A stretch of 60,600 bases of DNA, taken from IMG/VR virus record IMGVR_UViG_3300024428_000003, positions 1-60,600 of that record; one strand, written 5' to 3'. This document shows, one piece after another, positions 1 to 60,600 of this stretch. Below the pieces are notes generated by a model. It ran no database searches, was not told where the DNA came from, and saw only the letters and a list, made by a program, of their open reading frames with translations. The position numbers and the translations under genes were made by a program. Origin of the DNA: a virus. Its lineage: Duplodnaviria > Caudoviricetes. Positions within the stretch are counted from its first letter, which is position 1, and the number at the start of each line of letters is the position of its first letter.

Positions 1-266
1 AAGCGGGGACGACGAGGATCTTACAGTACATAAATTCGCAGAGGAAGCAATGTATAAATACATAGCTCACGCGATTTTAGCAACGAGAATCAATACTCCG
101 GAATACTTAGTTAATAGATTTAAAAGAGAATTAGCTGCCGCGAGACGTAATACAAAAATAAGATTATCAAATATTAAAATAGAGGAAATTGCTCAAGTTA
201 TGCGCAATAAGTCCAAAATCATAAAACACTAGAATATGCCAGAATTAATTCACACGTTTACGTCAG
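1..266. repeat. Terminal direct repeat, copy 1 (assembly overlap of a circular or permuted genome)
   Basis: Matches 60335-60600 except at positions 37, 139 and 264. ORF 50..232 is the duplicated 3' end of 59655..60566. Confidence 0.97.
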
Positions 267-3200
267 GGAGAATGAACAAAGACCTTGATGAGCGTTTAGT
301 TCCAAATGGCGAGTATAGAGATGCTCTAAACTTAGAAATATCTACGTCTGACACAGGTAATGTAGGTGCTTTGCAAAATATTCAAGGTAATACGCCTAAA
401 ATATATAGCTATAAAAATCCAAGCACAGGTGTTTACACCGAATGGGGATCTGGTTATATAAACGCTTTAGTGTCCCCTGTTAAAATAGGTGAAATAAGAG
501 ATGCAATAAACGAAACCATATACTGGTTCATATCAAGTGTAGGAGTGAGTGCTATTGCGGAGTACGACCAAAAAACAGAAGTAGTTGTCCCGGTTTTAGT
601 AGACACACAAGGTATATTAAATTTTAGTAAAGATTATTTAATAACAGGTATAAATATAATTGAAGATTTATTATTTTGGACAGATAATCAAACTGAGCCT
701 AAGGTAATAAATATAAATGATTTTAAAAGCGCTACTTCCCCAACCCCGGGCTTAACGGGAAACTTTTTCACTCATACGGTATTCAATGGTAGAGATTTCA
801 TAGAAGAGGACATTACTGTTATAAAGAAAGCACCAACGGTCCCGCTTAGCTTACAGCTGTCTGAAACACGAGCAGTAGATCAAGACGGTAATCCAGCTAT
901 AGTTGAAACTACAACTCAACAAAATTTTGTAACAGAAGATCCTGGAGCAGCTACTGGTAACTGTGTAGATATTACTTGTAGAATTCCTATGCAAATAGGG
1001 GAGGAATTAACTTTAACATGGGCTAGCTCGCCTTATCCTTTTTATAGGGTAGGTGATATACTAACCTTAGACGGGTCTGCTGTAGATGATGAAAATTTTG
1101 AAAACGAATATCAAGTAAGAGTAGAAGTAATGGCTGTCCCTCCAGGGGTTACACAAACTTATGCTGAAGTAAAAATACTTGTAGTCCCGGAAACTGTACA
1201 AGATGTAGAAATATTTTGGGAGGTTAAAATTGATGAGCCACCATTTTTTGAATTTAAGTTTCCAAGATTTGCTTACAGGTACAAATATAAAGATGGATAT
1301 TATTCAACTTTTTCCCCATTCTCTGAAATAGCATTCTTACCTGGTGAATTTGATTACGAAACAAAAAAAGGGTATAATCTAGGTATGGTAAACCAGCTTA
1401 GGCAATGTATCATAGAAGGCTTTAGACCCTCTAATATACCTTTAGATGTTGTTGAAGTAGATCTTTTGTATAAAGAAAGTAATAGTACAAGCGTGTATGT
1501 AGTAGATACATTCATTAAGGGTGATGATATATGGAACGCTAACGAATTCAATATAGAATCTGAAATCATATCTTCAATATTGCCGTCTAATCAGCTATTA
1601 AGAAATTATGATAACGTACCTAGGGTAGCAAAATCTCAAGAAATTACCGGTAATAGAATAGTCTATGGTAATTATCTTCAAAACTTTAATTTAAAAGATC
1701 TGTTTAATATAGATGTATCTCCTACTTTAACACAAACTATTACTCATAATGACAAATGGGACTGTGACTACACTAATGGCAGCTGTGAGCATACACTAAC
1801 GCTGGCAGGTGAAAGTTTACCAAAAGTACCATTCCAATCTATAAAATCGCAGAGAACATATCAAGTAGGTGTAGTATTCCAGGATAAATATGGTAGACAA
1901 ACACCGGTTTTTACATCGGAATCTGCTGCAACAACATTACAAAAACCTGAAGCAATTGAGTATAACCAAATAACAGCTCAAACCGATGGAAATGTCCCTA
2001 TTGGTTTCGAGGGTTTTAGATACTATATAAAAGAAACATCTAACGAGTATTACAACCTAGCTATGGACAGGTGGTACGATGCTGAAGACGGTAATGTTTG
2101 GATAAGTTTTCCTTCTGCAGAAAGAAATAAAGTTGACGAATCTACGTTCTTAGAGCTAAAGAAAAGACATGACAAAGACGAATTTGTATCAATACCTGCT
2201 AAATACAAAGTAGTAGCTATTTCAAATGAAGCGCCTCTGTTTTTAAGAAAAGTAATAAAAGTTGCAGGTAGTGTTGACGGCAGTGATAATATACTTGACA
2301 CTGGAATACCTCAACCAGATTTTACAGCTATAGATATAAAAGAAGATGCCCTAGAGGCTAGCACAGCTAGATCTATATTAGATTCAACGCAAAAGCAAAG
2401 AATAGTAAGAGTATATACAACTACAACAAGAAGTAATTGGTATAATGTAACTAGTATTCAAACCGACGGCAGTAACACGCTAAGAATAACAATAGAGGGT
2501 AAATTTGGGGACGACATGTCTTTCACTACCGACGCTAATGGTAATAAAGTTGTTGGGTTAAATGTACAATTTGCTACAGAGGATTTTGATGATAAACCAG
2601 AATTTGAAGGTAGGTTTTTTATTAAACTATATAAGGATTCAACTTTACAGGAATATATATTATCATCTATTAACTCAAATAATTATGCAGTAAAGCAATC
2701 TTTAAAAATGGGTTTTATTGGCACTGGTGTTAATAGAAGTTACATTACCGGAGGCTGGGGTTATACCGGTTGGTTCGTAGATCAAGGGTCTGTAGCTAAT
2801 GCCAACGGCTCTACTGGCGCTGCTTATACTGTAGGAGGTAATGATATTACAGTATCTTTCACGGGTATATGGCCACAAGGTGCAGATTTTAATGTAGGTA
2901 GGACAGTCTACAATCAATACAGAGATGCTGTAGATATACTTTTACAAGTTGGCGGTCTTTTTAGATTTGAGGAGGATCCTGATCAAGTTATATACGAGAT
3001 AACAGCGACCAAAGAATTTCAAAGAGTTAGGAATTACGAAAATAATTCAAAAAGAAACAAATACAACAAGGGATCAAACAAGAGAACTAGATTTCAACTT
3101 AAAGTTAAACCTATTGATACAGTAGCTAACGGTACTGGTTTATTTCAAGGACCCGCTGGTTGGTCTTTTCCTAGAGGAGGCAATCGCCCTATGAATGATG

Positions 3201-6067
3201 CAAGCTCACCTCGCATGGAGTTTTTAACCGTGCTTCCTGACACAGTAACTTTTACTAGTGATAATCCAGGTATATTTGAAACAGAGCCTAAAGAATCAGC
3301 TGAATTAGAATTATATTATGCGGCTTCTAAGGTTTACCCAATGAGTGAGTATGGCAACCCTCATATACTAGACTGGCATAATTGTATATCTTTTGGTAAC
3401 GGGGTTGAATCAGACAGGGTACGTGATGATTACAATGCGGTCACTATAGACAATGGCCCTATAGTTTCAGCCACTTTAAAAGAGCCTTATGCTGAGGAAA
3501 GAAGATTAACAGGTTTAATATATTCTCAAATATTTAATTCAACATCTGGTGTAAATAACCTAAATCAATTTATACAAGCAGAAAAAATAACTAAGGATCT
3601 TAATCCTATATATAGCTCTATACAAAAATTACATTCAAGAGATACCAATTTAGTGGCTTTATGCGAAGATAAAATACTTCGTATACTCGCTAATAAAGAT
3701 GCGTTATTTAATGCGGATGGTAACTCTAATGTTACATCTAACAATAATGTATTAGGGCAAGCAGTTCCTTACGCAGGAGAATTTGGCATAAGCAAAAACC
3801 CTGAAAGTTTTGCTTCGTATGGATTCAGAACATATTTTACTGATAAAAACAGGGGTGTTGTTTTAAGATTATCAAATGATGGCCTTGAAGATATATCTAG
3901 GTATGGTATGGGTGACTTCTATTCTGATAACTTAAAGCAATCTCAATACTTATGGGGCTCTTTTGACGATGATAAAAAAGCTTATAATTTATGTTTAGAT
4001 GGACTAACTGATGAATGGGCTAGTAGATTTCAAGATAGATTTTTTATAAAAGGTAATTGGTCAATATATACTCCTAATAATACAGTGGTATCTTTTAAAG
4101 AAGAAGTGAAAGGCTGGGAAAGCAGAAAAACTTTTAGTACAGAAGGAGGTATAAGTTTAAATGATAGATATTATACTTTTAGAAACGGTAGAATGTGGGA
4201 GCACAGAACAGCTGATTCTGTAAGAAACAATTTCTATGGCACTCAATATGATAGTTCAGTTGATTTCTTAATCAATGAAATGCCTAACGTAGTAAAAAAG
4301 TATAAGACTTTAAATTACTCAGGTAGTAAATCAAGAGAATATGTGTATAGCAATGATCAATACTCTAACCTATCTTTAGCAGAAGTAGAGGCTTTACAGT
4401 TGCAAAGTTTAACTTCTGAAACTTTATTGCACGAGGGTTGGTACACTCAGTACATGAACACAGATCTTCAAAATGGGTTTATAAAACAATTTTTAGATAA
4501 GGAAAACAAATATTTCCAATACATAAAAGGAGAGGGCAAATATTTCACATCCAACGATAATAATAATTTAGATTCACAGGAGTTTCCAATGCAAGGTATC
4601 GGTAGAGCCAATAATATAATAGCTCCTCCGGTAACTGTATTTAATGTGCATGTATTCGGAGAACCTGATTGTGCCATTCAAATACAACCCCCTAATGCTG
4701 ATAATAAATATTATGAAGTTTTAGAAGATTGCACATCTTGTACCGTATTGACATTGACAGGTAGCGACCCACAAGGCTTCCCACTTACATACGAGATTGC
4801 ATCCGACAACACTCTAAATGGGGTTTTAGGCGCTGTTAATGGAGACGAAATAATTTTTACGCCTAATGTATTAAATTACTATGGAGGAGCCGGCAGTTTC
4901 ACTTATAGAAGTTATAATGGATCTAGATATAGTTCTCCTGCTACTGTAGATGTTGAAATAATATCAGTTCCAGAAGGGCCTGTTATAAACTCAACGCCTC
5001 CAGCTGGTCCTTTTACCGCTGGTGATCCATATAGTTGGACAGGTATAACAGCAATAGATCCTGATCATACTTTATCAGAATTGGGGTGGAGCGTATCTAA
5101 TTTACCTTCCACTTTACAGTTGACTACTACAGGGAATGGTTTTACAGGAACAGCATCAATAACAGGGACTGTACCACAGGGCACATTCTCATACACTATA
5201 ACTGTTACTGACCCAGATAATCTTTCAGATAGTTTGCTAGTCGAGGAAGATGGCTTAGTTGCAGCTTTATTAAATCTAGATTTTGTGGCGTTTACAGGAG
5301 GCTCTGTGGTACCAACCACCTGGACAGATCCAAATGATCTTACATTTGTAGTTCCTCAAAAACAAAAAGCATCCAGTGGTCATTCGTGTGGTAGAGGTAC
5401 TTATAGACTGGTAGCTAACAAGCATGTGAATGGAGGTGTTGTAATTGGAAGACTCTATGTTGGTAACAGAGGAACCACTTATTTCGATTCACTTACCTTA
5501 GATGCTAACGGTAATCCAAATAGCCGAACTGGTGATCCTTATTCTCACCCACCCGGGGTGGGCAACCCAATACCAAGTGCTGTAGCTCAAGGAAATATTG
5601 ATGGACTAGGAAATCCCACCAATGAGCTGTACGCTAATAATGAGCCTGAATGGGGTAATGATCCAAATAATAGTTTACAAAAATATGTCACTCCAGCTTA
5701 TGGTAGTAACAAACAAAACTATAGAATATCGTATTTAAGTTTAACCGAGGACCAAGCCCAAACTGTAGCTAATGATTTTCCTGACACTTTTAATAATTGC
5801 TATGTTACATTTACATTTGAACCTGATACTTATAATGCAAATGGAAGTTTTAATACTCACGCGGACGCAGTTCAATTTTCAGTGATTCAGAAAGGTTCAA
5901 CTGCTGGAGAGCAAGGAGGTCCTGAAATATTTTCAGGAGGACTAGGTACATCTGGCAATCAATGTCAAACTGGGCAGCCTTGCGATCCGGCTCTCTTTGC
6001 TTATGTATCATTCGACGTTTGCACAGGCGCGTATTTACCTGATTACGATCCACTTAATCCAACTTAA
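236..6067 (+). CDS. Tail stabilization/nozzle-type protein with C-terminal Ig/cadherin-like extension
   Basis: 1943 aa. N-terminus RMNKDLDERLVPNGEYRDALN is typical of crAss-related tail stabilization proteins. Follows the tail ring genes. C-terminal repeats LTGSDPQGFPLTY...SFTYRSYNG and ITAIDPD...TITVTDPD. Confidence 0.75.
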   Translation: MPELIHTFTSGRMNKDLDERLVPNGEYRDALNLEISTSDTGNVGALQNIQGNTPKIYSYKNPSTGVYTEWGSGYINALVSPVKIGEIRDAINETIYWFISSVGVSAIAEYDQKTEVVVPVLVDTQGILNFSKDYLITGINIIEDLLFWTDNQTEPKVININDFKSATSPTPGLTGNFFTHTVFNGRDFIEEDITVIKKAPTVPLSLQLSETRAVDQDGNPAIVETTTQQNFVTEDPGAATGNCVDITCRIPMQIGEELTLTWASSPYPFYRVGDILTLDGSAVDDENFENEYQVRVEVMAVPPGVTQTYAEVKILVVPETVQDVEIFWEVKIDEPPFFEFKFPRFAYRYKYKDGYYSTFSPFSEIAFLPGEFDYETKKGYNLGMVNQLRQCIIEGFRPSNIPLDVVEVDLLYKESNSTSVYVVDTFIKGDDIWNANEFNIESEIISSILPSNQLLRNYDNVPRVAKSQEITGNRIVYGNYLQNFNLKDLFNIDVSPTLTQTITHNDKWDCDYTNGSCEHTLTLAGESLPKVPFQSIKSQRTYQVGVVFQDKYGRQTPVFTSESAATTLQKPEAIEYNQITAQTDGNVPIGFEGFRYYIKETSNEYYNLAMDRWYDAEDGNVWISFPSAERNKVDESTFLELKKRHDKDEFVSIPAKYKVVAISNEAPLFLRKVIKVAGSVDGSDNILDTGIPQPDFTAIDIKEDALEASTARSILDSTQKQRIVRVYTTTTRSNWYNVTSIQTDGSNTLRITIEGKFGDDMSFTTDANGNKVVGLNVQFATEDFDDKPEFEGRFFIKLYKDSTLQEYILSSINSNNYAVKQSLKMGFIGTGVNRSYITGGWGYTGWFVDQGSVANANGSTGAAYTVGGNDITVSFTGIWPQGADFNVGRTVYNQYRDAVDILLQVGGLFRFEEDPDQVIYEITATKEFQRVRNYENNSKRNKYNKGSNKRTRFQLKVKPIDTVANGTGLFQGPAGWSFPRGGNRPMNDASSPRMEFLTVLPDTVTFTSDNPGIFETEPKESAELELYYAASKVYPMSEYGNPHILDWHNCISFGNGVESDRVRDDYNAVTIDNGPIVSATLKEPYAEERRLTGLIYSQIFNSTSGVNNLNQFIQAEKITKDLNPIYSSIQKLHSRDTNLVALCEDKILRILANKDALFNADGNSNVTSNNNVLGQAVPYAGEFGISKNPESFASYGFRTYFTDKNRGVVLRLSNDGLEDISRYGMGDFYSDNLKQSQYLWGSFDDDKKAYNLCLDGLTDEWASRFQDRFFIKGNWSIYTPNNTVVSFKEEVKGWESRKTFSTEGGISLNDRYYTFRNGRMWEHRTADSVRNNFYGTQYDSSVDFLINEMPNVVKKYKTLNYSGSKSREYVYSNDQYSNLSLAEVEALQLQSLTSETLLHEGWYTQYMNTDLQNGFIKQFLDKENKYFQYIKGEGKYFTSNDNNNLDSQEFPMQGIGRANNIIAPPVTVFNVHVFGEPDCAIQIQPPNADNKYYEVLEDCTSCTVLTLTGSDPQGFPLTYEIASDNTLNGVLGAVNGDEIIFTPNVLNYYGGAGSFTYRSYNGSRYSSPATVDVEIISVPEGPVINSTPPAGPFTAGDPYSWTGITAIDPDHTLSELGWSVSNLPSTLQLTTTGNGFTGTASITGTVPQGTFSYTITVTDPDNLSDSLLVEEDGLVAALLNLDFVAFTGGSVVPTTWTDPNDLTFVVPQKQKASSGHSCGRGTYRLVANKHVNGGVVIGRLYVGNRGTTYFDSLTLDANGNPNSRTGDPYSHPPGVGNPIPSAVAQGNIDGLGNPTNELYANNEPEWGNDPNNSLQKYVTPAYGSNKQNYRISYLSLTEDQAQTVANDFPDTFNNCYVTFTFEPDTYNANGSFNTHADAVQFSVIQKGSTAGEQGGPEIFSGGLGTSGNQCQTGQPCDPALFAYVSFDVCTGAYLPDYDPLNPT

Positions 6068-6069
6068 TA

Positions 6070-7713
6070 ATGGCATATAATAACTTTACAGTATCTGATT
6101 TCAATTTTAATGAAACTCAAGGAGACGACTTAAGCACAAACGGAACAATAAGACTTACTATAACACCAGATGATGGATATATTGTATTAGCTTCGGATTT
6201 TAGCTTAATAGCGCCGTTCCCAGCCGGGATAGACCCTAGTTCTGTTAGTTTTCAACAAAGCGGCAGTTTGGTATTTTTAGATGTAAACTTTTTAGCTGGC
6301 ACTATAATGCCAGGTAATGATGTAGAAGTACCTTTGTGTTTAAATGGTTTTGCTAGATTTGCCCCGTATTCAGTAGAGGGCATTGTAAATTTAGGTACAC
6401 AAAACGCAACACCTGTATCTCAACAATACGCTTATTCTCAAACGGGAGATTTTACTCAAACAAAATTAGTTTGGAATCAAACCATACAAGCTAATGCTGG
6501 ATTTTATTTTTACCAAGCACCTATAGCGGCCATAAACACGGGAGACCCTTCGGCTTACAGTATTATAACAACTGAAACGTTAAACCAATATAACGAATTA
6601 ATAGCTGTAACATACGATATAAATTATACTTTTCCAGCTAACTCTGTTACCGGCGATATAATAAACATACAAGCATTAGCTATTCCTTCTGTTGGAAATA
6701 CAACATACATTAATGCTTTCAATGTTAGCGGGGTAGGTAATTTTAACCAACCACCAATACCTAACGCAGGAGACACTAGAGTGTTAAATCTTTTTGGTGA
6801 CCCAACCGCTACATTTAGCGCTAGCTTGTTTTATCAAGATGGAACAGGTACTGAAATTATTATAGCTACAAATGAAGTAATGCCTAGTAATGGTCAATAT
6901 TCTAGTCCTAATATTGTTTTTCCTCCATCTGCCGATGGCGAATCACCTTATAAAATAATAATCACAGGCGATATAAATCCAGCTACAGCTAATCCTGGAT
7001 CATCAGATATCACATTAAGCTTTGCACAAACAGAAGAGGTTACATTCACTATATCTGCATTTAGTTCCTCTGGTGACTATAATGTCTCAGGATCTCCTGA
7101 CACATTTATAGCTGTACCAAATTACACATATCAACCAGGTGACCAAAATTCATTTGAATACCAGTTTATGATTACGGCTGCTAACGGAAATGATGTATCT
7201 AAGCTCGCTGACCATACCGCTAGTTCGTTTAATCCGGTTATTCCAGATCCAGCGAATCCTGGTACTTTATATTCTTTAAGCAACCCGCAGACAATTAACG
7301 GTCAGCTTGGCGATAGCGTAAAAGTAAAAGGTACCATAACGATACAAGCAACACAAGATGTTCCAATAGCGCACGCTTTAGATGTAGACACTTTTATTCA
7401 GGACGACGGTCCTCCGGGGCCTGGAGCGTGGATTGCAGCTTTATGCGTTGACCCATCTGATACTATTTTATTAAGCACAACACAAGCTTATTCTATAGCA
7501 TCCGGGGGAACTACAATTGCTACAATGACTAATTCCTATGCGCAAAATGATGTTGTATGGGCTGTAAACGGGCCAAATGACGAAAGAGAATGTAGAGAAT
7601 TAATAACTATAGATCTGCAAGCAACACCTACAAATTATCTTGACGAGAGAGCTAATGGTAATACTGGTAAATACAGCGATTGCTCTGGACCTAATATGTG
7701 CGTTGCGCCGTAA
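6070..7713 (+). CDS. Putative tail or receptor-binding structural protein
   Basis: 547 aa, beta-strand rich (T/S/N/P/G), in the tail module. Confidence 0.55.
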   Translation: MAYNNFTVSDFNFNETQGDDLSTNGTIRLTITPDDGYIVLASDFSLIAPFPAGIDPSSVSFQQSGSLVFLDVNFLAGTIMPGNDVEVPLCLNGFARFAPYSVEGIVNLGTQNATPVSQQYAYSQTGDFTQTKLVWNQTIQANAGFYFYQAPIAAINTGDPSAYSIITTETLNQYNELIAVTYDINYTFPANSVTGDIINIQALAIPSVGNTTYINAFNVSGVGNFNQPPIPNAGDTRVLNLFGDPTATFSASLFYQDGTGTEIIIATNEVMPSNGQYSSPNIVFPPSADGESPYKIIITGDINPATANPGSSDITLSFAQTEEVTFTISAFSSSGDYNVSGSPDTFIAVPNYTYQPGDQNSFEYQFMITAANGNDVSKLADHTASSFNPVIPDPANPGTLYSLSNPQTINGQLGDSVKVKGTITIQATQDVPIAHALDVDTFIQDDGPPGPGAWIAALCVDPSDTILLSTTQAYSIASGGTTIATMTNSYAQNDVVWAVNGPNDERECRELITIDLQATPTNYLDERANGNTGKYSDCSGPNMCVAP

Positions 7714-7729
7714 ATAATAATATAAAAAT

Positions 7730-8071
7730 ATGGACGAAATAACATTATTATTCCCTAACCCCCTAAATGTATCAGTACAAATAGGAGACATAGCTTATTT
7801 TACGGATTCACCTAATGTATATGAAGGTCAAGTTTTGGAAAAGATAGGTTTAGTAAAAGGAATCAATCAAGGGTTAAACGCTATAATATGCGAAATATCA
7901 CCTGCTCAACAAAGACCAACTGTTAATAGCTTTATATTATTTCAAAAAGATAATACAGCTAACGGTGGATCTCTATTGGGTTACTTTGCTAGAGTGCAAT
8001 TTAGAAACGGAACCACAGAAGAGGCTGAAGTGTTTTCTGTAGGGTCAGAGATATTTGAGAGTAGCAAATAA
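7730..8071 (+). CDS. Small virion structural protein (hypothetical)
   Basis: 113 aa, co-directional with the tail module. Confidence 0.55.
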   Translation: MDEITLLFPNPLNVSVQIGDIAYFTDSPNVYEGQVLEKIGLVKGINQGLNAIICEISPAQQRPTVNSFILFQKDNTANGGSLLGYFARVQFRNGTTEEAEVFSVGSEIFESSK

Positions 8072-8102
8072 CATGTAATAATAATATATAAACTATACAG
8101 AT

Positions 8103-8759
8103 ATGATAGGAGGATTAATAAGCTCTGGTCTGTCAATAGCCGGAGGATTAATCGGTGCTGGCAAGAGGAAAAGAGAAATGCGTAAAGCGCAACAAGAATA
8201 TAATCGCCGTAAGAGACAGTACGAGGACTTAGATACGTCCAATGTATATGCTAACATGGAAAATACCATGGAAGATCTTACAGTCAACCAACAAGCCGCT
8301 CAGTTTCAAGCAGAACAAGAGCAACAAGGTTTGTCTAATATAATGGGGCAAATGCAAGGAGCTGCTGGTGGATCAGGAATTGCAGCTTTAGCACAATCAT
8401 TAGCAGGACAACAATCACAAAACTTACGTAGAGCTTCCGCAGACATAGGACAACAAGAAAGACAAAATCAAGTTGCAGAAAGACAGCAAGCTGCAAACCT
8501 ACAAATGTATGAAGCAAAAGGTGAATTAATATCTAGGGATGCTGAAAAAGACAAAGTGGAAACTATGTTTGGTATGGCTCAAGGTGACTTAGCTCAAAAG
8601 AAAGCAGCTGTTGAAGCTGGTAAAGCTAAAATAATGGGGGGCATTGGAGGAATAGCTAGTGGTGTTCTTGGTGGTTTTGCCAGTGGTGCAATAGGTAAAG
8701 GAACTGGATTTGGCGATTTCATGAGCGGAGCTAGTAACGGAGGCCAATCTCTGTTTTAA
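8103..8759 (+). CDS. Putative DNA ejection/pilot protein
   Basis: Gly-rich hydrophobic N- and C-terminal helices with a Gln/Ala coiled-coil core. First of three genes of increasing size, as in podovirus ejection clusters. Confidence 0.65.
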   Translation: MIGGLISSGLSIAGGLIGAGKRKREMRKAQQEYNRRKRQYEDLDTSNVYANMENTMEDLTVNQQAAQFQAEQEQQGLSNIMGQMQGAAGGSGIAALAQSLAGQQSQNLRRASADIGQQERQNQVAERQQAANLQMYEAKGELISRDAEKDKVETMFGMAQGDLAQKKAAVEAGKAKIMGGIGGIASGVLGGFASGAIGKGTGFGDFMSGASNGGQSLF

Positions 8760-8772
8760 ATAATATAATAAT

Positions 8773-10182
8773 ATGAATAAAGAATTAGTACAGGGCGATT
8801 TAATAGCTAATGCTCCCCCAGCAAAAACCTGGGATGACAATCTTACAGAAGGGTTTGCAGCAGGGTATGCAAATCACAAGCTAATAATGCAAGAAGCTAA
8901 GGCTAAGAAAGACGCTATAAACTCGAAGGTGGCTGGTTATATTGATGCTTTAGACACTAATGTAGATGTAACTGACCTTACGCCTACACAACAAAATTCA
9001 ATTACAAATTATTTAGTAAAGCAAAGATCTGAATATGCAGACGCAGCAAGTAGAATAGCAAAAATAGAAGATCCTACTTCTCCTCAGTATATGGAACTTA
9101 GGACTAAGATAAATGGTATATCTCAATCATTCCAGAATTTAGCAACCCAAGTTAAATCATATAAAGAAGATAAAGCTTCTTATCTAAAAGATTTTGACAA
9201 TGGATTAATATCTGATGGCAATGAAATAAATACTCTAAACGAAGCGTCTAAGCTTTATACTAATGAAGCTAGCTTAGGTGTAGGAGAGGGTGGTAGTTTA
9301 GTTTTTTGGAATGAAGGCAAAGAAACTTACGATTCGTATAATCAAATTCCTAAGCCTTTCTTAAAAGACTTCGATGGGGCTAATCAGCTGTTAGAAATGA
9401 ATAAAAGTATATACAGTGCTGGTTCTACTCTTACAGGAGCTAGAAAAAATATGATTCGCCAACAACTAAATAACATACTAATTAAAGGCGGTAGAAGAGG
9501 TTTGCTTTCTCTAGCGTCAGACGATTTTATAATGCAAGGCGGATTAGGCTTAGAAGACCCTGAATTATTTGCTCCTGGTAATGACGATGATTTAAGGCAA
9601 GCAGTACTGGACAACTATATGAACGTATTAACCGATACAGCAGCTCAAGGAGCCAGGGATAAAAGACCATCTAGTAGAGGTGGCAGCGGTGGTTTTAGCG
9701 GGGCGCTAAAAGACGAAATAAATGTTTCTGGAAATGTTGCGGATAAAGCTTTGCAGTTTTCTTTGCTAGCGAAAGAAGCAACAGGTGGGAACGCGGTGGC
9801 TATAGCTAATCAAATGGCAAACATAGTAAATTCAATTGATCCCACGTCTACAAAAATATACGTAACAAAAGGGCAAATGTATGAAAAATTTATGGTAGGA
9901 ATGGACGAGGAGGATAGCCCAGATCTTAGAAAACAGTTTGTAGACCAATTTGGTAATTTTAACATGTACATAACTAACCCCGCTAAAGATCCCAAAGAAG
10001 ACGCCCGCGGTATAAACGTGAACACTTCTGATCCCAGGTCAATGTTTGAATTCTACATAAACAATTCAGACTTGTCCGCTAAGGCTAAGAACTACTATAT
10101 AGATTTGTACGGGAAACAAACTTCAGGTTCTCAAAATAACAACAACAACAACTCAAACACTGGGTCGCTAGACAATCTTTAA
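8773..10182 (+). CDS. Putative internal virion/ejection protein
   Basis: 469 aa, helical, between the pilot protein and the giant protein. Confidence 0.55.
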   Translation: MNKELVQGDLIANAPPAKTWDDNLTEGFAAGYANHKLIMQEAKAKKDAINSKVAGYIDALDTNVDVTDLTPTQQNSITNYLVKQRSEYADAASRIAKIEDPTSPQYMELRTKINGISQSFQNLATQVKSYKEDKASYLKDFDNGLISDGNEINTLNEASKLYTNEASLGVGEGGSLVFWNEGKETYDSYNQIPKPFLKDFDGANQLLEMNKSIYSAGSTLTGARKNMIRQQLNNILIKGGRRGLLSLASDDFIMQGGLGLEDPELFAPGNDDDLRQAVLDNYMNVLTDTAAQGARDKRPSSRGGSGGFSGALKDEINVSGNVADKALQFSLLAKEATGGNAVAIANQMANIVNSIDPTSTKIYVTKGQMYEKFMVGMDEEDSPDLRKQFVDQFGNFNMYITNPAKDPKEDARGINVNTSDPRSMFEFYINNSDLSAKAKNYYIDLYGKQTSGSQNNNNNNSNTGSLDNL

Positions 10183-10186
10183 TTAA

Positions 10187-13100
10187 ATGGAAAAATTATA
10201 CGAGGCTTTAAATAAAAGCGGTAAATATACTAAGTCATTGGAAGACTTTAAAACTCAGTTTAGCTCTACGGCAGGGCAGGAAAAATTATATGGTGCTCTT
10301 AAATCTTCTGGTGATTATACTAAATCATTCAGCGATTTTAGCACACAATTTTTTAATACTGAAGAATCAGTAAAGACAAACGACTCTGCGGCTGCGGATC
10401 CAAGTGTGGAGTCAAACGCTACGGGATCCAATTGGGTAGATGGTTCGTCGGAGCAACTAGATAGTGGATTTGTATCAGAAAATAATAGAGGTAAAAGAGA
10501 AAAACTAATAGACGACGACTATAGTGGTACTATGATATCTAGGATGTTTGATGACGATCCTAACAATAGTTGGGCTGATGGCACAAGTGAATCTTTTAAG
10601 GATTCTTGGAAGGCCTGGGAAAAAAATAATCCTGTGTTCGCGAAAGCGGTTAAGGCGGACAAGAGCCTGACGCTAGGTAAGACGGCAAATATACCTGATG
10701 TTTTAGGCCCGCTTGCACGAGCTATATCAAACTGGGTGCGAAAAGACGACGCTGAAGACGAGGCCGCTATAAACAACAACCCTGAGCTTCATGAAAAATA
10801 CAGAGGGTATAGAAATGACGTTAGTATAGAAGAGCAGGCTGAGCAGTTTTATAACAGCAACGACTTAGACTTAAATGACACAAACTCTAATGCAGCATAC
10901 AATGATGATAAGCGCACTGATTTTATTGAAGAGTATTATATAAACAATCCTGAAAGCAAGGTGTTATTAGAAGAAGCTAACGTTAATGCTAGTGACTTCC
11001 AGGGCTTTTTGAATAGAAAAGGATATATAGACGAGTTCGATAAGCAAAAAGAAGCTGGAGCTTATGAGCAAGACGACTCTAATTTACCTGACAATTTAAC
11101 CATGCAGCAGGATCTTAAATCGTATTTTGACGAGTACTTAATTGAGACAGCTAGTAGAAATGTTGAAAGAGTAGTATTAGAAGAAATTAAAAATAACCCG
11201 TCTGAATACAAAAATATGAGTTTGCCTGAAGCGATGGGAGCTGCAGATGTTAAGCTAATGGAGGATCCTGAGAAGTACAATTACGGTACTCATTTGGATT
11301 TTAATAAATTAGAAGATTGGAATTCTAATAATTGGGATTCAATAAACAAATATAACGCTGAGCAAATTAAAAACATAGAAGATGCTCAACAAGCAAGAAT
11401 TGAAGAGACCGAAACCGGAGTTAAAACCGGTCTTTATGGCAGCGGAAGAACCTTAGTAGGCGCTTTAAATAAGCTAGGTGATGGTTTAGAAGACGTTTAC
11501 GATTTTGTAAAAATGGACGGTAAAGTGTTTGGTTGGGTGTTGCCAATTATTGGAGAAGGAAGACAAGCTAACGAATTTAGAGACTTAAGAGACAAGTCAA
11601 ACAGAAGAGCTTTAAGAGGAGAAGCTAATATAAATTACTTATATGCTGAAGGCAAGCAAGTTACTTTAAATGGCAAAGAGTATATAAAGCAAGCTAATGG
11701 TAGCATCAAGCAAATAACAAACGGATTTGATGTTTCTAAAACTATTTCAGATAAAGACAGAAAGGCTATAGATGATGCTATCGCAAATGGTGATTACATT
11801 TACGGAGCTGACTTTGATGGTTTTGGTGGTAGCATTATAGCAGGACAAACTATAGGTGAATTAGCAATACAGATTGTTGGACAAAAAGGCACAGGACTTT
11901 TAAGGAGAGCAGCTTCTTTAAAATATCTAGGTAAAGTTAAAAACTTATCCAAAGCTAGATTAACTAGAATGGAGTTAGGGTATAATAAAACTAAAGGAAT
12001 TAATTCTAGAGGTATTAATTACGGTGGAGTAACTGGGGGAGCAAAAGGAACTTGGGACACATTTGGCAAAAAGATACCTTTAGGTATAAGCAAAGGAATG
12101 GCTGATGCTGTAATATTCCAATCCGGGTATGGAGCAATGACTGGCTATAATCAAGCTAAGACAGCTGCACTGGATGCTGGTATGAGCATGGAAGAATCTG
12201 AAGCTATTGCTAATGAGGCAAGTTTAGGTATGGCTGCGCTATTTGCTTTAACAACACCAATAAACCCTAAGACTGGGCTTATAGATAAGATATTTAAAGG
12301 TACTGGAAAAAATTCCACAGCAAGCTTATTTAGACAGCTTATTAATGCTTCTGGTAATGCTGCAGGTGTAAGAAGAAACTTCGGAAGAATAGTAGCAGCT
12401 CCTCTGCAAACTAAATTAGCTAAATTTGGTGCGATTGTAGCAAGCGAAGGCGCTAAAGAAATGGTGCAGGAAAATGTACAACAAATAGGTGAAGCTGCTT
12501 TAAATAAAGTTTTGAACAAAGGTATTGGAAAAGATCTTTTAAAAGACACTTACACTTACGAAGACTTTGTAAATACTTCAGCATTGTCGTTTGCTGCTGG
12601 CGGATTTGCTGGTGGGGTTGGTAGCATATCAACTTTAACTGGCAGAAAAAACATAATGAATGACAGTGAAAAAGTTCAGAAGTTAAGGCAGCTAATACAA
12701 AACCCTGCTAAAGTTGAAAAGATATTTGATTCTTGGGTAAAAAACGGGGATATAACAAGAAAAGAAGCTGACGGCTTAAATCAAGAGATACAGAAGTTTG
12801 GTAGAAATATAAACAAAATGCCTAAGTTTCTATCAGATAGACGCATGTCAACAGAACTTTTAAAAGTCATAGACTCTCAGGAAAACATAAGTAAATTAGA
12901 AAAGCAAAGAAAGAACGCAATACCAGGAGAACAGGCCCTAATAGATGAAAAGCTTAAAGTTTTAAAAGAACAACAAACAAAATTGTTGGTAGACGCGCAA
13001 AACACATTAGATGCAGATAATAAAGTCTTCGAAGGCAAGTTTACAAAAAACACCGCTGCTGTTGTTAACTTTGCTAGAAAATTAGGATTTGGAGAAAGTA

Positions 13101-16100
13101 AGCTTCCAAGAATATTTGAAAACACCGACGCCTACGTAACCGCTATATATAGAGCTTTAAAAAGAAAAGAAAGATCTTATTTAAAAGCTGTAAAAGAAGG
13201 TAAGATAAAAGCTGACCCTGATTTTAAACCCCTAACAAAAGCTGAGGTTGCAAAACAAGCAGCTGAATCTGACGGAGTATATTTAGGGGCGGGTAGTCTT
13301 TTTATAAACAAAGAGATGGCTCGACAAACAGGTAAATGGACGGTTACTTCACATGAAATTATCCACCCTATACTTAACTCTTTAGTAGGTAGCTACTTAA
13401 ATCAGAAAGCAAACTACGATGACCTTATGAAGATTCTGCCTGCTAAGGTTAGAAGATCAATTAATAAAAAAATAGCGCAAACACAAGGTAAAGAAAAGCA
13501 AGCTATAGAGTTTTTAAACTATCTTTCTGATGCTGTTATTTCTGGTGAATTAGATTTTGACCCTTCTTTGTTTGATAAAATAAGATTGTGGTTTAACAAC
13601 ATAATAAGCAAGTTAGGCCTTAAGTCTGGTATTGAAAATCATGAAGACCTACATTTTGACGATGCCCGTGGTGTATACAACTGGCTTAAAGAATTTACAT
13701 CAGGTTTAAAAGAGGGCGGAGAAATAAGTGATAAAGCTGTAGAGGCTGTACAAAAAGCAGAAACAAAAGCAAATAGACTAGTTTCAGAAGATCCAGGATT
13801 AAGAGATCCTGAGAATGCAATGCAATTTTCTTCTAGTCAAGAAATATTAAATCTTGAAAATGCTTTAGATGATGCTTTAGATGCTTTTGCAGAAGACCCT
13901 AATAATCCTACTCTTGAAAAGAAAGTAGAAGAAGCGGAAAGATTACTAGAGGAAGCCGAAGAAAGGGTTGCTTCTGGTAGATCAGCTATTAAACAAGAAG
14001 CTAAACCTAAACCAAAGCCTAAAAAGAAAGTAGAGGCTAAGCCCGTTAGAACAACAGACTTAGGCCCTAGAGATCCAAAGTCTAAAAAGATTATGGACAC
14101 TTACAATGAAGGTATGGAGGGTGTCGAAAGAACAGAGTACAAGGCTAGTAAGCCATTACCAGCATCTTTAGAGAAAAAGCTAATACCTCTTTTTGAAGGG
14201 TATATTAATACAATAGTACAACAAAAGTTCAAGCAAGTTGGACCTGAAGCATTAGAGTTCCAAGATGCTTTGTCTATATTAAGAGCTGAGGTTGCTAGCG
14301 CAATACGTACATTTAATCCCGCTGTCAACAAAGATTTAGCAGGATATGTAAAAAGATACGGTGTACAAGCTAGGCAATCTTTAATGTTCGCAGACGCTAA
14401 CAAAGAATTTACTAGTGATATATCAGATGCTAAGGGAGTGGTCGACACTAATGATACACCGTCTATTGATCGTAGTGGCACAGTAGAAAGAGGCCAACGT
14501 ACTTTCGATGAGCTAGACATAGTAGACGAAGATTTAATAAACGATATTAGAACTGAGTTAGAAAAAGAAATAAGAATAAGAGTACAAAAAGGTACTTTGT
14601 CTGAAACTTTAGAAGTTAAGAAAGGTAGAGACACTTATATAGTTTCTTGGTTAGAAAACTATATACAAAAACAGTTATTTAAAAAGTTAATGAAAAAGCT
14701 AGGGGCTATAACAGGAGTATACCCTAATGCTGTAATCCCTGGATCTTATATAGACTTTCTAAACGATCCAAATACTTTTGATATAATAACTAAAGCTTTG
14801 CCAATTAAAAGCATTAAGAAGAGCTATGGCAAGTTATTTCCTCTTGAAAAAGTAGGTAGAGAAGTTACCCCAGAAGGCAACCCTGTATATAGAATTAAGA
14901 AAATAGAAAAAAGAGATTTCTTAACTTATTTTGTTAAAGGTAAAAAGTCTGCTGTACTAGAAAGACAGAAGCAATTATTTAGAGAAATACTTGAACCATT
15001 GGCAAAACAGGTTGTAGCAGACTATGCAACCCCCTCTAATTTAAGCGATTTAAAATCTATACAGGAATTGGCTCCAGAGAATTCTTTGGATGTTATTAAC
15101 GATATTGTTATAGAAGCACAATTAGCTAACCTAGAATCTAAGATAGATAGATACAAAGGCGAGAAAGAAGGTTTTGATATAATACAGTTTAGTAAAGAAT
15201 TAAACCAAAAAGACACTATAGATGTATTAGAGCAATTGGCTCAAAGAGAAAATATTACCGAGTTAAGAAAAGGTGTCTTGCAGGAGCTCATTAATAAAGT
15301 AACCAACGGACAAATCAGAACAACAAAAGACCTGATTAAAGCTGTTCATTCTATTGGAAAAGACCAATTAAGCACAAGAGCATATAGAGAATATGTTGTT
15401 AATGTATTATCTAAATTGCAATTTACACTAAGAACACCTAGTGTAGCTAACATAGTTAATGAAGGAGTAAAAGAATTTACAAAAATTTATAAGTACCAAC
15501 AAAAAATAATTGGTTATAATTATTCTACAACTAAGGTTAAGCGAGATTTTGACGAAGCTACAGATGATAAAAGCAAGGTTGAAGCTATAGTTAATTACTT
15601 AAATATAACAAGTAGATCCATACGTACCTTAGGGGTTGACGGTAATACAACTAATGAAAAAATATTTAATAATATATTAGTTCCTGCTTTTGGAGCGGAT
15701 CAATTATCAAAACTAAAAATAGATTTATTAAAAGAGTCTTATAAAGATAAAGACGGTAAAACTAGATTTAAAACCTACATTACAGTTAATAAAATAAAAC
15801 TAAAAGGATTAGTTCAAATAACAGAATTAAAATCAAACTTTGAAAATAATATTGATCAAGTTAACAAAGAGGCAATATTAGTAAGAAATTATTTAATTGA
15901 TGAAATTAACAGAGCCAAGCAAAATAACGAGGTAGATGCTGTAATTGGATTTATAAATTTATCGACAGCAGATCAAAGAGGAGCTGTTAGGAAACTAAGT
16001 TCTACTGGTATGTTTATGGTAAATACGCCAATAGCAAAATTAATACTGGAGCATGAAACTACTGCTAAGCAGCTAACAGAAGCTTTGGTTAAATATGCTA

Positions 16101-19033
16101 AAGGTGAAATTGATTTTAAAGTATTAACAAAAATACTCAACGGAGCTAAAATAAATTTAATACCTAAAAAATTAGATTTAATATTAAATAAACAAGGCTT
16201 AGACGGTATCGGGAGATACGAAACAGATCTTATTAAAGAAGAAATAAGCAAATTAAAAGCCAGCGGTAAATTAAAGTTTACTCAATATTCTAAAAGTAAG
16301 CTTGCTTTTGATCCATTTGATATGGCAGACGTAGTGACTATGTCGTTGTTTGGTGAAACTAAAGCCTTCAAGAACAGACAAGGATTTGAAAGAACTTATA
16401 AATATTTGAATCCATCCCAGCAAAAGCAGGTTCAGGAGGAAATGAAAAAACATAATTTATTTCAATTTAGCAAAACGCTTAATCAGGCTAAAGCTATGTC
16501 TAATAGAATAGACGCTCCTAATAAAGGTATAAGCGTATGGGATTTCGACGATACTTTAGCTACAACTAAGAGCAACGTTTTATATACATTGCCTAACGGT
16601 ACAAAAGGGAAAATAAATGCAACTGAATTTGCTTTACAAGCAGACCAATTAGCGGCACAGGGAGCTGAATTTGACTTTAGCGAGTTTAGCAAGGTTATGA
16701 ACGGTGCAAAAGGCCCAATGTTTGACAAAGCTGTTGCTCGTAATAAAAAGTTTGGTAATTCCAATGTCTACATTCTAACCGCTAGACCGGCTAATTCAAA
16801 ATATGCTATACATACGTTTCTTAAGGGAATCGGTTTAGATATTAAATTAGAAAATATATTTGGACTAGGTGATGGCACAGCTATTGCTAAAGCTAAGTGG
16901 GTAATTGGAAAAGTAGCTGAAGGTTACAATGATTTTTACTTTGCAGATGACGCATATAAAAACGTACAAGCGGTACAAGAAGTTTTAGAACAAGCAGACG
17001 TTAAGTCTAAAGTTCACCAAGCTAAAATACAATTTGCAAAAAGCTTAAATTCTGATTTTAATAATATTATACAAGATGTTACTGGAATAGATGCTGATAA
17101 AAAAATATCAGGTAATAAAGCAAAAATGCTTGGCAAAAAGAAAGGTAGGTTCAAATTCTTTTTACCACCCTCTGCAGAAGATTTTGCTGGGTTGTTATAC
17201 AAGCTAACTGGTAAAGGCAAAAAAGGTGAAGCGCATCAAGCTTGGTTTAAAAAATCATTGTTTGATCCATTTGCAAAAGGTATTAGAGAATTCGAAAGCT
17301 ATAAGCAAAACGCTACAGCTATTGTAAAGCAATTAAAGAAAAGCATAAAAAATATACCAGCTGGGTTAGGTAAGATTAATGAGACTGGTTTTACAAACGA
17401 AGCAGCAGTTAGAGTTTACTTGTGGACTAAAAATGGATTTGATATTCCAGACCTAACAGCAGAAGAGCAACAAGAATTGATAGAGGTAGTTAACAACAAC
17501 CCTAAATTGAAAAAATTTGCAGATCAATTAGATAAAGTGTTGGATGGTTATCCAGAGCCCCAAGATAGTTGGGTGGCTGGAACTATAACTACAGATGCTA
17601 TCAACATGATCAATACTGTAAAAAGAGCGGAGTTTTTAAAAGAGTGGCAAGAAAATGCAGACGCTATCTTTACAAAAGATAATATAAATAAACTAAGATC
17701 CCAATTTGGGGATAGCTATGTAGAAGCACTACAGGACATGCTCTACAGAATGAAAACAGGCCGTAACAGACCATCTGGCGCAAATAAGCTTACTAATCGC
17801 TTTATGAATTGGGTTAATGATTCTGTAGGTACAATAATGTTTTTCAATACTAGATCAGCATTGCTACAAACTTTGTCTATTGTAAACTTTATAAATTGGC
17901 ACGATAACAACCCTATACAAGCTGCAAAAGCTTTCGCAAACCAAAAACAATTTTGGAGTGATTTTTCAATGATATTTAATTCAGACTTTTTGAAACAAAG
18001 AAGATCTGGTTTAAAAAATGACGTTAATGCGGATGATATTGCTAGCGCTGCTGAAAATGAAACAAATAAAGCTAAAGCTGTGTTTGCCTCATTGTTAAAA
18101 GCAGGTTTCTTACCTACGCAGATAGCGGATAGTTTTGCAATCGCAATGGGTGGAGCTTCATTTATTAGAAATAGAATAAATATGTACGTGGCCGAGGGAA
18201 TGACTAAAGCAAAAGCTGAAGAGCAAGCTTTTTTAGATTTCCAAGAAATTGCAGAAGAAACACAGCAATCCTCAAGACCAGATAGAATATCGCAACAACA
18301 AGCGAGCCCATTAGGACGTATTGTATTAGCCTTTGCGAATACCCCTATGCAATACATGAGATTATCTAAAAAGGCTTTCTTGGATCTTAAAAACGGACGT
18401 GGAGACGCTAAAACAAATATAACCAAGATCATATATTATACAGCTGTGCAGAATATTATATTCTCTAGCTTACAAGCAGCTTTATTTGCGGTAGCATTTG
18501 ATGACGACGAAGAAAAAGCAAAAAACAAAGAAATCAGAGTCGCTAATTCTATGTTAGATTCCATCTTACGTGGAACTGGTATTTATGGAGCTATAGCTTC
18601 TACGATTAAGAATATAGTTGCGGAAATTTATACACAAAGTGAAAAAAGCCGACCTGATTATACGGTTGCTGCTCAAAGAGCTTTAAGCATATCTCCACCT
18701 ATAGATTCTAAGATGCGGAAGATAATGTCTGCAGCTAGAGCTTTTAGTTATAAAACTACTAGAGAGAAAATGGTTGGGTATGGTTTAGACAACCCCGCAT
18801 ATTATGCAGTGGGGCAAATACTTTCAGCAGGGTTTAATTTACCTGTTGATAGATTGATTAGAAAAGCTGACAACATAAGAGTAGCGCTTGATAATGAAAC
18901 TAAGATGTGGCAATCAATAGCACTAACATTAGGCTACAGCCAATGGGATCTAGGACTGATTGAAAGCGGAAAAAATAAAAAGAGTAATAAAAAAGGCTGG
19001 CACAATGTAAAGCGCGGCAGCTGGAAAGACTAA
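10187..19033 (+). CDS. Giant ejection (polyvalent) protein with zincin HExxH, sigma-70 region-2-like and HAD phosphatase-like domains
   Basis: 2948 aa. HEIIH at 13352-13366; sigma r2-like segment ~14168-14383; HAD motifs DFDDTL (16541), ILTARP and FADD; helical C-terminus. Confidence 0.75.
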   Translation: MEKLYEALNKSGKYTKSLEDFKTQFSSTAGQEKLYGALKSSGDYTKSFSDFSTQFFNTEESVKTNDSAAADPSVESNATGSNWVDGSSEQLDSGFVSENNRGKREKLIDDDYSGTMISRMFDDDPNNSWADGTSESFKDSWKAWEKNNPVFAKAVKADKSLTLGKTANIPDVLGPLARAISNWVRKDDAEDEAAINNNPELHEKYRGYRNDVSIEEQAEQFYNSNDLDLNDTNSNAAYNDDKRTDFIEEYYINNPESKVLLEEANVNASDFQGFLNRKGYIDEFDKQKEAGAYEQDDSNLPDNLTMQQDLKSYFDEYLIETASRNVERVVLEEIKNNPSEYKNMSLPEAMGAADVKLMEDPEKYNYGTHLDFNKLEDWNSNNWDSINKYNAEQIKNIEDAQQARIEETETGVKTGLYGSGRTLVGALNKLGDGLEDVYDFVKMDGKVFGWVLPIIGEGRQANEFRDLRDKSNRRALRGEANINYLYAEGKQVTLNGKEYIKQANGSIKQITNGFDVSKTISDKDRKAIDDAIANGDYIYGADFDGFGGSIIAGQTIGELAIQIVGQKGTGLLRRAASLKYLGKVKNLSKARLTRMELGYNKTKGINSRGINYGGVTGGAKGTWDTFGKKIPLGISKGMADAVIFQSGYGAMTGYNQAKTAALDAGMSMEESEAIANEASLGMAALFALTTPINPKTGLIDKIFKGTGKNSTASLFRQLINASGNAAGVRRNFGRIVAAPLQTKLAKFGAIVASEGAKEMVQENVQQIGEAALNKVLNKGIGKDLLKDTYTYEDFVNTSALSFAAGGFAGGVGSISTLTGRKNIMNDSEKVQKLRQLIQNPAKVEKIFDSWVKNGDITRKEADGLNQEIQKFGRNINKMPKFLSDRRMSTELLKVIDSQENISKLEKQRKNAIPGEQALIDEKLKVLKEQQTKLLVDAQNTLDADNKVFEGKFTKNTAAVVNFARKLGFGESKLPRIFENTDAYVTAIYRALKRKERSYLKAVKEGKIKADPDFKPLTKAEVAKQAAESDGVYLGAGSLFINKEMARQTGKWTVTSHEIIHPILNSLVGSYLNQKANYDDLMKILPAKVRRSINKKIAQTQGKEKQAIEFLNYLSDAVISGELDFDPSLFDKIRLWFNNIISKLGLKSGIENHEDLHFDDARGVYNWLKEFTSGLKEGGEISDKAVEAVQKAETKANRLVSEDPGLRDPENAMQFSSSQEILNLENALDDALDAFAEDPNNPTLEKKVEEAERLLEEAEERVASGRSAIKQEAKPKPKPKKKVEAKPVRTTDLGPRDPKSKKIMDTYNEGMEGVERTEYKASKPLPASLEKKLIPLFEGYINTIVQQKFKQVGPEALEFQDALSILRAEVASAIRTFNPAVNKDLAGYVKRYGVQARQSLMFADANKEFTSDISDAKGVVDTNDTPSIDRSGTVERGQRTFDELDIVDEDLINDIRTELEKEIRIRVQKGTLSETLEVKKGRDTYIVSWLENYIQKQLFKKLMKKLGAITGVYPNAVIPGSYIDFLNDPNTFDIITKALPIKSIKKSYGKLFPLEKVGREVTPEGNPVYRIKKIEKRDFLTYFVKGKKSAVLERQKQLFREILEPLAKQVVADYATPSNLSDLKSIQELAPENSLDVINDIVIEAQLANLESKIDRYKGEKEGFDIIQFSKELNQKDTIDVLEQLAQRENITELRKGVLQELINKVTNGQIRTTKDLIKAVHSIGKDQLSTRAYREYVVNVLSKLQFTLRTPSVANIVNEGVKEFTKIYKYQQKIIGYNYSTTKVKRDFDEATDDKSKVEAIVNYLNITSRSIRTLGVDGNTTNEKIFNNILVPAFGADQLSKLKIDLLKESYKDKDGKTRFKTYITVNKIKLKGLVQITELKSNFENNIDQVNKEAILVRNYLIDEINRAKQNNEVDAVIGFINLSTADQRGAVRKLSSTGMFMVNTPIAKLILEHETTAKQLTEALVKYAKGEIDFKVLTKILNGAKINLIPKKLDLILNKQGLDGIGRYETDLIKEEISKLKASGKLKFTQYSKSKLAFDPFDMADVVTMSLFGETKAFKNRQGFERTYKYLNPSQQKQVQEEMKKHNLFQFSKTLNQAKAMSNRIDAPNKGISVWDFDDTLATTKSNVLYTLPNGTKGKINATEFALQADQLAAQGAEFDFSEFSKVMNGAKGPMFDKAVARNKKFGNSNVYILTARPANSKYAIHTFLKGIGLDIKLENIFGLGDGTAIAKAKWVIGKVAEGYNDFYFADDAYKNVQAVQEVLEQADVKSKVHQAKIQFAKSLNSDFNNIIQDVTGIDADKKISGNKAKMLGKKKGRFKFFLPPSAEDFAGLLYKLTGKGKKGEAHQAWFKKSLFDPFAKGIREFESYKQNATAIVKQLKKSIKNIPAGLGKINETGFTNEAAVRVYLWTKNGFDIPDLTAEEQQELIEVVNNNPKLKKFADQLDKVLDGYPEPQDSWVAGTITTDAINMINTVKRAEFLKEWQENADAIFTKDNINKLRSQFGDSYVEALQDMLYRMKTGRNRPSGANKLTNRFMNWVNDSVGTIMFFNTRSALLQTLSIVNFINWHDNNPIQAAKAFANQKQFWSDFSMIFNSDFLKQRRSGLKNDVNADDIASAAENETNKAKAVFASLLKAGFLPTQIADSFAIAMGGASFIRNRINMYVAEGMTKAKAEEQAFLDFQEIAEETQQSSRPDRISQQQASPLGRIVLAFANTPMQYMRLSKKAFLDLKNGRGDAKTNITKIIYYTAVQNIIFSSLQAALFAVAFDDDEEKAKNKEIRVANSMLDSILRGTGIYGAIASTIKNIVAEIYTQSEKSRPDYTVAAQRALSISPPIDSKMRKIMSAARAFSYKTTREKMVGYGLDNPAYYAVGQILSAGFNLPVDRLIRKADNIRVALDNETKMWQSIALTLGYSQWDLGLIESGKNKKSNKKGWHNVKRGSWKD

Positions 19034-19038
19034 ATAAT

Positions 19039-19335
19039 ATGAAACCAATAACAGCAGTAGTAAAAGAAAAAGGTGGAGCTAGCACATATCCCACTAATAG
19101 AGAAGTTGCTTTAAATGCGGACGGATCAGGTGGTCCTATATATAAGATAGGATTGCAGGGGTTAGGCGCTAAGGGTAACAAAGGTTATCACGTAGGATCT
19201 CCTGCGAAAAAGAAAGATGCTTGTTACAGTAAAGTAAAGAGCAGATACAAAAAGTGGCCGTCAGCTTATGCTAGTGGAGCGCTAGTTAAATGCAGAAAAG
19301 TTGGTGCCGCTAACTGGGGAAATAAATCTAAGTAA
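19039..19335 (+). CDS. Small basic protein (KWPSAYASGALVKCRK motif)
   Basis: 98 aa. The motif is recalled from small aquatic phage proteins; also contains SPAK. Confidence 0.6.
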   Translation: MKPITAVVKEKGGASTYPTNREVALNADGSGGPIYKIGLQGLGAKGNKGYHVGSPAKKKDACYSKVKSRYKKWPSAYASGALVKCRKVGAANWGNKSK

Positions 19336-19336
19336 T

Positions 19337-19561
19337 ATGGCTTATAAACAAAATTCACCATTTAAGAATCTTAATAGATGGTTTAAAGAGGAATGGAAAA
19401 CACCTAGTGGTAAAGAAGATTACAGCGAAGGTGAAAACACATTTAGGCCCACCAAGAAAGTATCTAAAGAAACACCAAAAACCTGGAGTGAAGTTACTCC
19501 TGAATCCAAAAGAAAAGCCCAAAAAGAAAAGAACACTAAAGGTAGAGTTACCAAATACTAA
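19337..19561 (+). CDS. Small basic protein (LNRWFKEEW motif)
   Basis: ATG at 19337 follows the upstream stop; begins MAYKQNSPFK. Confidence 0.6.
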   Translation: MAYKQNSPFKNLNRWFKEEWKTPSGKEDYSEGENTFRPTKKVSKETPKTWSEVTPESKRKAQKEKNTKGRVTKY

Positions 19562-19566
19562 AATAC

Positions 19567-19722
19567 ATGAGCTTACAAGAAATTAAGTTATACGCTATAA
19601 ACGGCAGCACGCTAGGAGTCACAACCTTTACACAGATAGAGGATTGGTTAAAAATAATATTATTAGTAGTAACTATAGGTTATACCATTGCCAAGTGGTC
19701 AAAAGTAAAAGAAGAGGATTAA
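19567..19722 (+). CDS. Putative small holin (51 aa, not in ORF track)
   Basis: MSLQEIKLYAINGSTLGVTTFTQIEDWLKIILLVVTIGYTIAKWSKVKEED. Has a TM helix; its stop overlaps the endolysin ATG (TAATG). Confidence 0.6.
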   Translation: MSLQEIKLYAINGSTLGVTTFTQIEDWLKIILLVVTIGYTIAKWSKVKEED

Positions 19723-20075
19723 TGAGGTATTTTAAGTTAGAAGAATTTGATTCGCCTGATGAAAAAGGCAGCGGCAGTAAAATGAGTGAAGAGCTTTTAA
19801 GTATGCTTGATATAGCTCGTAAAAAGTTTGGTAAACCTATAAAAATAAACTCAGGGTATAGAACAGCCGCACACAATAAAAAGGTAGGTGGAAAACCTTC
19901 TTCTTCCCACCTCAAGGGTTTAGCTGCAGATATATCTTGCACTAATTCTATAGATAGATTTAAACTAGAGGGTATATTGAGAGAAGTGGGGTTTAATAGA
20001 TTAGGTGTAGCTGGTTCATTTATTCACGTAGACATAGACAAAAACAAATCACCTAATGTAATGTGGGTATATTAA
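19722..20075 (+). CDS. Endolysin, peptidase M15A family
   Basis: SGYRT..HN..VGG...SSHLKGLAADI...FIHVD motifs. Likely start is ATG 19722. Confidence 0.9.
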   Translation: MRYFKLEEFDSPDEKGSGSKMSEELLSMLDIARKKFGKPIKINSGYRTAAHNKKVGGKPSSSHLKGLAADISCTNSIDRFKLEGILREVGFNRLGVAGSFIHVDIDKNKSPNVMWVY

Positions 20076-20195
20076 AAATTATAATATATAAAAATAAAAC
20101 TATGAAATCAAAACTAAAGTATTTAATTTACAAATTCAAAAGTACTTGGAATAAATTAATGTATAAATTAATGTTTCACAATTACAAAGACAAAT

Positions 20196-20230
20196 AAAAA
20201 AAAGGGCCTCAATTAAGAGACCCTTTTTTT
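20196..20230. terminator. Bidirectional intrinsic terminator between the convergent arms
   Basis: A8-GGGCCTC-AATTAA-GAGACCC-T7, at the convergence of the + and - gene blocks. Confidence 0.85.
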
Positions 20231-20315
20231 ATTATAGTAACTAATAGTTATAACTTTTAGCCTTTAGTAAACACACACGCTTACTTCTGCTTCATATTGT
20301 AAACATATATGCTTA

Positions 20316-22034
20316 CTATCCATCACAAGCTAAACAATCTTCACTCATAGCTTGCTGAGCTATATCACCGCGCAAAACAGATTCAGTACGTGTATAGTAT
20401 AAAGTTTTAACGCCTTTTTTCCACGCATCAAAATGAACTTTATTAAGCCACTTAGGAGTAGCTTCGCTAGGGAATGCTAAATTTAAACTAACTGATTGAT
20501 CTATGTACTGCTGCCTTAGTCCGGCCTGGGCAATGAGTTCCAGCTGATTGATTTCTTTAAATGTTTTAAAAACTTCTTTAACTGGTATGTCATGCCCCAT
20601 AGTAGTATTATCCAAAGCATCGATACCCTGTATACTACCTCCGTCTTCCAATATCTTATTCCATGTCTCACTTGTATTTAATTTATGTTTTTTTAATAGT
20701 TTAACTAATGTAGGGTTTTTTCTAATAAAAGTACCTTTAGCAGATTGTTCTGTAAAAACATTAGCAGCCCAAGGTTCTATTCCTGGCGAAACATTCCCGC
20801 CAAGCTTTGAATTACTAACAGTGGGAGCAATAGCGCGCAGGTGAGTATTGCGCATACCAGTACCAACACACCACAAAGGCTCGCCATAAATCTCAGCAAG
20901 GGCCATAGAAGCTCTTTCACTTTCAATTTTAATTTGACTAAAAATTTTCCTAGTTTCAAACTGAGCAAGTAAACCTTCAAAAGGTATTCCCTTTTCTTGG
21001 AGATACGTGTGCCATCCGAGTACACCCAACCCAAGCGCTCGTCCTTTTGTAGCAGAACGAACGGCATTTTCAAAACCTCTAAGTCCTTTTGCTCTTTGAA
21101 TAAATTCCTCCATAACGCCATCAAGAAACCATGTGGCGTCGTGTATAAGGTTTGTTCCTTTCCATTCATCATATTTAGCTAAGTTTAATGACGACAAACA
21201 GCATACAAAGCTATGATTCTCGTCTGTGTGTAATGTTATTTCGCTACATATATTAGTCATGTGAACCTTTAACCCATTGCCTTTATATGCTGCTGGATTC
21301 GCTTTGTTAACATTTCCTTTAAACATAATATACGGTTCTCCAGTTGCTTTTCGCTTTCTAAGTAGTTTACTCCATCTAGTTCTAGCATTCGCATCTCCTT
21401 GTTCAAGGCGTCGCATAAACTTATCACCCACAACTGCGCATTGATGTAGGTTAAGTGATTGTCTGTTAACATCTCCTTTAGGTTCTCTAATTTCAAGCCA
21501 CTCTTCAAAATCATCGTGTTCAATATTGATGTTAACCGATGCTGCTCCTCTTCTGACTGATCCTTGATTAGTCGCGAGTATTGTTGAGTCATATATTTTA
21601 CAAAAGGGTACAACTCCGTCTGATGTTCCATTACCTGTTATTGTTGCGCCAGCGGGTCTAATTTGATTAACTCCGATACCAACTCCACCGCCGTGCTTAG
21701 CGAGTAGCATCATCTCTAAATTCTTTTGACCAATATCCTGTATCGAATCAGCAACATCAATACCGAAACAGCTAATAGGTAAGCCCCTATCAGTCCCAGT
21801 GTTTGAGAGTACCGGACTAGCAAGGCACAACCAGCCATTCCAGATATAATTAAAAAATACTTCAGCCATTTCAGGCTTATATAACCTACGAGCAACTGTT
21901 TTAGCGACTCTTTGGTATGCTTCTCGTGGTGTTTCTCCGTCGAATAAATATCCCCCGGATATAGTCTTCTTGTATACGTCGTTGTTACCCCACGTAGGGT
22001 AATCTTCACCTTTTTTCCAGTTTTCATTCCACAT
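20316..22034 (-). CDS. nrdA: Ribonucleotide reductase class Ia alpha subunit (short form)
   Basis: PISCF, GGGVG, TNICSEI, AIAPTVSNS, IDQSVSLN, KTLYY and C-terminal CLACDG. Confidence 0.95.
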   Translation of the reverse strand: MWNENWKKGEDYPTWGNNDVYKKTISGGYLFDGETPREAYQRVAKTVARRLYKPEMAEVFFNYIWNGWLCLASPVLSNTGTDRGLPISCFGIDVADSIQDIGQKNLEMMLLAKHGGGVGIGVNQIRPAGATITGNGTSDGVVPFCKIYDSTILATNQGSVRRGAASVNINIEHDDFEEWLEIREPKGDVNRQSLNLHQCAVVGDKFMRRLEQGDANARTRWSKLLRKRKATGEPYIMFKGNVNKANPAAYKGNGLKVHMTNICSEITLHTDENHSFVCCLSSLNLAKYDEWKGTNLIHDATWFLDGVMEEFIQRAKGLRGFENAVRSATKGRALGLGVLGWHTYLQEKGIPFEGLLAQFETRKIFSQIKIESERASMALAEIYGEPLWCVGTGMRNTHLRAIAPTVSNSKLGGNVSPGIEPWAANVFTEQSAKGTFIRKNPTLVKLLKKHKLNTSETWNKILEDGGSIQGIDALDNTTMGHDIPVKEVFKTFKEINQLELIAQAGLRQQYIDQSVSLNLAFPSEATPKWLNKVHFDAWKKGVKTLYYTRTESVLRGDIAQQAMSEDCLACDG

Positions 22035-22297
22035 TATATTAAATGATTTATCCAGGCAATAAGCCCATTAATATTTAAAGCTACTAGATTCCATTGTTTT
22101 CTAGAGGCTGTTTGCAATACTACTAAAATAAACCCCACAACATATAGTTGAGGGTCTATAGTCCATTGAGCAGCGATTAAAAAACCACTGCCCATATATC
22201 CTGCTCTAGTCGCTAATCTCTTCCAAGGGCTTAGCCTCTTCTGTCTTACTAGACTCTTTAGAAATTTTTGCTTTAAGACTTTCAATTGCATCTGCAT
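22034..22297 (-). CDS. Small membrane protein (start uncertain)
   Basis: Hydrophobic helices; stop abuts the nrdA start. Confidence 0.5.
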   Translation of the reverse strand: MQMQLKVLKQKFLKSLVRQKRLSPWKRLATRAGYMGSGFLIAAQWTIDPQLYVVGFILVVLQTASRKQWNLVALNINGLIAWINHLI

Positions 22298-22436
22298 AAT
22301 CGTCCATTTGTTTTATTGTTTCTAATGTACCCACAGCTAGATCTTTTAACTGGGGTACCTCTCTCATTAAAAACTGAACAGCTTGTCCAAGCGTTTCAAT
22401 TTTATTTTTCATTTCTATTAAAGTTTGTTCTTTCAT
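22206..22436 (-). CDS. Hypothetical protein
   Basis: 76 aa coiled-coil, directly downstream of nrdB. Confidence 0.6.
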   Translation of the reverse strand: MKEQTLIEMKNKIETLGQAVQFLMREVPQLKDLAVGTLETIKQMDDYADAIESLKAKISKESSKTEEAKPLEEISD

Positions 22437-22448
22437 TTTTTTTTATAA

Positions 22449-23417
22449 TTACCAAATATTTTCAAAATCTTCTCCTTCTCCTGCCTTCGAATAATCTGTC
22501 GAACGAATAGCGAAAAAATCAGTATGGGTAACGCCCCCGGTAAGATGGTAAAACCAATCAAGATTGCTCGCTGCCGAGGTGTCATACGCGAAGTAGTTTC
22601 CAAGGTCGACATAGCCGAGCTCAACAAGTTTTTCATTTGCTCTCTTTTTTATAAAGTGTTTTAGATCGTTTGATTTGATACCTTCAATGTCGCCCATTTC
22701 AAACATCTTGTCTATATACTTTGTTTCTAACGTAACCATGGTTTCGGCAGCTTTAATTATATCTTCTCGACATAAGTTCAGCAATTGATTGTTTTCACTG
22801 CACATATCTCGAAACAATTTACATCCCATTTTACTATGCAAAGATTCGTCCCTAACTGACCACTTCATTTGTTGACCTATGCCTTTCAATAAATTTCTTA
22901 ATTGAAAGCTATATAGTACAGCAAAAGCAGAATAAAGGCTAACCCCTTCAGCAAATGCAGAAAACACAGCAAGACTTTTACCAATACCAATAGGATCGTC
23001 CCCCTTATAAGCAACCAAATTATCAAACCTCGCTGCTGTATTAGGCTCGTGTAAAAACGCTTCATAATCCTCTAGTTTTAATGTCTCATTCAAGTAGCTG
23101 TACGCTACAGCGTGTACGGTCTCTTGCGAGCCGAACATCATCGCCATCTGCCTGATTTCGTGTTTAGGAAACCACGATACGACGTTCTGGGTCCAATAAT
23201 CTGAAACGGCGCATTCGGTTTGCGCGAATCCAAGAAGTATGTTCCCGACGAGGTGCTTTTCTTTTTCGTTAAGTTTTTCATTCCAATCTTTTATGTCGCT
23301 CTGCATAGAGATTTCAGTATGTAACCAAAATGCTTGAGCTTGTTTTAACCAACCTTCTGTATAATATTCAGGGTATTCAAATGGCTTGTACGCAATGCGC
23401 TCATCAAATAATCCCAT
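22449..23417 (-). CDS. nrdB: Ribonucleotide reductase class Ia beta subunit
   Basis: QETVHAVAYS, EGVSLYSAF and RDESLH di-iron ligands with the radical Tyr. Confidence 0.95.
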   Translation of the reverse strand: MGLFDERIAYKPFEYPEYYTEGWLKQAQAFWLHTEISMQSDIKDWNEKLNEKEKHLVGNILLGFAQTECAVSDYWTQNVVSWFPKHEIRQMAMMFGSQETVHAVAYSYLNETLKLEDYEAFLHEPNTAARFDNLVAYKGDDPIGIGKSLAVFSAFAEGVSLYSAFAVLYSFQLRNLLKGIGQQMKWSVRDESLHSKMGCKLFRDMCSENNQLLNLCREDIIKAAETMVTLETKYIDKMFEMGDIEGIKSNDLKHFIKKRANEKLVELGYVDLGNYFAYDTSAASNLDWFYHLTGGVTHTDFFAIRSTDYSKAGEGEDFENIW

Positions 23418-23569
23418 TAGTTATCAATTTCTAAAGCTAAATCTATTAAGGGCAGGTATAATACGTGTGTTGAAAAATCTTTTTCGTGATAACTTCTAAC
23501 TCCAAATAATATACCAGGGTAAAACCCTATAGTTAATGTCCAACTTCTTTCGTTTTTATTTTCCTCCAT
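23417..23569 (-). CDS. Small hypothetical protein (50 aa, not in ORF track)
   Basis: MEENKNERSWTLTIGFYPGILFG...; stop overlaps the nrdB ATG. Confidence 0.5.
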   Translation of the reverse strand: MEENKNERSWTLTIGFYPGILFGVRSYHEKDFSTHVLYLPLIDLALEIDN

Positions 23570-23689
23570 AAACTTTTATATTGTATCTATCCATTAATTC
23601 TTTTAATTCTTTAAATTTAATCTTCCCGCGAACTTCCCAGCTCCATTTAACAAACTTATCAATCTGGCGTTCAGCGTACTTTTGTTTGG

Positions 23690-24148
23690 CTATCCTTTTC
23701 GCTTGTTGAGGATTAGCCTTATTGTCTCGTCGCATTCCTTTTGATTTTGTGGTTTATATAATGTAATCGAAGGGAATTGATTCATAACCAATCGCTTGAA
23801 TAACTTCCAACGCATAGGAAATGATTCGTTAGCTCTACCTTTTGTTTCTATAATAAAATCCTCTCCAATAAAATCCGGTGTATATTTAATAGGTAAAATA
23901 CGTTTGCATCCTCTATTCTTATAATCACCTTTACCATTAGATTGTCTTTCGTAAACTTCATTATCAAAATGAAATCCACTTAACAAAACAAAAGTTTCTC
24001 CTTCGTACTTAGCCTTGATCTTTTCTTTTTTAAGAGCCATATACATATACCTCTCAAGACCTGAAGCGAAGTTGATCCCATCATAAGTAACTTTTTTACT
24101 TACAACAGGACCTCTTTTCTTTTTTCTTTTATAAGGTAGTCTCTTCAT
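23690..24148 (-). CDS. PD-(D/E)XK endonuclease, T7 endonuclease I / Holliday junction resolvase-like
   Basis: FASGLE...YTPDF...IIETKGR. Confidence 0.8.
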   Translation of the reverse strand: MKRLPYKRKKKRGPVVSKKVTYDGINFASGLERYMYMALKKEKIKAKYEGETFVLLSGFHFDNEVYERQSNGKGDYKNRGCKRILPIKYTPDFIGEDFIIETKGRANESFPMRWKLFKRLVMNQFPSITLYKPQNQKECDETIRLILNKRKG

Positions 24149-24392
24149 GAACTTCGATGTTTTTTAATAATGCTTCTTGCATCTCTTCAGTGCTTGATTC
24201 TTTTAGCTTTTGCATGTATAGCACAGCATCCATTAGCTCTTCTTGAAGATGATTTATCCAAGCAAACAAATTTGATTTATCGTCGTTAAGAGTTACGCCA
24301 TACTTTGCAAAGCCTACATCTGATCTTGATACAAACTTATCAACTACACGTTCAACAACTGGGTCTCTGAATTCTATTTGTTTTTTTCTCAT
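24129..24392 (-). CDS. Hypothetical protein, possibly all-alpha NTP pyrophosphatase-like
   Basis: GFAKYGVTL...HLQEELMDAVLY pattern. Confidence 0.5.
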   Translation of the reverse strand: MRKKQIEFRDPVVERVVDKFVSRSDVGFAKYGVTLNDDKSNLFAWINHLQEELMDAVLYMQKLKESSTEEMQEALLKNIEVHEETTL

Positions 24393-25150
24393 AATGTTTC
24401 TTTTACAAATGTTCCGTTAATCATTTTACCTTTACGCCTAGCTATTACATTGTAAGCGGTATCAATACAGTCTTCTATCTTTAATCCTTCTAGCTCGGCT
24501 AGATTAGTTAAGACTACAGCAATATCTCCAATAGCATCAACGATCTCCGCTTTGTCATTGTTTAATAAAGCTTTAGCTAGCTCACCTGCTTCTTCCATAA
24601 GTTTTACATACTGCGTGGTAGAATTACCTTTAGCGTATATACCTTTATCTTTAGCCCAAAACCTTATAAGATCAAATCTATCTGGTATTTCATTTGGATT
24701 GTGTACAGGATTAAAAAAGGCCTCATAAAAAGCCTTGTTATATATATAGCTTCGATTGTTATTATACATCGAGGTTTTAGCATTCTGCATTATCCAGGGT
24801 ATATGTTCTTTTTGTAATTTAAACTTGAACTCTGGTGTTTCCCATTCTAATCCTAAGTTATCTGAAAGGTTGCCCTTTAGTTTATTTAGGGGTACAGGAA
24901 ACGTACTTGTTTGTTCTGTTGGATTTATTTTCATATTTGATTTGAATAAATTTTTATATAGTGTCCGATCTCTTTTATAGCCATAAGACTTTTGAAGTTC
25001 TATTTCCTTGTTAGATATAAAATCAATATCATCACTTGTAAATAAAACTTCGTATTCTCCTGGAGCATAACCTTGTTGTTCCGTAACTCTCTTATTAAGA
25101 TTACGTGTAACTCCAATTTTTTTACCAGGAATGTGATAAATGTTGTACAT
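24389..25150 (-). CDS. MazG-like NTP pyrophosphohydrolase with N-terminal GIY-YIG-like region
   Basis: C-terminal KLMEEAGELA...IVDAIGDIAVVL; N-terminal YNIYHI...KIGVTRNLNKRV. Confidence 0.75.
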   Translation of the reverse strand: MYNIYHIPGKKIGVTRNLNKRVTEQQGYAPGEYEVLFTSDDIDFISNKEIELQKSYGYKRDRTLYKNLFKSNMKINPTEQTSTFPVPLNKLKGNLSDNLGLEWETPEFKFKLQKEHIPWIMQNAKTSMYNNNRSYIYNKAFYEAFFNPVHNPNEIPDRFDLIRFWAKDKGIYAKGNSTTQYVKLMEEAGELAKALLNNDKAEIVDAIGDIAVVLTNLAELEGLKIEDCIDTAYNVIARRKGKMINGTFVKETL

Positions 25151-25158
25151 AATTTTTG

Positions 25159-25983
25159 TTATTTACCAACACTTAACTCTGCTTTGATTGCAGGATAAGG
25201 ATTGTATTTAATTAATTTAATATCGGTAGCTTGAGGTATATTTACGCCTCCTAGAACATTAGCATTGACTCCTCTTTCTAATTGAAGCTTAGGTAATACT
25301 CGCTTAGGTCTTAATCTATATTGCTCTGCTTGTTTCAAATGATTGTTATACAAATGACAATCACCTAATTGACCAATCAACTGACCTGCTTTTAAACCTG
25401 TATCTTTTACTAACAATTCTAGCAATAAGCCGTACATAGTAATATCATAAGGTAAACCTAAGAATACATCAGCGGATCTTTGTTGCCACATTAAATCCAT
25501 TGTACCGTTATTAATATATACTTGAAAAGCATAATGACACGGAGGTAAGACCATATCTTTCATCTCGTGTGGAGCCCATGCGCTAACCATAAGACGTCTA
25601 GAATCTGGATTAGTATTGATGCTATACACAAGATTATAAAGCTGATCTACGCCGTTAAAATTACGCCACTGTTTTCCATATACAGGACCCAATGTTTCAT
25701 CTGTTCTACCCGAGCGTTCGTAATCTGGTCGCCAGTACTTAACGCCGTTATCTTCTAAATACTTAAGATCAGTTCTACCTTGTAATATCCACAGCAGCTC
25801 CGTTCTTGCTGCATTAAAGCTTATCTTCTTTCCTGTAAGTATAGGGAAGCCCAATGACATATCGTGTCTAATCGTTCTTCCGAAGACAGACTTCGTCCCA
25901 GTCCCTGTTCTATCCGACTTATCCAATCCTCTGTCGAGTATTTCTGATAATAATTCTTTGTATTCATTTTCTATATTTATCAT
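25159..25983 (-). CDS. thyA: Thymidylate synthase
   Basis: DRTGTGT, LGPVYGKQWR, LPPCH, QRSADVFLGLPY, GDCHLY. Confidence 0.96.
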   Translation of the reverse strand: MINIENEYKELLSEILDRGLDKSDRTGTGTKSVFGRTIRHDMSLGFPILTGKKISFNAARTELLWILQGRTDLKYLEDNGVKYWRPDYERSGRTDETLGPVYGKQWRNFNGVDQLYNLVYSINTNPDSRRLMVSAWAPHEMKDMVLPPCHYAFQVYINNGTMDLMWQQRSADVFLGLPYDITMYGLLLELLVKDTGLKAGQLIGQLGDCHLYNNHLKQAEQYRLRPKRVLPKLQLERGVNANVLGGVNIPQATDIKLIKYNPYPAIKAELSVGK

Positions 25984-26239
25984 AATAATATTTACACATT
26001 TTATAATATTCCGGCCAAATTGTATTTCTACAATACTTACTGGGTGATAAGTTAGGCTTTTCCCATTTTGTATAAGCTCCTAAACTAATAGCTATATGCC
26101 AGTGATCAGTATCATTTTGTATACCATAAGGTGATATTCTTATATTGTTTCTAACACAATACATATACCACTTATCTTCTTCTTCACTTCTTGCATAAGG
26201 CGGCATAGGTTTAGTACGCTTTCCGTATATACTAGGCAT
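25964..26239 (-). CDS. Hypothetical protein
   Basis: 91 aa, between the primase-helicase and thyA. Confidence 0.6.
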   Translation of the reverse strand: MPSIYGKRTKPMPPYARSEEEDKWYMYCVRNNIRISPYGIQNDTDHWHIAISLGAYTKWEKPNLSPSKYCRNTIWPEYYKMCKYYYDKYRK

Positions 26240-27970
26240 CTATTCCCAAGGCATTTTTTCACCAGCTAAATTAACTTGCTCGTGTGGGATAAAACAACCG
26301 GACTTTGGTTCCCATTTAAAATGAGCTTCAGCGCCGTTCTCTCCTAAGTTTTGAAACTTAATCTTTAATACCTTGGCTTTAACAGTTTTTTGTTCATAAT
26401 CTCTATGAATTAATATACCGTGATAAGATGCATCATACCATTCACCTCCACCTTTTATGTTATACATTGTTGGTTCGTCAATCTTTCCTGTTGATTGATT
26501 CTTGTACATTTTAGTAGGGTGTGCTACAATAAATACTAATACATCATACTTCTTAGCAAACATTTCTATTTTGCTTAAGTATTCCATAGTATACCTATTA
26601 ACATCTTCCGTCTTACAATCTACATCTCTTACTTTATTAAATGGATCTATAACTAAACATTTAATACCTTTACGTTTAACTAACTCAGCACCCTTTTTAA
26701 GTACAGATTCTAAAGTATAACGCTCCATGTCAATGTGAAAGTAATTACTATTACAGTGGTCCGCTATTTGATTCCATTTCTCTCCCCCAATATCTGTCTT
26801 AGTTGGCATACCTTGCCAAGTCTTTCTCATTAACTTATGAGCATGTAGATATGTTGGTACGTTTTCCGGAGAAGCGAAAGCTGTTTTCCAACCATAGTTC
26901 GCATTATATCCGACAACCATCTGATCCACGAAATCCGACTTTCCTGAAGAGGGTATGCCAGTGACAGTAATAAACTGACCAGTGTACGTCGAAAATATAT
27001 TATCAAAGTTTTCCAAACCAATTTGAAAGCCAGGCTTGAAACCATTACGAACAAAGTCCGTGACTTCATCTTCGATATCCCTGAACGTTGTAACATTCTC
27101 CAGTGGTACTGGCTTTGATCTTGAAATACGCTCTGATAATTTTTCTTTTCCATACTTTAATAAATATTCGTTAGCGTCCTTACAATCATCAAACGTAGCT
27201 ATATAACATACTTCTGATCCTAATCTACGTATTAATTCAGTTTGTAATGCCTGTCCAGCTTCGTCTGAATCTACGGCTAAAATAACTTTTTCCTTGTCTT
27301 CGAAATAATCTATGCAATTGTCTAAGTAATCTAAATTGTTAGTATTAAGCGTTGCTCCATTAGGAACTGATATTGCGTTTGTAATACCTGCTTCGTGCAA
27401 AGCTAACACATCCATTTCGCCTTCAACTATGACACAATATTCATAGCCTACTATGCTGTCTATATTATAGAATACTTTTTCAGCACCCTTATATAATTTA
27501 AAGTTCTTTCTTCCATCTCGGTATTTAACATTAGTTAATTCGCCGCCCATAAAATAATTGAACTTTATTACATTCTCGGTTTTACCGGTCTGAGGCATAT
27601 ATTCAGGGCCCTCCCCAATCTTTAGATCGAAGAGAGTTTCCTGAGATATACCACGAGTTTTAAACCACTCAATTACTTGATCGCGTATAGCAAATGACTT
27701 ATCAGGATATTCTGGATCTGGCTGTTCAGGTTTAATATATACCTTTTCAGCTTTACCTTTACGTTGATAAGAATGTAATTGAAATGATGTATTACAATTA
27801 TGACAAGTACCGAGACCCCGTTCCCAATCATAAGACGCACACTTTGCCTTTTGATTCTTGGGTTTTCTATCGTGAGAACATACAGGGCATGTGCCTTGCT
27901 TCTTTCCCTCTTCAAGCTTATGTATATTGAACTCGTCAATAACAAATCCATTGATCTCTAATGTCTGCAT
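26240..27970 (-). CDS. Primase-helicase (T7 gp4 / Twinkle-like)
   Basis: Zn finger CPVC...CHNC, TOPRIM EGEMD/DSD, SF4 Walker A GIPSSGKS, LVIDP, IVAHP. Confidence 0.92.
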   Translation of the reverse strand: MQTLEINGFVIDEFNIHKLEEGKKQGTCPVCSHDRKPKNQKAKCASYDWERGLGTCHNCNTSFQLHSYQRKGKAEKVYIKPEQPDPEYPDKSFAIRDQVIEWFKTRGISQETLFDLKIGEGPEYMPQTGKTENVIKFNYFMGGELTNVKYRDGRKNFKLYKGAEKVFYNIDSIVGYEYCVIVEGEMDVLALHEAGITNAISVPNGATLNTNNLDYLDNCIDYFEDKEKVILAVDSDEAGQALQTELIRRLGSEVCYIATFDDCKDANEYLLKYGKEKLSERISRSKPVPLENVTTFRDIEDEVTDFVRNGFKPGFQIGLENFDNIFSTYTGQFITVTGIPSSGKSDFVDQMVVGYNANYGWKTAFASPENVPTYLHAHKLMRKTWQGMPTKTDIGGEKWNQIADHCNSNYFHIDMERYTLESVLKKGAELVKRKGIKCLVIDPFNKVRDVDCKTEDVNRYTMEYLSKIEMFAKKYDVLVFIVAHPTKMYKNQSTGKIDEPTMYNIKGGGEWYDASYHGILIHRDYEQKTVKAKVLKIKFQNLGENGAEAHFKWEPKSGCFIPHEQVNLAGEKMPWE

Positions 27971-28097
27971 TTAATTTAATTTAATTGTTAATCCCCGTCT
28001 CTGCATTCTGGACATATATCGCAAAAATCTATTTCTTCTTGCGACATACCAGCGTGACACATTTGACACGCCAGTTCGCCATTGTTTTTATAGTGCA

Positions 28098-28406
28098 TTA
28101 AAACGGTAGATCGTCTGCAGGCGCAGGAGCCGGAGCTGCCTGAGCTGGTTGGTCTTGCCTTGGAGCAGCAGCAACATTGTCGCCGTTAGTCCATACTACT
28201 TGAACGTTTCCTAAATAAGTTTTACCTTGTTTAGCTTCGCGCTCTTCTTTTGTTTGTGCTACAACAATCGGACCTTGATTTCCAAATTGATCTACTTCAT
28301 CATTGATAGTAATAGTTACAGGTAAATACTTACCTTTCTTTCCAATAATGATTTTGTCTTTTGGTATCTCATTCAGATTGATACTCGCTTTAATAATACT
28401 TGCCAT
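28098..28406 (-). CDS. Single-stranded DNA-binding protein
   Basis: Small beta-rich protein with a flexible tail ending DDLPF. Confidence 0.8.
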   Translation of the reverse strand: MASIIKASINLNEIPKDKIIIGKKGKYLPVTITINDEVDQFGNQGPIVVAQTKEEREAKQGKTYLGNVQVVWTNGDNVAAAPRQDQPAQAAPAPAPADDLPF

Positions 28407-28408
28407 TC

Positions 28409-28585
28409 TTAATATTGATTTACTTGATTAAACATTCTTTGCAACTGTTCTTTGGTCGCGCCGCTATTCCGCCTTAAGTTGTCTACGGCTTTTACATGGT
28501 TTTGGTTGGTATAAAAATTAGTTACATTAGTTTCTAATCCTGTTACACTACATACTTTTGTTACTGGTTTTCTGGTTCTTCCCAT
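28409..28585 (-). CDS. Small hypothetical protein (58 aa, not in ORF track)
   Basis: MGRTRKPVTKVCSVTG...; fills the gap between the exonuclease and SSB. Confidence 0.5.
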   Translation of the reverse strand: MGRTRKPVTKVCSVTGLETNVTNFYTNQNHVKAVDNLRRNSGATKEQLQRMFNQVNQY

Positions 28586-28596
28586 TTTGTTTAAGT

Positions 28597-29328
28597 TTAA
28601 AGGGTTTTGTTAATAAAATAATTGTTTGGATCAAAATCCGGGTTTTGGTAGAACAACTTGTATTGCTCTGCCGCTTGTTGAACTTTGTCTGCTCCACGTT
28701 GATAAAAATCAGGGGAACAATCAAATATTCCTATTTGGTGCGTGGTTTTATCCATAACTATGAATAACATTTCATACCCAAATAATTTACTATAAATATA
28801 AGCTTGAGAATCGTAATTGTAACGGTAGGCCGAGCTTCTGAATCTTGTAATATCTCCAGTGGTTTTCAAATCAATGATTAAACCTTCTTCGTGATTTACA
28901 ATATCCGCTTTTCCTTTCCACTTCAATCCTTCTAACTCTGTAATCGCAGGCTGTTCATAATCTACTTTAGATCCTCTTATTAATCCTCTGCAGATATCGT
29001 TTTCCATTAACTTATCCGTCATCAAATCAATTTGATCAACCTCTTTTTGTAGAAGACATAGCTCTCCGCCTGAGATCTCTTTATACGCTTTTGTATTTCT
29101 AGTTGAACTTTCTACTATCTTATACTTTTTTAACTTGTCTGGTTCAAGAATAGCAGTATGAAAGTAACCGCCAACTAAAAATGCAGCTGATGGTTTCATA
29201 GAAGTACCTAACGCTAAAGGGTTTGTCATTAAGGTAGATATATCACTATTAGATAAGTATTGTTTTCCAAACTTACCATAATAGTTTTCATCTTCTCTTA
29301 ACTTTTCAATAGCTACTTTGTCGTTCAT
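28597..29328 (-). CDS. RecE/exonuclease VIII-like PD-(D/E)XK nuclease
   Basis: G..FHTAILEP, KGKADIV...IIDLKTT, Y..QAYIY; adjacent to ERF. Confidence 0.85.
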   Translation of the reverse strand: MNDKVAIEKLREDENYYGKFGKQYLSNSDISTLMTNPLALGTSMKPSAAFLVGGYFHTAILEPDKLKKYKIVESSTRNTKAYKEISGGELCLLQKEVDQIDLMTDKLMENDICRGLIRGSKVDYEQPAITELEGLKWKGKADIVNHEEGLIIDLKTTGDITRFRSSAYRYNYDSQAYIYSKLFGYEMLFIVMDKTTHQIGIFDCSPDFYQRGADKVQQAAEQYKLFYQNPDFDPNNYFINKTL

Positions 29329-29883
29329 TTATAGTGTTTTTAATTCTGCCTCTATCTCTTTAGATAAAGAATACTTAGCTTTTATAGCTTCAATTTTACC
29401 ACCTGCTTTTACATAGTCGATCGCTTTATTATACGCTGGATCTTTTTTAGAGGTTAAGGTTTCTTTGTTTTTAGCTGCGGAAGCTTTTCCGTGTGAATTT
29501 GTAGCATCACTGTCTGCTGTATCGTCAATTAAAAATAAATTACCGAGAGCATACTTTTTGCCATAACTAGAAGCGCTCCCAAACTTTTGAGGCATTTGCA
29601 TACCTTTTTGTTGAAGATCAATACCAACAATAGCTTTAGCGTGTATAGCAAGATCTGCATCGCCGTCACTTATTGTAGCTGTTGATTCCAATATAGGGAA
29701 TGGGTCGCTAGCAATTAACTTTTCATTAATTGTAACAGTTACTCCTAACTCTAATAGATAGGGTTTTGTTGCTTCTAGGATGTCTTCGGCTGATCTGAAG
29801 TTGTACTTGCCGAAGGAGTTAAATCTAGATTTTTTAGATTTAAACTTTGTCTGGATCGTTGCCAGTTTTTTATTTAAGGTCAT
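29329..29883 (-). CDS. ERF-family single-strand annealing protein
   Basis: NSFGKYNFRSAEDIL...QKFGSASSYGKKYALGNLFLIDD..D.D. Confidence 0.9.
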   Translation of the reverse strand: MTLNKKLATIQTKFKSKKSRFNSFGKYNFRSAEDILEATKPYLLELGVTVTINEKLIASDPFPILESTATISDGDADLAIHAKAIVGIDLQQKGMQMPQKFGSASSYGKKYALGNLFLIDDTADSDATNSHGKASAAKNKETLTSKKDPAYNKAIDYVKAGGKIEAIKAKYSLSKEIEAELKTL

Positions 29884-29944
29884 AAGGTTTTTGGTTTTCT
29901 TATTTATATAATTACGTATTTGTTCTATTTGTTAAGCACTTAAA

Positions 29945-30700
29945 CTAAAGATAATCAATCACTTGCGTTGCGTCAACGTTAGCGATAAGATAGTCAATAG
30001 CTTCTTTTTTTATCTGTGAAACAATCACTGTTGCGGTAGGAACTGTTAAGCCGATATGCGCAGCAATTTCTTTAGCGGACTTTTTATCGCAGTCTAAACC
30101 ATAGAACATTCTAACAACATCGTATTGCTTAGTTGTTAAGTGCTCTTGCATTAAACTTAATAAATAAGTATTTAAAAGATCTATATTATAGGGCTCAGAG
30201 TTGTCAGGAAATTGATAAGCATAATTATCTTCGTCTGCTGGACTCATATCATAGCTAGTGAATATACTGTTAAAGAATAATGAAACCATTTTATCGTCTT
30301 CAGGATTCTTACGTATTTCATTGAGCTTATGTTCGGGTATTTTAATATCACCCCGGTTAATATCTATTGCGCGTCTTATTGCTCCTTTAATTCTTTTACT
30401 TAAAAAAGACTTTAATGTTTTTTCAACATCAGGTGATTCATCTATCATTAACCAATCTATTTTGTCTACAGCTTTAATTAAACCTGAGTTGCCTTCTTGT
30501 ATTAAATCGTTAATGCTTAGTACACCAGAAGCTTGTTGAGTAGTAGAAAATTTTCTAGCTAAGTTCTCTACAAGTGGCATAAACTTTACTATAAGTTCAT
30601 TTCTAGTATATTCGTCATAAAACTTTCCCTCTAGATTACATATAGAAGTTTTTAGATCTTCTTTGTATCTTATATAATTTTGTATGTTATATTTTTTCAT
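29945..30700 (-). CDS. Phage sigma-70 family sigma factor
   Basis: Region 2 LVENLARKF...DLIQEGNSGLIKAVDK...RIKGAI; region 4 LTTKQYDVVRMFYGL...SAKEIA. Confidence 0.9.
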   Translation of the reverse strand: MKKYNIQNYIRYKEDLKTSICNLEGKFYDEYTRNELIVKFMPLVENLARKFSTTQQASGVLSINDLIQEGNSGLIKAVDKIDWLMIDESPDVEKTLKSFLSKRIKGAIRRAIDINRGDIKIPEHKLNEIRKNPEDDKMVSLFFNSIFTSYDMSPADEDNYAYQFPDNSEPYNIDLLNTYLLSLMQEHLTTKQYDVVRMFYGLDCDKKSAKEIAAHIGLTVPTATVIVSQIKKEAIDYLIANVDATQVIDYL

Positions 30701-30704
30701 CGTT

Positions 30705-30740
30705 TATATTATCAATACTCATTCGTATTACGTTTGCAAA
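30705..30740 (-). promoter_or_regulatory. Early promoter motif, copy 1
   Basis: TTTGCAAAC-N5-ACG-N9-YGATAATATA directly upstream of the sigma gene. Confidence 0.8.
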
Positions 30741-31361
30741 TTACAATTGCTGGTTAAGTAATTCTTTTTCTTTTTTAAGTTCATTACTCATATTGCGGTA
30801 TATAGTCCTTGTTGAACATTTTAAAGCTTTAGCGACTTTAGTAATAGTTATATTTTCGTTTTCGTCATTAATTAGAAGCATGGCATCGTATATTTCGCTT
30901 TCAGATATTTTAGACCTACCAACTAGTTTACCAACTATAGATAGCTTTTGTCGCATATCTAAACCTGTGAAGTCTTTAAATATAACTTTACGTAGTTTAT
31001 TAGGAGGTGGTCTTTCAAGATCCATTAAAGATACATCATAAACCATGCTTTGTAGCAATTGTTCAGAAACCTTGAATGTCACAAAACCCGCTCGCTTATT
31101 ACATACATGCTCAGCAATAGAATTAAAGCTTTCTTGATCCAATTGAGGATTAAGATACCATAACACATACAAATGCCATTTAAGGCTTCTATATGTGGTT
31201 ATTTTAGCACGAGAGTTAAACAGTGTATAGCATTGATGTGTTCCGTCCTTATAGAACCAACCCCAATCAAATGTTTCCGTGGGTTTATCGGTTATAGGAT
31301 TTCTACGATATATTATACGATGCTTATCTAGGTATGTGGTATTTCGGTCGTATTGTGACAT
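30741..31361 (-). CDS. DNA-binding protein with C-terminal HTH (possible replication initiator or regulator)
   Basis: ITITKVAKALKCSTRTIYRNM HTH; a bipartite inverted repeat overlaps its start codon. Confidence 0.7.
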   Translation of the reverse strand: MSQYDRNTTYLDKHRIIYRRNPITDKPTETFDWGWFYKDGTHQCYTLFNSRAKITTYRSLKWHLYVLWYLNPQLDQESFNSIAEHVCNKRAGFVTFKVSEQLLQSMVYDVSLMDLERPPPNKLRKVIFKDFTGLDMRQKLSIVGKLVGRSKISESEIYDAMLLINDENENITITKVAKALKCSTRTIYRNMSNELKKEKELLNQQL

Positions 31362-31399
31362 TAGGTTCTTACTATTAATTATATATTAGCTATCGTCGT
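31355..31399. promoter_or_regulatory. Bipartite inverted-repeat site, copy A
   Basis: GTGACATTAGG-N23-GCTATCGTCGT. Confidence 0.6.
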
Positions 31400-31400
31400 A

Positions 31401-31622
31401 TTAGTAGATTAAAATCTTTAATCTTCTGTTGTACTTCTTTAAAAGCTTTGCTTTATTTTCTACATTACTGTATATAACAGTTATACCTTTATTGAATTGA
31501 AATTCACCTTTAAAGGAAGCGCTAACTATTTCATTGTGCAGGAAGGCTATCCTGTTTTCTAGAAACTTTACGTGCTTTGCTTTTCTTCTGTTCTTTTTGT
31601 ATCTTCGTATTAATGTTCGCAT
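31401..31622 (-). CDS. Hypothetical basic protein
   Basis: 73 aa ORF in operon. Confidence 0.55.
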   Translation of the reverse strand: MRTLIRRYKKNRRKAKHVKFLENRIAFLHNEIVSASFKGEFQFNKGITVIYSNVENKAKLLKKYNRRLKILIY

Positions 31623-32104
31623 AATTCGTTGATGTTATGTGGTCGTATAATTTTTTGCTCATCTTTGTTTTTTACTGTGTGTTTTTCGTTTTCGTAATAA
31701 TTCCAATACCCCAACACACTGTTGCCCAATACTTTATATTGATCGGGCATACATTGCGGTGGTTGCTTAAATTCGTCGTTAGATATATTATTAGGTAATG
31801 TGTATAGCAATTCACGGCATTTAGTTATTGTTAAGTGGTGTTTGCCATAGCGCCTAGTATATTCTTGACCTAAGGCTAGCATGTGCTCGTAAGCCCACAT
31901 ATACGCTTCAGCGGATGATCTTACCCATATAGCTGAAGGGTGATTTTTATGCGTAGCTTTGTAGGGTATATCAATGGTTGAACCAAGCTCGTGATGCGCA
32001 GTACATAATAACTGTGCGGTTTCTAGGATCATTTTAACAACGTGCTTGTTGTATTGATATTGCGCTGCTTTCTTAGGGTCATGAGACAAATAAAAGATAT
32101 TCAT
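31610..32104 (-). CDS. Pyrimidine-dimer DNA glycosylase (DenV-like) family protein
   Basis: MNIFYL...KHVVKMILETAQLL...THKNHPSAIW...EYTRRYGKHH. Confidence 0.8.
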   Translation of the reverse strand: MNIFYLSHDPKKAAQYQYNKHVVKMILETAQLLCTAHHELGSTIDIPYKATHKNHPSAIWVRSSAEAYMWAYEHMLALGQEYTRRYGKHHLTITKCRELLYTLPNNISNDEFKQPPQCMPDQYKVLGNSVLGYWNYYENEKHTVKNKDEQKIIRPHNINELCEH

Positions 32105-32105
32105 A

Positions 32106-32396
32106 TTAAAGTTTATTAAGTTTGTTTTCTAAGATTTTTAATTTGTTATGTACTATAGCCGCTTTTTCGTATTGTTCATTCTGTTCATAAGATGACAATA
32201 GCGTCATAAGCCTAGCTATCTCGGCGAGTATTAACTCTTCTTCACTAACTAGTTTCGCGTTACCAAAGCCGTCTTGTTGCAAATTATTTAGGTCTGTAGT
32301 AAACTGCTGATCCCATTCTTTTTGCTTTTCAATTAAGCCATCTAATACTAATTTAGCAACGCGGACTGCTAGTTTTTCTAATTGTTCATCTGTCAT
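32106..32396 (-). CDS. Small protein with C-terminal UVR (UvrB/C)-like coiled coil
   Basis: EQNEQYEKAAIVHNKLKIL matches the E.YE.AA..RD.I pattern. Confidence 0.65.
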   Translation of the reverse strand: MTDEQLEKLAVRVAKLVLDGLIEKQKEWDQQFTTDLNNLQQDGFGNAKLVSEEELILAEIARLMTLLSSYEQNEQYEKAAIVHNKLKILENKLNKL

Positions 32397-32623
32397 TATA
32401 GATCTATTCTCTCTGCTTTGAAGTTTTTAAATATAAACTTGTTTAGGAATTTACCTTTAGATGAAGATTCAAATAAACCACGCCAGTAAAAAATTGGTAC
32501 ATCGTGGTATTTATATATACTATCATTGTTAAAGTACACTAACATAGTGCTTTCGTTGTTGTTGTATTCTGCACTATATATAGCGCTAGAATCAACCATT
32601 ACTGATTCAAGAGTGTTTGTCAT
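32396..32623 (-). CDS. KTSC-domain protein
   Basis: VDSSAIYSAEY...L.V.F....Y.Y.DVP...L..SSSKGKFLN. Confidence 0.85.
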   Translation of the reverse strand: MTNTLESVMVDSSAIYSAEYNNNESTMLVYFNNDSIYKYHDVPIFYWRGLFESSSKGKFLNKFIFKNFKAERIDL

Positions 32624-32638
32624 ATTATTATTGTTTAT

Positions 32639-32674
32639 TATATTATCAATTGTTCTACGTATTACGTTTGCAAA
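32639..32674 (-). promoter_or_regulatory. Early promoter motif, copy 2
   Basis: Same 36-bp consensus. Confidence 0.8.
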
Positions 32675-33280
32675 TTAATGAAATACTAATCCCACTCTGT
32701 TAGTGGAATTGAACCATCTTGTGGCGTAGAGGTCCACAGATGAAGCATCAGTATAGCCAGCAGATACAAGATCGCTATGACTAGAAAATATTTTGGTATG
32801 TCTGTGTTTTCTTTCATTTATTAAATGTTTTTGTTTACCCGAGTCACTAAATATAATGTCATAATTACTTGGCAATGAAGACTTTAGCATCATATCGATC
32901 ATATTGGTATAACTGTAAAACCGTACGTTCGGATTGTGTATAGCAATCTCTATCCACTTCTTTAGATATTTGGGCGAGTAATAATCACCGCTATCGTGGA
33001 CTCTTACATAATCAGGTTTCTTCTTACGTATTTCAGCGTTCATAGCTTCGACAAAGTCGTCAGTCTTTGTTAACTGATAACGCTTTTCAAACGCCGGTTT
33101 TACGTTAGACCAGATGTAGGCTCCTTTCTTGGCATAACAGAATTTAACACAACTGTCAGCCATGGGGCACGTCAGTTTCCCGCTAGCAGATTTGTAGGCA
33201 GGAATACCGAAGTTGAAAACCCGAAGCCCGAGTTCTTTTGATGTCTTTTTTAATTTAGAGTTTTGAGTAAGTAAATTCAT
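32675..33280 (-). CDS. Gp88-like protein (radical-SAM-like Cys cluster)
   Basis: TCPMADSCVKFCYA, RVHDSGDYY, FYSYT. Confidence 0.75.
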   Translation of the reverse strand: MNLLTQNSKLKKTSKELGLRVFNFGIPAYKSASGKLTCPMADSCVKFCYAKKGAYIWSNVKPAFEKRYQLTKTDDFVEAMNAEIRKKKPDYVRVHDSGDYYSPKYLKKWIEIAIHNPNVRFYSYTNMIDMMLKSSLPSNYDIIFSDSGKQKHLINERKHRHTKIFSSHSDLVSAGYTDASSVDLYATRWFNSTNRVGLVFH

Positions 33281-33282
33281 AG

Positions 33283-33555
33283 TTAATCTAGTAATATCAT
33301 ATAAGCTTCAGTGTTGTTCTTGCGAAACCACGTTAACGCTTTATGAAAGTCATTAATCATTTTTTGGTTTACCGTTTTAGGTGCCATTTCAAATACTCTC
33401 TGGCTACCGATAATAAAATCGTATATCGATAGCTCAAGAGCATTCAAGGGATAACTTGCGTTACTAAATGGATTGGTTACTTCCTCACCTTTATCATATA
33501 TCATACCTTTAAACCATTTAGGTATTTTTTGTTCTTTAATCTTCGTCATCGCCAT
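33283..33555 (-). CDS. Hypothetical early protein
   Basis: 90 aa ORF in operon. Confidence 0.65.
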   Translation of the reverse strand: MAMTKIKEQKIPKWFKGMIYDKGEEVTNPFSNASYPLNALELSIYDFIIGSQRVFEMAPKTVNQKMINDFHKALTWFRKNNTEAYMILLD

Positions 33556-33892
33556 CTATTTTGAATAAGTCTTCAATTTCACTGCAAATGTTTTCTTCAA
33601 GATCATCTGTGTAGTTGAATTCTATGTTAGACACCTCTATTCTGTTATCGTAGTTTAATTCAAAGTCAATATCGTAGTTGTCGGCATTATCGAATTGATA
33701 ACCTCGTATGCCTTCACATACGGCCTCACGTATTTGATCTCGTATTTCTACAGATATTACAGGTTTGTTTACATCAGCGAGCTGTACTTTAGCTTCTTGT
33801 AATTGCTTAGCAAGTGCTGTTTGATCGGTTTCAAATTGTGTTAACGCGGCGGTTAACTCTTTTACTTTTAATTCTAATTGTTCTTTAGTCAT
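33536..33892 (-). CDS. Hypothetical early protein (coiled coil plus acidic C-terminus)
   Basis: 118 aa. Confidence 0.65.
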   Translation of the reverse strand: MTKEQLELKVKELTAALTQFETDQTALAKQLQEAKVQLADVNKPVISVEIRDQIREAVCEGIRGYQFDNADNYDIDFELNYDNRIEVSNIEFNYTDDLEENICSEIEDLFKIDGDDED

Positions 33893-33903
33893 TGGTATAT
33901 ATA

Positions 33904-34116
33904 TTAATTATTAGTTTCTATTATTGTAGCGATATGATTCCATACTTCACGCTCACGCAAAGTTGCAGTGTATAGCGAATACATTTGCTCGCGATCAAGA
34001 CCACCATACAATTCATTCTTTATATCGCTTTTTAATTTATCGATATCGAAATCAAGCATAGTGATCTTAGCGAAAGCTTTGTTGCTTGCACGTTCTTGTA
34101 GTTCAGCACTACTCAT
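33904..34116 (-). CDS. Hypothetical early protein
   Basis: 70 aa ORF. Confidence 0.6.
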   Translation of the reverse strand: MSSAELQERASNKAFAKITMLDFDIDKLKSDIKNELYGGLDREQMYSLYTATLREREVWNHIATIIETNN

Positions 34117-34360
34117 TGTTTATAGGTGTTAAAATATTCTCACCGTATTTAAAATCCCAAGCGGAAACTTTATAGAATTCTAGATGGGTGAATGTATATA
34201 GTGAGCTAACGTCACTAATTTTTAATTCACTATAAAATTGTGTGCTTGAAAGTGCATCAACTATAGAGTCAATAGAAGCTTTGTATTTTTCGTTTTCAGA
34301 GGAATGTAATGCCTCTTTGATCTCGGGCTTTAGCCTTTCATAAATGGTTAATCTACTCAT
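34109..34360 (-). CDS. Hypothetical early protein
   Basis: 83 aa, behind promoter copy 3. Confidence 0.6.
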   Translation of the reverse strand: MSRLTIYERLKPEIKEALHSSENEKYKASIDSIVDALSSTQFYSELKISDVSSLYTFTHLEFYKVSAWDFKYGENILTPINNE

Positions 34361-34381
34361 AATTATTTATTTTTAGTTTAT

Positions 34382-34417
34382 TATATTATCGTTACTCTGT
34401 CGTATTTTGTTTGCAAA
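34382..34417 (-). promoter_or_regulatory. Early promoter motif, copy 3
   Basis: Same consensus; overlaps the 3' end of the upstream ORF. Confidence 0.8.
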
Positions 34418-34601
34418 TATCTTGTACGTTCTCTAAGGCTAGCTTGTAACCGAAGTTCATCGCCATTTGCATTAATAGTATATCCATAGATCCCTGATTC
34501 GCTTTAGCAAATGATTCTAGGTATTCTCTGTTTGCTGGTGTAGCGACGATTCCTCGATCCAGCATTTTCATTTCTTGGTCAATATAGTTTTGTATATCCA
34601 T
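34392..34601 (-). CDS. Hypothetical early protein
   Basis: 69 aa ORF. Confidence 0.6.
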   Translation of the reverse strand: MDIQNYIDQEMKMLDRGIVATPANREYLESFAKANQGSMDILLMQMAMNFGYKLALENVQDICKQNTTE

Positions 34602-34602
34602 G

Positions 34603-35169
34603 TTATATAAAGTTATTTAAGTTTACTACTTCATGCTCGTACACATTATTGTTTTTTCCGTGAGCATAAGGTAATCTCCACTTTTCAATTATTTCAGGGT
34701 ACAATAATTTAGTGATCATGCGGAATTCGAAATCATCAGCGTATAGCATTTCACCGTTTTTATAGTCAGTCATTTCAGTGGTAGCCTTGTCTACTACTTC
34801 AAATTTTTGTTTCCAACACTTTAATAATTGAGATTTAGTTAATGACTTAAGACCAGGGTATTGACTAGTGATCATGTGGTAGTCTTCAATTTCTTTAATC
34901 GTATCGGAACAAAACACACTGAAGTTATCTACTCCAAATAGTTTGCCGTATAGTTCTTTAAATCCATCATACTTACAACGCTTACCGTCTACATAAAAAT
35001 CTAACTCAGTGTCGTTAATATCATGGTGATAAACTGCTTCACTAATGTGATCAAACTTACTAACTACACTATATAAGCTAGCTTTCACTGTGAACATTCC
35101 TTTATCTACTTCATAGTAGCCATTGACGTTGAACCCGATCTCTTCACCGGTCTTTTTAATTTTACTCAT
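34603..35169 (-). CDS. Hypothetical early protein
   Basis: 188 aa ORF. Confidence 0.65.
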   Translation of the reverse strand: MSKIKKTGEEIGFNVNGYYEVDKGMFTVKASLYSVVSKFDHISEAVYHHDINDTELDFYVDGKRCKYDGFKELYGKLFGVDNFSVFCSDTIKEIEDYHMITSQYPGLKSLTKSQLLKCWKQKFEVVDKATTEMTDYKNGEMLYADDFEFRMITKLLYPEIIEKWRLPYAHGKNNNVYEHEVVNLNNFI

Positions 35170-35190
35170 ATCTATTTAATTTAAATTTAG

Positions 35191-35269
35191 TGGAAGTGGA
35201 CAGAATCGAACTGTCTTCCGTAGTAATTCCTTTGCAGGCTTTTTACTACGTCAAAACCATATCACCCCC
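35191..35269 (-). ncRNA. Minimal tmRNA-like RNA (tRNA-like domain only)
   Basis: GGGGGTG-ATATGGTTTTGA-CGTAGTAA-loop-TTACTACG-GAA-GACAG-TTCGATT-CTGTC-CACTTCC-A. G3:U acceptor pair, stemless D-loop, P2 helix, T arm. Confidence 0.8.
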
Positions 35270-35274
35270 GTGTG

Positions 35275-35386
35275 CTACAAGCTAGGGTAATAACTATTGA
35301 GTGTTTTTAGATTCCTGAGTTCATAACGATCCCTCACCAGTTCACTTGCATTATCACTCGCATTACTACTCGATACTAACTTGTAG
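35275..35386 (-). ncRNA. Rod-like structured RNA candidate
   Basis: Nested helices on the minus strand: CTACAAGTTAG/CTAGCTTGTAG, GTAGTAAT/GTTATTAC, GAGTG/CACTC. Confidence 0.45.
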
Positions 35387-35391
35387 TTATT

Positions 35392-35493
35392 TGTAACTAG
35401 TGAGGATTCGAACCTCATACCCGTCGGTAGTCATAGTCATTGTAGGCTCGTGAAAACGTTTACCTACTTCAGTACTAAACCTAACCTAGTCGC
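35392..35493 (-). ncRNA. Atypical tRNA-like RNA (T arm plus acceptor-like stem, no canonical D or anticodon arms)
   Basis: TGAGG-TTCGAAT-CCTCA T arm; GACTAG/CTAGTT stem; internal GTAGG/CCTAC hairpin. Confidence 0.55.
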
Positions 35494-35660
35494 CTCTAGC
35501 TATTCACTTATGTATTAAAGAGTTGCGGGCTGTATACGGCCACCTTTAACCTAATTAAGCTACTCGTCTAGTTTGTTATTGAAAGCGTGATCGGCGTCTA
35601 ATACATTTTCGTCATTAGATATACCGGCCGGTCCACCGATGTTTGCTTCCTTATTACATA

Positions 35661-35696
35661 TATATTATCGATCGGTGATCGTAATACGTTTGCAAT
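35661..35696 (-). promoter_or_regulatory. Early promoter motif, copy 4 (upstream of the ncRNA cluster)
   Basis: Same consensus; followed by ~490 nt without an ORF. Confidence 0.8.
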
Positions 35697-35945
35697 TTAA
35701 CCTCTTTCTGTACCCATATAACCAGGTAGTTGTTCTAGAGGGTCTTCATAGTAGCCCTTCTTTATTTCGAACCACATTTTCTCGATTGCACGGAACATTA
35801 CTTCAGAGTGTATAGCATTATACTCGTCGCCATCTGCTTCGAAGTCCGCTAATTGCCAATCGATACTATCATACATTAATTCCATAGTGACGTCCGCTAC
35901 TCCTTCAGCGATCTCGTCTAGTTGTTTCATCTTGCTCATTACCAT
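35697..35945 (-). CDS. Hypothetical acidic early protein
   Basis: 82 aa, D/E rich. Confidence 0.6.
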   Translation of the reverse strand: MVMSKMKQLDEIAEGVADVTMELMYDSIDWQLADFEADGDEYNAIHSEVMFRAIEKMWFEIKKGYYEDPLEQLPGYMGTERG

Positions 35946-36047
35946 TTGGTTTCTTTGGGCATAGGACCCATAAATTCATAAAATGCTTTGTGATACTTTG
36001 TTATCTTAGCTATCACTAAGTGACTAAATTTTCTTACTTTTTTCATA

Positions 36048-36323
36048 TTATTTACAGTTTTCTTCGTTAAAATCTATTAATCTTCTTATTCGATCGGCAT
36101 GATTGGTTATTAAATCTCTCACATAGTTATAACCATATTTACTCTTTGGCTTATACCAGTGCTTTCTTTGCCTATTTATTTGGTACATTAGCGGTTTTTT
36201 ATGGTAATAGTTATCTTGTTTGGTAGATACTCTTACGTAACCACTAGGGTATGTAGCGCCAATTCTTCCATCACTCAATTTAAAATGTAGAGCTCCATCT
36301 TTAGTTACTTTTATTAATTCCAT
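36048..36323 (-). CDS. Hypothetical early protein
   Basis: 91 aa ORF. Confidence 0.6.
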   Translation of the reverse strand: MELIKVTKDGALHFKLSDGRIGATYPSGYVRVSTKQDNYYHKKPLMYQINRQRKHWYKPKSKYGYNYVRDLITNHADRIRRLIDFNEENCK

Positions 36324-36544
36324 ATTGTAGTATTTTTAGTAAAATAATTTATATTAGGGTTTGCTCCTATACTTTTAGCGACATTTTGACGTAATTGCCA
36401 CTCTCGTTTGCGGTATTCCGGATCGGTACACCACTTACGCCACGCTTTTGACGTTGTATTAGGTTTATACTTCTTCTCGAATGCCTCAACTCGCTTTAGT
36501 TTCTCTGCGATCTTGTCGGCTGGGAAATCTTTAAACTCTGACAT
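36314..36544 (-). CDS. Hypothetical early protein
   Basis: 76 aa ORF. Confidence 0.6.
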   Translation of the reverse strand: MSEFKDFPADKIAEKLKRVEAFEKKYKPNTTSKAWRKWCTDPEYRKREWQLRQNVAKSIGANPNINYFTKNTTIWN

Positions 36545-36722
36545 AGGTAAATCCTTTATAGTTAAACCACTCTGTTATACCGTCTTGATCTTTTTCTTCG
36601 TTATAGATGAAGGCGAATGTGTTAGGTAAGTTACCGATCGTGTATGGTCGATAGTTAATGCCGTTAAGTATGGCGTGTATAGCACCGGTCATACTGTCTT
36701 TCTTAAATTTTATTTTGTTCAT
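36531..36722 (-). CDS. Hypothetical early protein
   Basis: 63 aa, behind promoter copy 5. Confidence 0.6.
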   Translation of the reverse strand: MNKIKFKKDSMTGAIHAILNGINYRPYTIGNLPNTFAFIYNEEKDQDGITEWFNYKGFTYVRV

Positions 36723-36745
36723 AGTATTAGTATTTTAGATTCATA

Positions 36746-36781
36746 TATATTATCGATTAGGTATCGTATTTTGTTTGCAAA
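36746..36781 (-). promoter_or_regulatory. Early promoter motif, copy 5
   Basis: Same consensus. Confidence 0.8.
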
Positions 36782-36782
36782 T

Positions 36783-37022
36783 TTAATTACTATGATAGAA
36801 GGTGTGAATACGGTTGGATCGGTTTTGATCACTCCATAGCTTGGTATGAGAATACTTTCTACCTCTACTACCGGCTCCTTTACCTTTCACTTTGAGTCTT
36901 CTATACTCTTTATCCGTTAAACCACTACATAGATCACCTTGTGTTACTTCTACTCTATGCTTCTTAGCTTTAGCTATTCGGGAGGTTTTTACGTACTCAC
37001 ACGCTTCTTTCATTGTCATCAT
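36783..37022 (-). CDS. Hypothetical basic early protein
   Basis: 79 aa ORF. Confidence 0.6.
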   Translation of the reverse strand: MMTMKEACEYVKTSRIAKAKKHRVEVTQGDLCSGLTDKEYRRLKVKGKGAGSRGRKYSHTKLWSDQNRSNRIHTFYHSN

Positions 37023-37032
37023 AGTATTCGTT

Positions 37033-37278
37033 TTAATTATTATTTATAGTTACTTCAACCCAACCTTTTTCACTGTGGCCGGCATATACTTTTAATCCGT
37101 CTTTAGTTAGTATTTCTTCTAACCGTTCCGCTGCTCGCCAAAGACTTGGTTCCGGCATTTCATCGTGCTCGTCGTCGTACATTACTTCGCCTCTACACTG
37201 GTAGAACACATCGTCTACGTCATTCTCTACTAATTCAAAGTCCCAACCGTTTACGGTTATAGTTTCTGTTAATTCCAT
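37033..37278 (-). CDS. Hypothetical acidic early protein
   Basis: 81 aa ORF. Confidence 0.6.
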   Translation of the reverse strand: MELTETITVNGWDFELVENDVDDVFYQCRGEVMYDDEHDEMPEPSLWRAAERLEEILTKDGLKVYAGHSEKGWVEVTINNN

Positions 37279-37604
37279 AATTACTTAAATTTATTTGCTA
37301 CTTCGTATATTTCTTCTTTATCGTCTTGATCCAAATTGTCTGTTTGATTAGCGTACATTCTTAGTACATAGTGTACAAAGGTACAATCACCGTCGGTAAG
37401 TTTTATATTTCTCATATTACTTGTTATTATTTATTAGCCACATTAACTGTGCATACTCTTCGTACTCTTGTTCGTTGGTAAATTCGTATTCTCTCATTGT
37501 ATATAGTATTTAATTAATAATCATCTTCTTCGTCGAACTCTGCCCATTCCAAGCAAGCACCACATAACTCGTCACTTAAGTAACTCGGTTCTGCACCGCA
37601 ACAA

Positions 37605-37823
37605 TTACTCCACATCGGTACTCGCTATTTGAAAGGTTGATGGAAATTGAGACACCATATAGTTGGCTAAACCTAGCCCGTCGTTTGCTTGTTCCGCTAT
37701 GTATTTAGCGATCCGATCTTGCATTTCGAATAAGTCATCTTGGCAATATTGGTCGCACAAGAAAAATCGGTCACCTCCCATTAGTTCGCAGAGTCTAGTG
37801 ATAAATAGTACATTTTTGGTCAT
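37605..37823 (-). CDS. Hypothetical early protein
   Basis: 72 aa, behind promoter copy 6. Confidence 0.6.
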   Translation of the reverse strand: MTKNVLFITRLCELMGGDRFFLCDQYCQDDLFEMQDRIAKYIAEQANDGLGLANYMVSQFPSTFQIASTDVE

Positions 37824-37846
37824 AATAGTTATATTTTTAATTCATA

Positions 37847-37882
37847 TATATTATCGATCTACCTACGTTTTTTGTTTGCAAA
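37847..37882 (-). promoter_or_regulatory. Early promoter motif, copy 6
   Basis: Same consensus. Confidence 0.8.
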
Positions 37883-37963
37883 AAAGTATATACTTTGTTT
37901 ATTGGTAAAATTAGTAGTACAGGTATTACTCTACCTCTCTTAGTACGAAGTAAAATAAAAACT

Positions 37964-38009
37964 GTGACGTTAGGTTGTTAAGTTAAATATAGTAACACGC
38001 TATTGTCGC
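37964..38009. promoter_or_regulatory. Bipartite inverted-repeat site, copy B
   Basis: GTGACGTTAGG-N24-GCTATTGTCGC. Confidence 0.6.
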
Positions 38010-38253
38010 ATTTTTTGATGAGGTTTAGGTACTCTTTTGCTTCACCGATCGATCACTCTTCACCGTGTATAGCACCACGAAACATTCACGTAGGACGGAG
38101 TCTACTCTTCCGGTGTATAGCAAATATACCCAGGCCAAATGTATAGCATTTTGTTATTTACCCATCAAGGTGGTGTCGGGCACTCATTTTCATGAGGTAG
38201 AATTTTATGGTCATTCACCAACCCGAACACCTCATCCCTGAGGGAAAGTAAAC

Positions 38254-38565
38254 CTATTTTTCAAGGTCTACTCTTTCAATTACCGTTTGTCTAACGTTTG
38301 AAGGCATATCGGTACTTTGTGACCAGTAACCTCGTTTGATCCAACATGGCATGATGTTTAGTTTAGGTAACATTACTTTTAATACCTCATCATGATTATA
38401 GGTAATCTTTTGATTTTTGTTGTTGACAAAGGTAATGATTTGATTTCTACCCATCCAACTTTTACGGACTACGAAGTTCTTTCTTTCGATCGGTGGATAG
38501 ATTGCCAACTTTTCTTCGTTTGATAATTTTGAAATTGTTTGTTGTAATAATTCTTGATTTGTCAT
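38254..38565 (-). CDS. Hypothetical early protein
   Basis: 103 aa, behind tandem promoter copies 7 and 8. Confidence 0.65.
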   Translation of the reverse strand: MTNQELLQQTISKLSNEEKLAIYPPIERKNFVVRKSWMGRNQIITFVNNKNQKITYNHDEVLKVMLPKLNIMPCWIKRGYWSQSTDMPSNVRQTVIERVDLEK

Positions 38566-38608
38566 AATTTATTATATTTAATTGTTTATTAAGTTACTTT
38601 GTTACATT

Positions 38609-38644
38609 TATATTATCGAATACTATTCGTACTTCGTTTGCAAA
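38609..38644 (-). promoter_or_regulatory. Early promoter motif, copy 7
   Basis: Same consensus. Confidence 0.8.
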
Positions 38645-38687
38645 TTTGTTTATTTCTATTTAAGTTTAGTATTATTTTGTATTCATA

Positions 38688-38723
38688 TATATTATCGATA
38701 ACTACACGTACTACGTTTGCAAA
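38688..38723 (-). promoter_or_regulatory. Early promoter motif, copy 8
   Basis: Same consensus, tandem with copy 7. Confidence 0.8.
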
Positions 38724-38833
38724 GTGCTATACAGCGTATGCTATACGCTATACGCGGCGTACCGCGGAGTATACTCTTCCGCTCCTATTTCAAAAGCAGG
38801 CCGTAAGCCGGACCAGATGCCAGAGCCAGGATC

Positions 38834-38992
38834 TTAGTCCCGCTCCAGGATCTCGTGCCCGATCACTTTGGATGTGGCTTCATCCCGATAGCACACGCGC
38901 AGATAATTGCTGAGGTGCTGCTCGTTGCTGAACCGAACCACGCGACTGTTATAATTGCCGCGCCAGTTCTTCGTGTCGATACGAACCAGCAT
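38834..38992 (-). CDS. Small early protein (52 aa, not in ORF track)
   Basis: MLVRIDTKNWRGNYNSRVVRFSNEQHL...; ATG overlaps the upstream TGA. Confidence 0.55.
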   Translation of the reverse strand: MLVRIDTKNWRGNYNSRVVRFSNEQHLSNYLRVCYRDEATSKVIGHEILERD

Positions 38993-39144
38993 CAGATCGA
39001 TTCCCAGAACAGATCACGCTGCTCGTTTGTTAGACCTATCAGGTTGTCCTGACCGAACATCTGCTGGCAGATTACAGTTCTGCGCTCAGACTCTTTAATG
39101 TTTCGCATGACTTCATCCCATGCTTGTTGATTTGTTTGATACAT
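38992..39144 (-). CDS. Small early protein (50 aa, not in ORF track)
   Basis: MYQTNQQAWDEVMRNIKESERR...; directly behind promoter copy 9. Confidence 0.6.
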   Translation of the reverse strand: MYQTNQQAWDEVMRNIKESERRTVICQQMFGQDNLIGLTNEQRDLFWESI

Positions 39145-39171
39145 AATTATTAGTTTTATTTGTTATACATT

Positions 39172-39207
39172 TATATTATCGGTGTGTCACCGTGTTATGT
39201 TTGCAAA
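39172..39207 (-). promoter_or_regulatory. Early promoter motif, copy 9
   Basis: Same consensus. Confidence 0.8.
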
Positions 39208-39210
39208 GCT

Positions 39211-39369
39211 CTAGCCGTAGATCCCAAAGGATGTTGGCGCGCCGTGCTCGATCATGTGTGCTACGATTGCGATCAGGCTCAGGCCAATGAATGCTGTTGT
39301 GCCGTAGACCACGATGCCTGTTGCGATGTTGATCAGTCTGTTGTGGTGGAATGTTCTGTTAGTTTTCAT
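39211..39369 (-). CDS. Small membrane protein (52 aa, not in ORF track), first gene of the early arm
   Basis: MKTNRTFHHNRLINIATGIVVYGTTAFIGLSLIAIVAHMIEHGAPTSFGIYG. One TM segment; behind promoter copy 10. Confidence 0.6.
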   Translation of the reverse strand: MKTNRTFHHNRLINIATGIVVYGTTAFIGLSLIAIVAHMIEHGAPTSFGIYG

Positions 39370-39395
39370 ATTGTTATTGTTATTTGTTATTCATA

Positions 39396-39431
39396 TATAT
39401 TATCGGGTGACCAGCGTAGTACGCTTGCAAA
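39396..39431 (-). promoter_or_regulatory. Early promoter motif, copy 10
   Basis: TTTGCAAGC variant of the consensus. Confidence 0.75.
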
Positions 39432-39436
39432 ATTTT

Positions 39437-39620
39437 CAGGACCAGAGTTCAGGACCAGGCTACAGCACAGCCAGGGCCGCGGACCAGGACCAGGATCCTG
39501 CCCAGGAAAAAGGCTAAACCCTGCACGGAATCCGGACAGCCAGGCTCGGACAGCTGCGGACCCAGACCCAGGCAAAGGCCAGACCCCAGGCCAGACCCGG
39601 GAAAAACACAGGGGACCCCC
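39437..39620. repeat. GC-rich CCAG(G/A) repeat tract at the divergence point of the two arms
   Basis: 12 CCAG copies in 39442-39594; T-poor on the + strand. Confidence 0.75.
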
Positions 39621-39726
39621 TAAAAAAAAGTAACTTTCCGCACGGCAAAAAAAAATTGTATAGCATAGCGTAACACAATCGTTCCAAGTATCTAAAAAAA
39701 TTTTTATTATATTTTTTTTCTCGTCT

Positions 39727-39771
39727 ACGACGTTAGCTAGTTATATAGAAATAGTAATAACCTATTGTCAC
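39727..39771. promoter_or_regulatory. Bipartite inverted-repeat site, copy C
   Basis: ACGACGTTAGC-N23-CCTATTGTCAC; close to the reverse complement of copy A. Confidence 0.6.
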
Positions 39772-39813
39772 TATTGGATTAATAATAATAAAAACAGCGT
39801 AATCATAGAGAGT

Positions 39814-40059
39814 ATGAGACAACAGTTATCGCCACAAGCACGAAGAGACAAAGCGGCAAGAGATAAAGCCTATGCGATGTCACCTGCTAGAAAAGCGAAG
39901 AAAGCTCACGCTCAAAGAGAACGTAGGAAGAATCCGTCTGAAGCAGAAGGACAAGACTATGATCACAAAAGACAAAAGTTTGTTTCTGTAAAATCTAACA
40001 GAGGAAACGAGGGGCAAGGTACCCAGAGCGAAAGTGGCGCAAACTATAATACAGACTAA
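39814..40059 (+). CDS. Small basic protein, degenerate HNH-like
   Basis: DYDH...VSVKSNRG pattern after a basic helix. Confidence 0.55.
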   Translation: MRQQLSPQARRDKAARDKAYAMSPARKAKKAHAQRERRKNPSEAEGQDYDHKRQKFVSVKSNRGNEGQGTQSESGANYNTD

Positions 40060-40060
40060 C

Positions 40061-40741
40061 ATGGCAAGAATAAGTACATACGCATTAGACACCAATATAA
40101 AGGGTACAGATAAATTAATAGGTACCGATGTTGAGAATAACAATGTTACAAAGAATTTCTCTGTCAAAGAGTTAACTGATTACATTAGTGAGAACGAGGC
40201 TGCTGATTTAGATTTAGTAGGTATAAAGTTAAGGTGGAACCAAGACCAAACCTACAGTTCTCAAAGAGCCTGGAACAATACTAGTATGGTGGTGGCAGTA
40301 CCACGATTATACATGGAGTTTGAAAATCTAACTTTAGAGCCTGGTGTAACTTACGAGGTTGTTATAGAGAGATTTACTAAGAAAAGAAAAAGAGGAGCGA
40401 GTGCTTCAGGAAACAAATCTTCTGGTATGAAGATAGAAGAGCCAGCAAACACAGCACCTCCTTACGATGTAAGACCTGTTTCTCTGCCTATAAATAATGC
40501 AGCGGGTGATTGGTATGATTTTAAATTTGATTATTACTTTAAACTATCATTTCCATTGCTTTCAGGCTACAGTTCTATAACTAATCATTTTCCTAACAAC
40601 ACGAAATTGCCTATAGGATTTAGAATTAAAAAAACAAAAAAAGGAGTAGTGACATATTCACACACTCTTAGAAAAATAAACTTAACTGGAGGAATCGCTG
40701 ACGATCAAAAAAAGAACGGCATCGCATTCTCTGAATTATAA
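40061..40741 (+). CDS. Putative virion-associated protein immediately upstream of the giant ncRNA
   Basis: ATG 40061. N-terminus MARISTY..D......DKLIGTD....TKNF resembles fibre/appendage attachment modules; internal KKRKR basic patch. Confidence 0.6.
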   Translation: MARISTYALDTNIKGTDKLIGTDVENNNVTKNFSVKELTDYISENEAADLDLVGIKLRWNQDQTYSSQRAWNNTSMVVAVPRLYMEFENLTLEPGVTYEVVIERFTKKRKRGASASGNKSSGMKIEEPANTAPPYDVRPVSLPINNAAGDWYDFKFDYYFKLSFPLLSGYSSITNHFPNNTKLPIGFRIKKTKKGVVTYSHTLRKINLTGGIADDQKKNGIAFSEL

Positions 40742-40751
40742 ATAAAGTACA

Positions 40752-41724
40752 TGGGCGCTATTTTTAGTACTCCCGGTGTTCGTCGGTATTCATATCGCGG
40801 CCGCTGGGTGAACTGCATTCAGCACCCCTGCACGACTCCTTGATATAGTGACACTGAGTCTCTTCTTGCATTTTTTGTGGGGATAGGACCCTGTCCCTGT
40901 GATAGGTTGCACAGTCAGCGACAATAGGTAGTAATTTGCTTCGTAGTGGATTTACGTCGCCAATTTGAAGTTGAAAGTGAAGACGGCGATCCTAGACATC
41001 TATTCTTGTATGGGTCTTCCTTCTTGCACTGTGAGTAAAACCCGCCCTATGCCAAAGGTGCGGTGGATTGAAAGGTGCATAACCTTTCTTAACATAAGGC
41101 ATTAATACGTTAACCTGAGCGGTTGCCCTCTAGACTTTGGAGAGGGGCCTCTGTAACTGTTACGTCCTGATTTTCCCCCTTAGCGGGGGGAACTTCGGGG
41201 CCTCTGACGACTTCATGCCTCTGTCCATAACTTATGGCGACCGAGGGAGTACACCCCGTCTCTAACCTGCGTCCCTTTTTGGCCTTTAACCTAGAATAAC
41301 ATTGTGCCCGGATCGAAGCCTATTCCTGCAGCAGAAGCGGCGCTGAAAGCTTTGCATTAAGTGGACACCAGCTCGATATGGTTGCATTCTAGTAACGGAC
41401 TACCCATAGGAACAGCACCCGGGCATCGTAGTAGTTTCTTTGGCTCCCCTCAAAAGGAGTCACTGGGATGAAAAGGTGCAGCAGTGACCCCTCGGATCTG
41501 GATATGGAGATGCGTCGAGTACGGATGAAACGTAACTGTACTTCAAACGCCGACGATAGCCGGACATGCAACTGACAAGGATTGAGTAGGCTTATGGCTG
41601 AAATTTCTTTTACTTGAGGTAGCGCTTAATCGCTCTACTAGACGGGCTCTGAATACTGCAAAACTTGTATTTTGGGACGACTTTGATCTATTCATTGGTG
41701 CGGGGGTGCTGTAATTAGCGCCCA
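40752..41724 (+). ncRNA. Giant structured non-coding RNA (~970 nt), family unassigned
   Basis: No + strand ORF of 60 aa or more; about 50% GC. 5'/3' pairings 40752-40760 with 41716-41724 and 40820-40833 with 41698-41711. Many hairpins with G:U pairs on the + strand; terminator directly after. Confidence 0.85.
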
Positions 41725-41733
41725 ATTATAACG

Positions 41734-41770
41734 AAACACATGGACTTTAGCGAGTACCATGTGTTTTTGT
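41734..41770 (+). terminator. Intrinsic terminator after the giant ncRNA
   Basis: AAACACATGG...CCATGTGTTT followed by TTGT. Confidence 0.8.
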
Positions 41771-41838
41771 ATTAATATATTAGTAAAATGAGTAATAATA
41801 ACTTTATAAACCAAAATTAACTTACAAAACCTAAACCA

Positions 41839-42129
41839 ATGACAGTTTATTACCAGACTAATTCGTGGAGTAGTCAACCACAACCAACAGAAGATCGATT
41901 AGAATTATGGAACCATATTGCTGATAAAGCTAACTGGCGAATAGTTCAATTACCAAACGGATATTACCAAACGGAATATCAAGATCTTAGAAAAGACGAC
42001 GAGTGGGTTGATATAACAAGAAGAGAAACAATGGAAGCTGCGGAAACTTCTATAGATTCTACTATCGAACACTACAATAAAAAATTAGAATTTATAAAAG
42101 GCCCCAAAGTGGTTAAAACTTTCAAATAA
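41839..42129 (+). CDS. Hypothetical protein
   Basis: 96 aa ORF with an AT-rich leader. Confidence 0.7.
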   Translation: MTVYYQTNSWSSQPQPTEDRLELWNHIADKANWRIVQLPNGYYQTEYQDLRKDDEWVDITRRETMEAAETSIDSTIEHYNKKLEFIKGPKVVKTFK

Positions 42130-42138
42130 AAACAAAAA

Positions 42139-42951
42139 ATGGGATATTTAGTAATAGAGACTCAAGAACAGGGTCAAATAGTAATTGATGGCAGTCGTGT
42201 TCTAAGCATAATAAAAGGCAAAAAGAATAATGACTATTATTTAGACTTAATACTTGGGGTTCAAAAAAATAACCCTAATAAAAATGATATAGTAAGGTTA
42301 GAGTTCTCTGGCGATATAACAGGAGAAACTTTAGAGCAGTACAATGCAGCTTTAATACAATGCGAAGTGGAAGCTTTCGTGAACGTTTTGCCAGCTGAAG
42401 GCGAAGAAGTCTTTGATGTTAAGTTTAATCCTTCAACACCAGCAACTGGTTCTTCAATTAGGGATTCTTTCTCTGGTACCTTTGTAAACTTTGGAGCGGC
42501 AGGAGGATCTGCTGATGTACTTGGAGGTGATACTGTAAATTGGGGTACAGAATTAACTACAGCGTCGGATCATTTAGGTAATTTAACTATAATGGATGAT
42601 TGTAAAATTAAAGCTGTAGCTGTTAAGTGGTCAAGCACCGTTGGTATGACTACTATAAACAATAATGCTACTGTTTCTTTTAGGTTTTCTAAAGCTATAA
42701 ACCCTAATTTGAACGTGACGCAAGCCTCTACTTGGGCAACCGCTGGAGCAATACAAAAACAATGGAGAACCTCTGATGGAGATTACCCTGGGTTTTATGA
42801 AGATGTTAGCAATTTAAACCTAACATACGAAAAAGGGAATTTATTAGCATTTACTGCATCTACATCCACTGGGTTTTCAAATACAGGTGAAGATGTTGAG
42901 GTTACTTTAATATTAGAAGGGGTTGATAGCCCAGTAGTGGTTCAAGCGTAG
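42139..42951 (+). CDS. Putative structural/decoration protein
   Basis: 270 aa; beta-rich C-terminal domain. Confidence 0.55.
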   Translation: MGYLVIETQEQGQIVIDGSRVLSIIKGKKNNDYYLDLILGVQKNNPNKNDIVRLEFSGDITGETLEQYNAALIQCEVEAFVNVLPAEGEEVFDVKFNPSTPATGSSIRDSFSGTFVNFGAAGGSADVLGGDTVNWGTELTTASDHLGNLTIMDDCKIKAVAVKWSSTVGMTTINNNATVSFRFSKAINPNLNVTQASTWATAGAIQKQWRTSDGDYPGFYEDVSNLNLTYEKGNLLAFTASTSTGFSNTGEDVEVTLILEGVDSPVVVQA

Positions 42952-43006
42952 ATAAAAAATAACCCTGCCGGGTAAAAGGCAAATTAAATTTAATTAAATA
43001 AAATAC

Positions 43007-44563
43007 ATGGAAACAAACAATCCAAGCGATATAGTGAAGACACTGACATTCGGTGAACCTGCTAGAAATGAAATAATGCAAGGCGTTGATAAATTAGCAA
43101 GCGCAGTGAGGTCCACTTTAGGAGCCTCGGGAAAATGCGTAATATATGAAGATGCTTTGGGTAGACCGGTAATTACAAAAGATGGTGTAACCGTTGCGGA
43201 AAGCGTAGTCTTATTACATCCGGTTGAAAATATAGGAGCAACCTTAATAAAGGAAGCTGCTAGCAATACAGTAAGAGAGGCTGGTGACGGTACCACGACG
43301 GCTACCGTACTGGCTGATTCTCTGTTAAAAATAGCTAATGAAAGTTTAAATGAAGAAAAAGTTAGAGGTATTAAAGATGGCATTATTAGTTGTGCTAACA
43401 AAGTTAAGATACATCTTGATAAGTCCAGTACTCCAGTTGAAGGTGAAATGTTACGGAGTGTTGCTACAATTAGCTGTAACAACGATGTTGAGCTTGGAAG
43501 AAAAATTGGAGAAGCTTACGAAAAAGTTGGAAGTAATGGAGTCGTATTAATGGAAGAGTCTGAAACGAACGAAACTTACGTGGAATTCGTTGAAGGAGTA
43601 CAATTTGATTCAAAATTAAAATCAATACATTTAGCGACAGACAAAGACAAGAGATCTGCTGTTTTAGATAACCCCTATGTGCTTATTGTTTCCTCTCCTA
43701 TTCCTAATATAAGAAGAATACAAAACGTCTTAGAACACGTTATAAAGAACAAAAGAAGTTTATTAATAGTTTCAGAAGTAGAGCAACAACCTTTAGCTAC
43801 TTTGATATCAAATAAAGTGAAAGGTAATATTAAGGTAAACATTATAGATACACCTGGTTTTGGGCCAACAAGACAAGATACTATAGAAGATTTAGCTATA
43901 TTGACAAATGCTACTATAATAGATGAATCACTTGGAGATGACTTAGATTTAATAGATCCTAATGTATTAGGTGAAGCCGTTAAATCAGTCACTGACGAAA
44001 AAGGCACAGTGCTGCAAGTTGAAACAAATGGAGATATTTTAAATGAAAGAATATCTTTTGTTGAAAATAAGATTGCAGATGAGACTAATCCTTTCTTTAG
44101 AAAAAAGCTAGAACAAAGATTATCTATGCTAACTGGTAAAGTTGGTATTATAAGAGTTGGAGCTGATTCCAAAGTGGAATTAAAAGAAAAGAAAGATAGA
44201 GTTGAGGATGCCATTCATGCGACAAAAGCCGCTTATAAAGAAGGTATTGTTGCTGGTGGAGGTGTAGCTTTACTAAATGCTTCACAGAAAATTAAACCTG
44301 CTAACAGGGGTGAGGAAATATTGCTAGAAGCAATCAAAGCACCTTACTACACCATATTAGACAACGCGGGTATTGTAGAGATCAAAAAGCTTACTATTAA
44401 AAATAGAGGTATTGATGTTAAGACTGGCAAAGAAGTTAATATGATTAAAGCAGGTATTATAGATCCGGTTTTGGTTACAAAATCGGCGCTAAAAAATGCA
44501 GTAAGTGTTGTAACAACAATAATATCTGCAGACTGTGTAATTAGTAATAAAAGATTAGCATAA
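43007..44563 (+). CDS. groEL: Chaperonin GroEL (Cpn60)
   Basis: ITKDGVTVA, AGDGTTTATVLA, GIVAGGGVALL, GIIDP; lacks the GGM tail. Confidence 0.96.
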   Translation: METNNPSDIVKTLTFGEPARNEIMQGVDKLASAVRSTLGASGKCVIYEDALGRPVITKDGVTVAESVVLLHPVENIGATLIKEAASNTVREAGDGTTTATVLADSLLKIANESLNEEKVRGIKDGIISCANKVKIHLDKSSTPVEGEMLRSVATISCNNDVELGRKIGEAYEKVGSNGVVLMEESETNETYVEFVEGVQFDSKLKSIHLATDKDKRSAVLDNPYVLIVSSPIPNIRRIQNVLEHVIKNKRSLLIVSEVEQQPLATLISNKVKGNIKVNIIDTPGFGPTRQDTIEDLAILTNATIIDESLGDDLDLIDPNVLGEAVKSVTDEKGTVLQVETNGDILNERISFVENKIADETNPFFRKKLEQRLSMLTGKVGIIRVGADSKVELKEKKDRVEDAIHATKAAYKEGIVAGGGVALLNASQKIKPANRGEEILLEAIKAPYYTILDNAGIVEIKKLTIKNRGIDVKTGKEVNMIKAGIIDPVLVTKSALKNAVSVVTTIISADCVISNKRLA

Positions 44564-44820
44564 TGAAAGCAATTAATTATTACTTAATAGTAGAAAAAAT
44601 AAAAGAGGCTCCGAAGAAAGTAGGAGGCTTAGAGCTCACTGAAAAACAAAACAAAGATATTAGATACCTAAAAGCTAAAGTAATTAGTGTTGGTGATCAA
44701 GTACCTGTAATAGCTAAAGACGATGTGGTTTGGTATGATAAACACGCAGGACACGGTATAGAGTGGGACGATAAATTTTATTTAGTTTTAAAAGCTCCCG
44801 ATATAGTTCTTATAGAATGA
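44563..44820 (+). CDS. groES: Co-chaperonin GroES-like
   Basis: GGLEL...AKVISVG...DDVVWYDKHAG...DI; coupled to groEL by TAATG. Confidence 0.85.
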   Translation: MKAINYYLIVEKIKEAPKKVGGLELTEKQNKDIRYLKAKVISVGDQVPVIAKDDVVWYDKHAGHGIEWDDKFYLVLKAPDIVLIE

Positions 44821-45257
44821 TATTTACTAGCCAAGATTTAAGAGATATGAATTTGTTTAAGTATTATAGGCTTGTTAGAAGATGGGCTTGTAAAACTTAT
44901 GATCTTAAAGATGCTGATTTAGAGTTGCTGATATATTTAGATTGTAAAAAACTTTTTACTAGGAATGATTTTATTAATGGTACTTATACTTATAGTTGGG
45001 ATAAAAATCGCTGGGAGCGATTAAGAAGAGATGGCTGGATTGATGTTTTTAAAGAACGGAATAGAACAACCTCAAAGTATGCTGCCTATAAAGTATCACT
45101 AAAGTGTAGTCAATTAATAATGCGAATATATAGAATATTATTAGGACAAGAAGATTTACCGGTTTCACGTAATAGTAAATTTTACAAAAACAAAACATAT
45201 ACTGATAAAGTTTATAATAAAGCTATTGATGATATGATAAACGACAGCGAAAGATAA
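44817..45257 (+). CDS. Hypothetical protein, possibly winged-helix
   Basis: 146 aa; DLELLIYL...RLRRDGWI pattern. Confidence 0.55.
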   Translation: MIFTSQDLRDMNLFKYYRLVRRWACKTYDLKDADLELLIYLDCKKLFTRNDFINGTYTYSWDKNRWERLRRDGWIDVFKERNRTTSKYAAYKVSLKCSQLIMRIYRILLGQEDLPVSRNSKFYKNKTYTDKVYNKAIDDMINDSER

Positions 45258-45607
45258 TGGGATTTAGATTAAAAGAATTTTCAGACCTTGTAGGTATAGA
45301 TAAAGAAACATCCTCTTACAACACTCCGGTGTTTAAAAAAGAACTAGAGGGAGGCATACTAGCTGAGGCTAATAATGACGGTACTATATTTATAGACAAA
45401 GCATTAAAAGGCAAGGCTAAGGAGGACGCTATTAAACATGAACAAGTTCATTTAGACCAGATGGCTCAAGGTAAGTTGCAGTATGATAACAATACGGTAA
45501 CATGGAAAAAAGACACCAAATCCCCCGCTAGAGTATACAAAAGAGATCAAATGAACGAAGGGGCAGAAAATCTGCCTTGGGAAAAAGAAGCATACGAAAA
45601 TTCATAA
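45257..45607 (+). CDS. Small zincin-like metallopeptidase
   Basis: GTIFID...AIKHEQVHLDQM (HExxH) ... PWEKEAY (third-ligand Glu). Confidence 0.7.
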   Translation: MGFRLKEFSDLVGIDKETSSYNTPVFKKELEGGILAEANNDGTIFIDKALKGKAKEDAIKHEQVHLDQMAQGKLQYDNNTVTWKKDTKSPARVYKRDQMNEGAENLPWEKEAYENS

Positions 45608-45609
45608 AA

Positions 45610-45975
45610 ATGGGATATAAAGCAAAATCAATAACAAGCAAAGCGTCAAGCGCCTGCAAAATGAATATGGCTCTTATAAAAGGAGAGGCTAAAATTGGAG
45701 CAGTTAAGAAAGCTGGCATAGGTGATTTACAAGCAGAATTTGACGCAGGGAGACAATCAGAAGAATCTTCTCCAGCTGAAATGAGAAGCTCCCCAGCTAA
45801 ATTACCAATTGCAGCTATAGCGAAAGCGGCCCCTATGATATTAGGTGCTTTAGGCGGAGGTAAAAAAGGCGGCGGTGGCGGCGGTGGCACAAAAGTAGTT
45901 GTTAATAACTCAGCTGATGCAAATGCAAGTTCAGAAAGTAATAGCCAAGCAGCAAACGCGATAGACCCTAAATAA
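45610..45975 (+). CDS. Putative internal head protein (SPAK motifs)
   Basis: ATG 45610; low complexity. Confidence 0.55.
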   Translation: MGYKAKSITSKASSACKMNMALIKGEAKIGAVKKAGIGDLQAEFDAGRQSEESSPAEMRSSPAKLPIAAIAKAAPMILGALGGGKKGGGGGGGTKVVVNNSADANASSESNSQAANAIDPK

Positions 45976-45988
45976 TAAAACATAAGAC

Positions 45989-47065
45989 ATGAGCAAACCA
46001 ATAACTAGCAGAGTAAAAAGATCACCTCTTTTTAAATATTCCCCTTTAAAGCAAGACACCCCTGCAACAGCCGGAGGTACTGAAGAGGGTGAAGAATCAA
46101 CTAAAAAAGTAACCACGACTACAGAGGACCCAAACTTATCGGAGTTTAAAAAACGTTGCGGTAAATTCAAAGGTAAAAATTCTAAAGAAGCTAAATTGGC
46201 TGGCTGTGAATGGAAAGAGGGTGTAAAGGATCCAGAGCCTGTAACTACTACTAAAGAGGTTACTGTTAAAGGTGAAGACTTAGATTACGAAGGCACTTTA
46301 CAAACAGCTAAGCAAGGTAGAGTTTTAGAGCCTTGGGAAATAAATCGTTTAAAAAGAGGGACTAGAAAAGCTACAAATGAAAGAGACCAGGCTGCTAGAA
46401 GACTGGATAAAAATAAAGGTGTTACTTTTAAAGACGGTAAATATGTATTAAACGACGATGCAACCGCTAAGGAGAGACGTAAGTTTAATAAGCAAAATGA
46501 TCGATTTATAGATGCTGACAATACAGCAAAAAATCAAACATTAGCAAGAGAGTCTGGTAGACAAGCCGGAGAAGAGTATTACAAAGGGGATAGAGATAGA
46601 GGTTTAGGTGAACAATCAGATCCTGAACAAAAAGCTCAATTCAAAAGAGATGCTATAAAAAAGAAGAAAGCAGAGAAAGCCGCGGCCGCTGCAGCAGCAA
46701 AAGCAGCAAAAGATAAAGCTGAACTCGATGCTGCTAAAAAGGTAGCAGATGAAGAAAACCAGCAGATAGAAGCAGATGCTAACGGCGTAACTACAGGTCA
46801 AGCCGCTAATGCTATAGGCGCAAATGATATAGCCCCTATAAGTTTAGGAGGTGGGTTTGGTTCTGGCTTGGATTTATATAAACAATCTAGTTACGGTCCC
46901 TTAGCCATGACTAAAAAGGGTTATAATATGAAAGCTAAAAGCCCCGCAACTAAAAAACTACAAGGAGCTCAAAATACGTTACCCCCTCATTTACAAGCGG
47001 CTATTAAAGCAGCCCCCGGTAAAATGAGAAGCGCTTTAAAGAAAGGTTACTTTAAAAATAAATAA
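45989..47065 (+). CDS. Putative internal head protein (charged, SPLK motif)
   Basis: 358 aa, K/E/A-rich. Confidence 0.6.
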   Translation: MSKPITSRVKRSPLFKYSPLKQDTPATAGGTEEGEESTKKVTTTTEDPNLSEFKKRCGKFKGKNSKEAKLAGCEWKEGVKDPEPVTTTKEVTVKGEDLDYEGTLQTAKQGRVLEPWEINRLKRGTRKATNERDQAARRLDKNKGVTFKDGKYVLNDDATAKERRKFNKQNDRFIDADNTAKNQTLARESGRQAGEEYYKGDRDRGLGEQSDPEQKAQFKRDAIKKKKAEKAAAAAAAKAAKDKAELDAAKKVADEENQQIEADANGVTTGQAANAIGANDIAPISLGGGFGSGLDLYKQSSYGPLAMTKKGYNMKAKSPATKKLQGAQNTLPPHLQAAIKAAPGKMRSALKKGYFKNK

Positions 47066-47067
47066 TT

Positions 47068-47412
47068 ATGGCTTATACTCAAAATAATCCCTTTAAAACA
47101 TCAGATTGCGGTTGCGACTCGCCTTTAAAGAAAAAAGGAGACGCTCCATCTAGGAAAAAATCTAAAGGGTACTATAATAAAGCTAACAAGACAGGCACTG
47201 GAGCAGCAGCTGGAGGAGGTATGACCGCTAAAGGAACGGCTAAGTACAGAGCTGATAATCCAGGTAGTAAACTTAAAACAGCGGTTACTAAAGATCCTTC
47301 TAAATTAAAGCCAGGTGGTAAAGCAGCTAAAAGAAGAAAAGCTTTTTGCGCTAGATCCAAAAGTTGGACATCTGAAAGAGGTAGAGCGGCTAGACGAAGG
47401 TGGAATTGCTAA
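47068..47412 (+). CDS. Small basic protein (RRKAFCARS...ARRRWNC)
   Basis: 114 aa; motif recalled from conserved small phage proteins. Confidence 0.65.
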   Translation: MAYTQNNPFKTSDCGCDSPLKKKGDAPSRKKSKGYYNKANKTGTGAAAGGGMTAKGTAKYRADNPGSKLKTAVTKDPSKLKPGGKAAKRRKAFCARSKSWTSERGRAARRRWNC

Positions 47413-47513
47413 TACATAAGATATGGAAATAATAGAGCACATTACAGGGGCATGTGGGGAAGCGCATGTAAACATAAATCATATTGCAATAATATCATTA
47501 GTAATTTTAACTT

Positions 47514-47660
47514 ATGGAATCAAAAGGATTAGGAGATACAGTAGAAAAATTTACTAAAGCTACTGGTATAAAAAAATTAGCAGATAAAATACCTGGAGGG
47601 TGTGGCTGCAAAAAAAGAAAAGAAACATTAAATAAATATTTCCCATATAAAAATAAATAA
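47514..47660 (+). CDS. Small conserved phage protein (GLGD...TGIK...CGC..RK..LN), not in ORF track
   Basis: 48 aa, MESKGLGDTVEKFTKATGIKK...CGCKKRKETLNKYFP. Confidence 0.65.
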   Translation: MESKGLGDTVEKFTKATGIKKLADKIPGGCGCKKRKETLNKYFPYKNK

Positions 47661-47661
47661 G

Positions 47662-48645
47662 ATGGCATATAAACAAAAAGGCTGCAGTCCTATAACCGCA
47701 AAAATTAAAAGAACAACCCAAGGAGGTATGGTAACACAACCTATATTAAACATGGGTGCTCCTGTTAAAATGAAAATGTCCTCACCTGCTAAAGATAGAT
47801 ATGACGGGCAATCCATTAAAAAAGGAGAAGATGGGCTAGGCACAATAGGGGGAAATCAGAAAGCTAACAACGCCATGCAAGCTATCCCCTCGGATGATAT
47901 TTCTATGACTCCTTATTCAGTAAAAAAAGAGTACGCTAATCTTGTTGAATTAAATCCAAAGGTTAAGAAAACCGGCGTGATACACGGACCAAAGGTTAGT
48001 TACGATATGGCTTATGAGAAAGCTAAGAAAACTAAAAGGTATGCGGGTATGTCAAAAGCTGATTATATAAAGGAAGCGAAAAGACAAACAAAATCTTTTA
48101 CTGGAACAGGAAACTGGGATGCTAAGCCGAAAAAAAGGAAAAAGGTAGCAGCTGTTTCAACGATTAAGTCAACAGGTATTAAGCCTTTATCAGTAGAAAC
48201 AAAATTGACAGGAAAAATAGATGCTGCTGTTATAAAGCCTAAAGGTAAAAAAGTAGAGCCTACTAAAAAGCAAACTAGAAAAACAAAGTCTATTGATAAA
48301 AAATTAGCTAAAGCTAAAACTGCTAGAGATGCTGGAAACATTAAAAAAGCAGAAAGAAAAGAAAGAGCTGCAGAAAGAAAAGCGGCTAGAGTAGCAAGAA
48401 GAGCAACTAAAGCTGCTAAGCCTTCAGTAGCTAAACAAACACAAAAGCAGAAAGCTTCTAAAAAGGCTAAAACTGCCTATACTAAAAAGCTTAACAAGAG
48501 CGCACGTAAACCCGGCTATGTAAAGCACCCAACTTACACTTTGAACGGTGAGCCGCTAGAATATAACCCTAAATATGATCCGAAAAATCTAATAACTGAT
48601 CAATCACAAAAAAGGGATAAAGCGTCGTTAAAGGACAATAAATAA
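47662..48645 (+). CDS. Highly basic Lys/Ala-rich protein (histone H1-like composition)
   Basis: 327 aa; K/A/R-rich C-terminal half. Confidence 0.65.
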   Translation: MAYKQKGCSPITAKIKRTTQGGMVTQPILNMGAPVKMKMSSPAKDRYDGQSIKKGEDGLGTIGGNQKANNAMQAIPSDDISMTPYSVKKEYANLVELNPKVKKTGVIHGPKVSYDMAYEKAKKTKRYAGMSKADYIKEAKRQTKSFTGTGNWDAKPKKRKKVAAVSTIKSTGIKPLSVETKLTGKIDAAVIKPKGKKVEPTKKQTRKTKSIDKKLAKAKTARDAGNIKKAERKERAAERKAARVARRATKAAKPSVAKQTQKQKASKKAKTAYTKKLNKSARKPGYVKHPTYTLNGEPLEYNPKYDPKNLITDQSQKRDKASLKDNK

Positions 48646-48647
48646 AA

Positions 48648-49043
48648 ATGAAAAAAATATGGGAATGGCTATCAGGTAGCGTTATCAAAGAGGTTGGTAA
48701 CGTTATCGATAAGCTTACAACAACCAAGGAGGAAAAACTTGAGGCGCATAGGCTTATAACTGAAATATTAGAAAAAGCAGATAAAGAGGCTCAAGAACAA
48801 GTTACCGCAAGATGGGAATCAGATATGAAATCTGACTCTTTTCTTTCTAAAAATATTCGGCCAGCTGTTCTTATATATTTAACATTTATATTTACGGTAT
48901 GTGCATTTTTCGATGGCAACATTGGGGAATTCGTAATAGCCGAGGAATATATACCAATATTTCAAACATTGTTAGTGACGGTTTATGGTGCTTATTTTGT
49001 TGGAAGATCTTGGGAAAAAGCGAAATCAATGCAATCTAAGTAG
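48648..49043 (+). CDS. Putative holin (3TM holin-like)
   Basis: RWESDM.SD.FLSKNIRP plus TM helices and GAYFVGRSWEK. Confidence 0.75.
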   Translation: MKKIWEWLSGSVIKEVGNVIDKLTTTKEEKLEAHRLITEILEKADKEAQEQVTARWESDMKSDSFLSKNIRPAVLIYLTFIFTVCAFFDGNIGEFVIAEEYIPIFQTLLVTVYGAYFVGRSWEKAKSMQSK

Positions 49044-49044
49044 C

Positions 49045-49299
49045 ATGTCAGAACTTAAGCCTAATTTTAAAATACAAAAAACCACTATAATGCAGCTTCC
49101 TGATGATAGATGGAGTTTGCAAGTGGGTTGCCCCGCTTATAGATTTATAGTCGATACACCTCAGGAAATGGTAATACAATATGCAAAATGCTTGTCTGAT
49201 CCGGAGAATTGGTTCAAAGAAAACAAAGCGGCTATGGGTAATAAAGTATTAAAAGATGTTGATTTAGACGTAATTATTAATTATCTAAAGCAAAAATAA
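49045..49299 (+). CDS. Hypothetical protein
   Basis: Likely start ATG 49045. Confidence 0.55.
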   Translation: MSELKPNFKIQKTTIMQLPDDRWSLQVGCPAYRFIVDTPQEMVIQYAKCLSDPENWFKENKAAMGNKVLKDVDLDVIINYLKQK

Positions 49300-49325
49300 A
49301 AAAAATAACAATTAAATTTAATTAA

Positions 49326-49568
49326 ATGAGTAAATTAGAAAAAAAAGAGCTGGACGAATTGCAAGCCGGCATACACAAGATTAATAATCTTCAATTGCAA
49401 ATAGGGGGTATAGAAGCACAGAAGCACGAGTTATTACACGCTATAACCGAGGCGTCTAAAGAGTTCCAATCTAAGCAGTCTGAGTTACAAGACAAATACG
49501 GTAAAGTAGACATAGATATATCTACAGGCGAAATAAAAGAGAAAGATGAGTCTATTAAGGAAGATTAG
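49326..49568 (+). CDS. Hypothetical coiled-coil protein
   Basis: 80 aa ending KYGKVDIDISTGEI. Confidence 0.65.
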   Translation: MSKLEKKELDELQAGIHKINNLQLQIGGIEAQKHELLHAITEASKEFQSKQSELQDKYGKVDIDISTGEIKEKDESIKED

Positions 49569-49764
49569 CATAGGTAAAGACTATAAGAATGATGCGATGC
49601 ACTACGCAGTAGGTCAAGAGGTTTACGGCGGGCATACTATAGTTAATATTATAGAAGAGAAAGATAAGTACTCTATTTATATACAGAAAGGGGACGACGT
49701 GTTACCTTGGAAAGATTTCAATAAAAACATGGCAATAGCTATTGAATATAATATAGATTATTAA
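49546..49764 (+). CDS. Hypothetical protein
   Basis: 72 aa ORF. Confidence 0.65.
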   Translation: MSLLRKISIGKDYKNDAMHYAVGQEVYGGHTIVNIIEEKDKYSIYIQKGDDVLPWKDFNKNMAIAIEYNIDY

Positions 49765-50355
49765 ATGAAAGCTATTTTTGAGTTTATTGTAAAACCTAAA
49801 AACAGCAGGACCAATAATGAAAAAGTAATTGGTGATTCAAAACTTATATTAAATACAGAATTGCAAAATCACAATTATGTAAGTAGAGAAGGTATAGTGA
49901 TAGCAATACCACTAGGAATTGAAACAAGCATAAAAATAGGTGATGAGGTTATTGTACACCATAATGTTTTTAGAAGGTATAGAGATATACGAGGAAATGA
50001 AAAGAATAGCAAAAGCTATTTCGAAAATGACACTTTTTTTGTAAGCGCTGATCAAGTATATGCTTATAAAAGAAAAAATAAATGGGAAGCTTGTAAAGGT
50101 TATAATTTTGTAAAACCCATTCATGAAGATAAAATGTTTTCTATTAATTTTGAAAAGCCATTAATAGGAGTTATTAAAACAAAAGATCCAGATCTCAAAG
50201 ACGTTGAAGAGCAGGATTTAATAGGCTTTAAACCTAGTAGCGAGTACGAGTTTATAATAGACAGGCAAAAGCTATATAGAGTACCAACTAATCAAATCAC
50301 AATCAAATATGAACGTCAAGGAAACGAAAAAGAATATAATCCAAGCTGGGCATAG
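49765..50355 (+). CDS. GroES-fold protein (probable tandem domains)
   Basis: GIVIAIP...IKIGDEVIVHH; second half FVKPI...GVIK...DLIGF...YEF.ID..KLYRV. Confidence 0.55.
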   Translation: MKAIFEFIVKPKNSRTNNEKVIGDSKLILNTELQNHNYVSREGIVIAIPLGIETSIKIGDEVIVHHNVFRRYRDIRGNEKNSKSYFENDTFFVSADQVYAYKRKNKWEACKGYNFVKPIHEDKMFSINFEKPLIGVIKTKDPDLKDVEEQDLIGFKPSSEYEFIIDRQKLYRVPTNQITIKYERQGNEKEYNPSWA

Positions 50356-50584
50356 AGCAGTAGAAGAATTAATAAAAGTAGCTAAAGAAGCTATCGTTGA
50401 TTCGGGAGACGATATTACTGCTGATAGATTAAAGAATGCAGCAGCAACTAAAAAGCTAGCTATTTTTGACGCTTTCGAAATACTAAACAGAATACAAGAA
50501 GAACAGAACTTACTAGACGATAAGCCGAAAGAAGAAGTTAAAAAAGAGGCTTTTAAAGGTTTTGCTGAAAAAAGATCTAGGTAA
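50309..50584 (+). CDS. Putative terminase small subunit
   Basis: 91 aa, helical; stop overlaps the terL start. Confidence 0.55.
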   Translation: MNVKETKKNIIQAGHRAVEELIKVAKEAIVDSGDDITADRLKNAAATKKLAIFDAFEILNRIQEEQNLLDDKPKEEVKKEAFKGFAEKRSR

Positions 50585-52797
50585 TGTATAAGCAAAATCT
50601 ATACAGTGTAATAACGCCAATAAAGCAAAATACTATATCTAGGCTAAATAAGTCTAGAAAATGGAAATACGGCTACAATAAAGAAAATGATGTAGTTGTA
50701 ATAAGCAAGACAGGGCAGATAGGTGAAGTGTACAATATACAAGGATTAAAAATAGCTTTACCTAAAGTTCCTGCTAAATTAGATAAATCAAATAACAAGT
50801 GGACAGTTGAAGAATATCCAAAAGAATTAAAACAAATACAAAGTGTTTTTGATTGGAGGGATTACCCTGATGCTTTTCATAAAAAATGGGAACCATATAT
50901 AGATGAACAATTTAAACGCAGAGAAGAAGGCCATTGGTTCAATAATAAAAGTGTGGCTACTTACATTACTGGCACTCACTTTATGTACTTGCAGTGGTCC
51001 AAAATTGATGTTGGGTTCCCAGACTTTAGGGAAGCAAACAGATTATTCTTCATTTTCTGGGAGGCTTGCAAAGCCGACACCCGGGCTTATGGAATGTGTT
51101 ATCTTAAAAACCGTAGATCAGGGTTCTCTTTTATGTCCTCAGCTGAGTCAGTTAACCTTGCTACAATTTCCTCGGATTCACGGTTCGGCATATTGTCCAA
51201 ATCGGGTTCCGATGCTAAGAAGATGTTCACAGATAAGGTGGTACCAATTTCCGTCAACTATCCCTTCTTTTTCAAACCGATCCAAGACGGTATGGACCGC
51301 CCCAAGACCGAGCTTGCCTATAGAATACCTGCCAGTAGACTCACTAGAAAATCCATACAAAATAAACAAGATCAGGAACTCCTCGAGGGTCTCGATACCA
51401 CTATCGACTGGAAGAACACGGGCGACAACTCCTACGATGGGGAGAAGCTTAAACTCCTCGTCCATGATGAATCGGGTAAATGGGAGAAGCCGGACAACAT
51501 CCTCAACAACTGGAGGGTTACGAAAACAACGCTAAGATTAGGAAGCAGAATTATTGGTAAGTGTATGATGGGATCAACATCAAACGCTTTAGATAAGGGA
51601 GGTGAAAATTTCAAAAAGTTATTCAACGATTCTAATGTTTTAAAAAGAAACAGAAATGGACAAACCAAGTCAGGACTCTATTCTTTGTTCATACCTATGG
51701 AATGGAACTACGAAGGATTCATTGATTCTTTTGGAATGCCTGTCTTCGATAAGCCACCAGAGGATTGTGTTGGCCCTCACGGGGAACAAATAGACCAAGG
51801 AGTAATAGAGCATTGGAATAATGAAGTAGAAGGATTAAAAGGAGACCAAGATGCTCTTAATGAATTTTATAGACAATTCCCTAGGACAGAGGAGCACGCA
51901 TTTAGAGATGAGACTAAAAACAGTATATTTAATTTAGTTAAAATATACGAGCAAATAGACTACAACGAAGACTTAAGCAATTCTAATGTAATAACAACAG
52001 GAAGCTTTAGTTGGGAGAACGGAATAAAAGACACTAAAGTTAGATTTACGCCAAATCCTAACGGTAGGTTTAAATTATCTTGGGTGCCTACAGTTGCATT
52101 ACAAAATAAACAAGTAATTAAAAACAATATGAAAAGCCCAGGTAATGATCACATGGGTGCATTCGGATGCGATAGTTACGATATATCAGGCACAACTGAC
52201 GGTAGAGGTTCAAAGGGGGCTTTGCATGGGTTAACTAAGTTTAGCTTAGAAGATCATCCGCCTAATACTTTTTTCCTTGAATACGTAGCAAGACCTCAAA
52301 CAGCTGAGATGTTTTTTGAAGATGTATTAATGGCATGTGTATTTTACGGGATGCCTTTATTATGTGAGAACAACAAGCCAAGGTTGCTTTATTATTTTAA
52401 AAGAAGAGGTTATAGAGGGTACTCAATGAACAGACCCGATAAAATATGGAACAAGTTATCCGTAACAGAAAAAGAAATAGGCGGAATACCTAATTCAAGT
52501 GAAGATATAAAACAAGCACACGCTGCGGCAATTGAATCTTATATAGATCAACACGTAGGATTAAAGAGTGACGGGCAATACGGTACAATGTACTTTAATG
52601 AAACTTTAAACGATTGGTCAAAGTTTGACATAAACAAAAGAACAAAGTTTGATGCTGCTATAAGTTCTGGTCTCGCCATTATGGCTTGCAATAGGAATTT
52701 ATACCGCCCCGTGCCTCAACTAGAAAAAAGAAAATTAAATTTAAGAATAGCTAAATACACCAATTCAGGTGCGTTTTCCAAAATAATAGAAAAATAA
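50584..52797 (+). CDS. terL: Terminase large subunit
   Basis: KNRRSGFS Walker A, LLVHDESGK Walker B, GSTSN, nuclease FGCDSYD ... FDAAISSG. Confidence 0.93.
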   Translation: MYKQNLYSVITPIKQNTISRLNKSRKWKYGYNKENDVVVISKTGQIGEVYNIQGLKIALPKVPAKLDKSNNKWTVEEYPKELKQIQSVFDWRDYPDAFHKKWEPYIDEQFKRREEGHWFNNKSVATYITGTHFMYLQWSKIDVGFPDFREANRLFFIFWEACKADTRAYGMCYLKNRRSGFSFMSSAESVNLATISSDSRFGILSKSGSDAKKMFTDKVVPISVNYPFFFKPIQDGMDRPKTELAYRIPASRLTRKSIQNKQDQELLEGLDTTIDWKNTGDNSYDGEKLKLLVHDESGKWEKPDNILNNWRVTKTTLRLGSRIIGKCMMGSTSNALDKGGENFKKLFNDSNVLKRNRNGQTKSGLYSLFIPMEWNYEGFIDSFGMPVFDKPPEDCVGPHGEQIDQGVIEHWNNEVEGLKGDQDALNEFYRQFPRTEEHAFRDETKNSIFNLVKIYEQIDYNEDLSNSNVITTGSFSWENGIKDTKVRFTPNPNGRFKLSWVPTVALQNKQVIKNNMKSPGNDHMGAFGCDSYDISGTTDGRGSKGALHGLTKFSLEDHPPNTFFLEYVARPQTAEMFFEDVLMACVFYGMPLLCENNKPRLLYYFKRRGYRGYSMNRPDKIWNKLSVTEKEIGGIPNSSEDIKQAHAAAIESYIDQHVGLKSDGQYGTMYFNETLNDWSKFDINKRTKFDAAISSGLAIMACNRNLYRPVPQLEKRKLNLRIAKYTNSGAFSKIIEK

Positions 52798-52801
52798 AAA
52801 T

Positions 52802-55228
52802 ATGGCTGAGTCAGTTATAACAAGTTATTTTCCGAGCCAAATAGCGAGCGATGAAGAAAAGATGTCACTAGATTATGGTACATCTATCGGTAGAGCTATA
52901 GAGAACGAGTGGTTCAAAACCGATAACGGCCTAGGTAGGTTTAAAAGTAATCAAAACACTTTTCACAATCTTAGATTGTATGCAAGAGGCGAACAAGGAA
53001 TACAAAAATATAAAGATGAGTTGTCTATCAATGGTGACTTGTCGTATTTGAATTTAGATTGGAAGCCTGTTCCGGTTATACCCAAGTTTGTAGATATAGT
53101 AGTAAACGGAATGTCAGAAAGAACTTTTGACATAAAAGCTTATTCGCAAGATCCATACGGCGTTGAGAAACGTACAAGATACATGGAAGCTATCATAAGA
53201 GATATGCAAACTAAAGAGATAAACGAGTTTGCAGCAGCTGAATTTGGGGTTAATTTATTTGAAACAGATCAAGAGACTTTACCAAAGAACAAAGAAGAGC
53301 TCGATTTACACATGCAGCTTAGCTATAAGCAACAAGTAGAATTAGCCGAAGAACAAGCGCTTAATGTTTTATTAGAGGGCAATAAGTATGATTTAATAAA
53401 AAGAAGATGTAATTACGATTTAACCACTATAGGTATAGGGGCTGTTAAGAATTCATTCTCTAAAGCAGAAGGAGTTAAGGTTGAATACGTTGATCCTGTC
53501 AACTTAGTTTGGTCATATACTGAATCACCTTATTTTGATGATATATATTATGTAGGTGAAATTAGAAGAGTTCATTTAAACGAGCTTAAAAAAGAATTTC
53601 CTGGTCTTACTAATGACGATTTATCTGAAATATCAAGTCAGTCATACAATAATAACGGCTTTTATGACCGCACGCTGACTAACTATGACGAGGACGATTC
53701 AAACACTGTACAAATATTGTACTTTAATTACAAGACTTTTGCTAATGATGTTTATAAAGTAAAAGAAACAGCAACAGGAGCTGAAAAAACTATACCTAAA
53801 AGCGATGATTTTAATCCGCCGCCAGAATTGATGGAGGAGTACGGAATATCAAAAGCTTCTCAATCCCTAGAGGTTTTATACGAAGGAGTAAAAGTATTAG
53901 GAGGTAAGATGCTTAAATGGGAAATGGCTAAAAATATGATAAGGCCAAAGAGCGACTATACGAAGGTTAAAATGAATTATAGTATAGTAGCACCTAGAAT
54001 GTATAAAGGTCGAATAGAGAGCATCGTATCACGTATAACAGGGTTTGCGGATATGATTCAGCTTACACATTTGAAGCTTCAACAAGTAATGTCTAGAATG
54101 GTGCCTGACGGTGTTTACTTAGACGCTGATGGTTTAGCTGAAGTTGACTTAGGTAATGGTACAAATTATAATCCCCAAGAAGCGTTGAATATGTTTTTCC
54201 AAACAGGTTCTGTTATTGGTAGATCATTTACGCAAGAGGGAGATATGAATCCTGGCAAAGTACCTATACAGGAATTACAAACAGGCTCAGGCGGAGCAAA
54301 GCTTCAAAGTTTAATAGCTACATATAATTATTATTTGCAAATGATAAGAGATGTAACTGGCCTTAACGAAGCAAGAGATGGAACAACACCAGACGCTAGA
54401 GCTTTAGTGGGTGTTCAAAAACTTGCGGCAGCTAATTCTAATACGGCAACTAGGCATATACTAAACGGTAGTTTATTTTTAACATCGGATTTATGCGATA
54501 ATTTATCGTTAAGAATATCTGATATAATAGAGTACTCTCCAACCAGGGAAGCTTTTATACATAAGATAGGCAACCAGAACGTAGCTGTATTGGAGGAAAT
54601 GTCTAATTTATATTTATATGATTTTGGTATATTTATAGAATTATCACCAGATGAAGAAGAGAAAGCAGTTCTTGAGAATAATATACAAGCTGCGGTTGCA
54701 GCGGGTATGATTGATTTGTCAGACGCAATTGATTTAAGAGATATAAAAAACATAAAGCTAGCTAATCAGTTATTAAAAGTAAGGAAGAAAGAAAAGCAAA
54801 TGCTAGATCAGCAGATGCAACAACAAAATATGCAAGCTCAAGCACAGGCTAACGCTCAAGCAACAGAAGCGGCTGCGATGGCAGAGGTGCAAAAGCAACA
54901 AGCTTTAACTCAGCAAAAAGTTTCTTTTGAACAAGCTAAAGCACAAATTGATGCTCAAAGATTAATGCAAGAAGCTGCTTTAAAGAAAGAGTTAATGCAA
55001 CTAGAATTTTCAATGAACATGCAGCTTAAGGGAGTTGAGGTTCAAGGTAGAAAGTCTGAACTAGCAGAAAAAGAAGATAGAAAAGACGATCGAACTAAAT
55101 TGCAAGCAACACAACAGAGTGAATTAATAAATCAAAGAAAGAATGATTTGCCTCCTAGAAACTTCGAATCCAGTGGAAACGATATACTTAGCGGGGATTT
55201 CGACCTAGGTTCCTTTGATCCTAGGTAA
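52802..55228 (+). CDS. Portal protein
   Basis: 808 aa directly after terL; IPKFVDIVVN; Q/A-rich C-terminal barrel as in P22-like portals. Confidence 0.88.
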   Translation: MAESVITSYFPSQIASDEEKMSLDYGTSIGRAIENEWFKTDNGLGRFKSNQNTFHNLRLYARGEQGIQKYKDELSINGDLSYLNLDWKPVPVIPKFVDIVVNGMSERTFDIKAYSQDPYGVEKRTRYMEAIIRDMQTKEINEFAAAEFGVNLFETDQETLPKNKEELDLHMQLSYKQQVELAEEQALNVLLEGNKYDLIKRRCNYDLTTIGIGAVKNSFSKAEGVKVEYVDPVNLVWSYTESPYFDDIYYVGEIRRVHLNELKKEFPGLTNDDLSEISSQSYNNNGFYDRTLTNYDEDDSNTVQILYFNYKTFANDVYKVKETATGAEKTIPKSDDFNPPPELMEEYGISKASQSLEVLYEGVKVLGGKMLKWEMAKNMIRPKSDYTKVKMNYSIVAPRMYKGRIESIVSRITGFADMIQLTHLKLQQVMSRMVPDGVYLDADGLAEVDLGNGTNYNPQEALNMFFQTGSVIGRSFTQEGDMNPGKVPIQELQTGSGGAKLQSLIATYNYYLQMIRDVTGLNEARDGTTPDARALVGVQKLAAANSNTATRHILNGSLFLTSDLCDNLSLRISDIIEYSPTREAFIHKIGNQNVAVLEEMSNLYLYDFGIFIELSPDEEEKAVLENNIQAAVAAGMIDLSDAIDLRDIKNIKLANQLLKVRKKEKQMLDQQMQQQNMQAQAQANAQATEAAAMAEVQKQQALTQQKVSFEQAKAQIDAQRLMQEAALKKELMQLEFSMNMQLKGVEVQGRKSELAEKEDRKDDRTKLQATQQSELINQRKNDLPPRNFESSGNDILSGDFDLGSFDPR

Positions 55229-55260
55229 TAATAATAGTAATAATTATATAATATTTTATC

Positions 55261-56436
55261 ATGTCAGAAGAAACACAACAAGAAACTCCAGTCGTTGAAG
55301 AAACAACTGCAGTAGAGCAAAACCCAATGTCTTACGACGAAGGCGTTATTAAGGTTAATTTAGACGAGCTTAGTAAACCAAAAGAAGATGCCGTTCCAGA
55401 ACAAGAAACAAATGCAAGCAATGCTCCTCTCGAGCAACCCGAAAACCCGCCAAGTAGCGAAGGAGTGGTTGAAGAAGTACGGGAGCCCATCCAAAATGAA
55501 GAACAGCCCGTTCAAGCTGAGGAATCCGTTATTGAAGAAATAACAGATCAAGTAGAGGAACTAAACGAACAAGTTGAGCAGGCTATAGTTGAAGCGGATG
55601 CTGGTATTGAATTACCAGAAAATATACAAAAAGTGGTTGAGTTTATGGATGAGACCGGGGGAAGCCTGGAGGATTATGTAAAGCTTAACACGGATTACGC
55701 TTCATTAAATGAAACGCAATTATTAAGAGAATATTACGAGAACACCAAACCATATCTTGACAAAGAAGATATTGATGTCCTCATGGAAGACTTTTCTTAT
55801 GACGAGGAGTTAGATGAAGAGAGAGAGGTTAGAAAAGCAAAATTAGCATACAAAGAAGAAGTAGCTAAAGCTAAAAGTCACTTAGAAGGTTTAAAAACCA
55901 AATACTATAAAGAAGTTAAAGCTGGATCTAAATTAAATCCAGAACAAACAAAAGCGGTTGAGTTTTTTAATCGCTATAAAAAAGACAACGAGGAGGCAAC
56001 TAAAATAGCTGCACAACAACAATCTACGTTTAATACTAAAACAGAAAAGCTTTTTTCCAACGATTTCAAAGGTTTTGATTTCAGTGTTGGTGAAAAGAAA
56101 TTTCGTTTCAAAGTTAACAACGCAGATAAAGTTAAGGAGAGTCAATCCGACATCACAAATTTTGTCAAGAAGTTCTTGAATGATAAAAATGAAATGAATG
56201 ATGCGGCCGGATATCACAAATCCTTATTTACAGCTATGAACCCTGATGCGATTGCAAATCACTTTTATCAGCAAGGTAAAACCGACGCAATAAAAGAAAC
56301 GATGTCCAAAGCTAAGAACATTGACATGGATCCGAGAGGGACCCACGAAACTGTCAAAGCTTCTAACGGCTGGACTGTTAAATCAGTATCAGGTGGTCAA
56401 AGTTCTTCCAAGTTGAAAATTAGAAGAAAAAAATAA
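55261..56436 (+). CDS. Scaffolding protein
   Basis: Very acidic N-terminus and basic C-terminal tip; between portal and capsid. Confidence 0.7.
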   Translation: MSEETQQETPVVEETTAVEQNPMSYDEGVIKVNLDELSKPKEDAVPEQETNASNAPLEQPENPPSSEGVVEEVREPIQNEEQPVQAEESVIEEITDQVEELNEQVEQAIVEADAGIELPENIQKVVEFMDETGGSLEDYVKLNTDYASLNETQLLREYYENTKPYLDKEDIDVLMEDFSYDEELDEEREVRKAKLAYKEEVAKAKSHLEGLKTKYYKEVKAGSKLNPEQTKAVEFFNRYKKDNEEATKIAAQQQSTFNTKTEKLFSNDFKGFDFSVGEKKFRFKVNNADKVKESQSDITNFVKKFLNDKNEMNDAAGYHKSLFTAMNPDAIANHFYQQGKTDAIKETMSKAKNIDMDPRGTHETVKASNGWTVKSVSGGQSSSKLKIRRKK

Positions 56437-56458
56437 TTAATATTTAAAATTTACGACT

Positions 56459-57883
56459 ATGGCCGCAAACGGATCATTTACGGGTAGCGCAGGAGCATTA
56501 GCTCACTTAACGCCACGCCCAACACAAACGTTGTTTAACGACAACTATCTAACTCTTGCAGATTTAGATTTTACACAACAATTCTTACCAGAAGTATATG
56601 AGAAAGAAGTAGAAAGATACGGTAACCGTACTATCTCTGGATTCTTACGTATGGTAGGAGCTGAAATGCCTATGGCATCTGACCAAGTAGTATGGTCTGA
56701 GCAAGGGCGTTTACACATTGCATACGACCCAATTGTATCTACAGCAACAACTGTAGTTATTCCTGGAGACGCTGCTAATAACTCAACTAACCTTATTGGA
56801 CCTGGTGCTACTATTGTAGTTGCTTCAGCCAACGGATTAGTTGTTGAGAAAGCTTATGTACAATCTGTTGGTGCACCTGACGCAGCTGGAGATGTAACAC
56901 TTACTGTAGCTGGATATGCTGGAGCTATTACTGCTCATGCTGCTGGTAAAGTATTTGTATACGGTTCTGAATACGCTAAAGGTACAAGCAACGCAGGTAC
57001 ATCTGTAGATGCTGCTTTCGAGCAATTCAACAACAAACCAATCATTCTTAGAGACAAGTATGCTGTAAGCGGTTCTGATACTGCACAAATTGGATGGGTT
57101 GAAGTAACTACTGAAGCTGGAACTTCTGGGTACTTATGGTACTTAAAGTCTGAGCACGAAGCAAGAATTCGTTTTGAGGATCAATTAGAAATGAGTATGA
57201 TTGAAGCTGAAAAAGCTGCCAACGCAATTACGCCGGCTGCTAATTTAGGTGGAGGTACTCAAATTACTGGATCTGATGGACTATTCGCTGCACTTGAAAA
57301 CAGAGGGTTAGTTTATACTGATGCTGATTTCGGAGCTGCTGGAACTGGACTAGAAGATTTCGACGCTATCTTAGGAGAGCTTGATAAGCAAGGAGCAATT
57401 GAAGAGAATATGTTATTCTTAGATCGTTCTACATCTTTAGGTATCGACAATATGTTAGCTGCTCAAAATTCTTATGGAACTGGAGGTACTTCTTTTGGAG
57501 TATTTGAAAATTCTGAAGACATGGCACTTAACTTAGGATTCTCTGGATTCCGAAGAGGTTCTTACGACTTTTACAAAACAGACTGGAAATACTTAAACGA
57601 CGCTACTACACGTGGATTAGTTGGAGATGTTGAAGGTGTTATTGTACCAGCTGGAACTTCAACTGTATATGACCAAGCATTAGGGCAGAACATTTCAAGA
57701 CCATTCTTACACATCCGTTACAGAGCTTCTGAAGCAGATGATAGAAAAATGAAATCTTGGATCACTGGATCTGTTGGTGGAAACTATACAAGTGACGAAG
57801 ACGCAATGAACGTTCATTTCTTATCAGAAAGATGTTTATGTGTACAAGCTGCTAACAACTTTGTGTTATTGAAAAAAGCATAG
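56459..57883 (+). CDS. Major capsid protein
   Basis: 474 aa after the scaffold; strong codon bias; followed by a stable hairpin. Confidence 0.85.
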   Translation: MAANGSFTGSAGALAHLTPRPTQTLFNDNYLTLADLDFTQQFLPEVYEKEVERYGNRTISGFLRMVGAEMPMASDQVVWSEQGRLHIAYDPIVSTATTVVIPGDAANNSTNLIGPGATIVVASANGLVVEKAYVQSVGAPDAAGDVTLTVAGYAGAITAHAAGKVFVYGSEYAKGTSNAGTSVDAAFEQFNNKPIILRDKYAVSGSDTAQIGWVEVTTEAGTSGYLWYLKSEHEARIRFEDQLEMSMIEAEKAANAITPAANLGGGTQITGSDGLFAALENRGLVYTDADFGAAGTGLEDFDAILGELDKQGAIEENMLFLDRSTSLGIDNMLAAQNSYGTGGTSFGVFENSEDMALNLGFSGFRRGSYDFYKTDWKYLNDATTRGLVGDVEGVIVPAGTSTVYDQALGQNISRPFLHIRYRASEADDRKMKSWITGSVGGNYTSDEDAMNVHFLSERCLCVQAANNFVLLKKA

Positions 57884-57896
57884 AGCTTAATTAATG

Positions 57897-57940
57897 TAAT
57901 TCTTACCCTCGTTACATCAACGGGGGTAATTATTACTTTT
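57897..57940 (+). terminator. Terminator-like hairpin after the capsid gene
   Basis: TTACCCTCGTT-ACATC-AACGGGGGTAA followed by T-rich sequence. Confidence 0.7.
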
Positions 57941-57965
57941 ATCAATTATTTAATTTTATTATATT

Positions 57966-58799
57966 ATGGCTAAAAAGGCTAAAGTAGCAGAAGAAACTGT
58001 TGAGGTTGCGCCTCAAATCGTTGCGGAAAAAGCAACACCAAAAGTAAAAGCACCGGTAAAGCCAGTGTTTGAATTTAAAGACAGAACTTATGTTTTAAAA
58101 ACAGGTAAATCACCATTAGTTTATAGTTTACCTTCAAAGCATTCTGCAAGAAAACCTTTATTGTATTTTGACAAAGAATTAGGTTACAATAGAGAAATTA
58201 GATATGCAACAAATCAACCGTCTGCTTTTGTAGACGAACAAAAAGGAACTTCAACATTAGGCAGAATTATATTACGTAATGGCCAATTAGTAGTACCTAA
58301 AGAAAGAGTTGCACTTCAAAAATTATTATCATTATACCACCCATATAAAGATCAAATATATTATGAATTTGATCCTGTTGGAATATCAGAAAATGAATTA
58401 GATTGGATTGAGCTTGAATTAGCGGCTTTAAACGCAGCTAAGAAATTAACTGTAGATGAGGCTGAAGCAATTCTTAGGGTTGAATTTGGAAGCAAGGTTA
58501 GTCAGTTATCTTCTAGTGAGATAAAAAGAGATTTAATGATCTTTGCAAAAAGACAACCTCAAACTTTCATTCAGCTAGTAAATGATGATAATGTTCAATT
58601 AAGAAATGTAGGCGTGAAAGCTGTAGAAGCTGGAATCATAAGCTTATCTCAAGATCAGCGAACATTTTCTTACGGTGACACAAATAGAAAATTATTAACG
58701 ATTCCTTTTGATGAGCACCCTTATTCCGCTTTAGCTGCATACTTCAAGACAGATGAAGGTATGGAGGTTTATAAAGCAATAATGAAGAAACTTTATTAA
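57966..58799 (+). CDS. Conserved hypothetical protein downstream of the capsid gene
   Basis: 277 aa ORF. Confidence 0.7.
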   Translation: MAKKAKVAEETVEVAPQIVAEKATPKVKAPVKPVFEFKDRTYVLKTGKSPLVYSLPSKHSARKPLLYFDKELGYNREIRYATNQPSAFVDEQKGTSTLGRIILRNGQLVVPKERVALQKLLSLYHPYKDQIYYEFDPVGISENELDWIELELAALNAAKKLTVDEAEAILRVEFGSKVSQLSSSEIKRDLMIFAKRQPQTFIQLVNDDNVQLRNVGVKAVEAGIISLSQDQRTFSYGDTNRKLLTIPFDEHPYSALAAYFKTDEGMEVYKAIMKKLY

Positions 58800-58806
58800 G
58801 TTACTT

Positions 58807-58849
58807 TTATAGCGGTTAGGTCGCTTTAAAAGTGGCCTAATCACTATAA
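58807..58849 (+). terminator. Long hairpin (terminator or processing site)
   Basis: TTATAGCGGTTAGGTCGC-TTTAAAA-GTGGCCTAATCACTATAA. Confidence 0.55.
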
Positions 58850-58865
58850 ATAATAATAAAAGAAT

Positions 58866-59651
58866 ATGAGCGTAAGTATAGATACTGTTTACCAAAGAGT
58901 ATTAGGAATACTCAATAAAGAACAACGAGGGTATGTTACGCCTCAGGAATTTAATTTGTTTGCAAATCAAGCTCAAATGGATTTGTTTGAACAATACTTT
59001 TATGACATCAACCAGTTCGGGAGGGTACCAGGCAACGACACTGAATACTCTGACATGCTTGATGTATTAAATAAAAAAATATCAGCATTTGAAACTAAGC
59101 AAGCCTTGATACGTAATCTTACAGATACACGGTTTGTTTTACCAACAGACATGTACCGACTTGGTACAATTATATATAAGCATGTAACAACTAAAGACTT
59201 ATATCCTTCTCCTACTCAACCCGCAAATTACCCAGTAGCAAATCCAACTGTCTACAGACAAGAAAATATACATTATGTTGAAGCTGAAAGGATAAATCAT
59301 AATGAATTTTTATATATAAACTCTTCTCCTTTAACCAAACCTAAGGATTCAAGACCAGTATATACTTCTGATACAGAAGGACTAGAGGTTTACGGTAATT
59401 CTGATATAGTTACGGATGTTAGCGCAACGTATATAAAAAGGCCAAAAAAAGTAGAATGGAAATACCAAACAGTTTATGGAGAAGCATTATATGACTCTAC
59501 TTACTCTGTTAATTTTGAATTAGATCCATCAGAAGAATCTGAATTGGTTATAAAGATATTAGAATTAGCTGGACTGCTAGTTAAAGATTTGAGTATATAT
59601 CAAGTATTTAATTCAGAAGAACAAGAACAAATACAACAAGAAAAAGCATAA
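58866..59651 (+). CDS. Head-tail adaptor / tail ring protein
   Basis: 261 aa; ILNKEQRGYVTPQEFN N-terminus; position after the capsid module. Confidence 0.65.
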   Translation: MSVSIDTVYQRVLGILNKEQRGYVTPQEFNLFANQAQMDLFEQYFYDINQFGRVPGNDTEYSDMLDVLNKKISAFETKQALIRNLTDTRFVLPTDMYRLGTIIYKHVTTKDLYPSPTQPANYPVANPTVYRQENIHYVEAERINHNEFLYINSSPLTKPKDSRPVYTSDTEGLEVYGNSDIVTDVSATYIKRPKKVEWKYQTVYGEALYDSTYSVNFELDPSEESELVIKILELAGLLVKDLSIYQVFNSEEQEQIQQEKA

Positions 59652-59654
59652 TCT

Positions 59655-60566
59655 ATGAGCGTAATAAACCAAACAGACGAACAATACTACTTAGGTCCAG
59701 ACGGTCAATGGAATAGCTGGGATGAAGATTATGGAGCGTACCAATTTACAAGCATTAAAGATATCGTGAATAACTTTATAATATCTTATGTAGGTGAAGG
59801 TAAGATAATAAGCAAAATAAAACGAACGGACGTAGCTTTTCATGCTCAGCGTTGTTTACAAGAGTTTAGCTATGATATTTTACCATCTGTAAAGTCACAA
59901 GAAATAGAGATAGGGCCAAGCCTGAATTTTATACTGCCTAAAGATTATGTAAATTATGTTAAGGTAACATGGACAGACGAAAGAGGGATTGAAAGAGTAG
60001 TCTACCCTGCTATAAAAACTTCAAATCCATTACCTATATTGCAAGGATCAGACTACCAATACTTGTACGATGAGCAAAACAGGGAACTATTATTAGCGGA
60101 TCAATCGCAAACAAAGACAGCTTTCCAATCCGCACCTAGTGGTCAACAAAATTCAGACAATATAAATAGCTCTGACATAATTGCTAATAATCACTTTGGA
60201 AGAAGATATGGGCTAACGCCAGAAAGAGCTCAAGCTAATGGTGTATTTTATATAGATCCCATAGCCAACATAATAAACTTTGACTCTAGCTTTGTAGGTA
60301 GAATAGTCACATTAAAATATATATCTGACGGCTTAAGCGGGGACGACGAGGATCTTACAGTACATAAATTTGCAGAGGAAGCAATGTATAAATACATAGC
60401 TCACGCGATTTTAGCAACGAGAATCAATACTCCGGAATACTTAGTTAATAGATTTAAAAGAGAATTAGCTGCTGCGAGACGTAATACAAAAATAAGATTA
60501 TCAAATATTAAAATAGAGGAAATTGCTCAAGTTATGCGCAATAAGTCCAAAATCATAAAACACTAG
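59655..60566 (+). CDS. Tail ring/tubular protein
   Basis: 303 aa; LPKDYVNYVKV; precedes the stabilization protein across the circular junction. Confidence 0.65.
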   Translation: MSVINQTDEQYYLGPDGQWNSWDEDYGAYQFTSIKDIVNNFIISYVGEGKIISKIKRTDVAFHAQRCLQEFSYDILPSVKSQEIEIGPSLNFILPKDYVNYVKVTWTDERGIERVVYPAIKTSNPLPILQGSDYQYLYDEQNRELLLADQSQTKTAFQSAPSGQQNSDNINSSDIIANNHFGRRYGLTPERAQANGVFYIDPIANIINFDSSFVGRIVTLKYISDGLSGDDEDLTVHKFAEEAMYKYIAHAILATRINTPEYLVNRFKRELAAARRNTKIRLSNIKIEEIAQVMRNKSKIIKH

Positions 60567-60600
60567 AATATGCCAGAATTAATTCACACGTTTACGTAAG
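60335..60600. repeat. Terminal direct repeat, copy 2
   Basis: Matches 1-266. Confidence 0.97.

Follow-up and report, generated by a model that had tools for sequence, protein, structure and literature searches.

Our analysis indicates that P0001, a giant protein of 2948 residues, is best read as a phage-type polyvalent protein with a candidate self-cleavage code. A short peptide of the form Q[FY][SA][KS] recurs at the boundaries between its domains and almost certainly marks precisely where phages exchange cassettes, and the joints may be cut by the HExxH domain embedded in the same protein, a reading that we put, from sequence, at a probability of roughly one half. The gene lies in the window, by which we mean the whole stretch of 60,600 nucleotides that was analyzed, and closes the virion module: upstream of it are genes for the terminase, the portal, the capsid and structural proteins of the virion, and an endolysin gene (19644..20075) comes next. 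P0001 is probably a virion protein of an uncultured podophage that infects marine Flavobacteriia, as suggested by its last position in the structural module and by the 'structural protein' labels of Cellulophaga phage phi38:1 gp101 and Tenacibaculum phage Gundel_1 gp074. A search for tRNA genes found none. The features of the protein are as follows.

10187..19033, + strand: giant modular open reading frame P0001, 2948 aa, which holds HEIIH and all five motifs
10187..10456, + strand: conserved N-terminus of about 90 aa with two 28-aa repeats, KLYxALxxxGxYTKSxxDFxxQF
10457..13216, + strand: variable N-terminal region, aa 91-1010, with a Gly/Ala-rich stretch at about aa 540-840
13217..13804, + strand: zincin-like (HExxH + Glu) domain, aa 1011-1206, assigned from invariant residues in the sequence
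13823..15184, + strand: module A, the conserved core, aa 1213-1666, with a predicted fold like sigma-factor domain 2
13823..13834, + strand: junction motif 1, QFSS (Q1213), about 55 aa after the zincin-like domain
15185..15196, + strand: junction motif 2, QFSK (Q1667), with Q1667 and F1668 invariant
15185..16282, + strand: module 3, a swappable cargo module, aa 1667-2032, for which a well-folded structure is predicted
16283..16294, + strand: junction motif 3, QYSK (Q2033), a pattern match
16283..16462, + strand: spacer module of 60 aa, aa 2033-2092, always upstream of the HAD module when present
16463..16474, + strand: junction motif 4, QFSK (Q2093), a pattern match
16463..17029, + strand: HAD phosphatase module, aa 2093-2281, a fold match with predicted activity
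17030..17041, + strand: junction motif 5, QFAK (Q2282), a pattern match
17030..19030, + strand: C-terminal domain, aa 2282-2948, very conserved and mostly helical, with long runs of nearly invariant columns

The sequence-only reading had placed the start of HEIIH at H1056 (nt 13352) and the five copies of the peptide at Q1213 (nt 13823), Q1667 (15185), Q2033 (16283), Q2093 (16463) and Q2282 (17030), and all of these positions hold. The pattern occurs six times in P0001, compared to a mean of 0.24 in 2000 shuffles (maximum 3; none of the 2000 reached 6). The sixth copy, at Q24 (nt 10256), lies inside the N-terminal 28-aa tandem repeat and is probably a different element from the junction motif, since its repeat has the consensus QFG in homologues. 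When the whole window was searched in six frames, using open frames of at least 80 aa, the pattern was seen twice outside P0001, at nt 6895 (GQYSS) and nt 49177 (IQYAK). The codons differ among the six copies, with Gln written as CAG or CAA and the third position as AGC, TCT, AGT or GCA.

Conservation of the motif across homologues, on which the earlier proposal depended, is borne out: at least one strict copy is present in 116 of the 119 homologues listed, Q1667 and F1668 are invariant in 41/41 sequences, and for motif 1 alignment A1 shows no change at S1215 and hardly any at the Q. The consensus among homologues is [ILV]-Q-F-S-K-[TSN]; 231 distinct instances have F in 220, S in 218 and K in 216, with I, L or V at position -1 in 151 and T, S or N at position +4 in 189. 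At the joint before the C-terminal domain the motif is strict in 89 of 117 homologues, degenerate in 17 and not recognizable in 11, and over 93 diverse relatives FS[KR] was observed 234 times against 86 expected (14 of the 93 lack it entirely). Judging from the differing codons together with the near-invariant residues, the junction peptide is under selection at the protein level.

The flavor of the motif varies by phage lineage (Q-FSK, K/R-FSR, x-FSRK), and within a protein the residue before F agrees at 0.218 compared to 0.123 by chance (69 diverse relatives; 0/1000 shuffles). This concordance could in part reflect cassettes duplicated together with their own joints. The restriction of the motif to P0001 in the genome and the within-protein concordance across lineages indirectly support the idea that it serves as a recognition element for one common reader. 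A general prohead-protease site was rejected, because no other virion protein encoded in the genome has the motif.

Comparison of homologues also reveals what lies between the motifs. The test proposed earlier was whether cargo domains vary exactly between them, and in the homologues they do, both in the segments between motif copies, which fall into fixed-length classes, and in cassette swaps between close relatives. Among 327 BLAST segments, 50 end within aa 1670-1689, and clusters of starts appear at aa 2020-2039 (28) and aa 2270-2289 (35). Two near-identical relatives, P0003 and P0004, differ by cassettes swapped exactly at QFSK: P0003 is 95-100% identical to P0001 up to K1670, 10-25% identical over the next module and 80-100% identical from the following motif onward, and P0004 parts from P0001 right after K1670, with identity back exactly from NLFQFSK. 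Where the spacer is lost, as in some homologues, 11-18 aa are left between two copies of the motif. These patterns are best explained by a chassis consisting of an N-terminal tag, the zincin-like HExxH+E domain, the sigma-2-like module and the C-terminal helical domain, with a slot for exchangeable cassettes that separates the sigma-like module from the C-terminal domain. In P0001 the slot contains a 366-aa module, the 60-aa spacer and a predicted Pnkp-type HAD phosphatase.

As the joints fall exactly at the motif, it might have no function in the protein and persist as a short shared sequence for cassette recombination. We consider this improbable, because the core is just 12 nt, its codons differ among copies, and the peptide is kept in relatives whose C-terminal domains are only 45-55% identical; its near-invariant residues likewise call for selection on the peptide itself. 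'Stand-alone' C-terminal-domain proteins of 630-790 aa first looked like genes split naturally at the motif; this interpretation was dropped because the nearest IMG/VR loci hold uninterrupted giant ORFs of 1983-3126 aa, and the short proteins are most plausibly gene calls made from an internal start or at a contig end. No natural split genes showing the modules as separate proteins were found. Internal translation starts were rejected as a source of the modules, a Met standing just before joint 1 only.

The structure models agree with the placement of the motifs at domain boundaries in the sequence-only reading. In the AlphaFold models they lie in or beside low-confidence stretches (pLDDT below 50-65) that separate domains modeled at 59-91. 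Motif 1 is inside a segment below 50 (model residues 199-219), motif 2 is below 50 in both models, motif 3 is directly followed by such a segment (aa 2034-2044) and motif 5 is directly preceded by one (aa 2275-2281). Q2093 and Q2282 are predicted within helices (pLDDT about 62-64) and are not clearly disordered.

The HEIIH sequence proves to be part of a conserved HExxH+E domain. H1056, E1057 and H1060 (nt 13352-13366) and E1108 (nt 13508-13510) are invariant in 41/41 sequences and in all 14 divergent ones, at 11-85% identity, which satisfies the gluzincin signature of HExxH with a downstream Glu as third ligand, and both HExxH and E1108 are on predicted helices. A second HExxH, HEDLH at aa 1152, is found just in P0001 and L003 in the 14-sequence alignment and is not conserved. 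The profile of the domain recovers 1339 clusters (50% identity), in which proteins of 2000-3700 aa predominate, and the first motif follows the zincin-like domain also in distant relatives. In the multi-domain model the domain has a pLDDT of 31-75, and from this model there are no zincins among the Foldseek or VIA matches listed; the domain profile gave no peptidase match against the PDB, and Pfam peptidase models gave none in P0001 or 31 relatives.

If the embedded domain does act on the joints, the junction peptide would be both its recognition and its cleavage site. A cut between the Q and the F of QFSK would bring the invariant Phe into the S1' pocket, the usual arrangement in zincins and thermolysin-like enzymes, and would yield predicted products of about 135, 52, 42, 7, 21 and 75 kDa. 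A broader proposal, which we advance only tentatively, is that the peptide is a private, lineage-specific code read by the polyprotein's own protease, such that any cassette flanked by the code could be plugged in and released on infection, including the sigma-like and Pnkp-type products. If this is true, a sigma-like factor delivered with the virion would redirect the host RNA polymerase ahead of all phage gene expression, and a phosphatase of the Pnkp type, healing RNA ends, would pre-empt tRNA-cleaving defenses.

The motif is tied to the HExxH domain by co-occurrence alone, so that the joints might instead be cleaved by another protease, of host or phage, while the HExxH domain has a different job. 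The relatives give this some room: [FY]S[KR] has two sites or fewer in 9 of 31 IMG/VR relatives, 8 of which retain HExxH, and the relative L030 is without HExxH, yet has 2 sites. Nevertheless, when 49 of the 73 ORFs were scanned against PHROGs, neither a prohead protease nor any other protease was recognized, save the endolysin-type peptidase (19644..20075), and a flavor that varies by lineage is less easily explained by a conserved host enzyme than by a reader that the phage encodes and that co-evolves with the motif, which makes cleavage by another protease quite unlikely in our view.

Conservation and within-protein concordance would suit any common reader, not just a protease. The motif could accordingly be an uncleaved docking or linker peptide through which every joint binds the same partner (a chaperone, a host factor, the portal or the inside of the capsid, for instance), with the zincin-like domain acting on host targets or peptidoglycan rather than on its own chain. 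Two of the motifs are predicted to be helical, the main text of the polyvalent-protein survey has the N4 virion RNAP and ArdC, which bear MPTase domains, transferred unprocessed (PMC5512222), and a preprint on phage phi24B proposes in its text that the gp47 metallopeptidase has a function related to peptidoglycan (bioRxiv 10.64898/2026.04.10.717836). On the other hand, no partner is apparent, no other protein of the genome bears the motif, and its presence at every joint, with tandem copies 11 aa apart, is more typical of cut sites. To our knowledge, HExxH+E is also not the usual signature of peptidoglycan peptidases. Taken together, we regard uncleaved docking as unlikely and keep self-cleavage as the preferred reading.

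Turning to the modules themselves, module A (aa 1213-1666) resembles sigma-factor domain 2 in the predicted model. The fold spans aa 1296-1406 (nt 14072-14404), and the first two motifs thus bracket the sigma-like segment as had been claimed. Its best match is SigB (8x6g_H; Z 8.8, rmsd 2.9, 91 aa), followed by SigI6 (Z 8.3), sigmaS (8.0), sigma32 (7.9) and SigA domain 2 (7.8). Seven of the eight best matches are sigma factors or a pro-sigma, at Z 7.6-8.8 and rmsd of about 3 over 91-97 aa, where Z below about 13 in helical bundles can reflect a common arrangement; 7ye1_F, a chain in a GcrA transcription complex, is also among the best eight. The core is widely shared, with aa 1351-1650 aligned by 106-108 of the 119 homologues listed. 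Sigma70 Pfam models gave no match to P0001 at E <= 10, hhalign of family profile A1 against the phage's own sigma factor (29945..30700) gave a probability of 0.1, and model residues 449-655, barely covered, gave no sigma domain 4, which reads the -35 element, among the matches listed.

Module 3 is predicted at pLDDT 59-91 in 10-residue blocks and belongs, among the homologues listed, to a class of 22 segments of 355-541 aa (median 356), replaced elsewhere by classes of about 337 or 323-343 aa. It gave no significant fold match, and an Atlas search gave no usable one; a bromodomain-like bundle for its N-terminal four-helix part was rejected as too weak (Z 6.6-7). The spacer class comprises 38 segments of 55-60 aa among the same homologues, and the HAD class 58 segments with a median of 189 aa.

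The HAD core (aa 2111-2274) lies between Q2093 and Q2282, so the claim that the last two motifs closely bracket this domain stands. In the model the module is closest to the 3'-phosphatase domain of T4 Pnkp: the 3'-phosphatase domains of T4 Pnkp and bacterial Pnkp1 are the top structural matches (Z 9.4-9.9), with 5uj0_B best (Z 9.9, rmsd 2.6, 120 of 142 residues) and 4xrp_A (Z 9.5) and 1ltq_A (Z 9.4) next, although generic HAD phosphatases, many of them at Z 6.6-7.7, are just 2 Z units below. Foldseek gave 3pct_C at a probability of 0.99. HAD motifs I-IV (DxDxT, S/T, K, DD) are conserved among homologues, as seen in motif I for D2119 (34/37 aligned residues), D2121 (36/37) and T2123 (34/37), and in motifs II-IV for T2198 (36/37), K2235 (37/38), D2254 (36/40) and D2255 (34/40). 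The Pfam HAD model PF12710 stays under its cut-off of 27, at 15.1 bits (E 0.031). The relatives L005, P0124 and P0193 carry a P-loop kinase of the AAA_33/Zeta_toxin type at about aa 2570-2750, which in L005 directly precedes the HAD-homologous region, the arrangement of Pnkp; unlike Pnkp, the P0001 copy is without a kinase domain. The four cargo effectors of the sequence-only reading had been inferred, and the sigma-like core and the spacer are not obviously effectors.

The N-terminal 90 or so residues may be an anchoring or packaging tag. Residues 1-75 are aligned by 83-84 of the 119 homologues listed and only 9 align beyond about aa 130; alignment over aa 130-725 is likewise found in just 9. 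The G+A fraction over aa 540-840 is 0.26. The C-terminal domain, which has a single hydrophobic stretch (aa 2753-2771), is common to other giant phage proteins, and Foldseek against BFVD matched it to the Gundel_1 structural protein (E 2.8e-8) and to ART-PolyVal, LPD and MuF-C proteins (E 1.7e-7 to 2.3e-3). In the ESM Atlas the nearest annotated neighbors of this domain are the LPD38 and LPD39 clusters, which is a lead only. For P0001 as a whole and for seven pieces of it, Pfam and PHROGs gave no match above cut-off. Phmmer and two profiles gave no meaningful match for P0001 among PDB sequences, tblastn against 50,697 GenBank phage records returned nothing for P0001 or for two parts of it, and Foldseek of both multi-domain models against the PDB returned nothing at E <= 0.001.

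P0001 and its relatives provide exact candidate cut sites, a predicted catalytic residue (E1057) and predicted fragment sizes, which makes the self-cutting idea put forward for polyvalent proteins in 2017 directly testable. They also make cargo shuffling visible, as nearly identical phages have traded whole cassettes at the motif, and the cargo hints at two functions in early infection, through the sigma-like module and the Pnkp-like phosphatase. The group is large (the 1339 clusters at 50% identity), and neither P0001 nor 18 of its homologues has a single Pfam domain. The motif could also mark where to split giant 'dark' proteins into domains.

The MPTase domain has been proposed to cut polyvalent proteins into functional units (Iyer, Burroughs, Anand, de Souza, Aravind 2017, PMC5512222), and P0001 is like the giant phage proteins described in that main text in having several domains, one of them with HExxH, and a mosaic cargo that can be exchanged. 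It is like them also in its C-terminal domain, which matches BFVD models of ART-PolyVal, LPD and MuF-C. MPTase-PolyVal (PF18818), LPD38 (PF18857) and LPD39 (PF18858) had no match in the window at E <= 10, the controls for PF18857 being equally blank. The main text of PMC5512222 gives no cut-site motif, does not mention sigma and appears not to mention HAD cargo; the sigma-like and Pnkp-type HAD modules appear to be additions to the polyvalent repertoire as set out there. A published cleavage motif for such giant phage proteins was not found in the literature.

According to the preprint text, gp47 of phi24B has 2811 aa with LPD5, LPD1, LPD38 and a MuF-C metallopeptidase, is present in the virion proteome, is invisible in the cryo-EM reconstruction and is proposed to be a capsid-packaged ejection protein (bioRxiv 10.64898/2026.04.10.717836). 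P0001 is similar in being a giant protein, probably of a podovirus, that has a putative metallopeptidase domain, a likeness by description and not by sequence, and differs in that Pfam LPD38 has no match in it and that the preprint text reports no junction motif for gp47.

Gundel_1 and phi38:1 are cultured phages of Flavobacteriia with a virion module related to that of P0001. Gp074 of Gundel_1 (2482 aa) has one HExxH and shares the C-terminal domain with P0001 (BLAST E 3e-7), with just 2 FS[KRQ] sites and no obvious recurring word, and gp101 of phi38:1 (1691 aa) occupies the same position as P0001, with one FS[KR], no HExxH and no similarity to it. Short consensus peptides that mark cuts in capsid-interior proteins are familiar from the prohead proteases of T4 (gp21), phiKZ and SPN3US, where a separate protease cuts many different proteins. 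In contrast to these phages, the motif described here is confined to P0001, which carries a protease-like domain of its own.

The HEIIH (H1056) and the five Q[FY][SA][KS] motifs of the giant protein P0001 (Q1213, Q1667, Q2033, Q2093 and Q2282) lie at exactly the residue and nucleotide positions reported in the sequence-only reading. The pattern occurs six times in P0001 compared to a shuffle mean of 0.24, with six copies reached in 0 of 2000 shuffles, and is found twice in all six frames of the rest of the genome. The sixth copy, Q24, which belongs to an N-terminal 28-aa tandem repeat with the family consensus QFG, was excluded from the joint count.

A word-seeded search with aa 1000-2350 as query, in which 7998 candidates were scored, gave 994 matches at E <= 0.001, to proteins 1621-5159 aa long; homologue counts use the 120 of these matches that were listed, P0001 itself and 119 others. 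The expectation that cargo domains vary exactly between the motifs is borne out by individual homologues, by BLAST segment ends and by piece lengths. Homologue P0003 is 95-100% identical to P0001 from aa 1001 through the K of IIQFSK, 10-25% identical over the next ~360 residues and 80-100% identical from the following motif, while P0004 departs at the same K and its identity resumes exactly at NLFQFSK. Among 327 BLAST segments against P0001, 50 stop at aa 1670-1689, 28 begin at 2020-2039 and 35 begin at 2270-2289. Splitting the homologues at every motif and clustering the pieces by single linkage, which pooled the conserved regions in a single large class and left only the small classes informative, gave pieces of strikingly fixed lengths. 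The motif's status as a conserved joint between cassettes is, in our view, essentially shown.

Table. Pieces of the homologues between motifs.
HAD module (aa 2093-2281 in P0001): 189 aa, 58 pieces
Spacer (aa 2033-2092): 55-60 aa, 38 pieces
Three modules that alternate in one slot: ~356, 337 and 323-343 aa; 22, 13 and 13 pieces
C-terminal domain piece (aa 2282-2948): 663-688 aa

Homologues P0024, P0028-P0031 and P0033 carry two QFSK copies merely 11 aa apart (aa 1555 and 1566 in P0024) with the 60-aa spacer absent, and it looks from these sequences as if the spacer body was deleted with both flanking joints retained. Apparent stand-alone C-terminal-domain proteins were dismissed as gene-call artefacts.

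At least one strict motif copy is present in 116 of the 119 listed homologues, with P0087, P0102 and P0110 the only ones at zero, and a recognisable copy of the last joint is missing in 11 of 117. The consensus from 231 distinct instances is [ILV]-Q-F-S-K-[TSN]-[LVI]-[NS] (F in 220, S in 218, K in 216). The copies differ in codons, and as judged from the sequences selection is on the peptide, not the DNA. A related word is kept in IMG/VR relatives whose C-terminal domain is merely 45-55% identical (KRFSRS, VKFSRS and TKFSRS in locus L009; HFSKR, SFSRA, MFSRK and twice EFSRK in locus L015), where it occupies the HAD-to-C-terminal joint and a site shortly downstream of the HExxH domain. Across 93 diverse representatives of at least 1500 aa, FS[KR] was observed 234 times versus 86 expected. 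In the 69 representatives with at least two sites, the residue preceding F agrees within a protein at 0.218 versus 0.123 by chance, with 0 of 1000 shuffles as high; this fits a single reader co-evolving with its sites, and the agreement may be raised further where cassettes and their joints were duplicated together.

The best explanation, to which we give about even odds, is that the motif is a self-cleavage code read by the embedded candidate protease; release of the modules would follow injection. The self-processing polyprotein proposed from sequence is partly supported. Against it, FS[KR] is absent from 14 of the 93 diverse relatives, and 9 of 31 IMG/VR relatives have at most two [FY]S[KR] sites, 8 of those 9 retaining HExxH. 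No substitution of H1056, E1057, H1060 or E1108 is seen in any of 41 family members, or in any of 14 sequences with identities down to 11-12%. With a profile of the domain, 1339 clusters (50% identity) are hit at E <= 0.001; proteins of 2000-3700 aa predominate among the 150 listed. It is solely the HExxH plus Glu signature that suggests zincin membership; neither fold searches nor a profile search of the PDB found a zincin, the AlphaFold model over this domain is poor (pLDDT 31-75), and Pfam MPTase-PolyVal and all peptidase models were without match in P0001 and 31 relatives. A second HExxH within the domain, HEDLH (aa 1152, 13640..13654), occurs only in the window and locus L003 of 14 aligned sequences and is probably fortuitous.

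Two AlphaFold models, of aa 1000-1675 (mean pLDDT 59) and aa 1660-2859 (mean 69), place the motifs between predicted domains, in agreement with the boundaries claimed earlier, although clear disorder is not seen at two of the five. Q1213 and Q1667 fall in segments of pLDDT <50, Q2033 borders such a segment (aa 2034-2044), Q2282 comes directly after another (aa 2275-2281) and a helix of pLDDT ~62 contains Q2093. Module 3, from Q1667 to Q2033, is confidently folded (10-residue block means of pLDDT 59-91).

The window is a complete virus record of 60.6 kb, in which the late genes run from terminase, portal, capsid-type and virion structural proteins across the record ends to a 1943-aa protein, three unknown ORFs and the giant ORF.

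236..6067, virion structural protein of 1943 aa, in the late block that spans the record ends
10187..19033, + strand, giant ORF of 2948 aa (P0001), at the end of the late block with the endolysin gene next
29945..30700, - strand, separate phage sigma factor of 251 aa (phrog_351, E 2.7e-22)

Structural proteins of Cellulophaga, Flavobacterium and Tenacibaculum podophages (87 records) share ~30% identity with the 1943-aa protein, which makes a marine member of Flavobacteriia the probable host. No prohead protease was named among the 49 of 73 ORFs of at least 50 aa that were compared with PHROGs. GroEL and GroES genes (43007..44563 and 44563..44820, + strand) are present, and a second GroES-like gene (49765..50355, + strand) lies just upstream of terminase, the same place as in phi38:1. 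A nucleotide-metabolism and replication block (20316..27970, - strand) holds class I ribonucleotide reductase large and small subunits, thymidylate synthase, a MazG-like pyrophosphatase and a primase-helicase. The stretch 38001..42000, with G+C of 0.41-0.42 versus ~0.35 in the rest of the window, a strand switch and few, short ORFs without PHROG match, may be an early or regulatory region.

The phage encodes its own sigma factor and therefore depends on the host RNA polymerase. Residues 1296-1406, part of the conserved core, resemble sigma-factor domain 2 in the model (best VIA row SigB, Z 8.8, rmsd 2.9 over 91 aa), a Z in the range that VIA warns of for helical bundles; the best eight rows are seven sigma factors or pro-sigma and one GcrA transcription complex. 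Pfam and PHROGs searches and comparison with the phage's own sigma factor gave no sequence-level support, the last showing no profile similarity. The N-terminal repeats (two in tandem, aa 3-56, 10193..10354, KLYxALxxxGxYTKSxxDFxxQF) align in 83-84 of the 119 listed homologues, the following 900 residues being unconserved, and might tag the protein for packaging or anchoring.

The HAD module carries all four catalytic motifs, and in fold it comes closest to the 3'-phosphatase domains of T4 Pnkp and Pnkp1 (Z 9.4-9.9). An AAA_33/Zeta_toxin-type P-loop kinase is present in three relatives (locus L005, aa 2600-2746; P0124, aa 2568-2710; P0193, aa 2581-2728), and in L005 it lies directly upstream of the HAD-homologous region, which is the Pnkp arrangement and a full Pnkp-like kinase-phosphatase cargo. 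The model of the 667-residue C-terminal domain, with long nearly invariant runs, matches BFVD models of a Gundel_1 structural protein (E 2.8e-8) and of ART-PolyVal, LPD and MuF-C proteins (E 1.7e-7 to 2.3e-3), all at 10-13% identity and low TM-scores; Gundel_1 gp074 (2482 aa, one HExxH) is also a BLAST match (E 3e-7).

A full-text literature search on QFSK in phages and on cleavage sites of polyvalent proteins and metallopeptidases turned up no paper describing such a motif, and the portion of Iyer et al. 2017 (PMC5512222) consulted gives no cleavage-site motif. That portion defines polyvalent proteins, proposes their processing by the MPTase domain 'into individual functional units', and names P1 DdrB as a processed case and N4 vRNAP and ArdC as unprocessed ones. 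According to the part consulted of a 2026 preprint (bioRxiv 10.64898/2026.04.10.717836), the polyvalent phi24B gp47, of 2811 aa, is found in virions and is proposed as an ejection protein.

Follow-up and report, generated by a model that had tools for sequence, protein, structure and literature searches.

How a phage obtains its first transcripts has three recognized solutions, namely host-type promoters, an injected RNA polymerase, and an injected enzyme that modifies the host polymerase. The 60,600 nucleotides of phage DNA analyzed here (hereafter the window) raise the question of whether a sigma factor, or a part of one, may also be sent in with the DNA. A segment resembling sigma-70 region 2 had been noticed within a giant, putatively ejected protein, and was taken in a preliminary description as an injected factor that redirects the host RNA polymerase to the early promoters of the phage, an interpretation that our analysis partly supports. 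A sigma-derived domain in a putative cargo protein would suggest a fourth route, i.e. the injection of a specificity or docking subunit alone.

Genomic setting of the giant open reading frame

The source is a marine flavobacterial phage, and the giant ORF (10187..19033, plus strand; 2948 aa according to the ORF list and its translation) is a late-operon product, being the final gene of the structural operon. The structural genes are ordered as terminase, portal, virion proteins, a muzzle-like protein and the giant ORF. The muzzle-like protein (1943 aa; 236..6067, plus strand) carries the C-terminal domain of the crAss muzzle (PF25729, E 1.4e-8, 35.5 bits with a cut-off of 27) and also matches phrog_14478, annotated as 'virion structural protein', at E 3.9e-135; its gene marks the tail/cargo block, upstream of the giant ORF. 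In crAss001, cargo proteins found in the virion are encoded 3' of the muzzle gene, and crAss cargo proteins are mostly alpha-helical (PMC10172136). Judging by gene position, from which its location in the virion is deduced, the giant protein is probably a polyvalent cargo or ejection polyprotein.

The whole giant protein gave no family match in Pfam and PHROG, and its sigma-2-like module and C-terminal module had no counterpart in blastn and tblastn searches of 50,697 phage records, so that the group has no known cultured representative. Relatives, found at E≤0.001, numbered 190. A coverage profile over 120 homologues delimited conserved modules at residues ~1050-1200, ~1350-1670 and 2250-2948. 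Its single chain of 2948 aa combines three or more separately conserved modules with variable inserts and exchangeable cassettes, and the protein thus shows the many unrelated domains in a single giant phage polypeptide by which polyvalent proteins are recognized. A freshwater relative has a giant protein of 3859 aa without the sigma-2-like module, so this virion type can do without the module. No D.D.D string (DFDxD/DxDxD) occurs anywhere in the giant protein, as the preliminary description had noted of the DxDxD polymerase motif. The string ADFDGF at residue 542 was considered as a polymerase catalytic motif and set aside, as the third Asp is absent and the region is common to just 7 of 120 homologues. 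Comparison of a HAD-like segment of the protein with the PDB gave nothing.

A sigma-2-like cassette within the giant protein

The peptide that first drew attention is the exact translation of 14168-14383 (plus strand), corresponding to residues 1328-1399 of the 2948-aa ORF, and is included in a sigma-2-like cassette, here called type A, at residues ~1323-1409 (14153..14413, plus strand). The likeness to sigma-70 region 2 that had been seen by eye stood for the family profile and not for the window's own copy. When a profile of 25 sequences with the cassette type closest to that of the window (A5) was compared with the 177,635 sequences of the PDB, it matched SigE (residues 52-133 of 8b3z_A) at E 1.4e-4 and 24.8 bits, sigma-K (8vjl_B) at E 5.4e-4, and three RpoS chains at E 0.47-0.92. 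Sigma factors thereby made up five of the six matches at E≤10, in the register drawn originally. Per-member scans of the 72 relatives behind a profile of the whole module (A4) found Sigma70_r2 of Pfam in 12 (best E 0.0014), and the NCBIfam models SigE, SigK, SigI and sigma70-ECF in 15, 14, 13 and 4, respectively (best E 2.2e-4). The seven NCBIfam families, from a total of 18,950 models, that matched the largest numbers of A4 members were all sigma families, with 4-15 of the 72 members each. Because the matching relatives are closely related, the counts of 12-15 among 72 do not represent as many independent events. All scores were below the curated thresholds (Pfam 12-15 bits with a cut-off of 24, NCBIfam 14-20 bits with cut-offs of at least 185). 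Single tests of ten members placed the NCBIfam match at fragment residues ~48-130, which correspond to sigma region 2, in seven, and the Pfam match at residues 63-110 in five, with a sixth member matched at 52-67. A distant representative, P0325 (~23% identical), was matched at the same place by Sigma70_r2 (E 0.044) and by sigma70-ECF (E 0.035; 13.7 bits with a cut-off of 42.9).

Furthermore, hhalign scored the alignment of the N-domain with the phage's own sigma family at 23.5 (P 0.0018) and matched columns 1-82 to sigma residues 26-111. The score was 11.6 for the reversed profile, at most 16.0 for 60 column shuffles and at most 16.8 for 28 other windows of the giant protein; the observed score was reached by none of the 60 shuffles and none of the 28 windows. 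With 30 Flavobacteriaceae sigma factors as the target, the score of the N-domain was only 13.0 (P 0.077) and was exceeded by two of the 28 control windows. Among 30 ESM feature matches, 12 were Sigma70_r2 clusters. The register agrees among Pfam, NCBIfam, PDB and hhalign.

The window's own copy showed no Sigma70_r2 in Pfam, whether as part of the whole protein (E≤1) or as fragments (E≤10), no match to the NCBIfam sigma models, and nothing in a phmmer search of the PDB. A six-frame PF04542 search of the genome returned the stand-alone sigma gene only, and not the cassette. The likeness of the cassette holds at profile level only, and the window's own copy matches no sigma model at any of the thresholds applied. 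The whole-module profiles A2 and A4 retrieved no sigma factor from the PDB, sigma HMMs found nothing in 211 giant proteins, BLASTP between the module and the stand-alone sigma factor gave nothing, and the same was true of Pfam on ten short or distant representatives. Neither sigma region 3 nor region 4, the helix-turn-helix that contacts the -35 element and the beta flap, was detectable in the module; the 25 listed Pfam families, out of 80 matched by the 72 members, include none for region 4. On these alignments, we consider residues ~1323-1409 to be a real, very diverged sigma-2 domain of the sigma-70 family (regions 1.2-2.4), apparently in a new context.

Compared with the conserved core that follows it, the cassette is hyper-variable. 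Cassettes of types B and C share no more than 12-20% identity with the type A cassette of the window. Homology of type B to type A is detected by hhalign (E 9.1e-6), and profiles built from type B or from type C by itself found nothing in the PDB; an A5-versus-A7 comparison was left out as evidence on type C, since core columns present in both alignments confound it. Certain positions are nevertheless kept, e.g. an Arg in the region-2.4-like helix (R112 of the fragment), invariant over the 47 A3 sequences of types A, B and C. A Tyr, and an Asp that corresponds to the D in the 'EDLISIG' of SigE and sigma-K, are each kept in at least 90% of A5. Sigma-70 carries aromatic residues in region 2.3 and a Trp-Trp pair. 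By eye, in the A5-PDB alignment, the cassette has one Tyr only at these aromatic positions and no counterpart of the pair.

Borders and conserved core of the module

The cassette belongs to a segment of ~450 aa that, in agreement with the preliminary description, lies between two QFS motifs and downstream of an HExxH motif. The QFS motifs form the upstream (residues 1213-1215; 13823..13831, plus strand) and downstream (residues 1667-1669; 15185..15193, plus strand) borders of this module, and the giant protein contains four QFS in all, against 0.36 expected from its composition. In 93 of 118 homologues, a Q/E-F/L/A/Y-S motif precedes the core by no more than 260 aa. At the downstream border, 58 aligned relatives have QFS in 48 cases, KFS in three and QYS in one; Q383 and F384 are invariant in alignment A3. 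The HExxH motif (HEIIH, residues 1056-1060; 13352..13366, plus strand) was located by regular expression and lies within the conserved module at residues ~1050-1200. Since its segment has no match in Pfam or other HMMs, nor in the PDB, the assignment is at motif level only, and this module is a possible zincin-type processing peptidase.

After the cassette follows a conserved core of ~235 aa (residues ~1433-1666, VERGQ..FDELDIVD..; 14483..15184, plus strand). Relatives whose cassette is of type B or C share 57-78% identity with the window in this core. The core matched nothing in the PDB, Pfam or the sigma models, and hhalign comparisons with the phage sigma factor and with full-length ECF sigma factors gave P 0.4-0.5. 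Ribosomal_L22e appeared in 20 of 72 relatives (best E 0.0051), where it covers the Lys-rich beginning of the core, and was discarded as sub-threshold. A search of the representatives with A3 retrieved 100 proteins at E≤0.001. Their lengths and the ranges matched mark them as giant proteins or pieces of such, with no ordinary free sigma factor apparent among them by the same measures.

The early motif and its reader

The phage also has a stand-alone sigma factor gene (251 aa; 29945..30700, minus strand), which PF04542 matches with 27.1-27.5 bits and thus over its cut-off of 24. A repeat search and a regular expression yielded ten copies of a 36-bp early motif, TTTGCAAAC..ACG-N8-9-GATAATATA, within 30706..39430 on the minus strand, namely at 30706-30739, 32640-32673, 34383-34416, 35662-35695, 36747-36780, 37848-37881, 38610-38643, 38689-38722, 39173-39206 and 39397-39430. 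The regular expression gave three additional loose matches elsewhere, one on the plus and two on the minus strand. The ten copies are highly conserved and contain a -10-like GATAATAT element. One immediately precedes the stand-alone sigma gene; this placement and the number of copies had both been described correctly. The canonical Bacteroidetes promoter pattern, TTTG-N17-21-TAnnTTTG, was found only twice, with three occurrences expected by chance. No multi-subunit RNA polymerase family was detected in the phage, PF00623 being absent.

The same 36-bp motif is found in the relatives G004, G003 and G007. A type C phage has ten copies, one type B phage has five, and another type B phage has five that are slightly altered. 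The occurrence of the same motif together with cassettes of 12-20% identity argues against the cassette as its reader, a part of the original proposal, and so does the absence of a detectable region 4. A conserved part, either the module core or a host sigma factor, is more likely to read the motif than the cassette.

Proposed mechanism and alternatives

The cassette is the exchangeable N-terminal part of the ~450-aa module. From the observed sigma-2 homology, module borders and gene position, we infer that it may serve, in a packaged and processed cargo protein, to dock the host polymerase, a reading to which we give slightly less than even chances. The giant protein would be packed into the capsid as cargo, in the manner of the crassvirus proteins whose genes follow that of the muzzle. 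Its cleavage would take place at the conserved QFS borders and might be carried out by the HExxH domain of the protein itself, in line with what has been proposed for polyvalent proteins. The sigma-2 cassette of the ejected module, of ~50 kDa, would then dock, like other sigma-2 domains, on the beta' clamp helices of the host core RNA polymerase, so that the polymerase is led to the phage DNA as this enters. Early transcription would be helped to begin ahead of all phage gene expression, including that of the stand-alone sigma factor. With a sigma-2 copy in a probably packed protein, the phage may thus supply the infected cell with a polymerase-docking piece of its own.

A further-reaching alternative is that the freed module is a complete, minimal injected sigma factor. 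The sigma-2 cassette and a new DNA- or polymerase-binding core, cut from the polyprotein, would form a holoenzyme with the host core, recognize and melt the 36-bp promoters, and so redirect the host core to all ten ahead of any phage gene expression. Besides the homology itself, the high conservation of the ten motifs with their -10-like GATAATAT, one of them before the stand-alone sigma gene, is consistent with this, as are the scarcity of the Bacteroidetes pattern (two against three expected) and the invariance of R112 across the three cassette types. The sigma-R2 domain of T4 gp55 moreover mediates recognition of a -10-like element without region 4 (PMC7892883). We still regard it as unlikely, given that the motif stays constant while cassettes B and C diverge from that of the window, that regions 3 and 4 are undetectable, and that a single Tyr is found at the region-2.3 aromatic positions. 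A precedent from phage phi14:2 also speaks against it: the middle promoters, with blocks like -35 and -10 elements, were transcribed in vitro by the E. coli sigma-70 holoenzyme and were attributed to the host RNA polymerase (bioRxiv 10.1101/2020.03.07.982082), and host holoenzyme may therefore suffice here too. If true, a minimal injected sigma factor would join injected polymerases (N4, crAss, phiKZ) and injected polymerase-modifying enzymes (T4 Alt) as a third strategy.

Less probable again is a helical cassette that derives from sigma-2 and has lost its role at the RNA polymerase, serving, for instance, the packing, unfolding or ejection of the cargo protein, or binding some other host factor. 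The extreme divergence, with types B and C lacking detectable similarity, the module missing from the giant protein of a related phage, and the largely alpha-helical nature of crAss cargo (PMC10172136) would all suit such a loss. It fits poorly with a sigma signal concentrated on regions 2.1-2.2, i.e. the core-binding helices, with the retention of the 'EDLISIG'-aligned Asp in at least 90% of A5, and with the strongly conserved partner domain that adjoins the sigma-derived one and suggests a retained function.

The beta' clamp helices are highly conserved in bacteria. A cassette that bound them as a sigma mimic for host shut-off, excluding or displacing the host sigma factor and directing no transcription, would leave its own diversity unexplained, and this explanation we hold to be improbable, even more so than a lost role. 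Without a detectable multi-subunit RNA polymerase of its own, the phage needs the host polymerase active on its DNA. On the other hand, sigma-2 alone is retained, i.e. the main core-binding part of a sigma factor, a hyper-variable cassette next to a conserved core is what conflict with a host factor would be expected to produce, and sigma-displacing phage proteins have been reported, e.g. P7 of Xp10 (PMC3985653).

Least probable of all is a chance resemblance, in which an ordinary amphipathic helical segment scores weakly against sigma profiles, as the sub-threshold family matches, the lack of a match for the window's own copy, the unexceptional comparison with bacterial sigma factors and the kinship of the matching relatives might suggest; the E-values of 1.4e-4 and 5.4e-4 among the PDB sequences with five of six matches to sigma factors, the seven most-matched NCBIfam models being sigma without exception, a single register across Pfam, NCBIfam, PDB, hhalign and P0325, and an hhalign score reached by no shuffle or control window speak against it.

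Comparison with known systems

The cassette is like the sigma-2 part of the SigE, SigK and SigI models in its co-linear profile match over ~65-85 residues and regions 2.1-2.4, in its 'D-x-[LI]-S-I' start of region 2.2, its [FY][ND]P..K/G loop and its invariant 2.4-like Arg. It differs in scoring only 12-25 bits, in being without region 3/4, and in being followed by an unrelated conserved domain of ~235 aa. Sigma factors are free proteins of 20-70 kDa, whereas the cassette is part of a late-operon protein of 2948 aa, in which it starts at residue ~1323.

A parallel in domain content is offered by T4 gp55. This diverged sigma factor also has a helix-loop-helix motif, and its only sigma-homologous part is a sigma-region-2 domain, through which it binds the beta' clamp helices and recognizes a -10-like element (PMC7892883). 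Both are thus phage proteins with sigma-R2 homology as their only sigma-homologous part, but gp55 is a small free protein, made in infection for the late genes and working together with gp33 and the sliding clamp, while the cassette sits in a putative virion cargo protein.

Under the preferred reading, a docking cassette in a packaged cargo protein, the locus resembles the N4-like and crAss-like virion RNA polymerases, as a giant protein in or after the tail-cargo block that is presumed to be ejected for early transcription, here with a muzzle-like neighbor of the crAss type. The crAss-type enzyme differs in that the giant protein is without DFDxD/DxDxD and without a multi-subunit RNA polymerase family. 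Where those phages deliver a polymerase, a polymerase-binding domain would be delivered here.

For the polyvalent proteins of phages and conjugative elements, processing by a zincin peptidase and a jump-start of transcription have been proposed (PMC5512222, Iyer et al. 2017). The giant protein shares with them its multi-domain make-up, an HExxH motif and repeated border motifs, as well as the proposed delivery with DNA, self-processing and jump-start of transcription; it differs in that its HExxH domain is without HMM support. The word 'sigma' occurs zero times in the main text of PMC5512222, so a sigma-derived domain is not among the polyvalent domains catalogued there, and the catalogue would gain a transcription-related domain. 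The same source presents T4 Alt as an injected ADP-ribosyltransferase that retunes the host RNA polymerase at the start of infection. Alt is likewise a packaged protein acting early on the host polymerase, the packaging of the giant protein being putative, but it modifies the polymerase as an enzyme, whereas a stoichiometric sigma-like binder is proposed here. A phrase search of a full-text library for an injected or virion-packaged sigma factor turned up no phage paper, its only matches concerning reovirus sigma-1. The module offers a concrete fragment of ~450 aa for expression and testing.

Lastly, this group of phages is very common in marine metagenomes: a search with the stand-alone sigma factor scored 8000 candidates, all at E≤0.001, with at least 78% identity among the 120 listed.

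The giant protein and its genomic setting

The 60,600-bp window is an entire IMG/VR virus record with a completeness estimate of 100%. By repeat search, a 266-bp direct repeat, 99% identical, was found at both record ends (1-266 and 60335-60600); it is either a genuine terminal repeat or an overlap left by the assembly of a circular or permuted genome. The host probably belongs to the Flavobacteriia, since the large terminase is 45-62% identical to its counterparts in Flavobacterium, Cellulophaga, Tenacibaculum and Maribacter podophages. On the plus strand, the order of the structural genes is terminase, portal and virion proteins; across the record ends the block goes on with a 1943-aa protein whose C-terminal domain is of the crAss muzzle family (PF25729, E 1.4e-8), and four smaller ORFs separate this gene from the 2948-aa giant ORF (10187-19033, plus strand). 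In crAss001, genes located behind the muzzle gene code for cargo and RNA-polymerase-associated proteins, which were detected in virions by mass spectrometry (PMC10172136). Because of this parallel and its position after the muzzle-like gene, the giant ORF may reasonably be labelled an 'ejection' or 'cargo' protein. It matched no family model in Pfam or PHROG, and its conserved modules were absent from all 50,697 phage records searched by blastn and tblastn.

Among the scored candidates, 190 relatives of the giant protein were identified at E<=0.001. Coverage over 120 relatives outlined three conserved modules (residues ~1050-1200, ~1350-1670 and 2250-2948) with variable inserts between them, while the N-terminal ~900 residues (~100-1000, window 10500-13200) were common to only 7 of 120 homologues. 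The layout given in the preliminary description was reproduced: translation of 14168-14383 (+) yields residues 1328-1399 exactly, QFS borders a module of ~450 aa at residues 1213 and 1667, HEIIH is found at 1056, and DxDxD is absent. QFS occurs four times in the protein vs 0.36 expected, and the copy at the module end is kept in 48 of 58 relatives. Other strings include ADFDGF at residue 542, resembling the beta' NADFDGD motif without its third Asp, and WDFDDTLATT (window 16541-16555, residue 2119), followed by YILTARP and FADDAY, which together look like HAD-phosphatase motifs I, II and IV. This HAD-like segment lies between a QFS (residue 2093) and a QFA (residue 2282), and was without support from Pfam or PDB searches.

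Probable sigma region 2 homology of the cassette

The peptide at 14168-14383 had been described as sigma-70 region-2-like. Our sequence comparisons indicate that the cassette containing it is very probably a real, very diverged sigma-2 homologue, because the family-level signal is consistent despite silent single-sequence tests. The window's own copy left Pfam Sigma70_r2 unmatched even at E<=10, and a six-frame PF04542 search of the genome returned only the stand-alone sigma gene (29945-30700, minus strand, 251 aa) and not the cassette. Sigma factors were not found by phmmer or whole-module profiles against the PDB, and sigma HMMs matched none of 211 giant proteins. Against 30 Flavobacteriaceae sigma factors the cassette profile scored 13.0 (P 0.077), a value exceeded by 2 of 28 control windows.

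In member-by-member scans of 72 relatives, Sigma70_r2 was the second most frequent Pfam family (12 of 72, best E 0.0014) and the seven most frequent NCBIfam families were all sigma factors (best E 2.2e-4), namely SigE (15 relatives), SigK (14), a second SigE model (14), SigI (13), a second SigK model (12), sigma70-ECF (4) and sigma-I (4); all these family-model matches fall under curated cut-offs, and the matching relatives are close kin, hence the counts do not represent independent events. When ten members were scanned singly, seven matched NCBIfam sigma models, with fragment residues ~48-130 on model region 2. Six matched Sigma70_r2, five of them at residues 63-110 (model positions 13-58) and the sixth, in the relative L012, at residues 52-67 (model positions 48-63). 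A distant, ~23%-identical member (P0325) had a sigma-model match at the equivalent place, and Sigma70_r2 clusters appeared in 12 of 30 Atlas feature matches. Furthermore, a profile of 25 type A and distant A-like cassettes was searched against 177,635 PDB sequences. The best matches were B. subtilis SigE 52-133 (8b3z_A, E 1.4e-4) and sigma-K (8vjl_B, E 5.4e-4), the structures being identified from parts of PMC10141391 and PMC11486902, respectively; three RpoS chains came next, and sigma factors made up five of the six matches.

Cassette types and conserved core

We aligned 47 copies of residues 1285-1674, from loci in IMG/VR and metagenomes. A strongly conserved core makes up the last ~235 residues, which begin at VERGQ..FDELDIVD and extend to ..IIQFS. 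The N-terminal ~90 residues, where the sigma-like peptide lies, fall into three cassette types: A, as in the window (24 copies), B (14) and C (8), with one copy unclassified. Types B and C share 12-20% identity with the window in the cassette and 57-78% in the core. Homology of type B with type A was seen in hhalign, at E 9.1e-6 over 94 columns; a local test gave P 0.0036 for A vs C and 0.15 for B vs C, and neither the type B nor the type C profile had a PDB match. Sequence evidence for sigma-2 homology is direct for type A and transitive for type B, with a weaker link for type C.

When 1.84 billion representatives were searched with a profile, exactly 100 proteins reached E<=0.001, all giant proteins or fragments as judged from length and matched range, many with the cassette and without the core. 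In two IMG/VR relatives, L003 (9983-11161) and L004 (9977-10906), the type A sigma-like cassette is fused to a different downstream domain, which also terminates in LQFSK in L003; the L004 ORF stops short of that point. Because of these pairings, cassette and core can be regarded as independently recombinable.

The early motif and its reader

Ten copies of a 36-bp motif, earlier proposed to be non-host-type early promoters, are indeed present, all on the minus strand at 30706-39430, with the consensus TTTGCAAAC..ACG-N8-9-GATAATATA. The stand-alone sigma gene does lie behind one of them, the copy ending 5 nt ahead of the ATG (window 30698-30739). With the ATG about 5 nt past the GATAATATA element, a leaderless or near-leaderless mRNA is implied; A/T-rich leaders about 15-30 nt long precede the other early genes. 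The canonical Bacteroidetes promoter consensus is TTTG-N17-21-TAnnTTTG. This pattern was found twice in the window vs three times expected, and textbook host promoters are therefore not used by the phage.

The motif does not co-vary with cassette type in the three relative phages compared: the motif is present unchanged 10 times in G004 (type C), five times in the 10 kb read of G003 (type B), and five times with small changes in G007 (type B). This makes it more likely that the reader is something conserved, i.e. the module core, the stand-alone sigma (70-82% identical in relatives) or a host sigma. For phage phi14:2, a preprint (bioRxiv 10.1101/2020.03.07.982082) reports that E. coli sigma-70 holoenzyme was active in vitro on middle promoters containing -35/-10-like blocks; its authors conclude that middle and late genes are transcribed by host RNA polymerase. 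The ten motifs also hold nested palindromes (TTTGCAAA, ACGTAnTACGT, ATCGAT, ATATAT) and are near-identical base for base in the same three relatives. As this palindrome conservation exceeds what a sigma site needs, a putative dimeric regulator also binding there is suggested.

Possible roles of the module

Our favoured but tentative reading, quite possible as a whole, is that the giant protein is a cargo polyprotein of the polyvalent kind described by Iyer et al. (PMC5512222) and would be cleaved at its QFS borders. Once freed, the ~50-kDa module would use its sigma-2 cassette to dock on the beta' clamp helices of the host's core RNA polymerase as infection begins, and would help to recruit polymerase to incoming phage DNA. 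The homology, the borders and the gene position are established by the sequence comparisons; that the protein is packaged and cleaved, and that the module binds polymerase at this time, are inferences. No phage paper describing a sigma factor that is injected or packaged turned up in phrase searches of a full-text library, and the word 'sigma' has zero occurrences in the searched text of PMC5512222.

That the freed module is instead a complete injected sigma factor is unlikely. Sigma region 3 or region 4 was not detectable in it: the core gave P 0.4-0.5 against the phage sigma or full-length ECF sigma factors (hhalign), and none of the 25 listed Pfam families of the 72 members is a region-4 family. 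The module is at most a sigma-2-only protein, because regions 3 and 4 were not detected. In this it resembles T4 gp55, whose sole sigma-homologous part, a sigma-R2 homology domain, both binds to the clamp helices and recognises a -10-like element (PMC7892883). The Rpb1 domain 2 family, which holds the catalytic motif, had no match in the genome.

That the cassette is a helical element of sigma descent without any function at the polymerase is distinctly unlikely, and a sigma mimic serving host shut-off is very unlikely. Chance likeness is highly improbable, the cassette profile scoring 23.5 against the phage's own sigma family (hhalign, P 0.0018; all 82 columns on sigma residues 26-111) vs 11.6 when reversed, <=16.0 in 60 column shuffles and <=16.8 for 28 other windows of the giant protein.

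Related phages and contigs

A freshwater relative (L088, MW202828.1), with a 62% identical terminase, encodes a giant protein of 3859 aa at the equivalent position (741-12320), mis-annotated as 'reticulocyte binding/rhoptry protein'. It is without the sigma-like module, and QFS-type motifs are nearly absent (one QYS). In a Flavobacteriaceae MAG, two small contigs carry 255-aa ORFs that score identically in a weak Sigma70_r2 match of phage type (G001:C7:57832-58059 and G001:C18:6018-6245); the contigs may derive from a related phage, or may indicate a link to the host. The window phage also encodes a GroEL-like chaperonin (43007-44563; phrog_5725, E 6e-134), and contigs of the phage group that carry it are binned in MAGs labelled e.g. 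Parvibaculum, Maricaulis, archaea, Dehalococcoidia and Aliivibrio, which looks like binning contamination of public MAGs.

What the first reader, a model, noticed from the sequence alone, without database searches (positions are those of the whole stretch)
35191..35269. 79-nt tmRNA reduced to its tRNA-like domain
Seen (minus strand): GGGGGTGATATGGTTTTGAC matches tmRNA 5' ends, with a stemless D-loop. CGTAGTAA/TTACTACG forms P2 but is capped by a 16-nt loop in place of the ~270-nt pseudoknot and tag-ORF region. This is followed by a short GAA linker, the T arm and CACTTCC-A. The acceptor stem has the G3:U alanine determinant and discriminator A; CCA is not encoded (CTA follows). Knowledge: SmpB binds this domain, and I recall that reduced forms have been noted in a few phages. 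Inference: it is an SmpB decoy that inhibits trans-translation, or a tag-less ribosome rescue RNA, expressed early.
Basis: partly seen in the sequence, partly recalled or inferred. Interest (0 to 1): 0.75.

Follow-up and report, generated by a model that had tools for sequence, protein, structure and literature searches.

The report
Phage mini-tmRNA: tRNA-like domain only
A marine Flavobacteriaceae-type phage carries a real 79-base gene for only the alanine-accepting, tRNA-like part of tmRNA, a reduced form already known from one mycobacteriophage and found here in many uncultured phages, which most likely competes with the host's ribosome-rescue and protein-tagging system.

Summary
Window 35191-35269 (-) is a TLD-only tmRNA. 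Rfam RF00023 scores it 57.3 bits (cut-off 47), with 12 nt where the model has 304 positions. ARAGORN misses it.

It is not a chance match. A pattern scan found 78 IMG/VR contigs (57 distinct sequences) with the same build. The helices covary strongly: 96.7% of cells are paired against 43-58% in slid controls, and 16 of 20 pairs show compensatory changes. G3:U70 and A73 stay fixed when left free in the pattern.

The window is a complete 60.6-kb virus record with no integrase and no SmpB. The RNA lies in a 527-nt non-coding locus behind an early-type promoter motif.

Mycobacteriophage DS6A's published "TLD only" tmRNA has the same architecture. This is therefore a new member of a known kind.

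The most likely function, inferred and not tested, is an alanine-chargeable mimic that uses host SmpB and competes with host tmRNA, so that tagging is blocked or bypassed.

Side findings: hypervariable ncRNA modules next to the gene, and chromosomal mini-TLDs in Poribacteria.

The parts
35191..35269 (-). Mini-tmRNA (TLD-only), G1 to discriminator A73, 79 nt
   Evidence: RF00023 57.3 bits, model 1-374. Own model R1 86 bits. MFE fold.
35263..35269 (-). Acceptor stem, 5' strand GGGGGTG
   Evidence: Pairs with 35192-35198. G3:U70 and G4:U69 wobbles.
35251..35262 (-). Stemless D-loop analogue (ATATGGTTTTGA)
   Evidence: Aligns to the conserved tmRNA positions GAucuGGaUUCGA at high posterior probability.
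35219..35250 (-). P2 helix (8 bp, CGTAGTAA/TTACTACG) with 16-nt cap that forms a 3-bp hairpin
   Evidence: In the family, P2 pairs 2-7 are paired in 311 of 348 cells against 37% when slid.
35199..35215 (-). T arm (GACAG / TTCGATT / CTGTC)
   Evidence: T-stem pairs 1-4 are paired in 58 of 58 sequences, with several pair types.
35191..35198 (-). Acceptor 3' strand CACTTCC plus discriminator A
   Evidence: U70 and A73 are kept in 78 of 78 loci when left free in the pattern.
35188..35190 (-). CTA after the discriminator (CCA not encoded)
   Evidence: Among 57 distinct viral copies, CTA follows in 12 and CCA in 11.
35657..35695 (-). Promoter-like bipartite motif TTGCAARC-N18-GATAATATAWATG at the head of the non-coding locus
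   Evidence: 7 exact matches, all on the minus strand between 35657 and 39430, 0 expected. The other six are followed by an ORF start; this one is not.
35496..35577 (-). Conserved ncRNA 'RNA-X': motif 1, a variable hairpin, and motif 2 (CATAAGTGAATAGCTAG); upstream neighbour in the same non-coding gap
35393..35491 (-). Second tRNA-like RNA (6-bp acceptor GACTAG/CTAGTT, GACG-loop hairpin, T arm TGAGG/TTCGAAT/CCTCA)
   Evidence: Stems covary among 6 distinct relatives.
35275..35386 (-). Long hairpin module closed by CTACAAG/CTTGTAG
   Evidence: The same module sits at the P2 tip of the TLD-like RNA of L155.

Best explanation
This is a genuine phage gene for a tmRNA homologue that keeps only the tRNA-like domain, the type first seen in mycobacteriophage DS6A.

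Proposed course of events (all inferred):
1. It is transcribed with the neighbouring small RNAs from an early-type promoter about 390 nt upstream.
2. It is cut out like a tRNA, by RNase P at G1 and by 3' trimming after A73, and the host enzyme adds CCA.
3. Host AlaRS charges it with alanine through G3:U70 and A73.
4. It binds host SmpB, and EF-Tu once charged. The phage has no SmpB of its own.
5. It has no resume codon, tag frame or pseudoknots, so it cannot template a degradation tag.

The net effect would be competition with host tmRNA for SmpB and for stalled ribosomes, so that ssrA tagging is reduced or bypassed during infection.

Shown here: identity, architecture, selection on the structure and on the alanine identity elements, absence of integrase and SmpB, and the genomic setting. 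Not shown here: transcription, processing, charging, SmpB binding and the effect on trans-translation.
For: Identity:
- RF00023 matches end to end at 57.3 bits, above the cut-off of 47. A lower-scoring overlapping match from the same clan was dropped.
- In five whole genomes, the hits under the cut-off reach at most 43.2 bits, while mini-TLDs score 57.6-70.1.

Family:
- 78 IMG/VR contigs hold it, 57 distinct sequences in 36 clusters at 80% identity.
- 96.7% of cells are paired against 43-58% in slid controls. 16 of 20 pairs carry compensatory changes. 0 of 500 shuffles reach the observed values.

Selection on the RNA rather than its surroundings:
- Against 10 relatives the RNA is 76-99% identical, while the 200-nt flanks are 10-56% identical.

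Alanine identity:
- With position 70 and the discriminator left free, the scan returns the same 78 loci, all with U70 and A73.
- The neighbouring pair 4 is G-C in 56 of 58 sequences, and pair 5 shows four Watson-Crick types.

Treated like a tRNA:
- A tRNA gene lies within 300 nt in 13 of 78 loci, on the same strand in 10 and 1-6 nt away in five.

Needs host SmpB:
- There is no SmpB in the window or in 27 of 27 other records.
- None of those 27 records has a full-length tmRNA.

Precedent:
- DS6A's TLD-only RNA has the same build, including the inner hairpin and a 3' A-CTA. It scores 58.8 bits on a model built without it.
- A similar molecule strongly inhibits tmRNA in E. coli whether or not it can be charged (PMC4131195 and PMC11915505, passages read).
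- Peptidyl transfer to a TLD-only truncated tmRNA occurs in vitro (PMC3895274, passage read).

Phage lineage:
- Distant cultured relatives, Cellulophaga phages Calle_1 and phi40:1, carry a full 362-nt tmRNA. Calle_1's TLD, the one read, resembles the window's.

Promoter:
-.
Against: - No expression evidence. Contigs of four marine RNA libraries cover both flanks, but none covers 35145-35400. That is uninformative, not negative.
- The inhibition reported for the DS6A-like molecule did not need charging. The strict conservation of G3:U70 and A73 is therefore not explained by simple SmpB titration and may point to another use of the charged RNA.
- The window's copy has an extra G4:U69 wobble next to G3:U70, seen in only 2 of 58 distinct sequences. 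Its effect on AlaRS recognition is unknown.
- The two closest GenBank relatives, MW202828 and elemoB, lack the RNA, so it is dispensable for this kind of phage.
- No host genome was available, so the fit to the host's SmpB and tmRNA is untested.
- Why a lytic phage would gain from weaker tagging is not established.
Confidence: 0.55

Rival explanations
1. It is a helper, not an inhibitor. The Ala-charged mini-TLD with host SmpB adds cheap extra capacity to free ribosomes stalled on the many broken mRNAs of an infected cell. The peptide goes to Ala-TLD and is then released by drop-off, peptidyl-tRNA hydrolase or another rescue factor, without a degradation tag. The same has been proposed for tag-less organellar tmRNAs.
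For: G3:U70 and A73 are invariant in 78 of 78 loci, which argues that charging, and so ribosome entry, matters. Peptidyl transfer to a TLD-only RNA works in vitro. CDS-less mitochondrial and plastid tmRNAs co-occur with SmpB and are thought to be useful (PMC11915505, passage read). Related Cellulophaga phages carry a whole tmRNA, which suggests that phages of this group want rescue activity.
Against: No release step is known for peptidyl-TLD without a stop codon. The only experiment reported, for the DS6A-like molecule in E. coli, showed inhibition of tmRNA.
Confidence: 0.2
2. It is a processing and stability element. The tRNA-like fold serves mainly as an RNase P / RNase Z cleavage signal, or as a stable scaffold, that separates and protects the neighbouring small RNAs and the downstream mRNA of the early transcript.
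For: It lies 18 nt upstream of an ORF start and directly after other structured RNAs, with no promoter or terminator of its own. In sister phages the P2 tip carries large, swapped inserts, as a scaffold would.
Against: Processing does not need G3:U70, A73 or the tmRNA-specific D-loop and GAC...GGA junction, yet all are conserved. The same RNA occurs in many unrelated contexts.
Confidence: 0.08
3. It acts on a host defence. It is a decoy for, or a trigger of, defence proteins that carry SmpB-like RNA-binding domains, such as the predicted tmRNA-binding SPB domains of type II/III-A CoCoNuT systems.
For: Such domains are described and predicted to bind tmRNA (PMC11090510, passages read). The RNA sits in the early, host-takeover part of the genome.
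Against: There is no direct evidence at all, and the presence of such systems in the unknown host was not examined.
Confidence: 0.05
4. It is a remnant of host ssrA carried as an attachment site (attP), or picked up by imprecise excision, and has no function of its own.
For: Phages often integrate into ssrA, and fragments of ssrA occur in prophages (PMC9004378, passages read).
Against: The complete genome has no tyrosine or serine recombinase. Among other carriers, 3 of 27 records have an integrase, and 1 of 13 that are at least 90% complete. An attP needs only the 3' part of ssrA, whereas here both halves are joined by a hairpin. Compensatory changes and diverged flanks show selection on the folded RNA.
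Confidence: 0.02
5. It is a degenerate or unusual tRNA-Ala that has lost its anticodon arm.
For: The alanine identity elements and a standard T arm are present.
Against: RF00023 outscored the overlapping clan member. ARAGORN calls no tRNA. There is no D stem and no anticodon arm. The D-loop and the GAC...GGA junction are the tmRNA-specific ones.
Confidence: 0.03

Closest known systems
TLD-only tmRNA of mycobacteriophage DS6A (tmRNA Website 'TLD only'; Hudson et al. 2014, PMC4131195; 2025 database paper, PMC11915505; experiment in Mao et al. 2009, which I could not read)
   Same: Phage-encoded and about 80 nt. It has a 7-bp acceptor stem with G3:U70, A73, a stemless D-loop, a short P2 capped by an A-rich stretch plus a small hairpin, a T arm, and A-CTA at the 3' end. 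It scores 58.8 bits on my model, which was built without it.
   Different: The host phylum is Actinomycetota, not Bacteroidota. DS6A scores below the Rfam cut-off (43.2 bits), while the window's copy scores above it. In DS6A the gene stands alone between two protein genes and is not annotated. Here it lies in a cluster of structured small RNAs.
Full-length phage tmRNAs (Cellulophaga phages Calle_1 and phi40:1; mycobacteriophage Bxz1 group; two-piece tmRNA of phage Melnitz)
   Same: They are phage-borne ssrA homologues. Calle_1's TLD closely resembles the window's (GGGGG.GA..GGTTTTGAC at the 5' end, CTA at the 3' end). Its TerL is 36.5% identical to the window's.
   Different: They keep the body of the molecule, 362 nt with a tag frame (ARAGORN tag AQIEANMEAVNAILNLEVAVGV*). 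The window's RNA has 16 nt there.
CDS-less organellar tmRNAs (jakobid and oomycete mitochondria; about 65-bp Mallomonadaceae plastid genes; PMC11915505 and PMC4131195, passages read)
   Same: They are reduced to little more than the TLD, have no tag frame, and depend on an SmpB encoded elsewhere.
   Different: They are the only tmRNA of the organelle and are presumably its working rescue RNA. Here the RNA is added to a cell that already has a complete tmRNA.
Engineered TLD constructs used for SmpB co-crystals and in vitro trans-transfer (Gutmann 2003 and Bessho 2007, seen only as references in PMC11090510; Shimizu and Ueda 2006, as cited in PMC3895274)
   Same: The design is the same: acceptor, D-loop and T arm, with P2 closed by a loop. 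Such RNAs accept the peptide in vitro.
   Different: They are laboratory truncations of bacterial tmRNA, not natural genes.

Membership tests
tmRNA (Rfam RF00023), tRNA-like domain | 7-bp acceptor stem with G3:U70 and discriminator A73 (alanine identity) | tested here: met
   Kept in 78 of 78 family members when left free.
tmRNA (Rfam RF00023), tRNA-like domain | Stemless D-loop analogue with conserved GG..UU.GAC, and a GAC...GGA junction at the base of P2 | tested here: met
   Aligned to the model consensus at high posterior probability.
tmRNA (Rfam RF00023), tRNA-like domain | T arm of 5 bp with a UUCGAnU loop | tested here: met
   The stem covaries.
tmRNA (Rfam RF00023), tRNA-like domain | Score above the curated gathering threshold | tested here: met
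   57.3 bits against 47.
Complete tmRNA (functional definition) | mRNA-like domain with resume codon, tag reading frame and stop codon | tested here: not met
   Only 16 nt lie between the two P2 strands. ARAGORN finds no tmRNA or tag.
Complete tmRNA (functional definition) | Pseudoknots PK1-PK4 | tested here: not met
   304 model positions are replaced by 12 nt.
Complete tmRNA (functional definition) | Binds SmpB and is charged by AlaRS | not testable with these tools
TLD-only phage tmRNA (DS6A type) | Phage-encoded TLD with P2 closed by a short cap, and no tag frame | tested here: met
   The architecture matches DS6A, and the two fit one shared covariance model.
TLD-only phage tmRNA (DS6A type) | Inhibits endogenous tmRNA when expressed | not testable with these tools
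   Reported for the DS6A-like molecule. Not tested for this RNA.
Canonical tRNA (RF00005) | D stem and anticodon arm | tested here: not met
   Neither is present. ARAGORN makes no tRNA call. The overlapping match from another family of the same clan scored below RF00023.
attP / ssrA fragment of a temperate phage | Integrase in the same genome | tested here: not met
   PF00589 and PF00239 give no hit in the complete record.
attP / ssrA fragment of a temperate phage | Identity with the 3' end of the host's ssrA | not tested
   No host genome could be reached.

The most novel reading that the evidence does not exclude
In this phage family the alanine-identity TLD may be more than a tmRNA competitor. 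It could be a natural tRNA-type scaffold within a cassette-swapping small-RNA locus. The tip of P2 and the hairpin of the neighbouring conserved RNA ('RNA-X') carry hypervariable, structured inserts, and the same inserts turn up in either position in different phages. On this reading the inserts would be the effectors, for example decoys for host RNA-binding defence or regulatory factors. The TLD would supply RNase P/Z processing, stability, and delivery to SmpB, EF-Tu or the ribosome. The window's 79-nt copy would be the bare form of that scaffold.
Probability: 0.12. Interest if true: 0.8.

Novelty: new member of a known kind. Interest (0 to 1): 0.5.

Why it matters
TLD-only tmRNA has been treated as a curiosity of one mycobacteriophage. 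In the papers I could search I found no other phage example and no survey.

This work adds four things:
- A Bacteroidota-type phage has such a gene.
- The form is common in uncultured aquatic and other phages: at least 78 contigs with the canonical form, plus 42 of 62 further contigs of this phage family with canonical or divergent forms.
- Its alanine identity elements are under strict selection.
- Standard tRNA/tmRNA finders miss it. ARAGORN called it in 0 of 60 loci.

If these RNAs really divert host trans-translation, phages have a widespread 80-nt tool against a core bacterial quality-control system. The strict conservation of chargeability would also bear on an open question: what happens to a ribosome after transfer to a tag-less tmRNA.

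It is still a known kind of molecule, and nothing about its function was tested here.

Tried and rejected
- **ARAGORN.** It found nothing in the window at default settings. At relaxed settings with introns it gave only implausible tRNAs with 76-98-nt 'introns' around the locus. I rejected these.
- **Expression.** One run search and one laying of contigs from four marine RNA libraries were done. The contigs cover 34400-35144 and 35401-36400, but none covers the mini-TLD. Contigs break at repeats shared between co-occurring strains, so this says nothing either way.
- **Host tmRNA comparison.** This was not possible.
- **Mao et al. 2009.** The paper with the experiment on the DS6A-like molecule is not held. 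I rely on how two later papers describe it.
- **blastn against cultured phages.** The RNA gave only 21-22-nt T-arm matches, and the upstream ncRNA locus gave no match.
- **Closest GenBank relatives.** MW202828 and elemoB MT497068 have no mini-TLD by RF00023 or by my model.
- **Neighbouring ORFs.** They gave no informative family. The 188-aa ORF just downstream has no homologue in any held locus, so I dropped the idea of a linked protein partner.
- **CATAAGTGAATWGCTAG as a general phage promoter.** Rejected: it has one exact copy in the window.
- **First promoter pattern.** A spacing error gave 0 hits. It was corrected.
- **Supplementary files.** These are closed. The supplementary tables of PMC11915505 and PMC9004378 may list further phage tmRNA forms that I could not see.

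Full report
**1. What is there**

In order, it has:
- a 7-bp acceptor stem, GGGGGTG/CACTTCC, with G3:U70 and a second wobble G4:U69;
- 12 unpaired bases ending in GA;
- an 8-bp P2 helix, CGTAGTAA/TTACTACG;
- a 16-nt cap;
- a GAA linker;
- a 5-bp T arm with loop TTCGATT;
- discriminator A, followed by CTA rather than CCA.

Rfam's tmRNA model RF00023 matches 35188-35269 (-) over its whole length at 57.3 bits (gathering score 47, E 7e-20). Twelve bases stand where the model has 304 positions. In the permissive scan, an overlapping match to another family of the same clan scored lower and was dropped. The minimum-free-energy fold is the same structure, at -25.9 kcal/mol and z = -2.7. ARAGORN reports nothing in the window, also at relaxed settings.

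As a scale for the score: in five whole bacterial genomes, hits to RF00023 under the cut-off reach at most 43.2 bits. Mini-TLDs score 57.6-70.1 bits and full tmRNAs 105.9-197.6 bits.

**2. The genome**

The window is a whole IMG/VR virus record of 60.6 kb, rated 100% complete by CheckV.

Genes identified:
- ribonucleotide reductase, thymidylate synthase and a MazG-like protein;
- primase-helicase, an exonuclease and an Erf-like annealing protein;
- a sigma-factor-like protein and GroEL;
- large terminase, portal and virion proteins;
- two giant ORFs of 1943 and 2948 aa.

The large terminase is 62% identical to that of an uncultured podovirus (MW202828). It is 45% identical to those of the Flavobacterium 'elemo' podoviruses and 36-38% identical to those of Cellulophaga phages. 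The host is therefore most likely a member of the Flavobacteriaceae; this is an inference.

The record has no tyrosine or serine recombinase, no SmpB and no tRNA gene.

**3. It belongs to a family under selection**

I wrote a pattern for a TLD whose two halves lie 22-52 nt apart. It matched 78 IMG/VR contigs of 4 to 167 kb. These hold 57 distinct sequences of 63-92 nt, which fall into 36 clusters at 80% identity.

Positions that the pattern left free covary. The figures below are for 58 distinct sequences, the window's included.

| Feature | Result |
|---|---|
| P2 pairs 2-7 | paired in 311 of 348 cells (89%); 37% when the partner is slid |
| Pair types in P2 | all four Watson-Crick types at each pair |
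| Acceptor pair 5 | paired in 58 of 58, with four Watson-Crick types |
| T-stem pairs 1-4 | paired in 58 of 58 |

I built a covariance model (R1) from 45 of these sequences and aligned its 90 matches. On that alignment:
- 96.7% of cells are paired, against 43-58% for slid partners;
- 16 of 20 pairs have changes on both sides;
- the covariation score is 0.67, against 0.07-0.11 for slid partners;
- 0 of 500 shuffles reach the observed values.

The alignment was fitted to the model, so it leans towards the structure. The anchored counts do not have that bias.

Against 10 relatives of the window, the RNA is 76-99% identical, while the 200 nt on either side are only 10-56% identical.

**4. Alanine identity**

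I repeated the scan with position 70 and the discriminator left free. It returned exactly the same 78 loci, so every member has U70 and A73. By contrast, the neighbouring pair 4 is G-C in 56 of 58 sequences. A wobble that stays fixed at one position while its neighbours change freely is the mark of the AlaRS identity element; that G3:U70 is this element is established knowledge. Chargeability therefore appears to be selected. CCA is encoded in 11 of 57 distinct copies, and CTA follows in 12.

**5. Not an attachment site, and dependent on the host's SmpB**

I examined 27 other carrier records of at least 30 kb.
- 3 have a tyrosine integrase; among those at least 90% complete, 1 of 13 does.
- None has SmpB.
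- All 27 have the mini form as their only tmRNA match, 66-92 nt long, and 25 of 27 score above the Rfam cut-off.

A tRNA gene lies within 300 nt in 13 of 78 loci. It is on the same strand in 10 and only 1-6 nt away in five. This fits maturation by the tRNA-processing enzymes. ARAGORN called the mini-TLD in 0 of 60 loci through the tool. In my script run over all 78 loci, one of its calls overlapped a mini-TLD.

**6. Setting in the window**

The RNA lies in a 527-nt gap without a credible ORF, 35170-35696, on the strand of the small-ORF and replication genes.

At the head of the gap is the bipartite motif TTGCAARC-N18-GATAATATAWATG. It has 7 exact copies in the window, all on the minus strand between 35657 and 39430, where 0 are expected by chance. 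The other six copies are each followed within about 20-55 nt by an ORF start; this one is not. I read it as an early promoter; that is an inference. No promoter or terminator lies next to the RNA itself. The next ORF starts 18 nt after the RNA.

Between the motif and the mini-TLD lie three further structured elements:
- **'RNA-X'.** This is an 18-nt core motif, a variable hairpin and a second motif. The core motif occurs in 70 viral contigs. The second motif follows it within 120 nt in 55 of 71 occurrences. The hairpin has 43 distinct sequences, and its six closing pairs are 88% paired in register, against 22-57% out of register.
- **A second tRNA-like RNA, 35393-35491.** Its T stem and its GACG-loop hairpin covary among 6 distinct relatives.
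- **A long hairpin module, 35275-35386.**

**7. The wider phage family**

Of the 62 new contigs that hold the RNA-X core motif, 42 have a match to my TLD model a short way downstream on the same strand. Five of these are canonical, at 78-80 bits. Most of the others are more divergent RNAs of 73-125 nt that begin GGGCGTG or GGGAGTG. They keep G3:U70, A73 and a CTAA or CTAT tail. Three low-scoring matches are irregular: L187 and L160 have other acceptor ends, and the L156 match is cut at its 5' end.

I scanned 17 such loci with Rfam at its gathering scores. It calls a tmRNA in only the 3 canonical ones.

The P2 tips of the divergent RNAs carry large inserts. The same inserts occur in the RNA-X hairpin of other phages, and one of them is the window's module at 35275-35386. 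I could not explain this swapping of modules.

**8. Comparison with what is known**

- **DS6A.** The tmRNA Website papers list mycobacteriophage DS6A as 'TLD only'. They state that a similar molecule strongly inhibits tmRNA in E. coli whether or not it can be charged, perhaps by titrating SmpB (PMC4131195 and PMC11915505, passages read). The original paper was not available. I located the DS6A RNA at 28478-28560, in an unannotated gap between gp33 and gp34. It has the same architecture, including an A-rich stretch plus a small hairpin in the cap and A-CTA at the 3' end. It scores 58.8 bits on my model, which was built without it.
- **Peptidyl transfer.** Transfer to a TLD-only truncated tmRNA has been seen in vitro (PMC3895274, passage read).
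- **Cultured relatives with a full tmRNA.** Cellulophaga phages Calle_1 and phi40:1 carry a full 362-nt tmRNA. Calle_1's TLD resembles the window's, and ARAGORN finds a tag frame in it. The mini form may therefore have arisen from such a gene by internal deletion; this is an inference.
- **Literature.** In six full-text searches I found no report of a TLD-only tmRNA in another phage and no survey of them.

**9. Mechanism**

The reading that fits best has three steps. The RNA is cut out like a tRNA, receives CCA, and is charged with alanine. It binds the host's SmpB. It then competes with host tmRNA. Because it has no template for a tag, tagging is blocked or bypassed.

Whether the outcome is mainly inhibition (my choice, 0.55) or useful tag-less rescue (0.2) cannot be decided from sequence. 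The strict conservation of the charging determinants argues that the RNA does more than soak up SmpB.

Nothing on expression could be learned. Contigs of four marine RNA libraries cover both flanks but not 35145-35400.

**10. Verdict**

It is a new member of a known kind, the DS6A-type TLD-only tmRNA. The additions are a new host group, an unexpectedly wide distribution, and an unexplained variable small-RNA locus around it.

Noticed in passing
window 35496-35577 (-); motif 1 also in 70 viral contigs (L127-L188 and others): A conserved small RNA, 'RNA-X', consists of the motif GACGAGTAGCTTAATTAG, a hypervariable hairpin and the motif CATAAGTGAATAGCTAG. The hairpin has 43 distinct sequences, and its closing pairs are 88% paired in register. 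No Rfam family matches it. In one marine RNA library, a 206-nt contig that holds motif 1 has depth 828, against about 10 for the flanks, but its parts stand in a different order from the window.
   Followed up: partly
window 35393-35491 (-); L004, L028, L038, L042, L052, L143, L151, L157: A second tRNA-like RNA lies upstream of the mini-TLD. It has a 6-bp acceptor-like stem, a variable central hairpin, a 3-4-bp hairpin with a GACG loop that covaries (TACC/GGTA, TACT/AGTA, TGC/GCA), and a T arm. ARAGORN does not call it at default settings, and neither does Rfam.
   Followed up: partly
window 35275-35386 (-); L155 4118-4242; L138, L168, L131 and others: Structured insert modules are shared between three places: the P2 tip of TLD-like RNAs, the RNA-X hairpin, and free-standing hairpins in different phages of this family. 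They behave like cassettes that are swapped. I have no explanation for this.
   Followed up: partly
window 35657-39430 (-): Seven exact copies of TTGCAARC-N18-GATAATATAWATG, all on one strand, lie in front of small ORFs and of the ncRNA locus. They are probably the phage's early promoters.
   Followed up: partly
L086-L111 (21 of 26 genome-contig hits); G004-G006: Candidatus Poribacteria chromosomes carry one or two conserved mini-TLDs of 82-86 nt (57.6-70.1 bits). The three genomes that I checked also have a normal tmRNA of 357-359 nt. The mini copies have the same acceptor stem as the genome's own tmRNA. Whether they lie in prophages was not examined.
   Followed up: partly
L103/L107/L117 (Christensenella MAGs) and L021 (viral contig): An identical 77-nt mini-TLD occurs in a viral contig with an 8-tRNA array and in two Christensenella MAGs. 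The TLD of the one genome checked (G007) looks quite different from it, so this mini-TLD is not matched to that host's tmRNA sequence.
   Followed up: no
L008 3208-3288 (+): A sister phage of the window (G003) has a second, more divergent TLD-like RNA about 1.9 kb downstream of the first. It has a GGGTGTG acceptor, G3:U70, A73 and a CTA tail, and scores 38 bits on R1.
   Followed up: no
L193 1501-1860 (Cellulophaga phage Calle_1, MT732432.1): The full-length phage tmRNA encodes the tag AQIEANMEAVNAILNLEVAVGV*. By my recollection, this does not end in the usual ...LAA degradation signal, which would suggest that this phage's tmRNA also avoids proteolytic tagging.
   Followed up: no
L125 1501-1583 (DS6A, JN698994.1 28478-28560): The published TLD-only tmRNA of DS6A is not annotated in the GenBank record, and it scores below the Rfam gathering threshold (43.2 against 47 bits).
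   Followed up: yes
window 236-6067 (+), 10187-19033 (+) and 43007-44563 (+): The 60-kb podovirus-like genome has two giant ORFs (1943 and 2948 aa) and a GroEL-type chaperonin. The giant ORFs were not characterised. The terminase also gives weak hits to crAss-like phages.
   Followed up: no
window 35195 (-), position 69 of the RNA: The window's copy has U69 (G4:U69) where its closest relatives have C69. Only 2 of 58 distinct sequences show this second wobble. It may be a strain variant or an assembly error.
   Followed up: no

Follow-up and report, generated by a model that had tools for sequence, protein, structure and literature searches.

What is encoded between the stop of a variable phage gene at position 40741 and the next gene at 41839, where the longest stop-to-stop frames (within 40745-41775) reach only 52 aa on the + strand and 78 aa on the - strand? 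The window analysed here is a stretch of 60,600 nt that IMG/VR lists as a complete virus record (60.6 kb; CheckV 100%), with a GC content of about 36%. In addition to the chaperonin genes listed below, it encodes a ribonucleotide reductase, a thymidylate synthase, a primase-helicase, an ERF recombinase, a sigma-factor-like protein, a 1943-aa virion protein with a crAss-type muzzle domain, and a 2948-aa open reading frame (ORF) to which no family is assigned. The nearest cultured phages, among them phages of Flavobacterium, Cellulophaga and Maribacter, share at most about 41% identity in GroEL, and the DNA runs that hold the non-coding stretch are marine or seawater metagenomes; we infer an uncultured, marine phage whose host probably belongs to the Bacteroidota. 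ARAGORN detected zero tRNA genes in the window. The tRNA-like element closest to the stretch is an 82-nt tmRNA-like piece, 5.5 kb off on the opposite strand.

Our analyses lead us to conclude that the + strand of this stretch carries a genuine gene for a non-coding RNA. The original prediction, made from the sequence alone, had described a region that lacks a + strand ORF and has roughly 50% GC in an AT-rich genome, and both descriptions hold: no + strand frame exceeds the 52 aa given above, and GC ranges from 0.44 to 0.53 in 200-nt windows over 40700-41600, compared with about 0.36 for the genome. Translated searches of 13 frames, which might have exposed a decayed gene, yielded no Pfam match and nothing below E 0.4 in PHROG. 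Variants of the stretch are separated by single-base indels. The features discussed below are as follows.

39814-40059, + strand: p81, an ORF for a small basic protein and the likely first gene of the RNA-bearing transcript
40061-40741, + strand: p226, a variable gene for a beta-rich protein, with an in-frame ATG at 40061, directly upstream of the RNA
40747-40760 with 41716-41729, + strand: stalk helix A, 12 pairs in the consensus fold
40765-40815, + strand: 5' hairpin within the stalk, 19 pairs
40820-40833 with 41698-41711, + strand: stalk helix B, 14 pairs
40834-41697, + strand: interior ("cargo") of 864 nt, with no coding frame
41696-41701, + strand: cluster of 3' break points of an abundant RNA species, four independent breaks within six bases
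41741-41770, + strand: intrinsic terminator, a hairpin followed by a T-run, read from the sequence
42139-42951, + strand: p270, a second lineage-specific variable gene, 68-93% nucleotide identity to the relative L002 in 100-nt bins
43007-44563: chaperonin GroEL gene, followed by GroES at 44563-44820

Pairing of the ends and fold of the interior

The ends of the RNA pair with each other across about 900 nt. Both long-range pairings of the original prediction (40752-60 with 41716-24, and 40820-33 with 41698-711) are present in the sequence, in the minimum-free-energy fold and in a two-sequence consensus fold. Folded as a whole, the stretch 40745-41730 reaches -336.5 kcal/mol on the + strand (z -4.25), a value that none of 20 shuffles matched, whereas the - strand scores z -0.12, with nine of 20 shuffles as good; the + orientation, proposed from G:U pairs, is thereby borne out. 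An intrinsic terminator does follow, as had been claimed, at a spacing of 17 nt past the last stalk pair instead of 10 nt. A simple terminator scan is blind to its hairpin, the loop of which exceeds the limit of the scan.

The interior behaves differently. Compared with shuffles, the folding energy of the whole stretch stands out and that of the interior alone (40834-41697) does not, with z -0.95 and five of 20 shuffles as good on the + strand; the thermodynamic signal of the whole therefore comes mostly from the ends. The - strand of the interior has z +2.17, and the + strand is the more stable by 43 kcal/mol. Folding 40772-41701 gives z -0.47. Among 200-nt windows on the + strand, only those at 40700, 41100, 41600 and 41700 clearly beat their shuffles, and from about 41200 to 41400 folding is worse than in shuffled sequence.

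Is the pairing maintained in relatives? A search with GroEL yielded 80 related loci, and the RNA was found by blastn and nhmmer in a single one of them, L002, at 92% identity. One metagenome pattern scan added four further contigs (L083 to L086), all of one lineage: L083 matches L002 without a difference over 756 nt, L085 and L086 are 99.6-100% identical to the window, and L084 is a third variant with 94% identity to both the window and L002. A consensus fold computed with RNAalifold from the alignment of the window and L002 contains 295 predicted pairs; adding the truncated L084 gave a three-sequence consensus with an unusable structure. Ten of the 295 pairs differ on both sides and still pair, 11 have changed compatibly on one side, and none is broken. 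When the 3' partners are slid by 1-3 columns, 0-1 double changes remain and 41-44% of cells are paired, and none of 500 column shuffles matched the observed pairing values; since the structure was fitted to the same two sequences, the share of paired cells is inflated, the count of double changes less so. The covariation anticipated by the original prediction thus exists, in two to three close variants of one phage lineage.

Seven of the ten double changes fall in the stalk: one in helix A (A-U to U-A), three in the 5' hairpin and three in helix B (C-G to G-U once, A-U to G-C twice). The hairpin, which carries in addition one single change and no broken pair relative to L002, is the most divergent part of the RNA, with a 20% difference over alignment columns 1-89. 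Compensatory changes go via G-U states. The two stalk arms differ from those of L002 by 20% and 18%, and the interior by 6.1%, a value inside the range found at fourfold sites of neighbouring genes (0-27%). Because seven double changes preserve pairing despite this 18-20% divergence of the arms, stalk pairing is clearly under selection, and compensatory substitutions have kept the long-range stalk intact. The interior accounts for the remaining three double changes, at 41176:41189, 41220:41240 and 41435:41468. Compensated, strand-specific pairs of the kind that generally mark a structured non-coding RNA are hence found here, with direct support for the stalk and for these three interior pairs; 28 of the 38 helices show no variation and are uninformative.

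The proposed details of the interior fared unevenly. A fold of the window sequence alone has 309 pairs, of which 16 are broken in L002 and 24 in L084, so that much of the interior model is untrustworthy. Among the local helices originally listed, 41070-88, 41126-46, 41173-92 (with one compensatory pair) and 41517-43 (with one G-C to G-U change) are kept in the consensus, and 40880-97 and 41459-88 pair otherwise there than proposed. The helix 41305-11/41419-25 does not survive the changes seen in L002 and L084, and the suggested pseudoknot 41398/41431 loses one pair in L002. Several roles that the interior might play through its sequence were considered and rejected. A sponge of protein-binding sites would require repeated motifs; k-mer counts in the RNA are not above shuffle maxima, and internal repeats are no longer than 15 nt. 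Elsewhere in the genome, no complementarity or match to the RNA exceeds 12 nt, and on this ground we dismiss an antisense regulator of phage genes and, together with the absence of a reverse transcriptase from the genome, the template repeat of a diversity-generating retroelement.

Abundance and ends of the RNA in marine communities

Six metatranscriptome runs from six studies contain 82-89% of the sampled words, and contigs of four of them were compared with 37000-46000. Every one of the four has long contigs across the flanking phage genes that differ by only 0-1 letters, and each run therefore contains the phage. In each of the four, the contig depth over the RNA is 11-170 times that of the flanking phage contigs, where depth is one mean per assembled contig in runs chosen for containing the stretch, a poor measure that cannot rank genes. 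The depth was 778 over the RNA against about 4-18 in the flanks in run X15; 289 against about 0-6 in same-strain flanks in X16; 110, in a single contig spanning 39833-41611, against about 6-10 downstream in X18; and about 15,900-16,700 against 91 upstream and about 70-180 downstream in X20. Parts of the window that lack RNA cover were not counted as evidence. DNA carry-over cannot account for a step of 10- to 170-fold from one contig to the next in a single genome. Subject to the caveats on depth, the RNA portion is much more abundant in natural marine communities than the phage messages on either side of it.

Where does the abundant species end? The X15 contig stops at 41696, and the X16 contig at 41701, followed by adapter-like letters that we take to be sequencing adapter. 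Contig L085 tracks the window to 41698, after which its next 793 nt lead into the C-terminal portion of an unrelated ORF, presumably a T4-type major capsid protein foreign to this phage, and L084 tracks the window to 41701 before 42 unrelated letters. The DNA assemblies, of the window and of L002, continue past 41701. These breaks, which coincide with the inner margin of helix B (41698), are most readily accounted for by an actual RNA end at 41696-41701. With a 3' end at about 41700, the mature molecule would lack helix B, the helix with the strongest support, which suggests that the stalk is a processing stem. In X20, depth beyond 41700 may continue. A discrete transcript of about 1 kb, which the original prediction had named as a check, would be consistent with the contig depth in four of four RNA runs and with the clustering of the 3' breaks, with the proviso that contigs do not strictly fix ends or levels.

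The 5' side is less sharply defined. The X15 and X16 contigs begin at 40353 and 40336, and depth in X20 climbs near 40770, at a strain-variable site where the step may be an assembly break. Other contigs start near p81, at 39833 in X18, 39841 in X20 and 39825 in L084; with starts at 39825-39841 in three data sets, a transcript reaching from p81 through p226 and the RNA appears likely. No sigma-70-like or otherwise promoter-like site was found directly before the RNA.

Could the stretch be something other than an RNA gene, such as a decayed protein gene or an element acting at the DNA level, for instance an origin or a packaging site? It is an orphan sequence that lacks distant homologues and a strong interior fold signal, as might be expected of either. 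Set against this are the absence of a frame longer than 78 aa and of any family match, strand-specific pairing with many G-U pairs and an interior more stable on the + strand by the margin given above, compensation through G-U states, and the very high RNA depth. We consider that the stretch is almost certainly not of this kind.

Distribution and genomic neighbourhood

The RNA sits among genes that vary between relatives. Homologues of p81 (46-100% identity) occur in many related loci, with or without the RNA. Full-length homologues of p226 share 53-85% identity, and only its N-terminal 44 or so aa are common to many other loci. Nine of these homologues (P0005-P0013) fall at 53-65%, and one contig among those that encode them, 58,447 nt long, also has a p270 homologue with 90% identity. 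Its structural model is all-beta (pLDDT 66), with no PDB match at E <=0.001 and no Pfam or PHROG family. The gene p270 is missing between p96, the gene downstream of the RNA, and GroEL in most relatives; Foldseek matches its model (pLDDT 64) best with a carbohydrate-binding module (E 2.6e-4) and with coat proteins of the jelly-roll type, and its C-terminal part is jelly-roll or carbohydrate-binding-like in this low-confidence model. With low confidence, then, the models of p226 and p270 resemble receptor-binding proteins, adhesins or decoration proteins, not RNA enzymes. Either protein as a partner of the RNA was rejected on the basis of these beta-rich, adhesin- or receptor-binding-like models (pLDDT 64-66). 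Relative to L002, the backbone of the genome is 96-100% identical, the C-terminus of p226 80-92%, the RNA 85-100% and p270 68-93%; the p226 C-terminus, the RNA and p270 form a hypervariable block, the part most divergent from L002.

Searches for further copies returned little. In 46 of the 47 loci that hold p96 and an upstream ORF, the gap before p96 measures 25-102 nt, and only in L002 does it reach 1098 nt. Among 49 related virus records, eight of them at least 90% complete, only chance matches of 14-30 nt to the RNA were seen; GC-rich islands in other loci, considered as counterparts, proved to be coding and were rejected. The RNA had no match in a phage collection. Four patterns derived from the RNA, scanned against viral contigs, recovered only the contig of L002 and, for the terminator pattern, that of L104, described below. 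When 185,579 species genomes were scanned with a pattern, eight chance matches emerged, of which nhmmer confirmed none, and 401 Bacteroidota genomes held one 28-nt match and no source of the RNA. Since 46 of 47 relatives with the same neighbour gene lack the RNA, it is not a conserved part of a morphogenesis module. The original prediction of expression together with the morphogenesis genes therefore stands as regards expression and fails as regards the module; the RNA belongs, as an accessory element, to a hypervariable block of host-range-like genes.

The viral contig L104 carries a different element in the same frame. A p226 homologue (57% identity) is followed by the same 5' flank and a short closing helix, and the terminator is nearly identical to that at 41741-41770, with two changes. 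Between flank and terminator lie only about 250 nt (z -4.0), which show no homology to the interior of the RNA described here (local alignment score 19, compared with 19.5 +/- 2.5 for shuffles) and no match in Rfam. A pattern built from this element led to four further contigs, whose similarity to it is limited to 18-45 nt. L104, too, has no p270 between p96 and GroEL.

Sharp borders within a conserved frame, a foreign-looking GC content and a fixed 3' break would also suit a mobile or self-processing RNA, be it a group I or group II intron, an insertion bearing a ribozyme, or the RNA of a retroelement. For such an element one would look for an interrupted gene, and the stretch interrupts none, lying after the p226 stop and ahead of the terminator. 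No intron or ribozyme model matches and the genome has no reverse transcriptase; the joints listed for the four RNA runs include none that skips the stretch, and a second copy is absent from all collections searched. We regard this origin as exceedingly unlikely.

A passive role deserves more weight, while still being rather unlikely in our estimation. The stretch could be a 3' untranslated region, long and structured, that belongs to the p81-p226 message and is seen either as a nuclease-resistant remnant of decay or as a stabilising tail, with no function of its own. Probable co-transcription with p81 and p226, the lack of a promoter-like motif directly upstream, an interior that folds no better than shuffles and whose sequence shows no clear constraint, and the 46 of 47 relatives that manage without the RNA are all in keeping with this account. 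However, the terminator hairpin alone would be enough to protect a 3' end, and carrying some 900 additional bases at 50% GC is expensive for a 60-kb phage. Nor would a passive tail readily account for seven compensatory changes that keep the stalk despite about 20% divergence, or for an abundant species that apparently ends inside the stalk and not at the terminator.

Known RNA families and a proposed role

Does the RNA belong to a known family? With Rfam 15 at gathering scores, cmscan of the whole window gave no match in the RNA region. At E <=10 with lax filters, the 1301 bases of 40600-41900 returned only three chance-level rows (E 1-8), and no model for GOLLD, ROOL, OLE, HEARO, 6S, introns, RNase P, tmRNA or rRNA matched there. 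The original prediction had seen no hallmarks of group II introns, RNase P or rRNA, in agreement with these searches. It had also offered two identities, a divergent member of GOLLD or ROOL and a new class of giant phage RNA. The former finds no support, in view of the absence of a model match even at E <=10 and of a tRNA gene from the window; the latter is the best reading, qualified by occurrence in three sequence variants of a single lineage, by an interior fold that does not exceed shuffles, and by the accessory status of the RNA. A search of the literature found no description of this RNA.

GOLLD forms a 14-mer cage and ROOL, at a length of about 580 nt, an octameric one, both made of RNA only. 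Like ROOL, the RNA described here is large, phage-borne and has no known protein partner; unlike ROOL, it matches no model, is about 350 nt longer, is not associated with a tRNA island, and comes from a marine phage, probably of the Bacteroidota type. GOLLD and ROOL are described as RNAs of phages and prophages often found near tRNA islands, and GOLLD, with a length above 800 nt and a 3' region conserved in all members, occurs in marine samples and is strongly expressed during infection, with its role unknown (PMC12286853). The present RNA shares with GOLLD that it is phage-encoded, longer than 800 nt, marine and strongly expressed (PMC12286853). It differs in having neither an Rfam match nor adjacent tRNA genes nor a detectable conserved 3' core, and in its restriction to one lineage; proximity to tRNA genes, being frequent and not universal, is no strict requirement for GOLLD.

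A very divergent member of either family that forms an RNA-only cage would account for a phage-encoded, highly expressed marine RNA of about 1 kb whose role is unknown, all of them general traits of GOLLD and ROOL (PMC12286853). It would have to do so with no match to either Rfam model at E <=10 under lax filters over 1301 bases, no tRNA gene in the window, no detectable counterpart of the conserved GOLLD 3' region, and a weak interior fold signal. Such membership seems to us very unlikely.

The stalk also resembles known processing stems. Precursors of rRNA and early messages of phage T7 are cut by RNase III within stems. As in those stems, flanking complements here pair over about 900 nt, it is the pairing and not the sequence that is kept, and the abundant RNA ends where the stem has its inner edge; cleavage by RNase III or a similar enzyme would fit these observations. 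Unlike in rRNA precursors, the cargo is not rRNA. Stable non-coding RNAs of phages are known in the rnaC and rnaD of T4 and in the packaging RNA of phi29, which oligomerises on the portal. These RNAs are phage-encoded, as is the one described here, and measure 120-175 nt as opposed to about 900 nt. A core role in packaging, as in phi29, is argued against by the lack of conservation of the RNA among relatives.

Based on these findings, we propose the following model, to which we assign a probability of roughly 0.55: a + strand RNA gene, expressed within a transcript of about 2 kb, would be processed at its stalk into a stable, trans-acting accessory RNA. The RNA would form the 3' part of this transcript, which may start at about 39.82 kb, shortly before p81 or in its first few bases, proceed through p81 and p226, and end at the terminator at 41741-41770. 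The stalk, composed of helix A, the 5' hairpin and helix B, joins the ends of the RNA and would serve as a site of double-strand-specific processing, in a similar fashion to rRNA precursor stems. Cleavage there would free a stable interior of about 870-930 nt with a 3' end at about 41698-41701. In what is the weakest step of the model, we speculate that the freed RNA acts in trans in the interaction of phage and host, as a scaffold or decoy for a host or phage protein. A place at the core of virion assembly is disfavoured because nearly all relatives lack the RNA, because it lies in the fastest-evolving, receptor-binding-like block, and because L104 has a different element in its stead.

What is the relevance of an RNA of this kind? 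It is real, highly expressed, lineage-restricted and large, and it is a candidate for a new class distinct from GOLLD and ROOL. To our knowledge, only a handful of bacterial or phage RNAs longer than 500 nt have been described, with GOLLD and ROOL recently found to form RNA-only cages. The RNA described here would be another large one from a phage, unrelated to these two in sequence; it is very abundant in marine RNA samples and its phage can be traced in public metagenomes, so that it offers a second and independent way to ask what purpose giant phage RNAs serve. Its position in a fast-evolving host-range block, and its exchange for another structured element in L104, hint at a part in the arms race between phage and host and not in assembly. 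The stalk with its apparent cleavage provides a simple, testable model of processing. More tentatively, and with the odds against it, the locus may be a modular slot for interchangeable large structured RNAs, in which a conserved frame of 5' flank, closing and processing stalk and terminator, downstream of a receptor-binding-like gene, would hold a cargo of about 900 nt here and an unrelated one of about 250 nt in L104. If this were true, the cargo would be the most abundant transcript of the phage in natural infections. It would then found a new class of giant phage RNA, excised from the stalk and acting either as an assembly made of RNA only or as a decoy directed against a host system.

A repeated minus-strand motif and a second GC-rich stretch

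The promoter-like motif TTGCAAA-N(14-26)-GATAATATA occurs in nine exact copies within positions 30705-39206 of the window, all on the minus strand and each preceding a minus-strand ORF (chance expectation, 0.01), and a variant, tenth copy is found near 39388-39425. They probably represent the family of promoters used by the leftward (early/middle) arm. Another GC-rich stretch of the window, with GC up to 0.61, spans 38700-39650; it includes small ORFs and, at 39430-39620, an unusual tract rich in GGACCAGG that shows a strong A-over-T skew.

29945-30700: gene for a phage-encoded, sigma-factor-like protein
38834-39144, minus strand: small ORF in the GC-rich stretch, between motif copies
39211-39369, minus strand: small ORF in the GC-rich stretch, between motif copies

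A tmRNA-like element

35188-35269, minus strand: tmRNA-like element, 82 nt (tmRNA model, 57.3 bits, E 7e-20)

This element consists of the tRNA-like domain only, comprising an acceptor stem with G3:U70, a T-arm, and a 3' ACUA, with the message-like part (~300 nt) replaced by twelve bases; ARAGORN made no call at these positions. A second T-arm-like motif was observed on the minus strand at ~35402-35416, ~135 nt upstream, and both reside within one 520-nt ORF-free stretch.

Giant ORFs

10187-19033, plus strand: giant ORF, 2948 aa
236-6067, plus strand: giant ORF, 1943 aa

The 2948-aa ORF matched no Pfam or PHROG family whatever; the 1943-aa ORF contains an Ig-like domain and a crAss-type muzzle C-terminal domain.

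Related contigs and the surroundings of the large RNA

L104:1257-1540: structured element, ~250 nt (z -4.0)

In L104, a related IMG/VR contig also designated L105, this element occupies the same frame as the large non-coding RNA of the window, between a homologue of the upstream gene p226 and the same terminator. It is unrelated to the large RNA and has no match in Rfam; a ~13-nt motif occurs in it twice, and 45 nt are common to two further viral contigs, L107 and L110.

In the metagenome contig L085, the large RNA is joined at window position 41698 to the 3' portion of another ORF (contig positions 1654-2446), apparently a T4-type major capsid gene from a different phage. This contig appears to be a chimera formed from two transcripts of very high abundance.

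Downstream, p270 (42139-42951, plus strand), whose predicted fold may be jelly-roll or carbohydrate-binding-like, is a lineage-restricted insertion between the genes for p96 and GroEL. In one contig from an RNA run, 42129 and 43076 are linked through 185 letters of other sequence, which demonstrates that a strain without p270 co-occurs.
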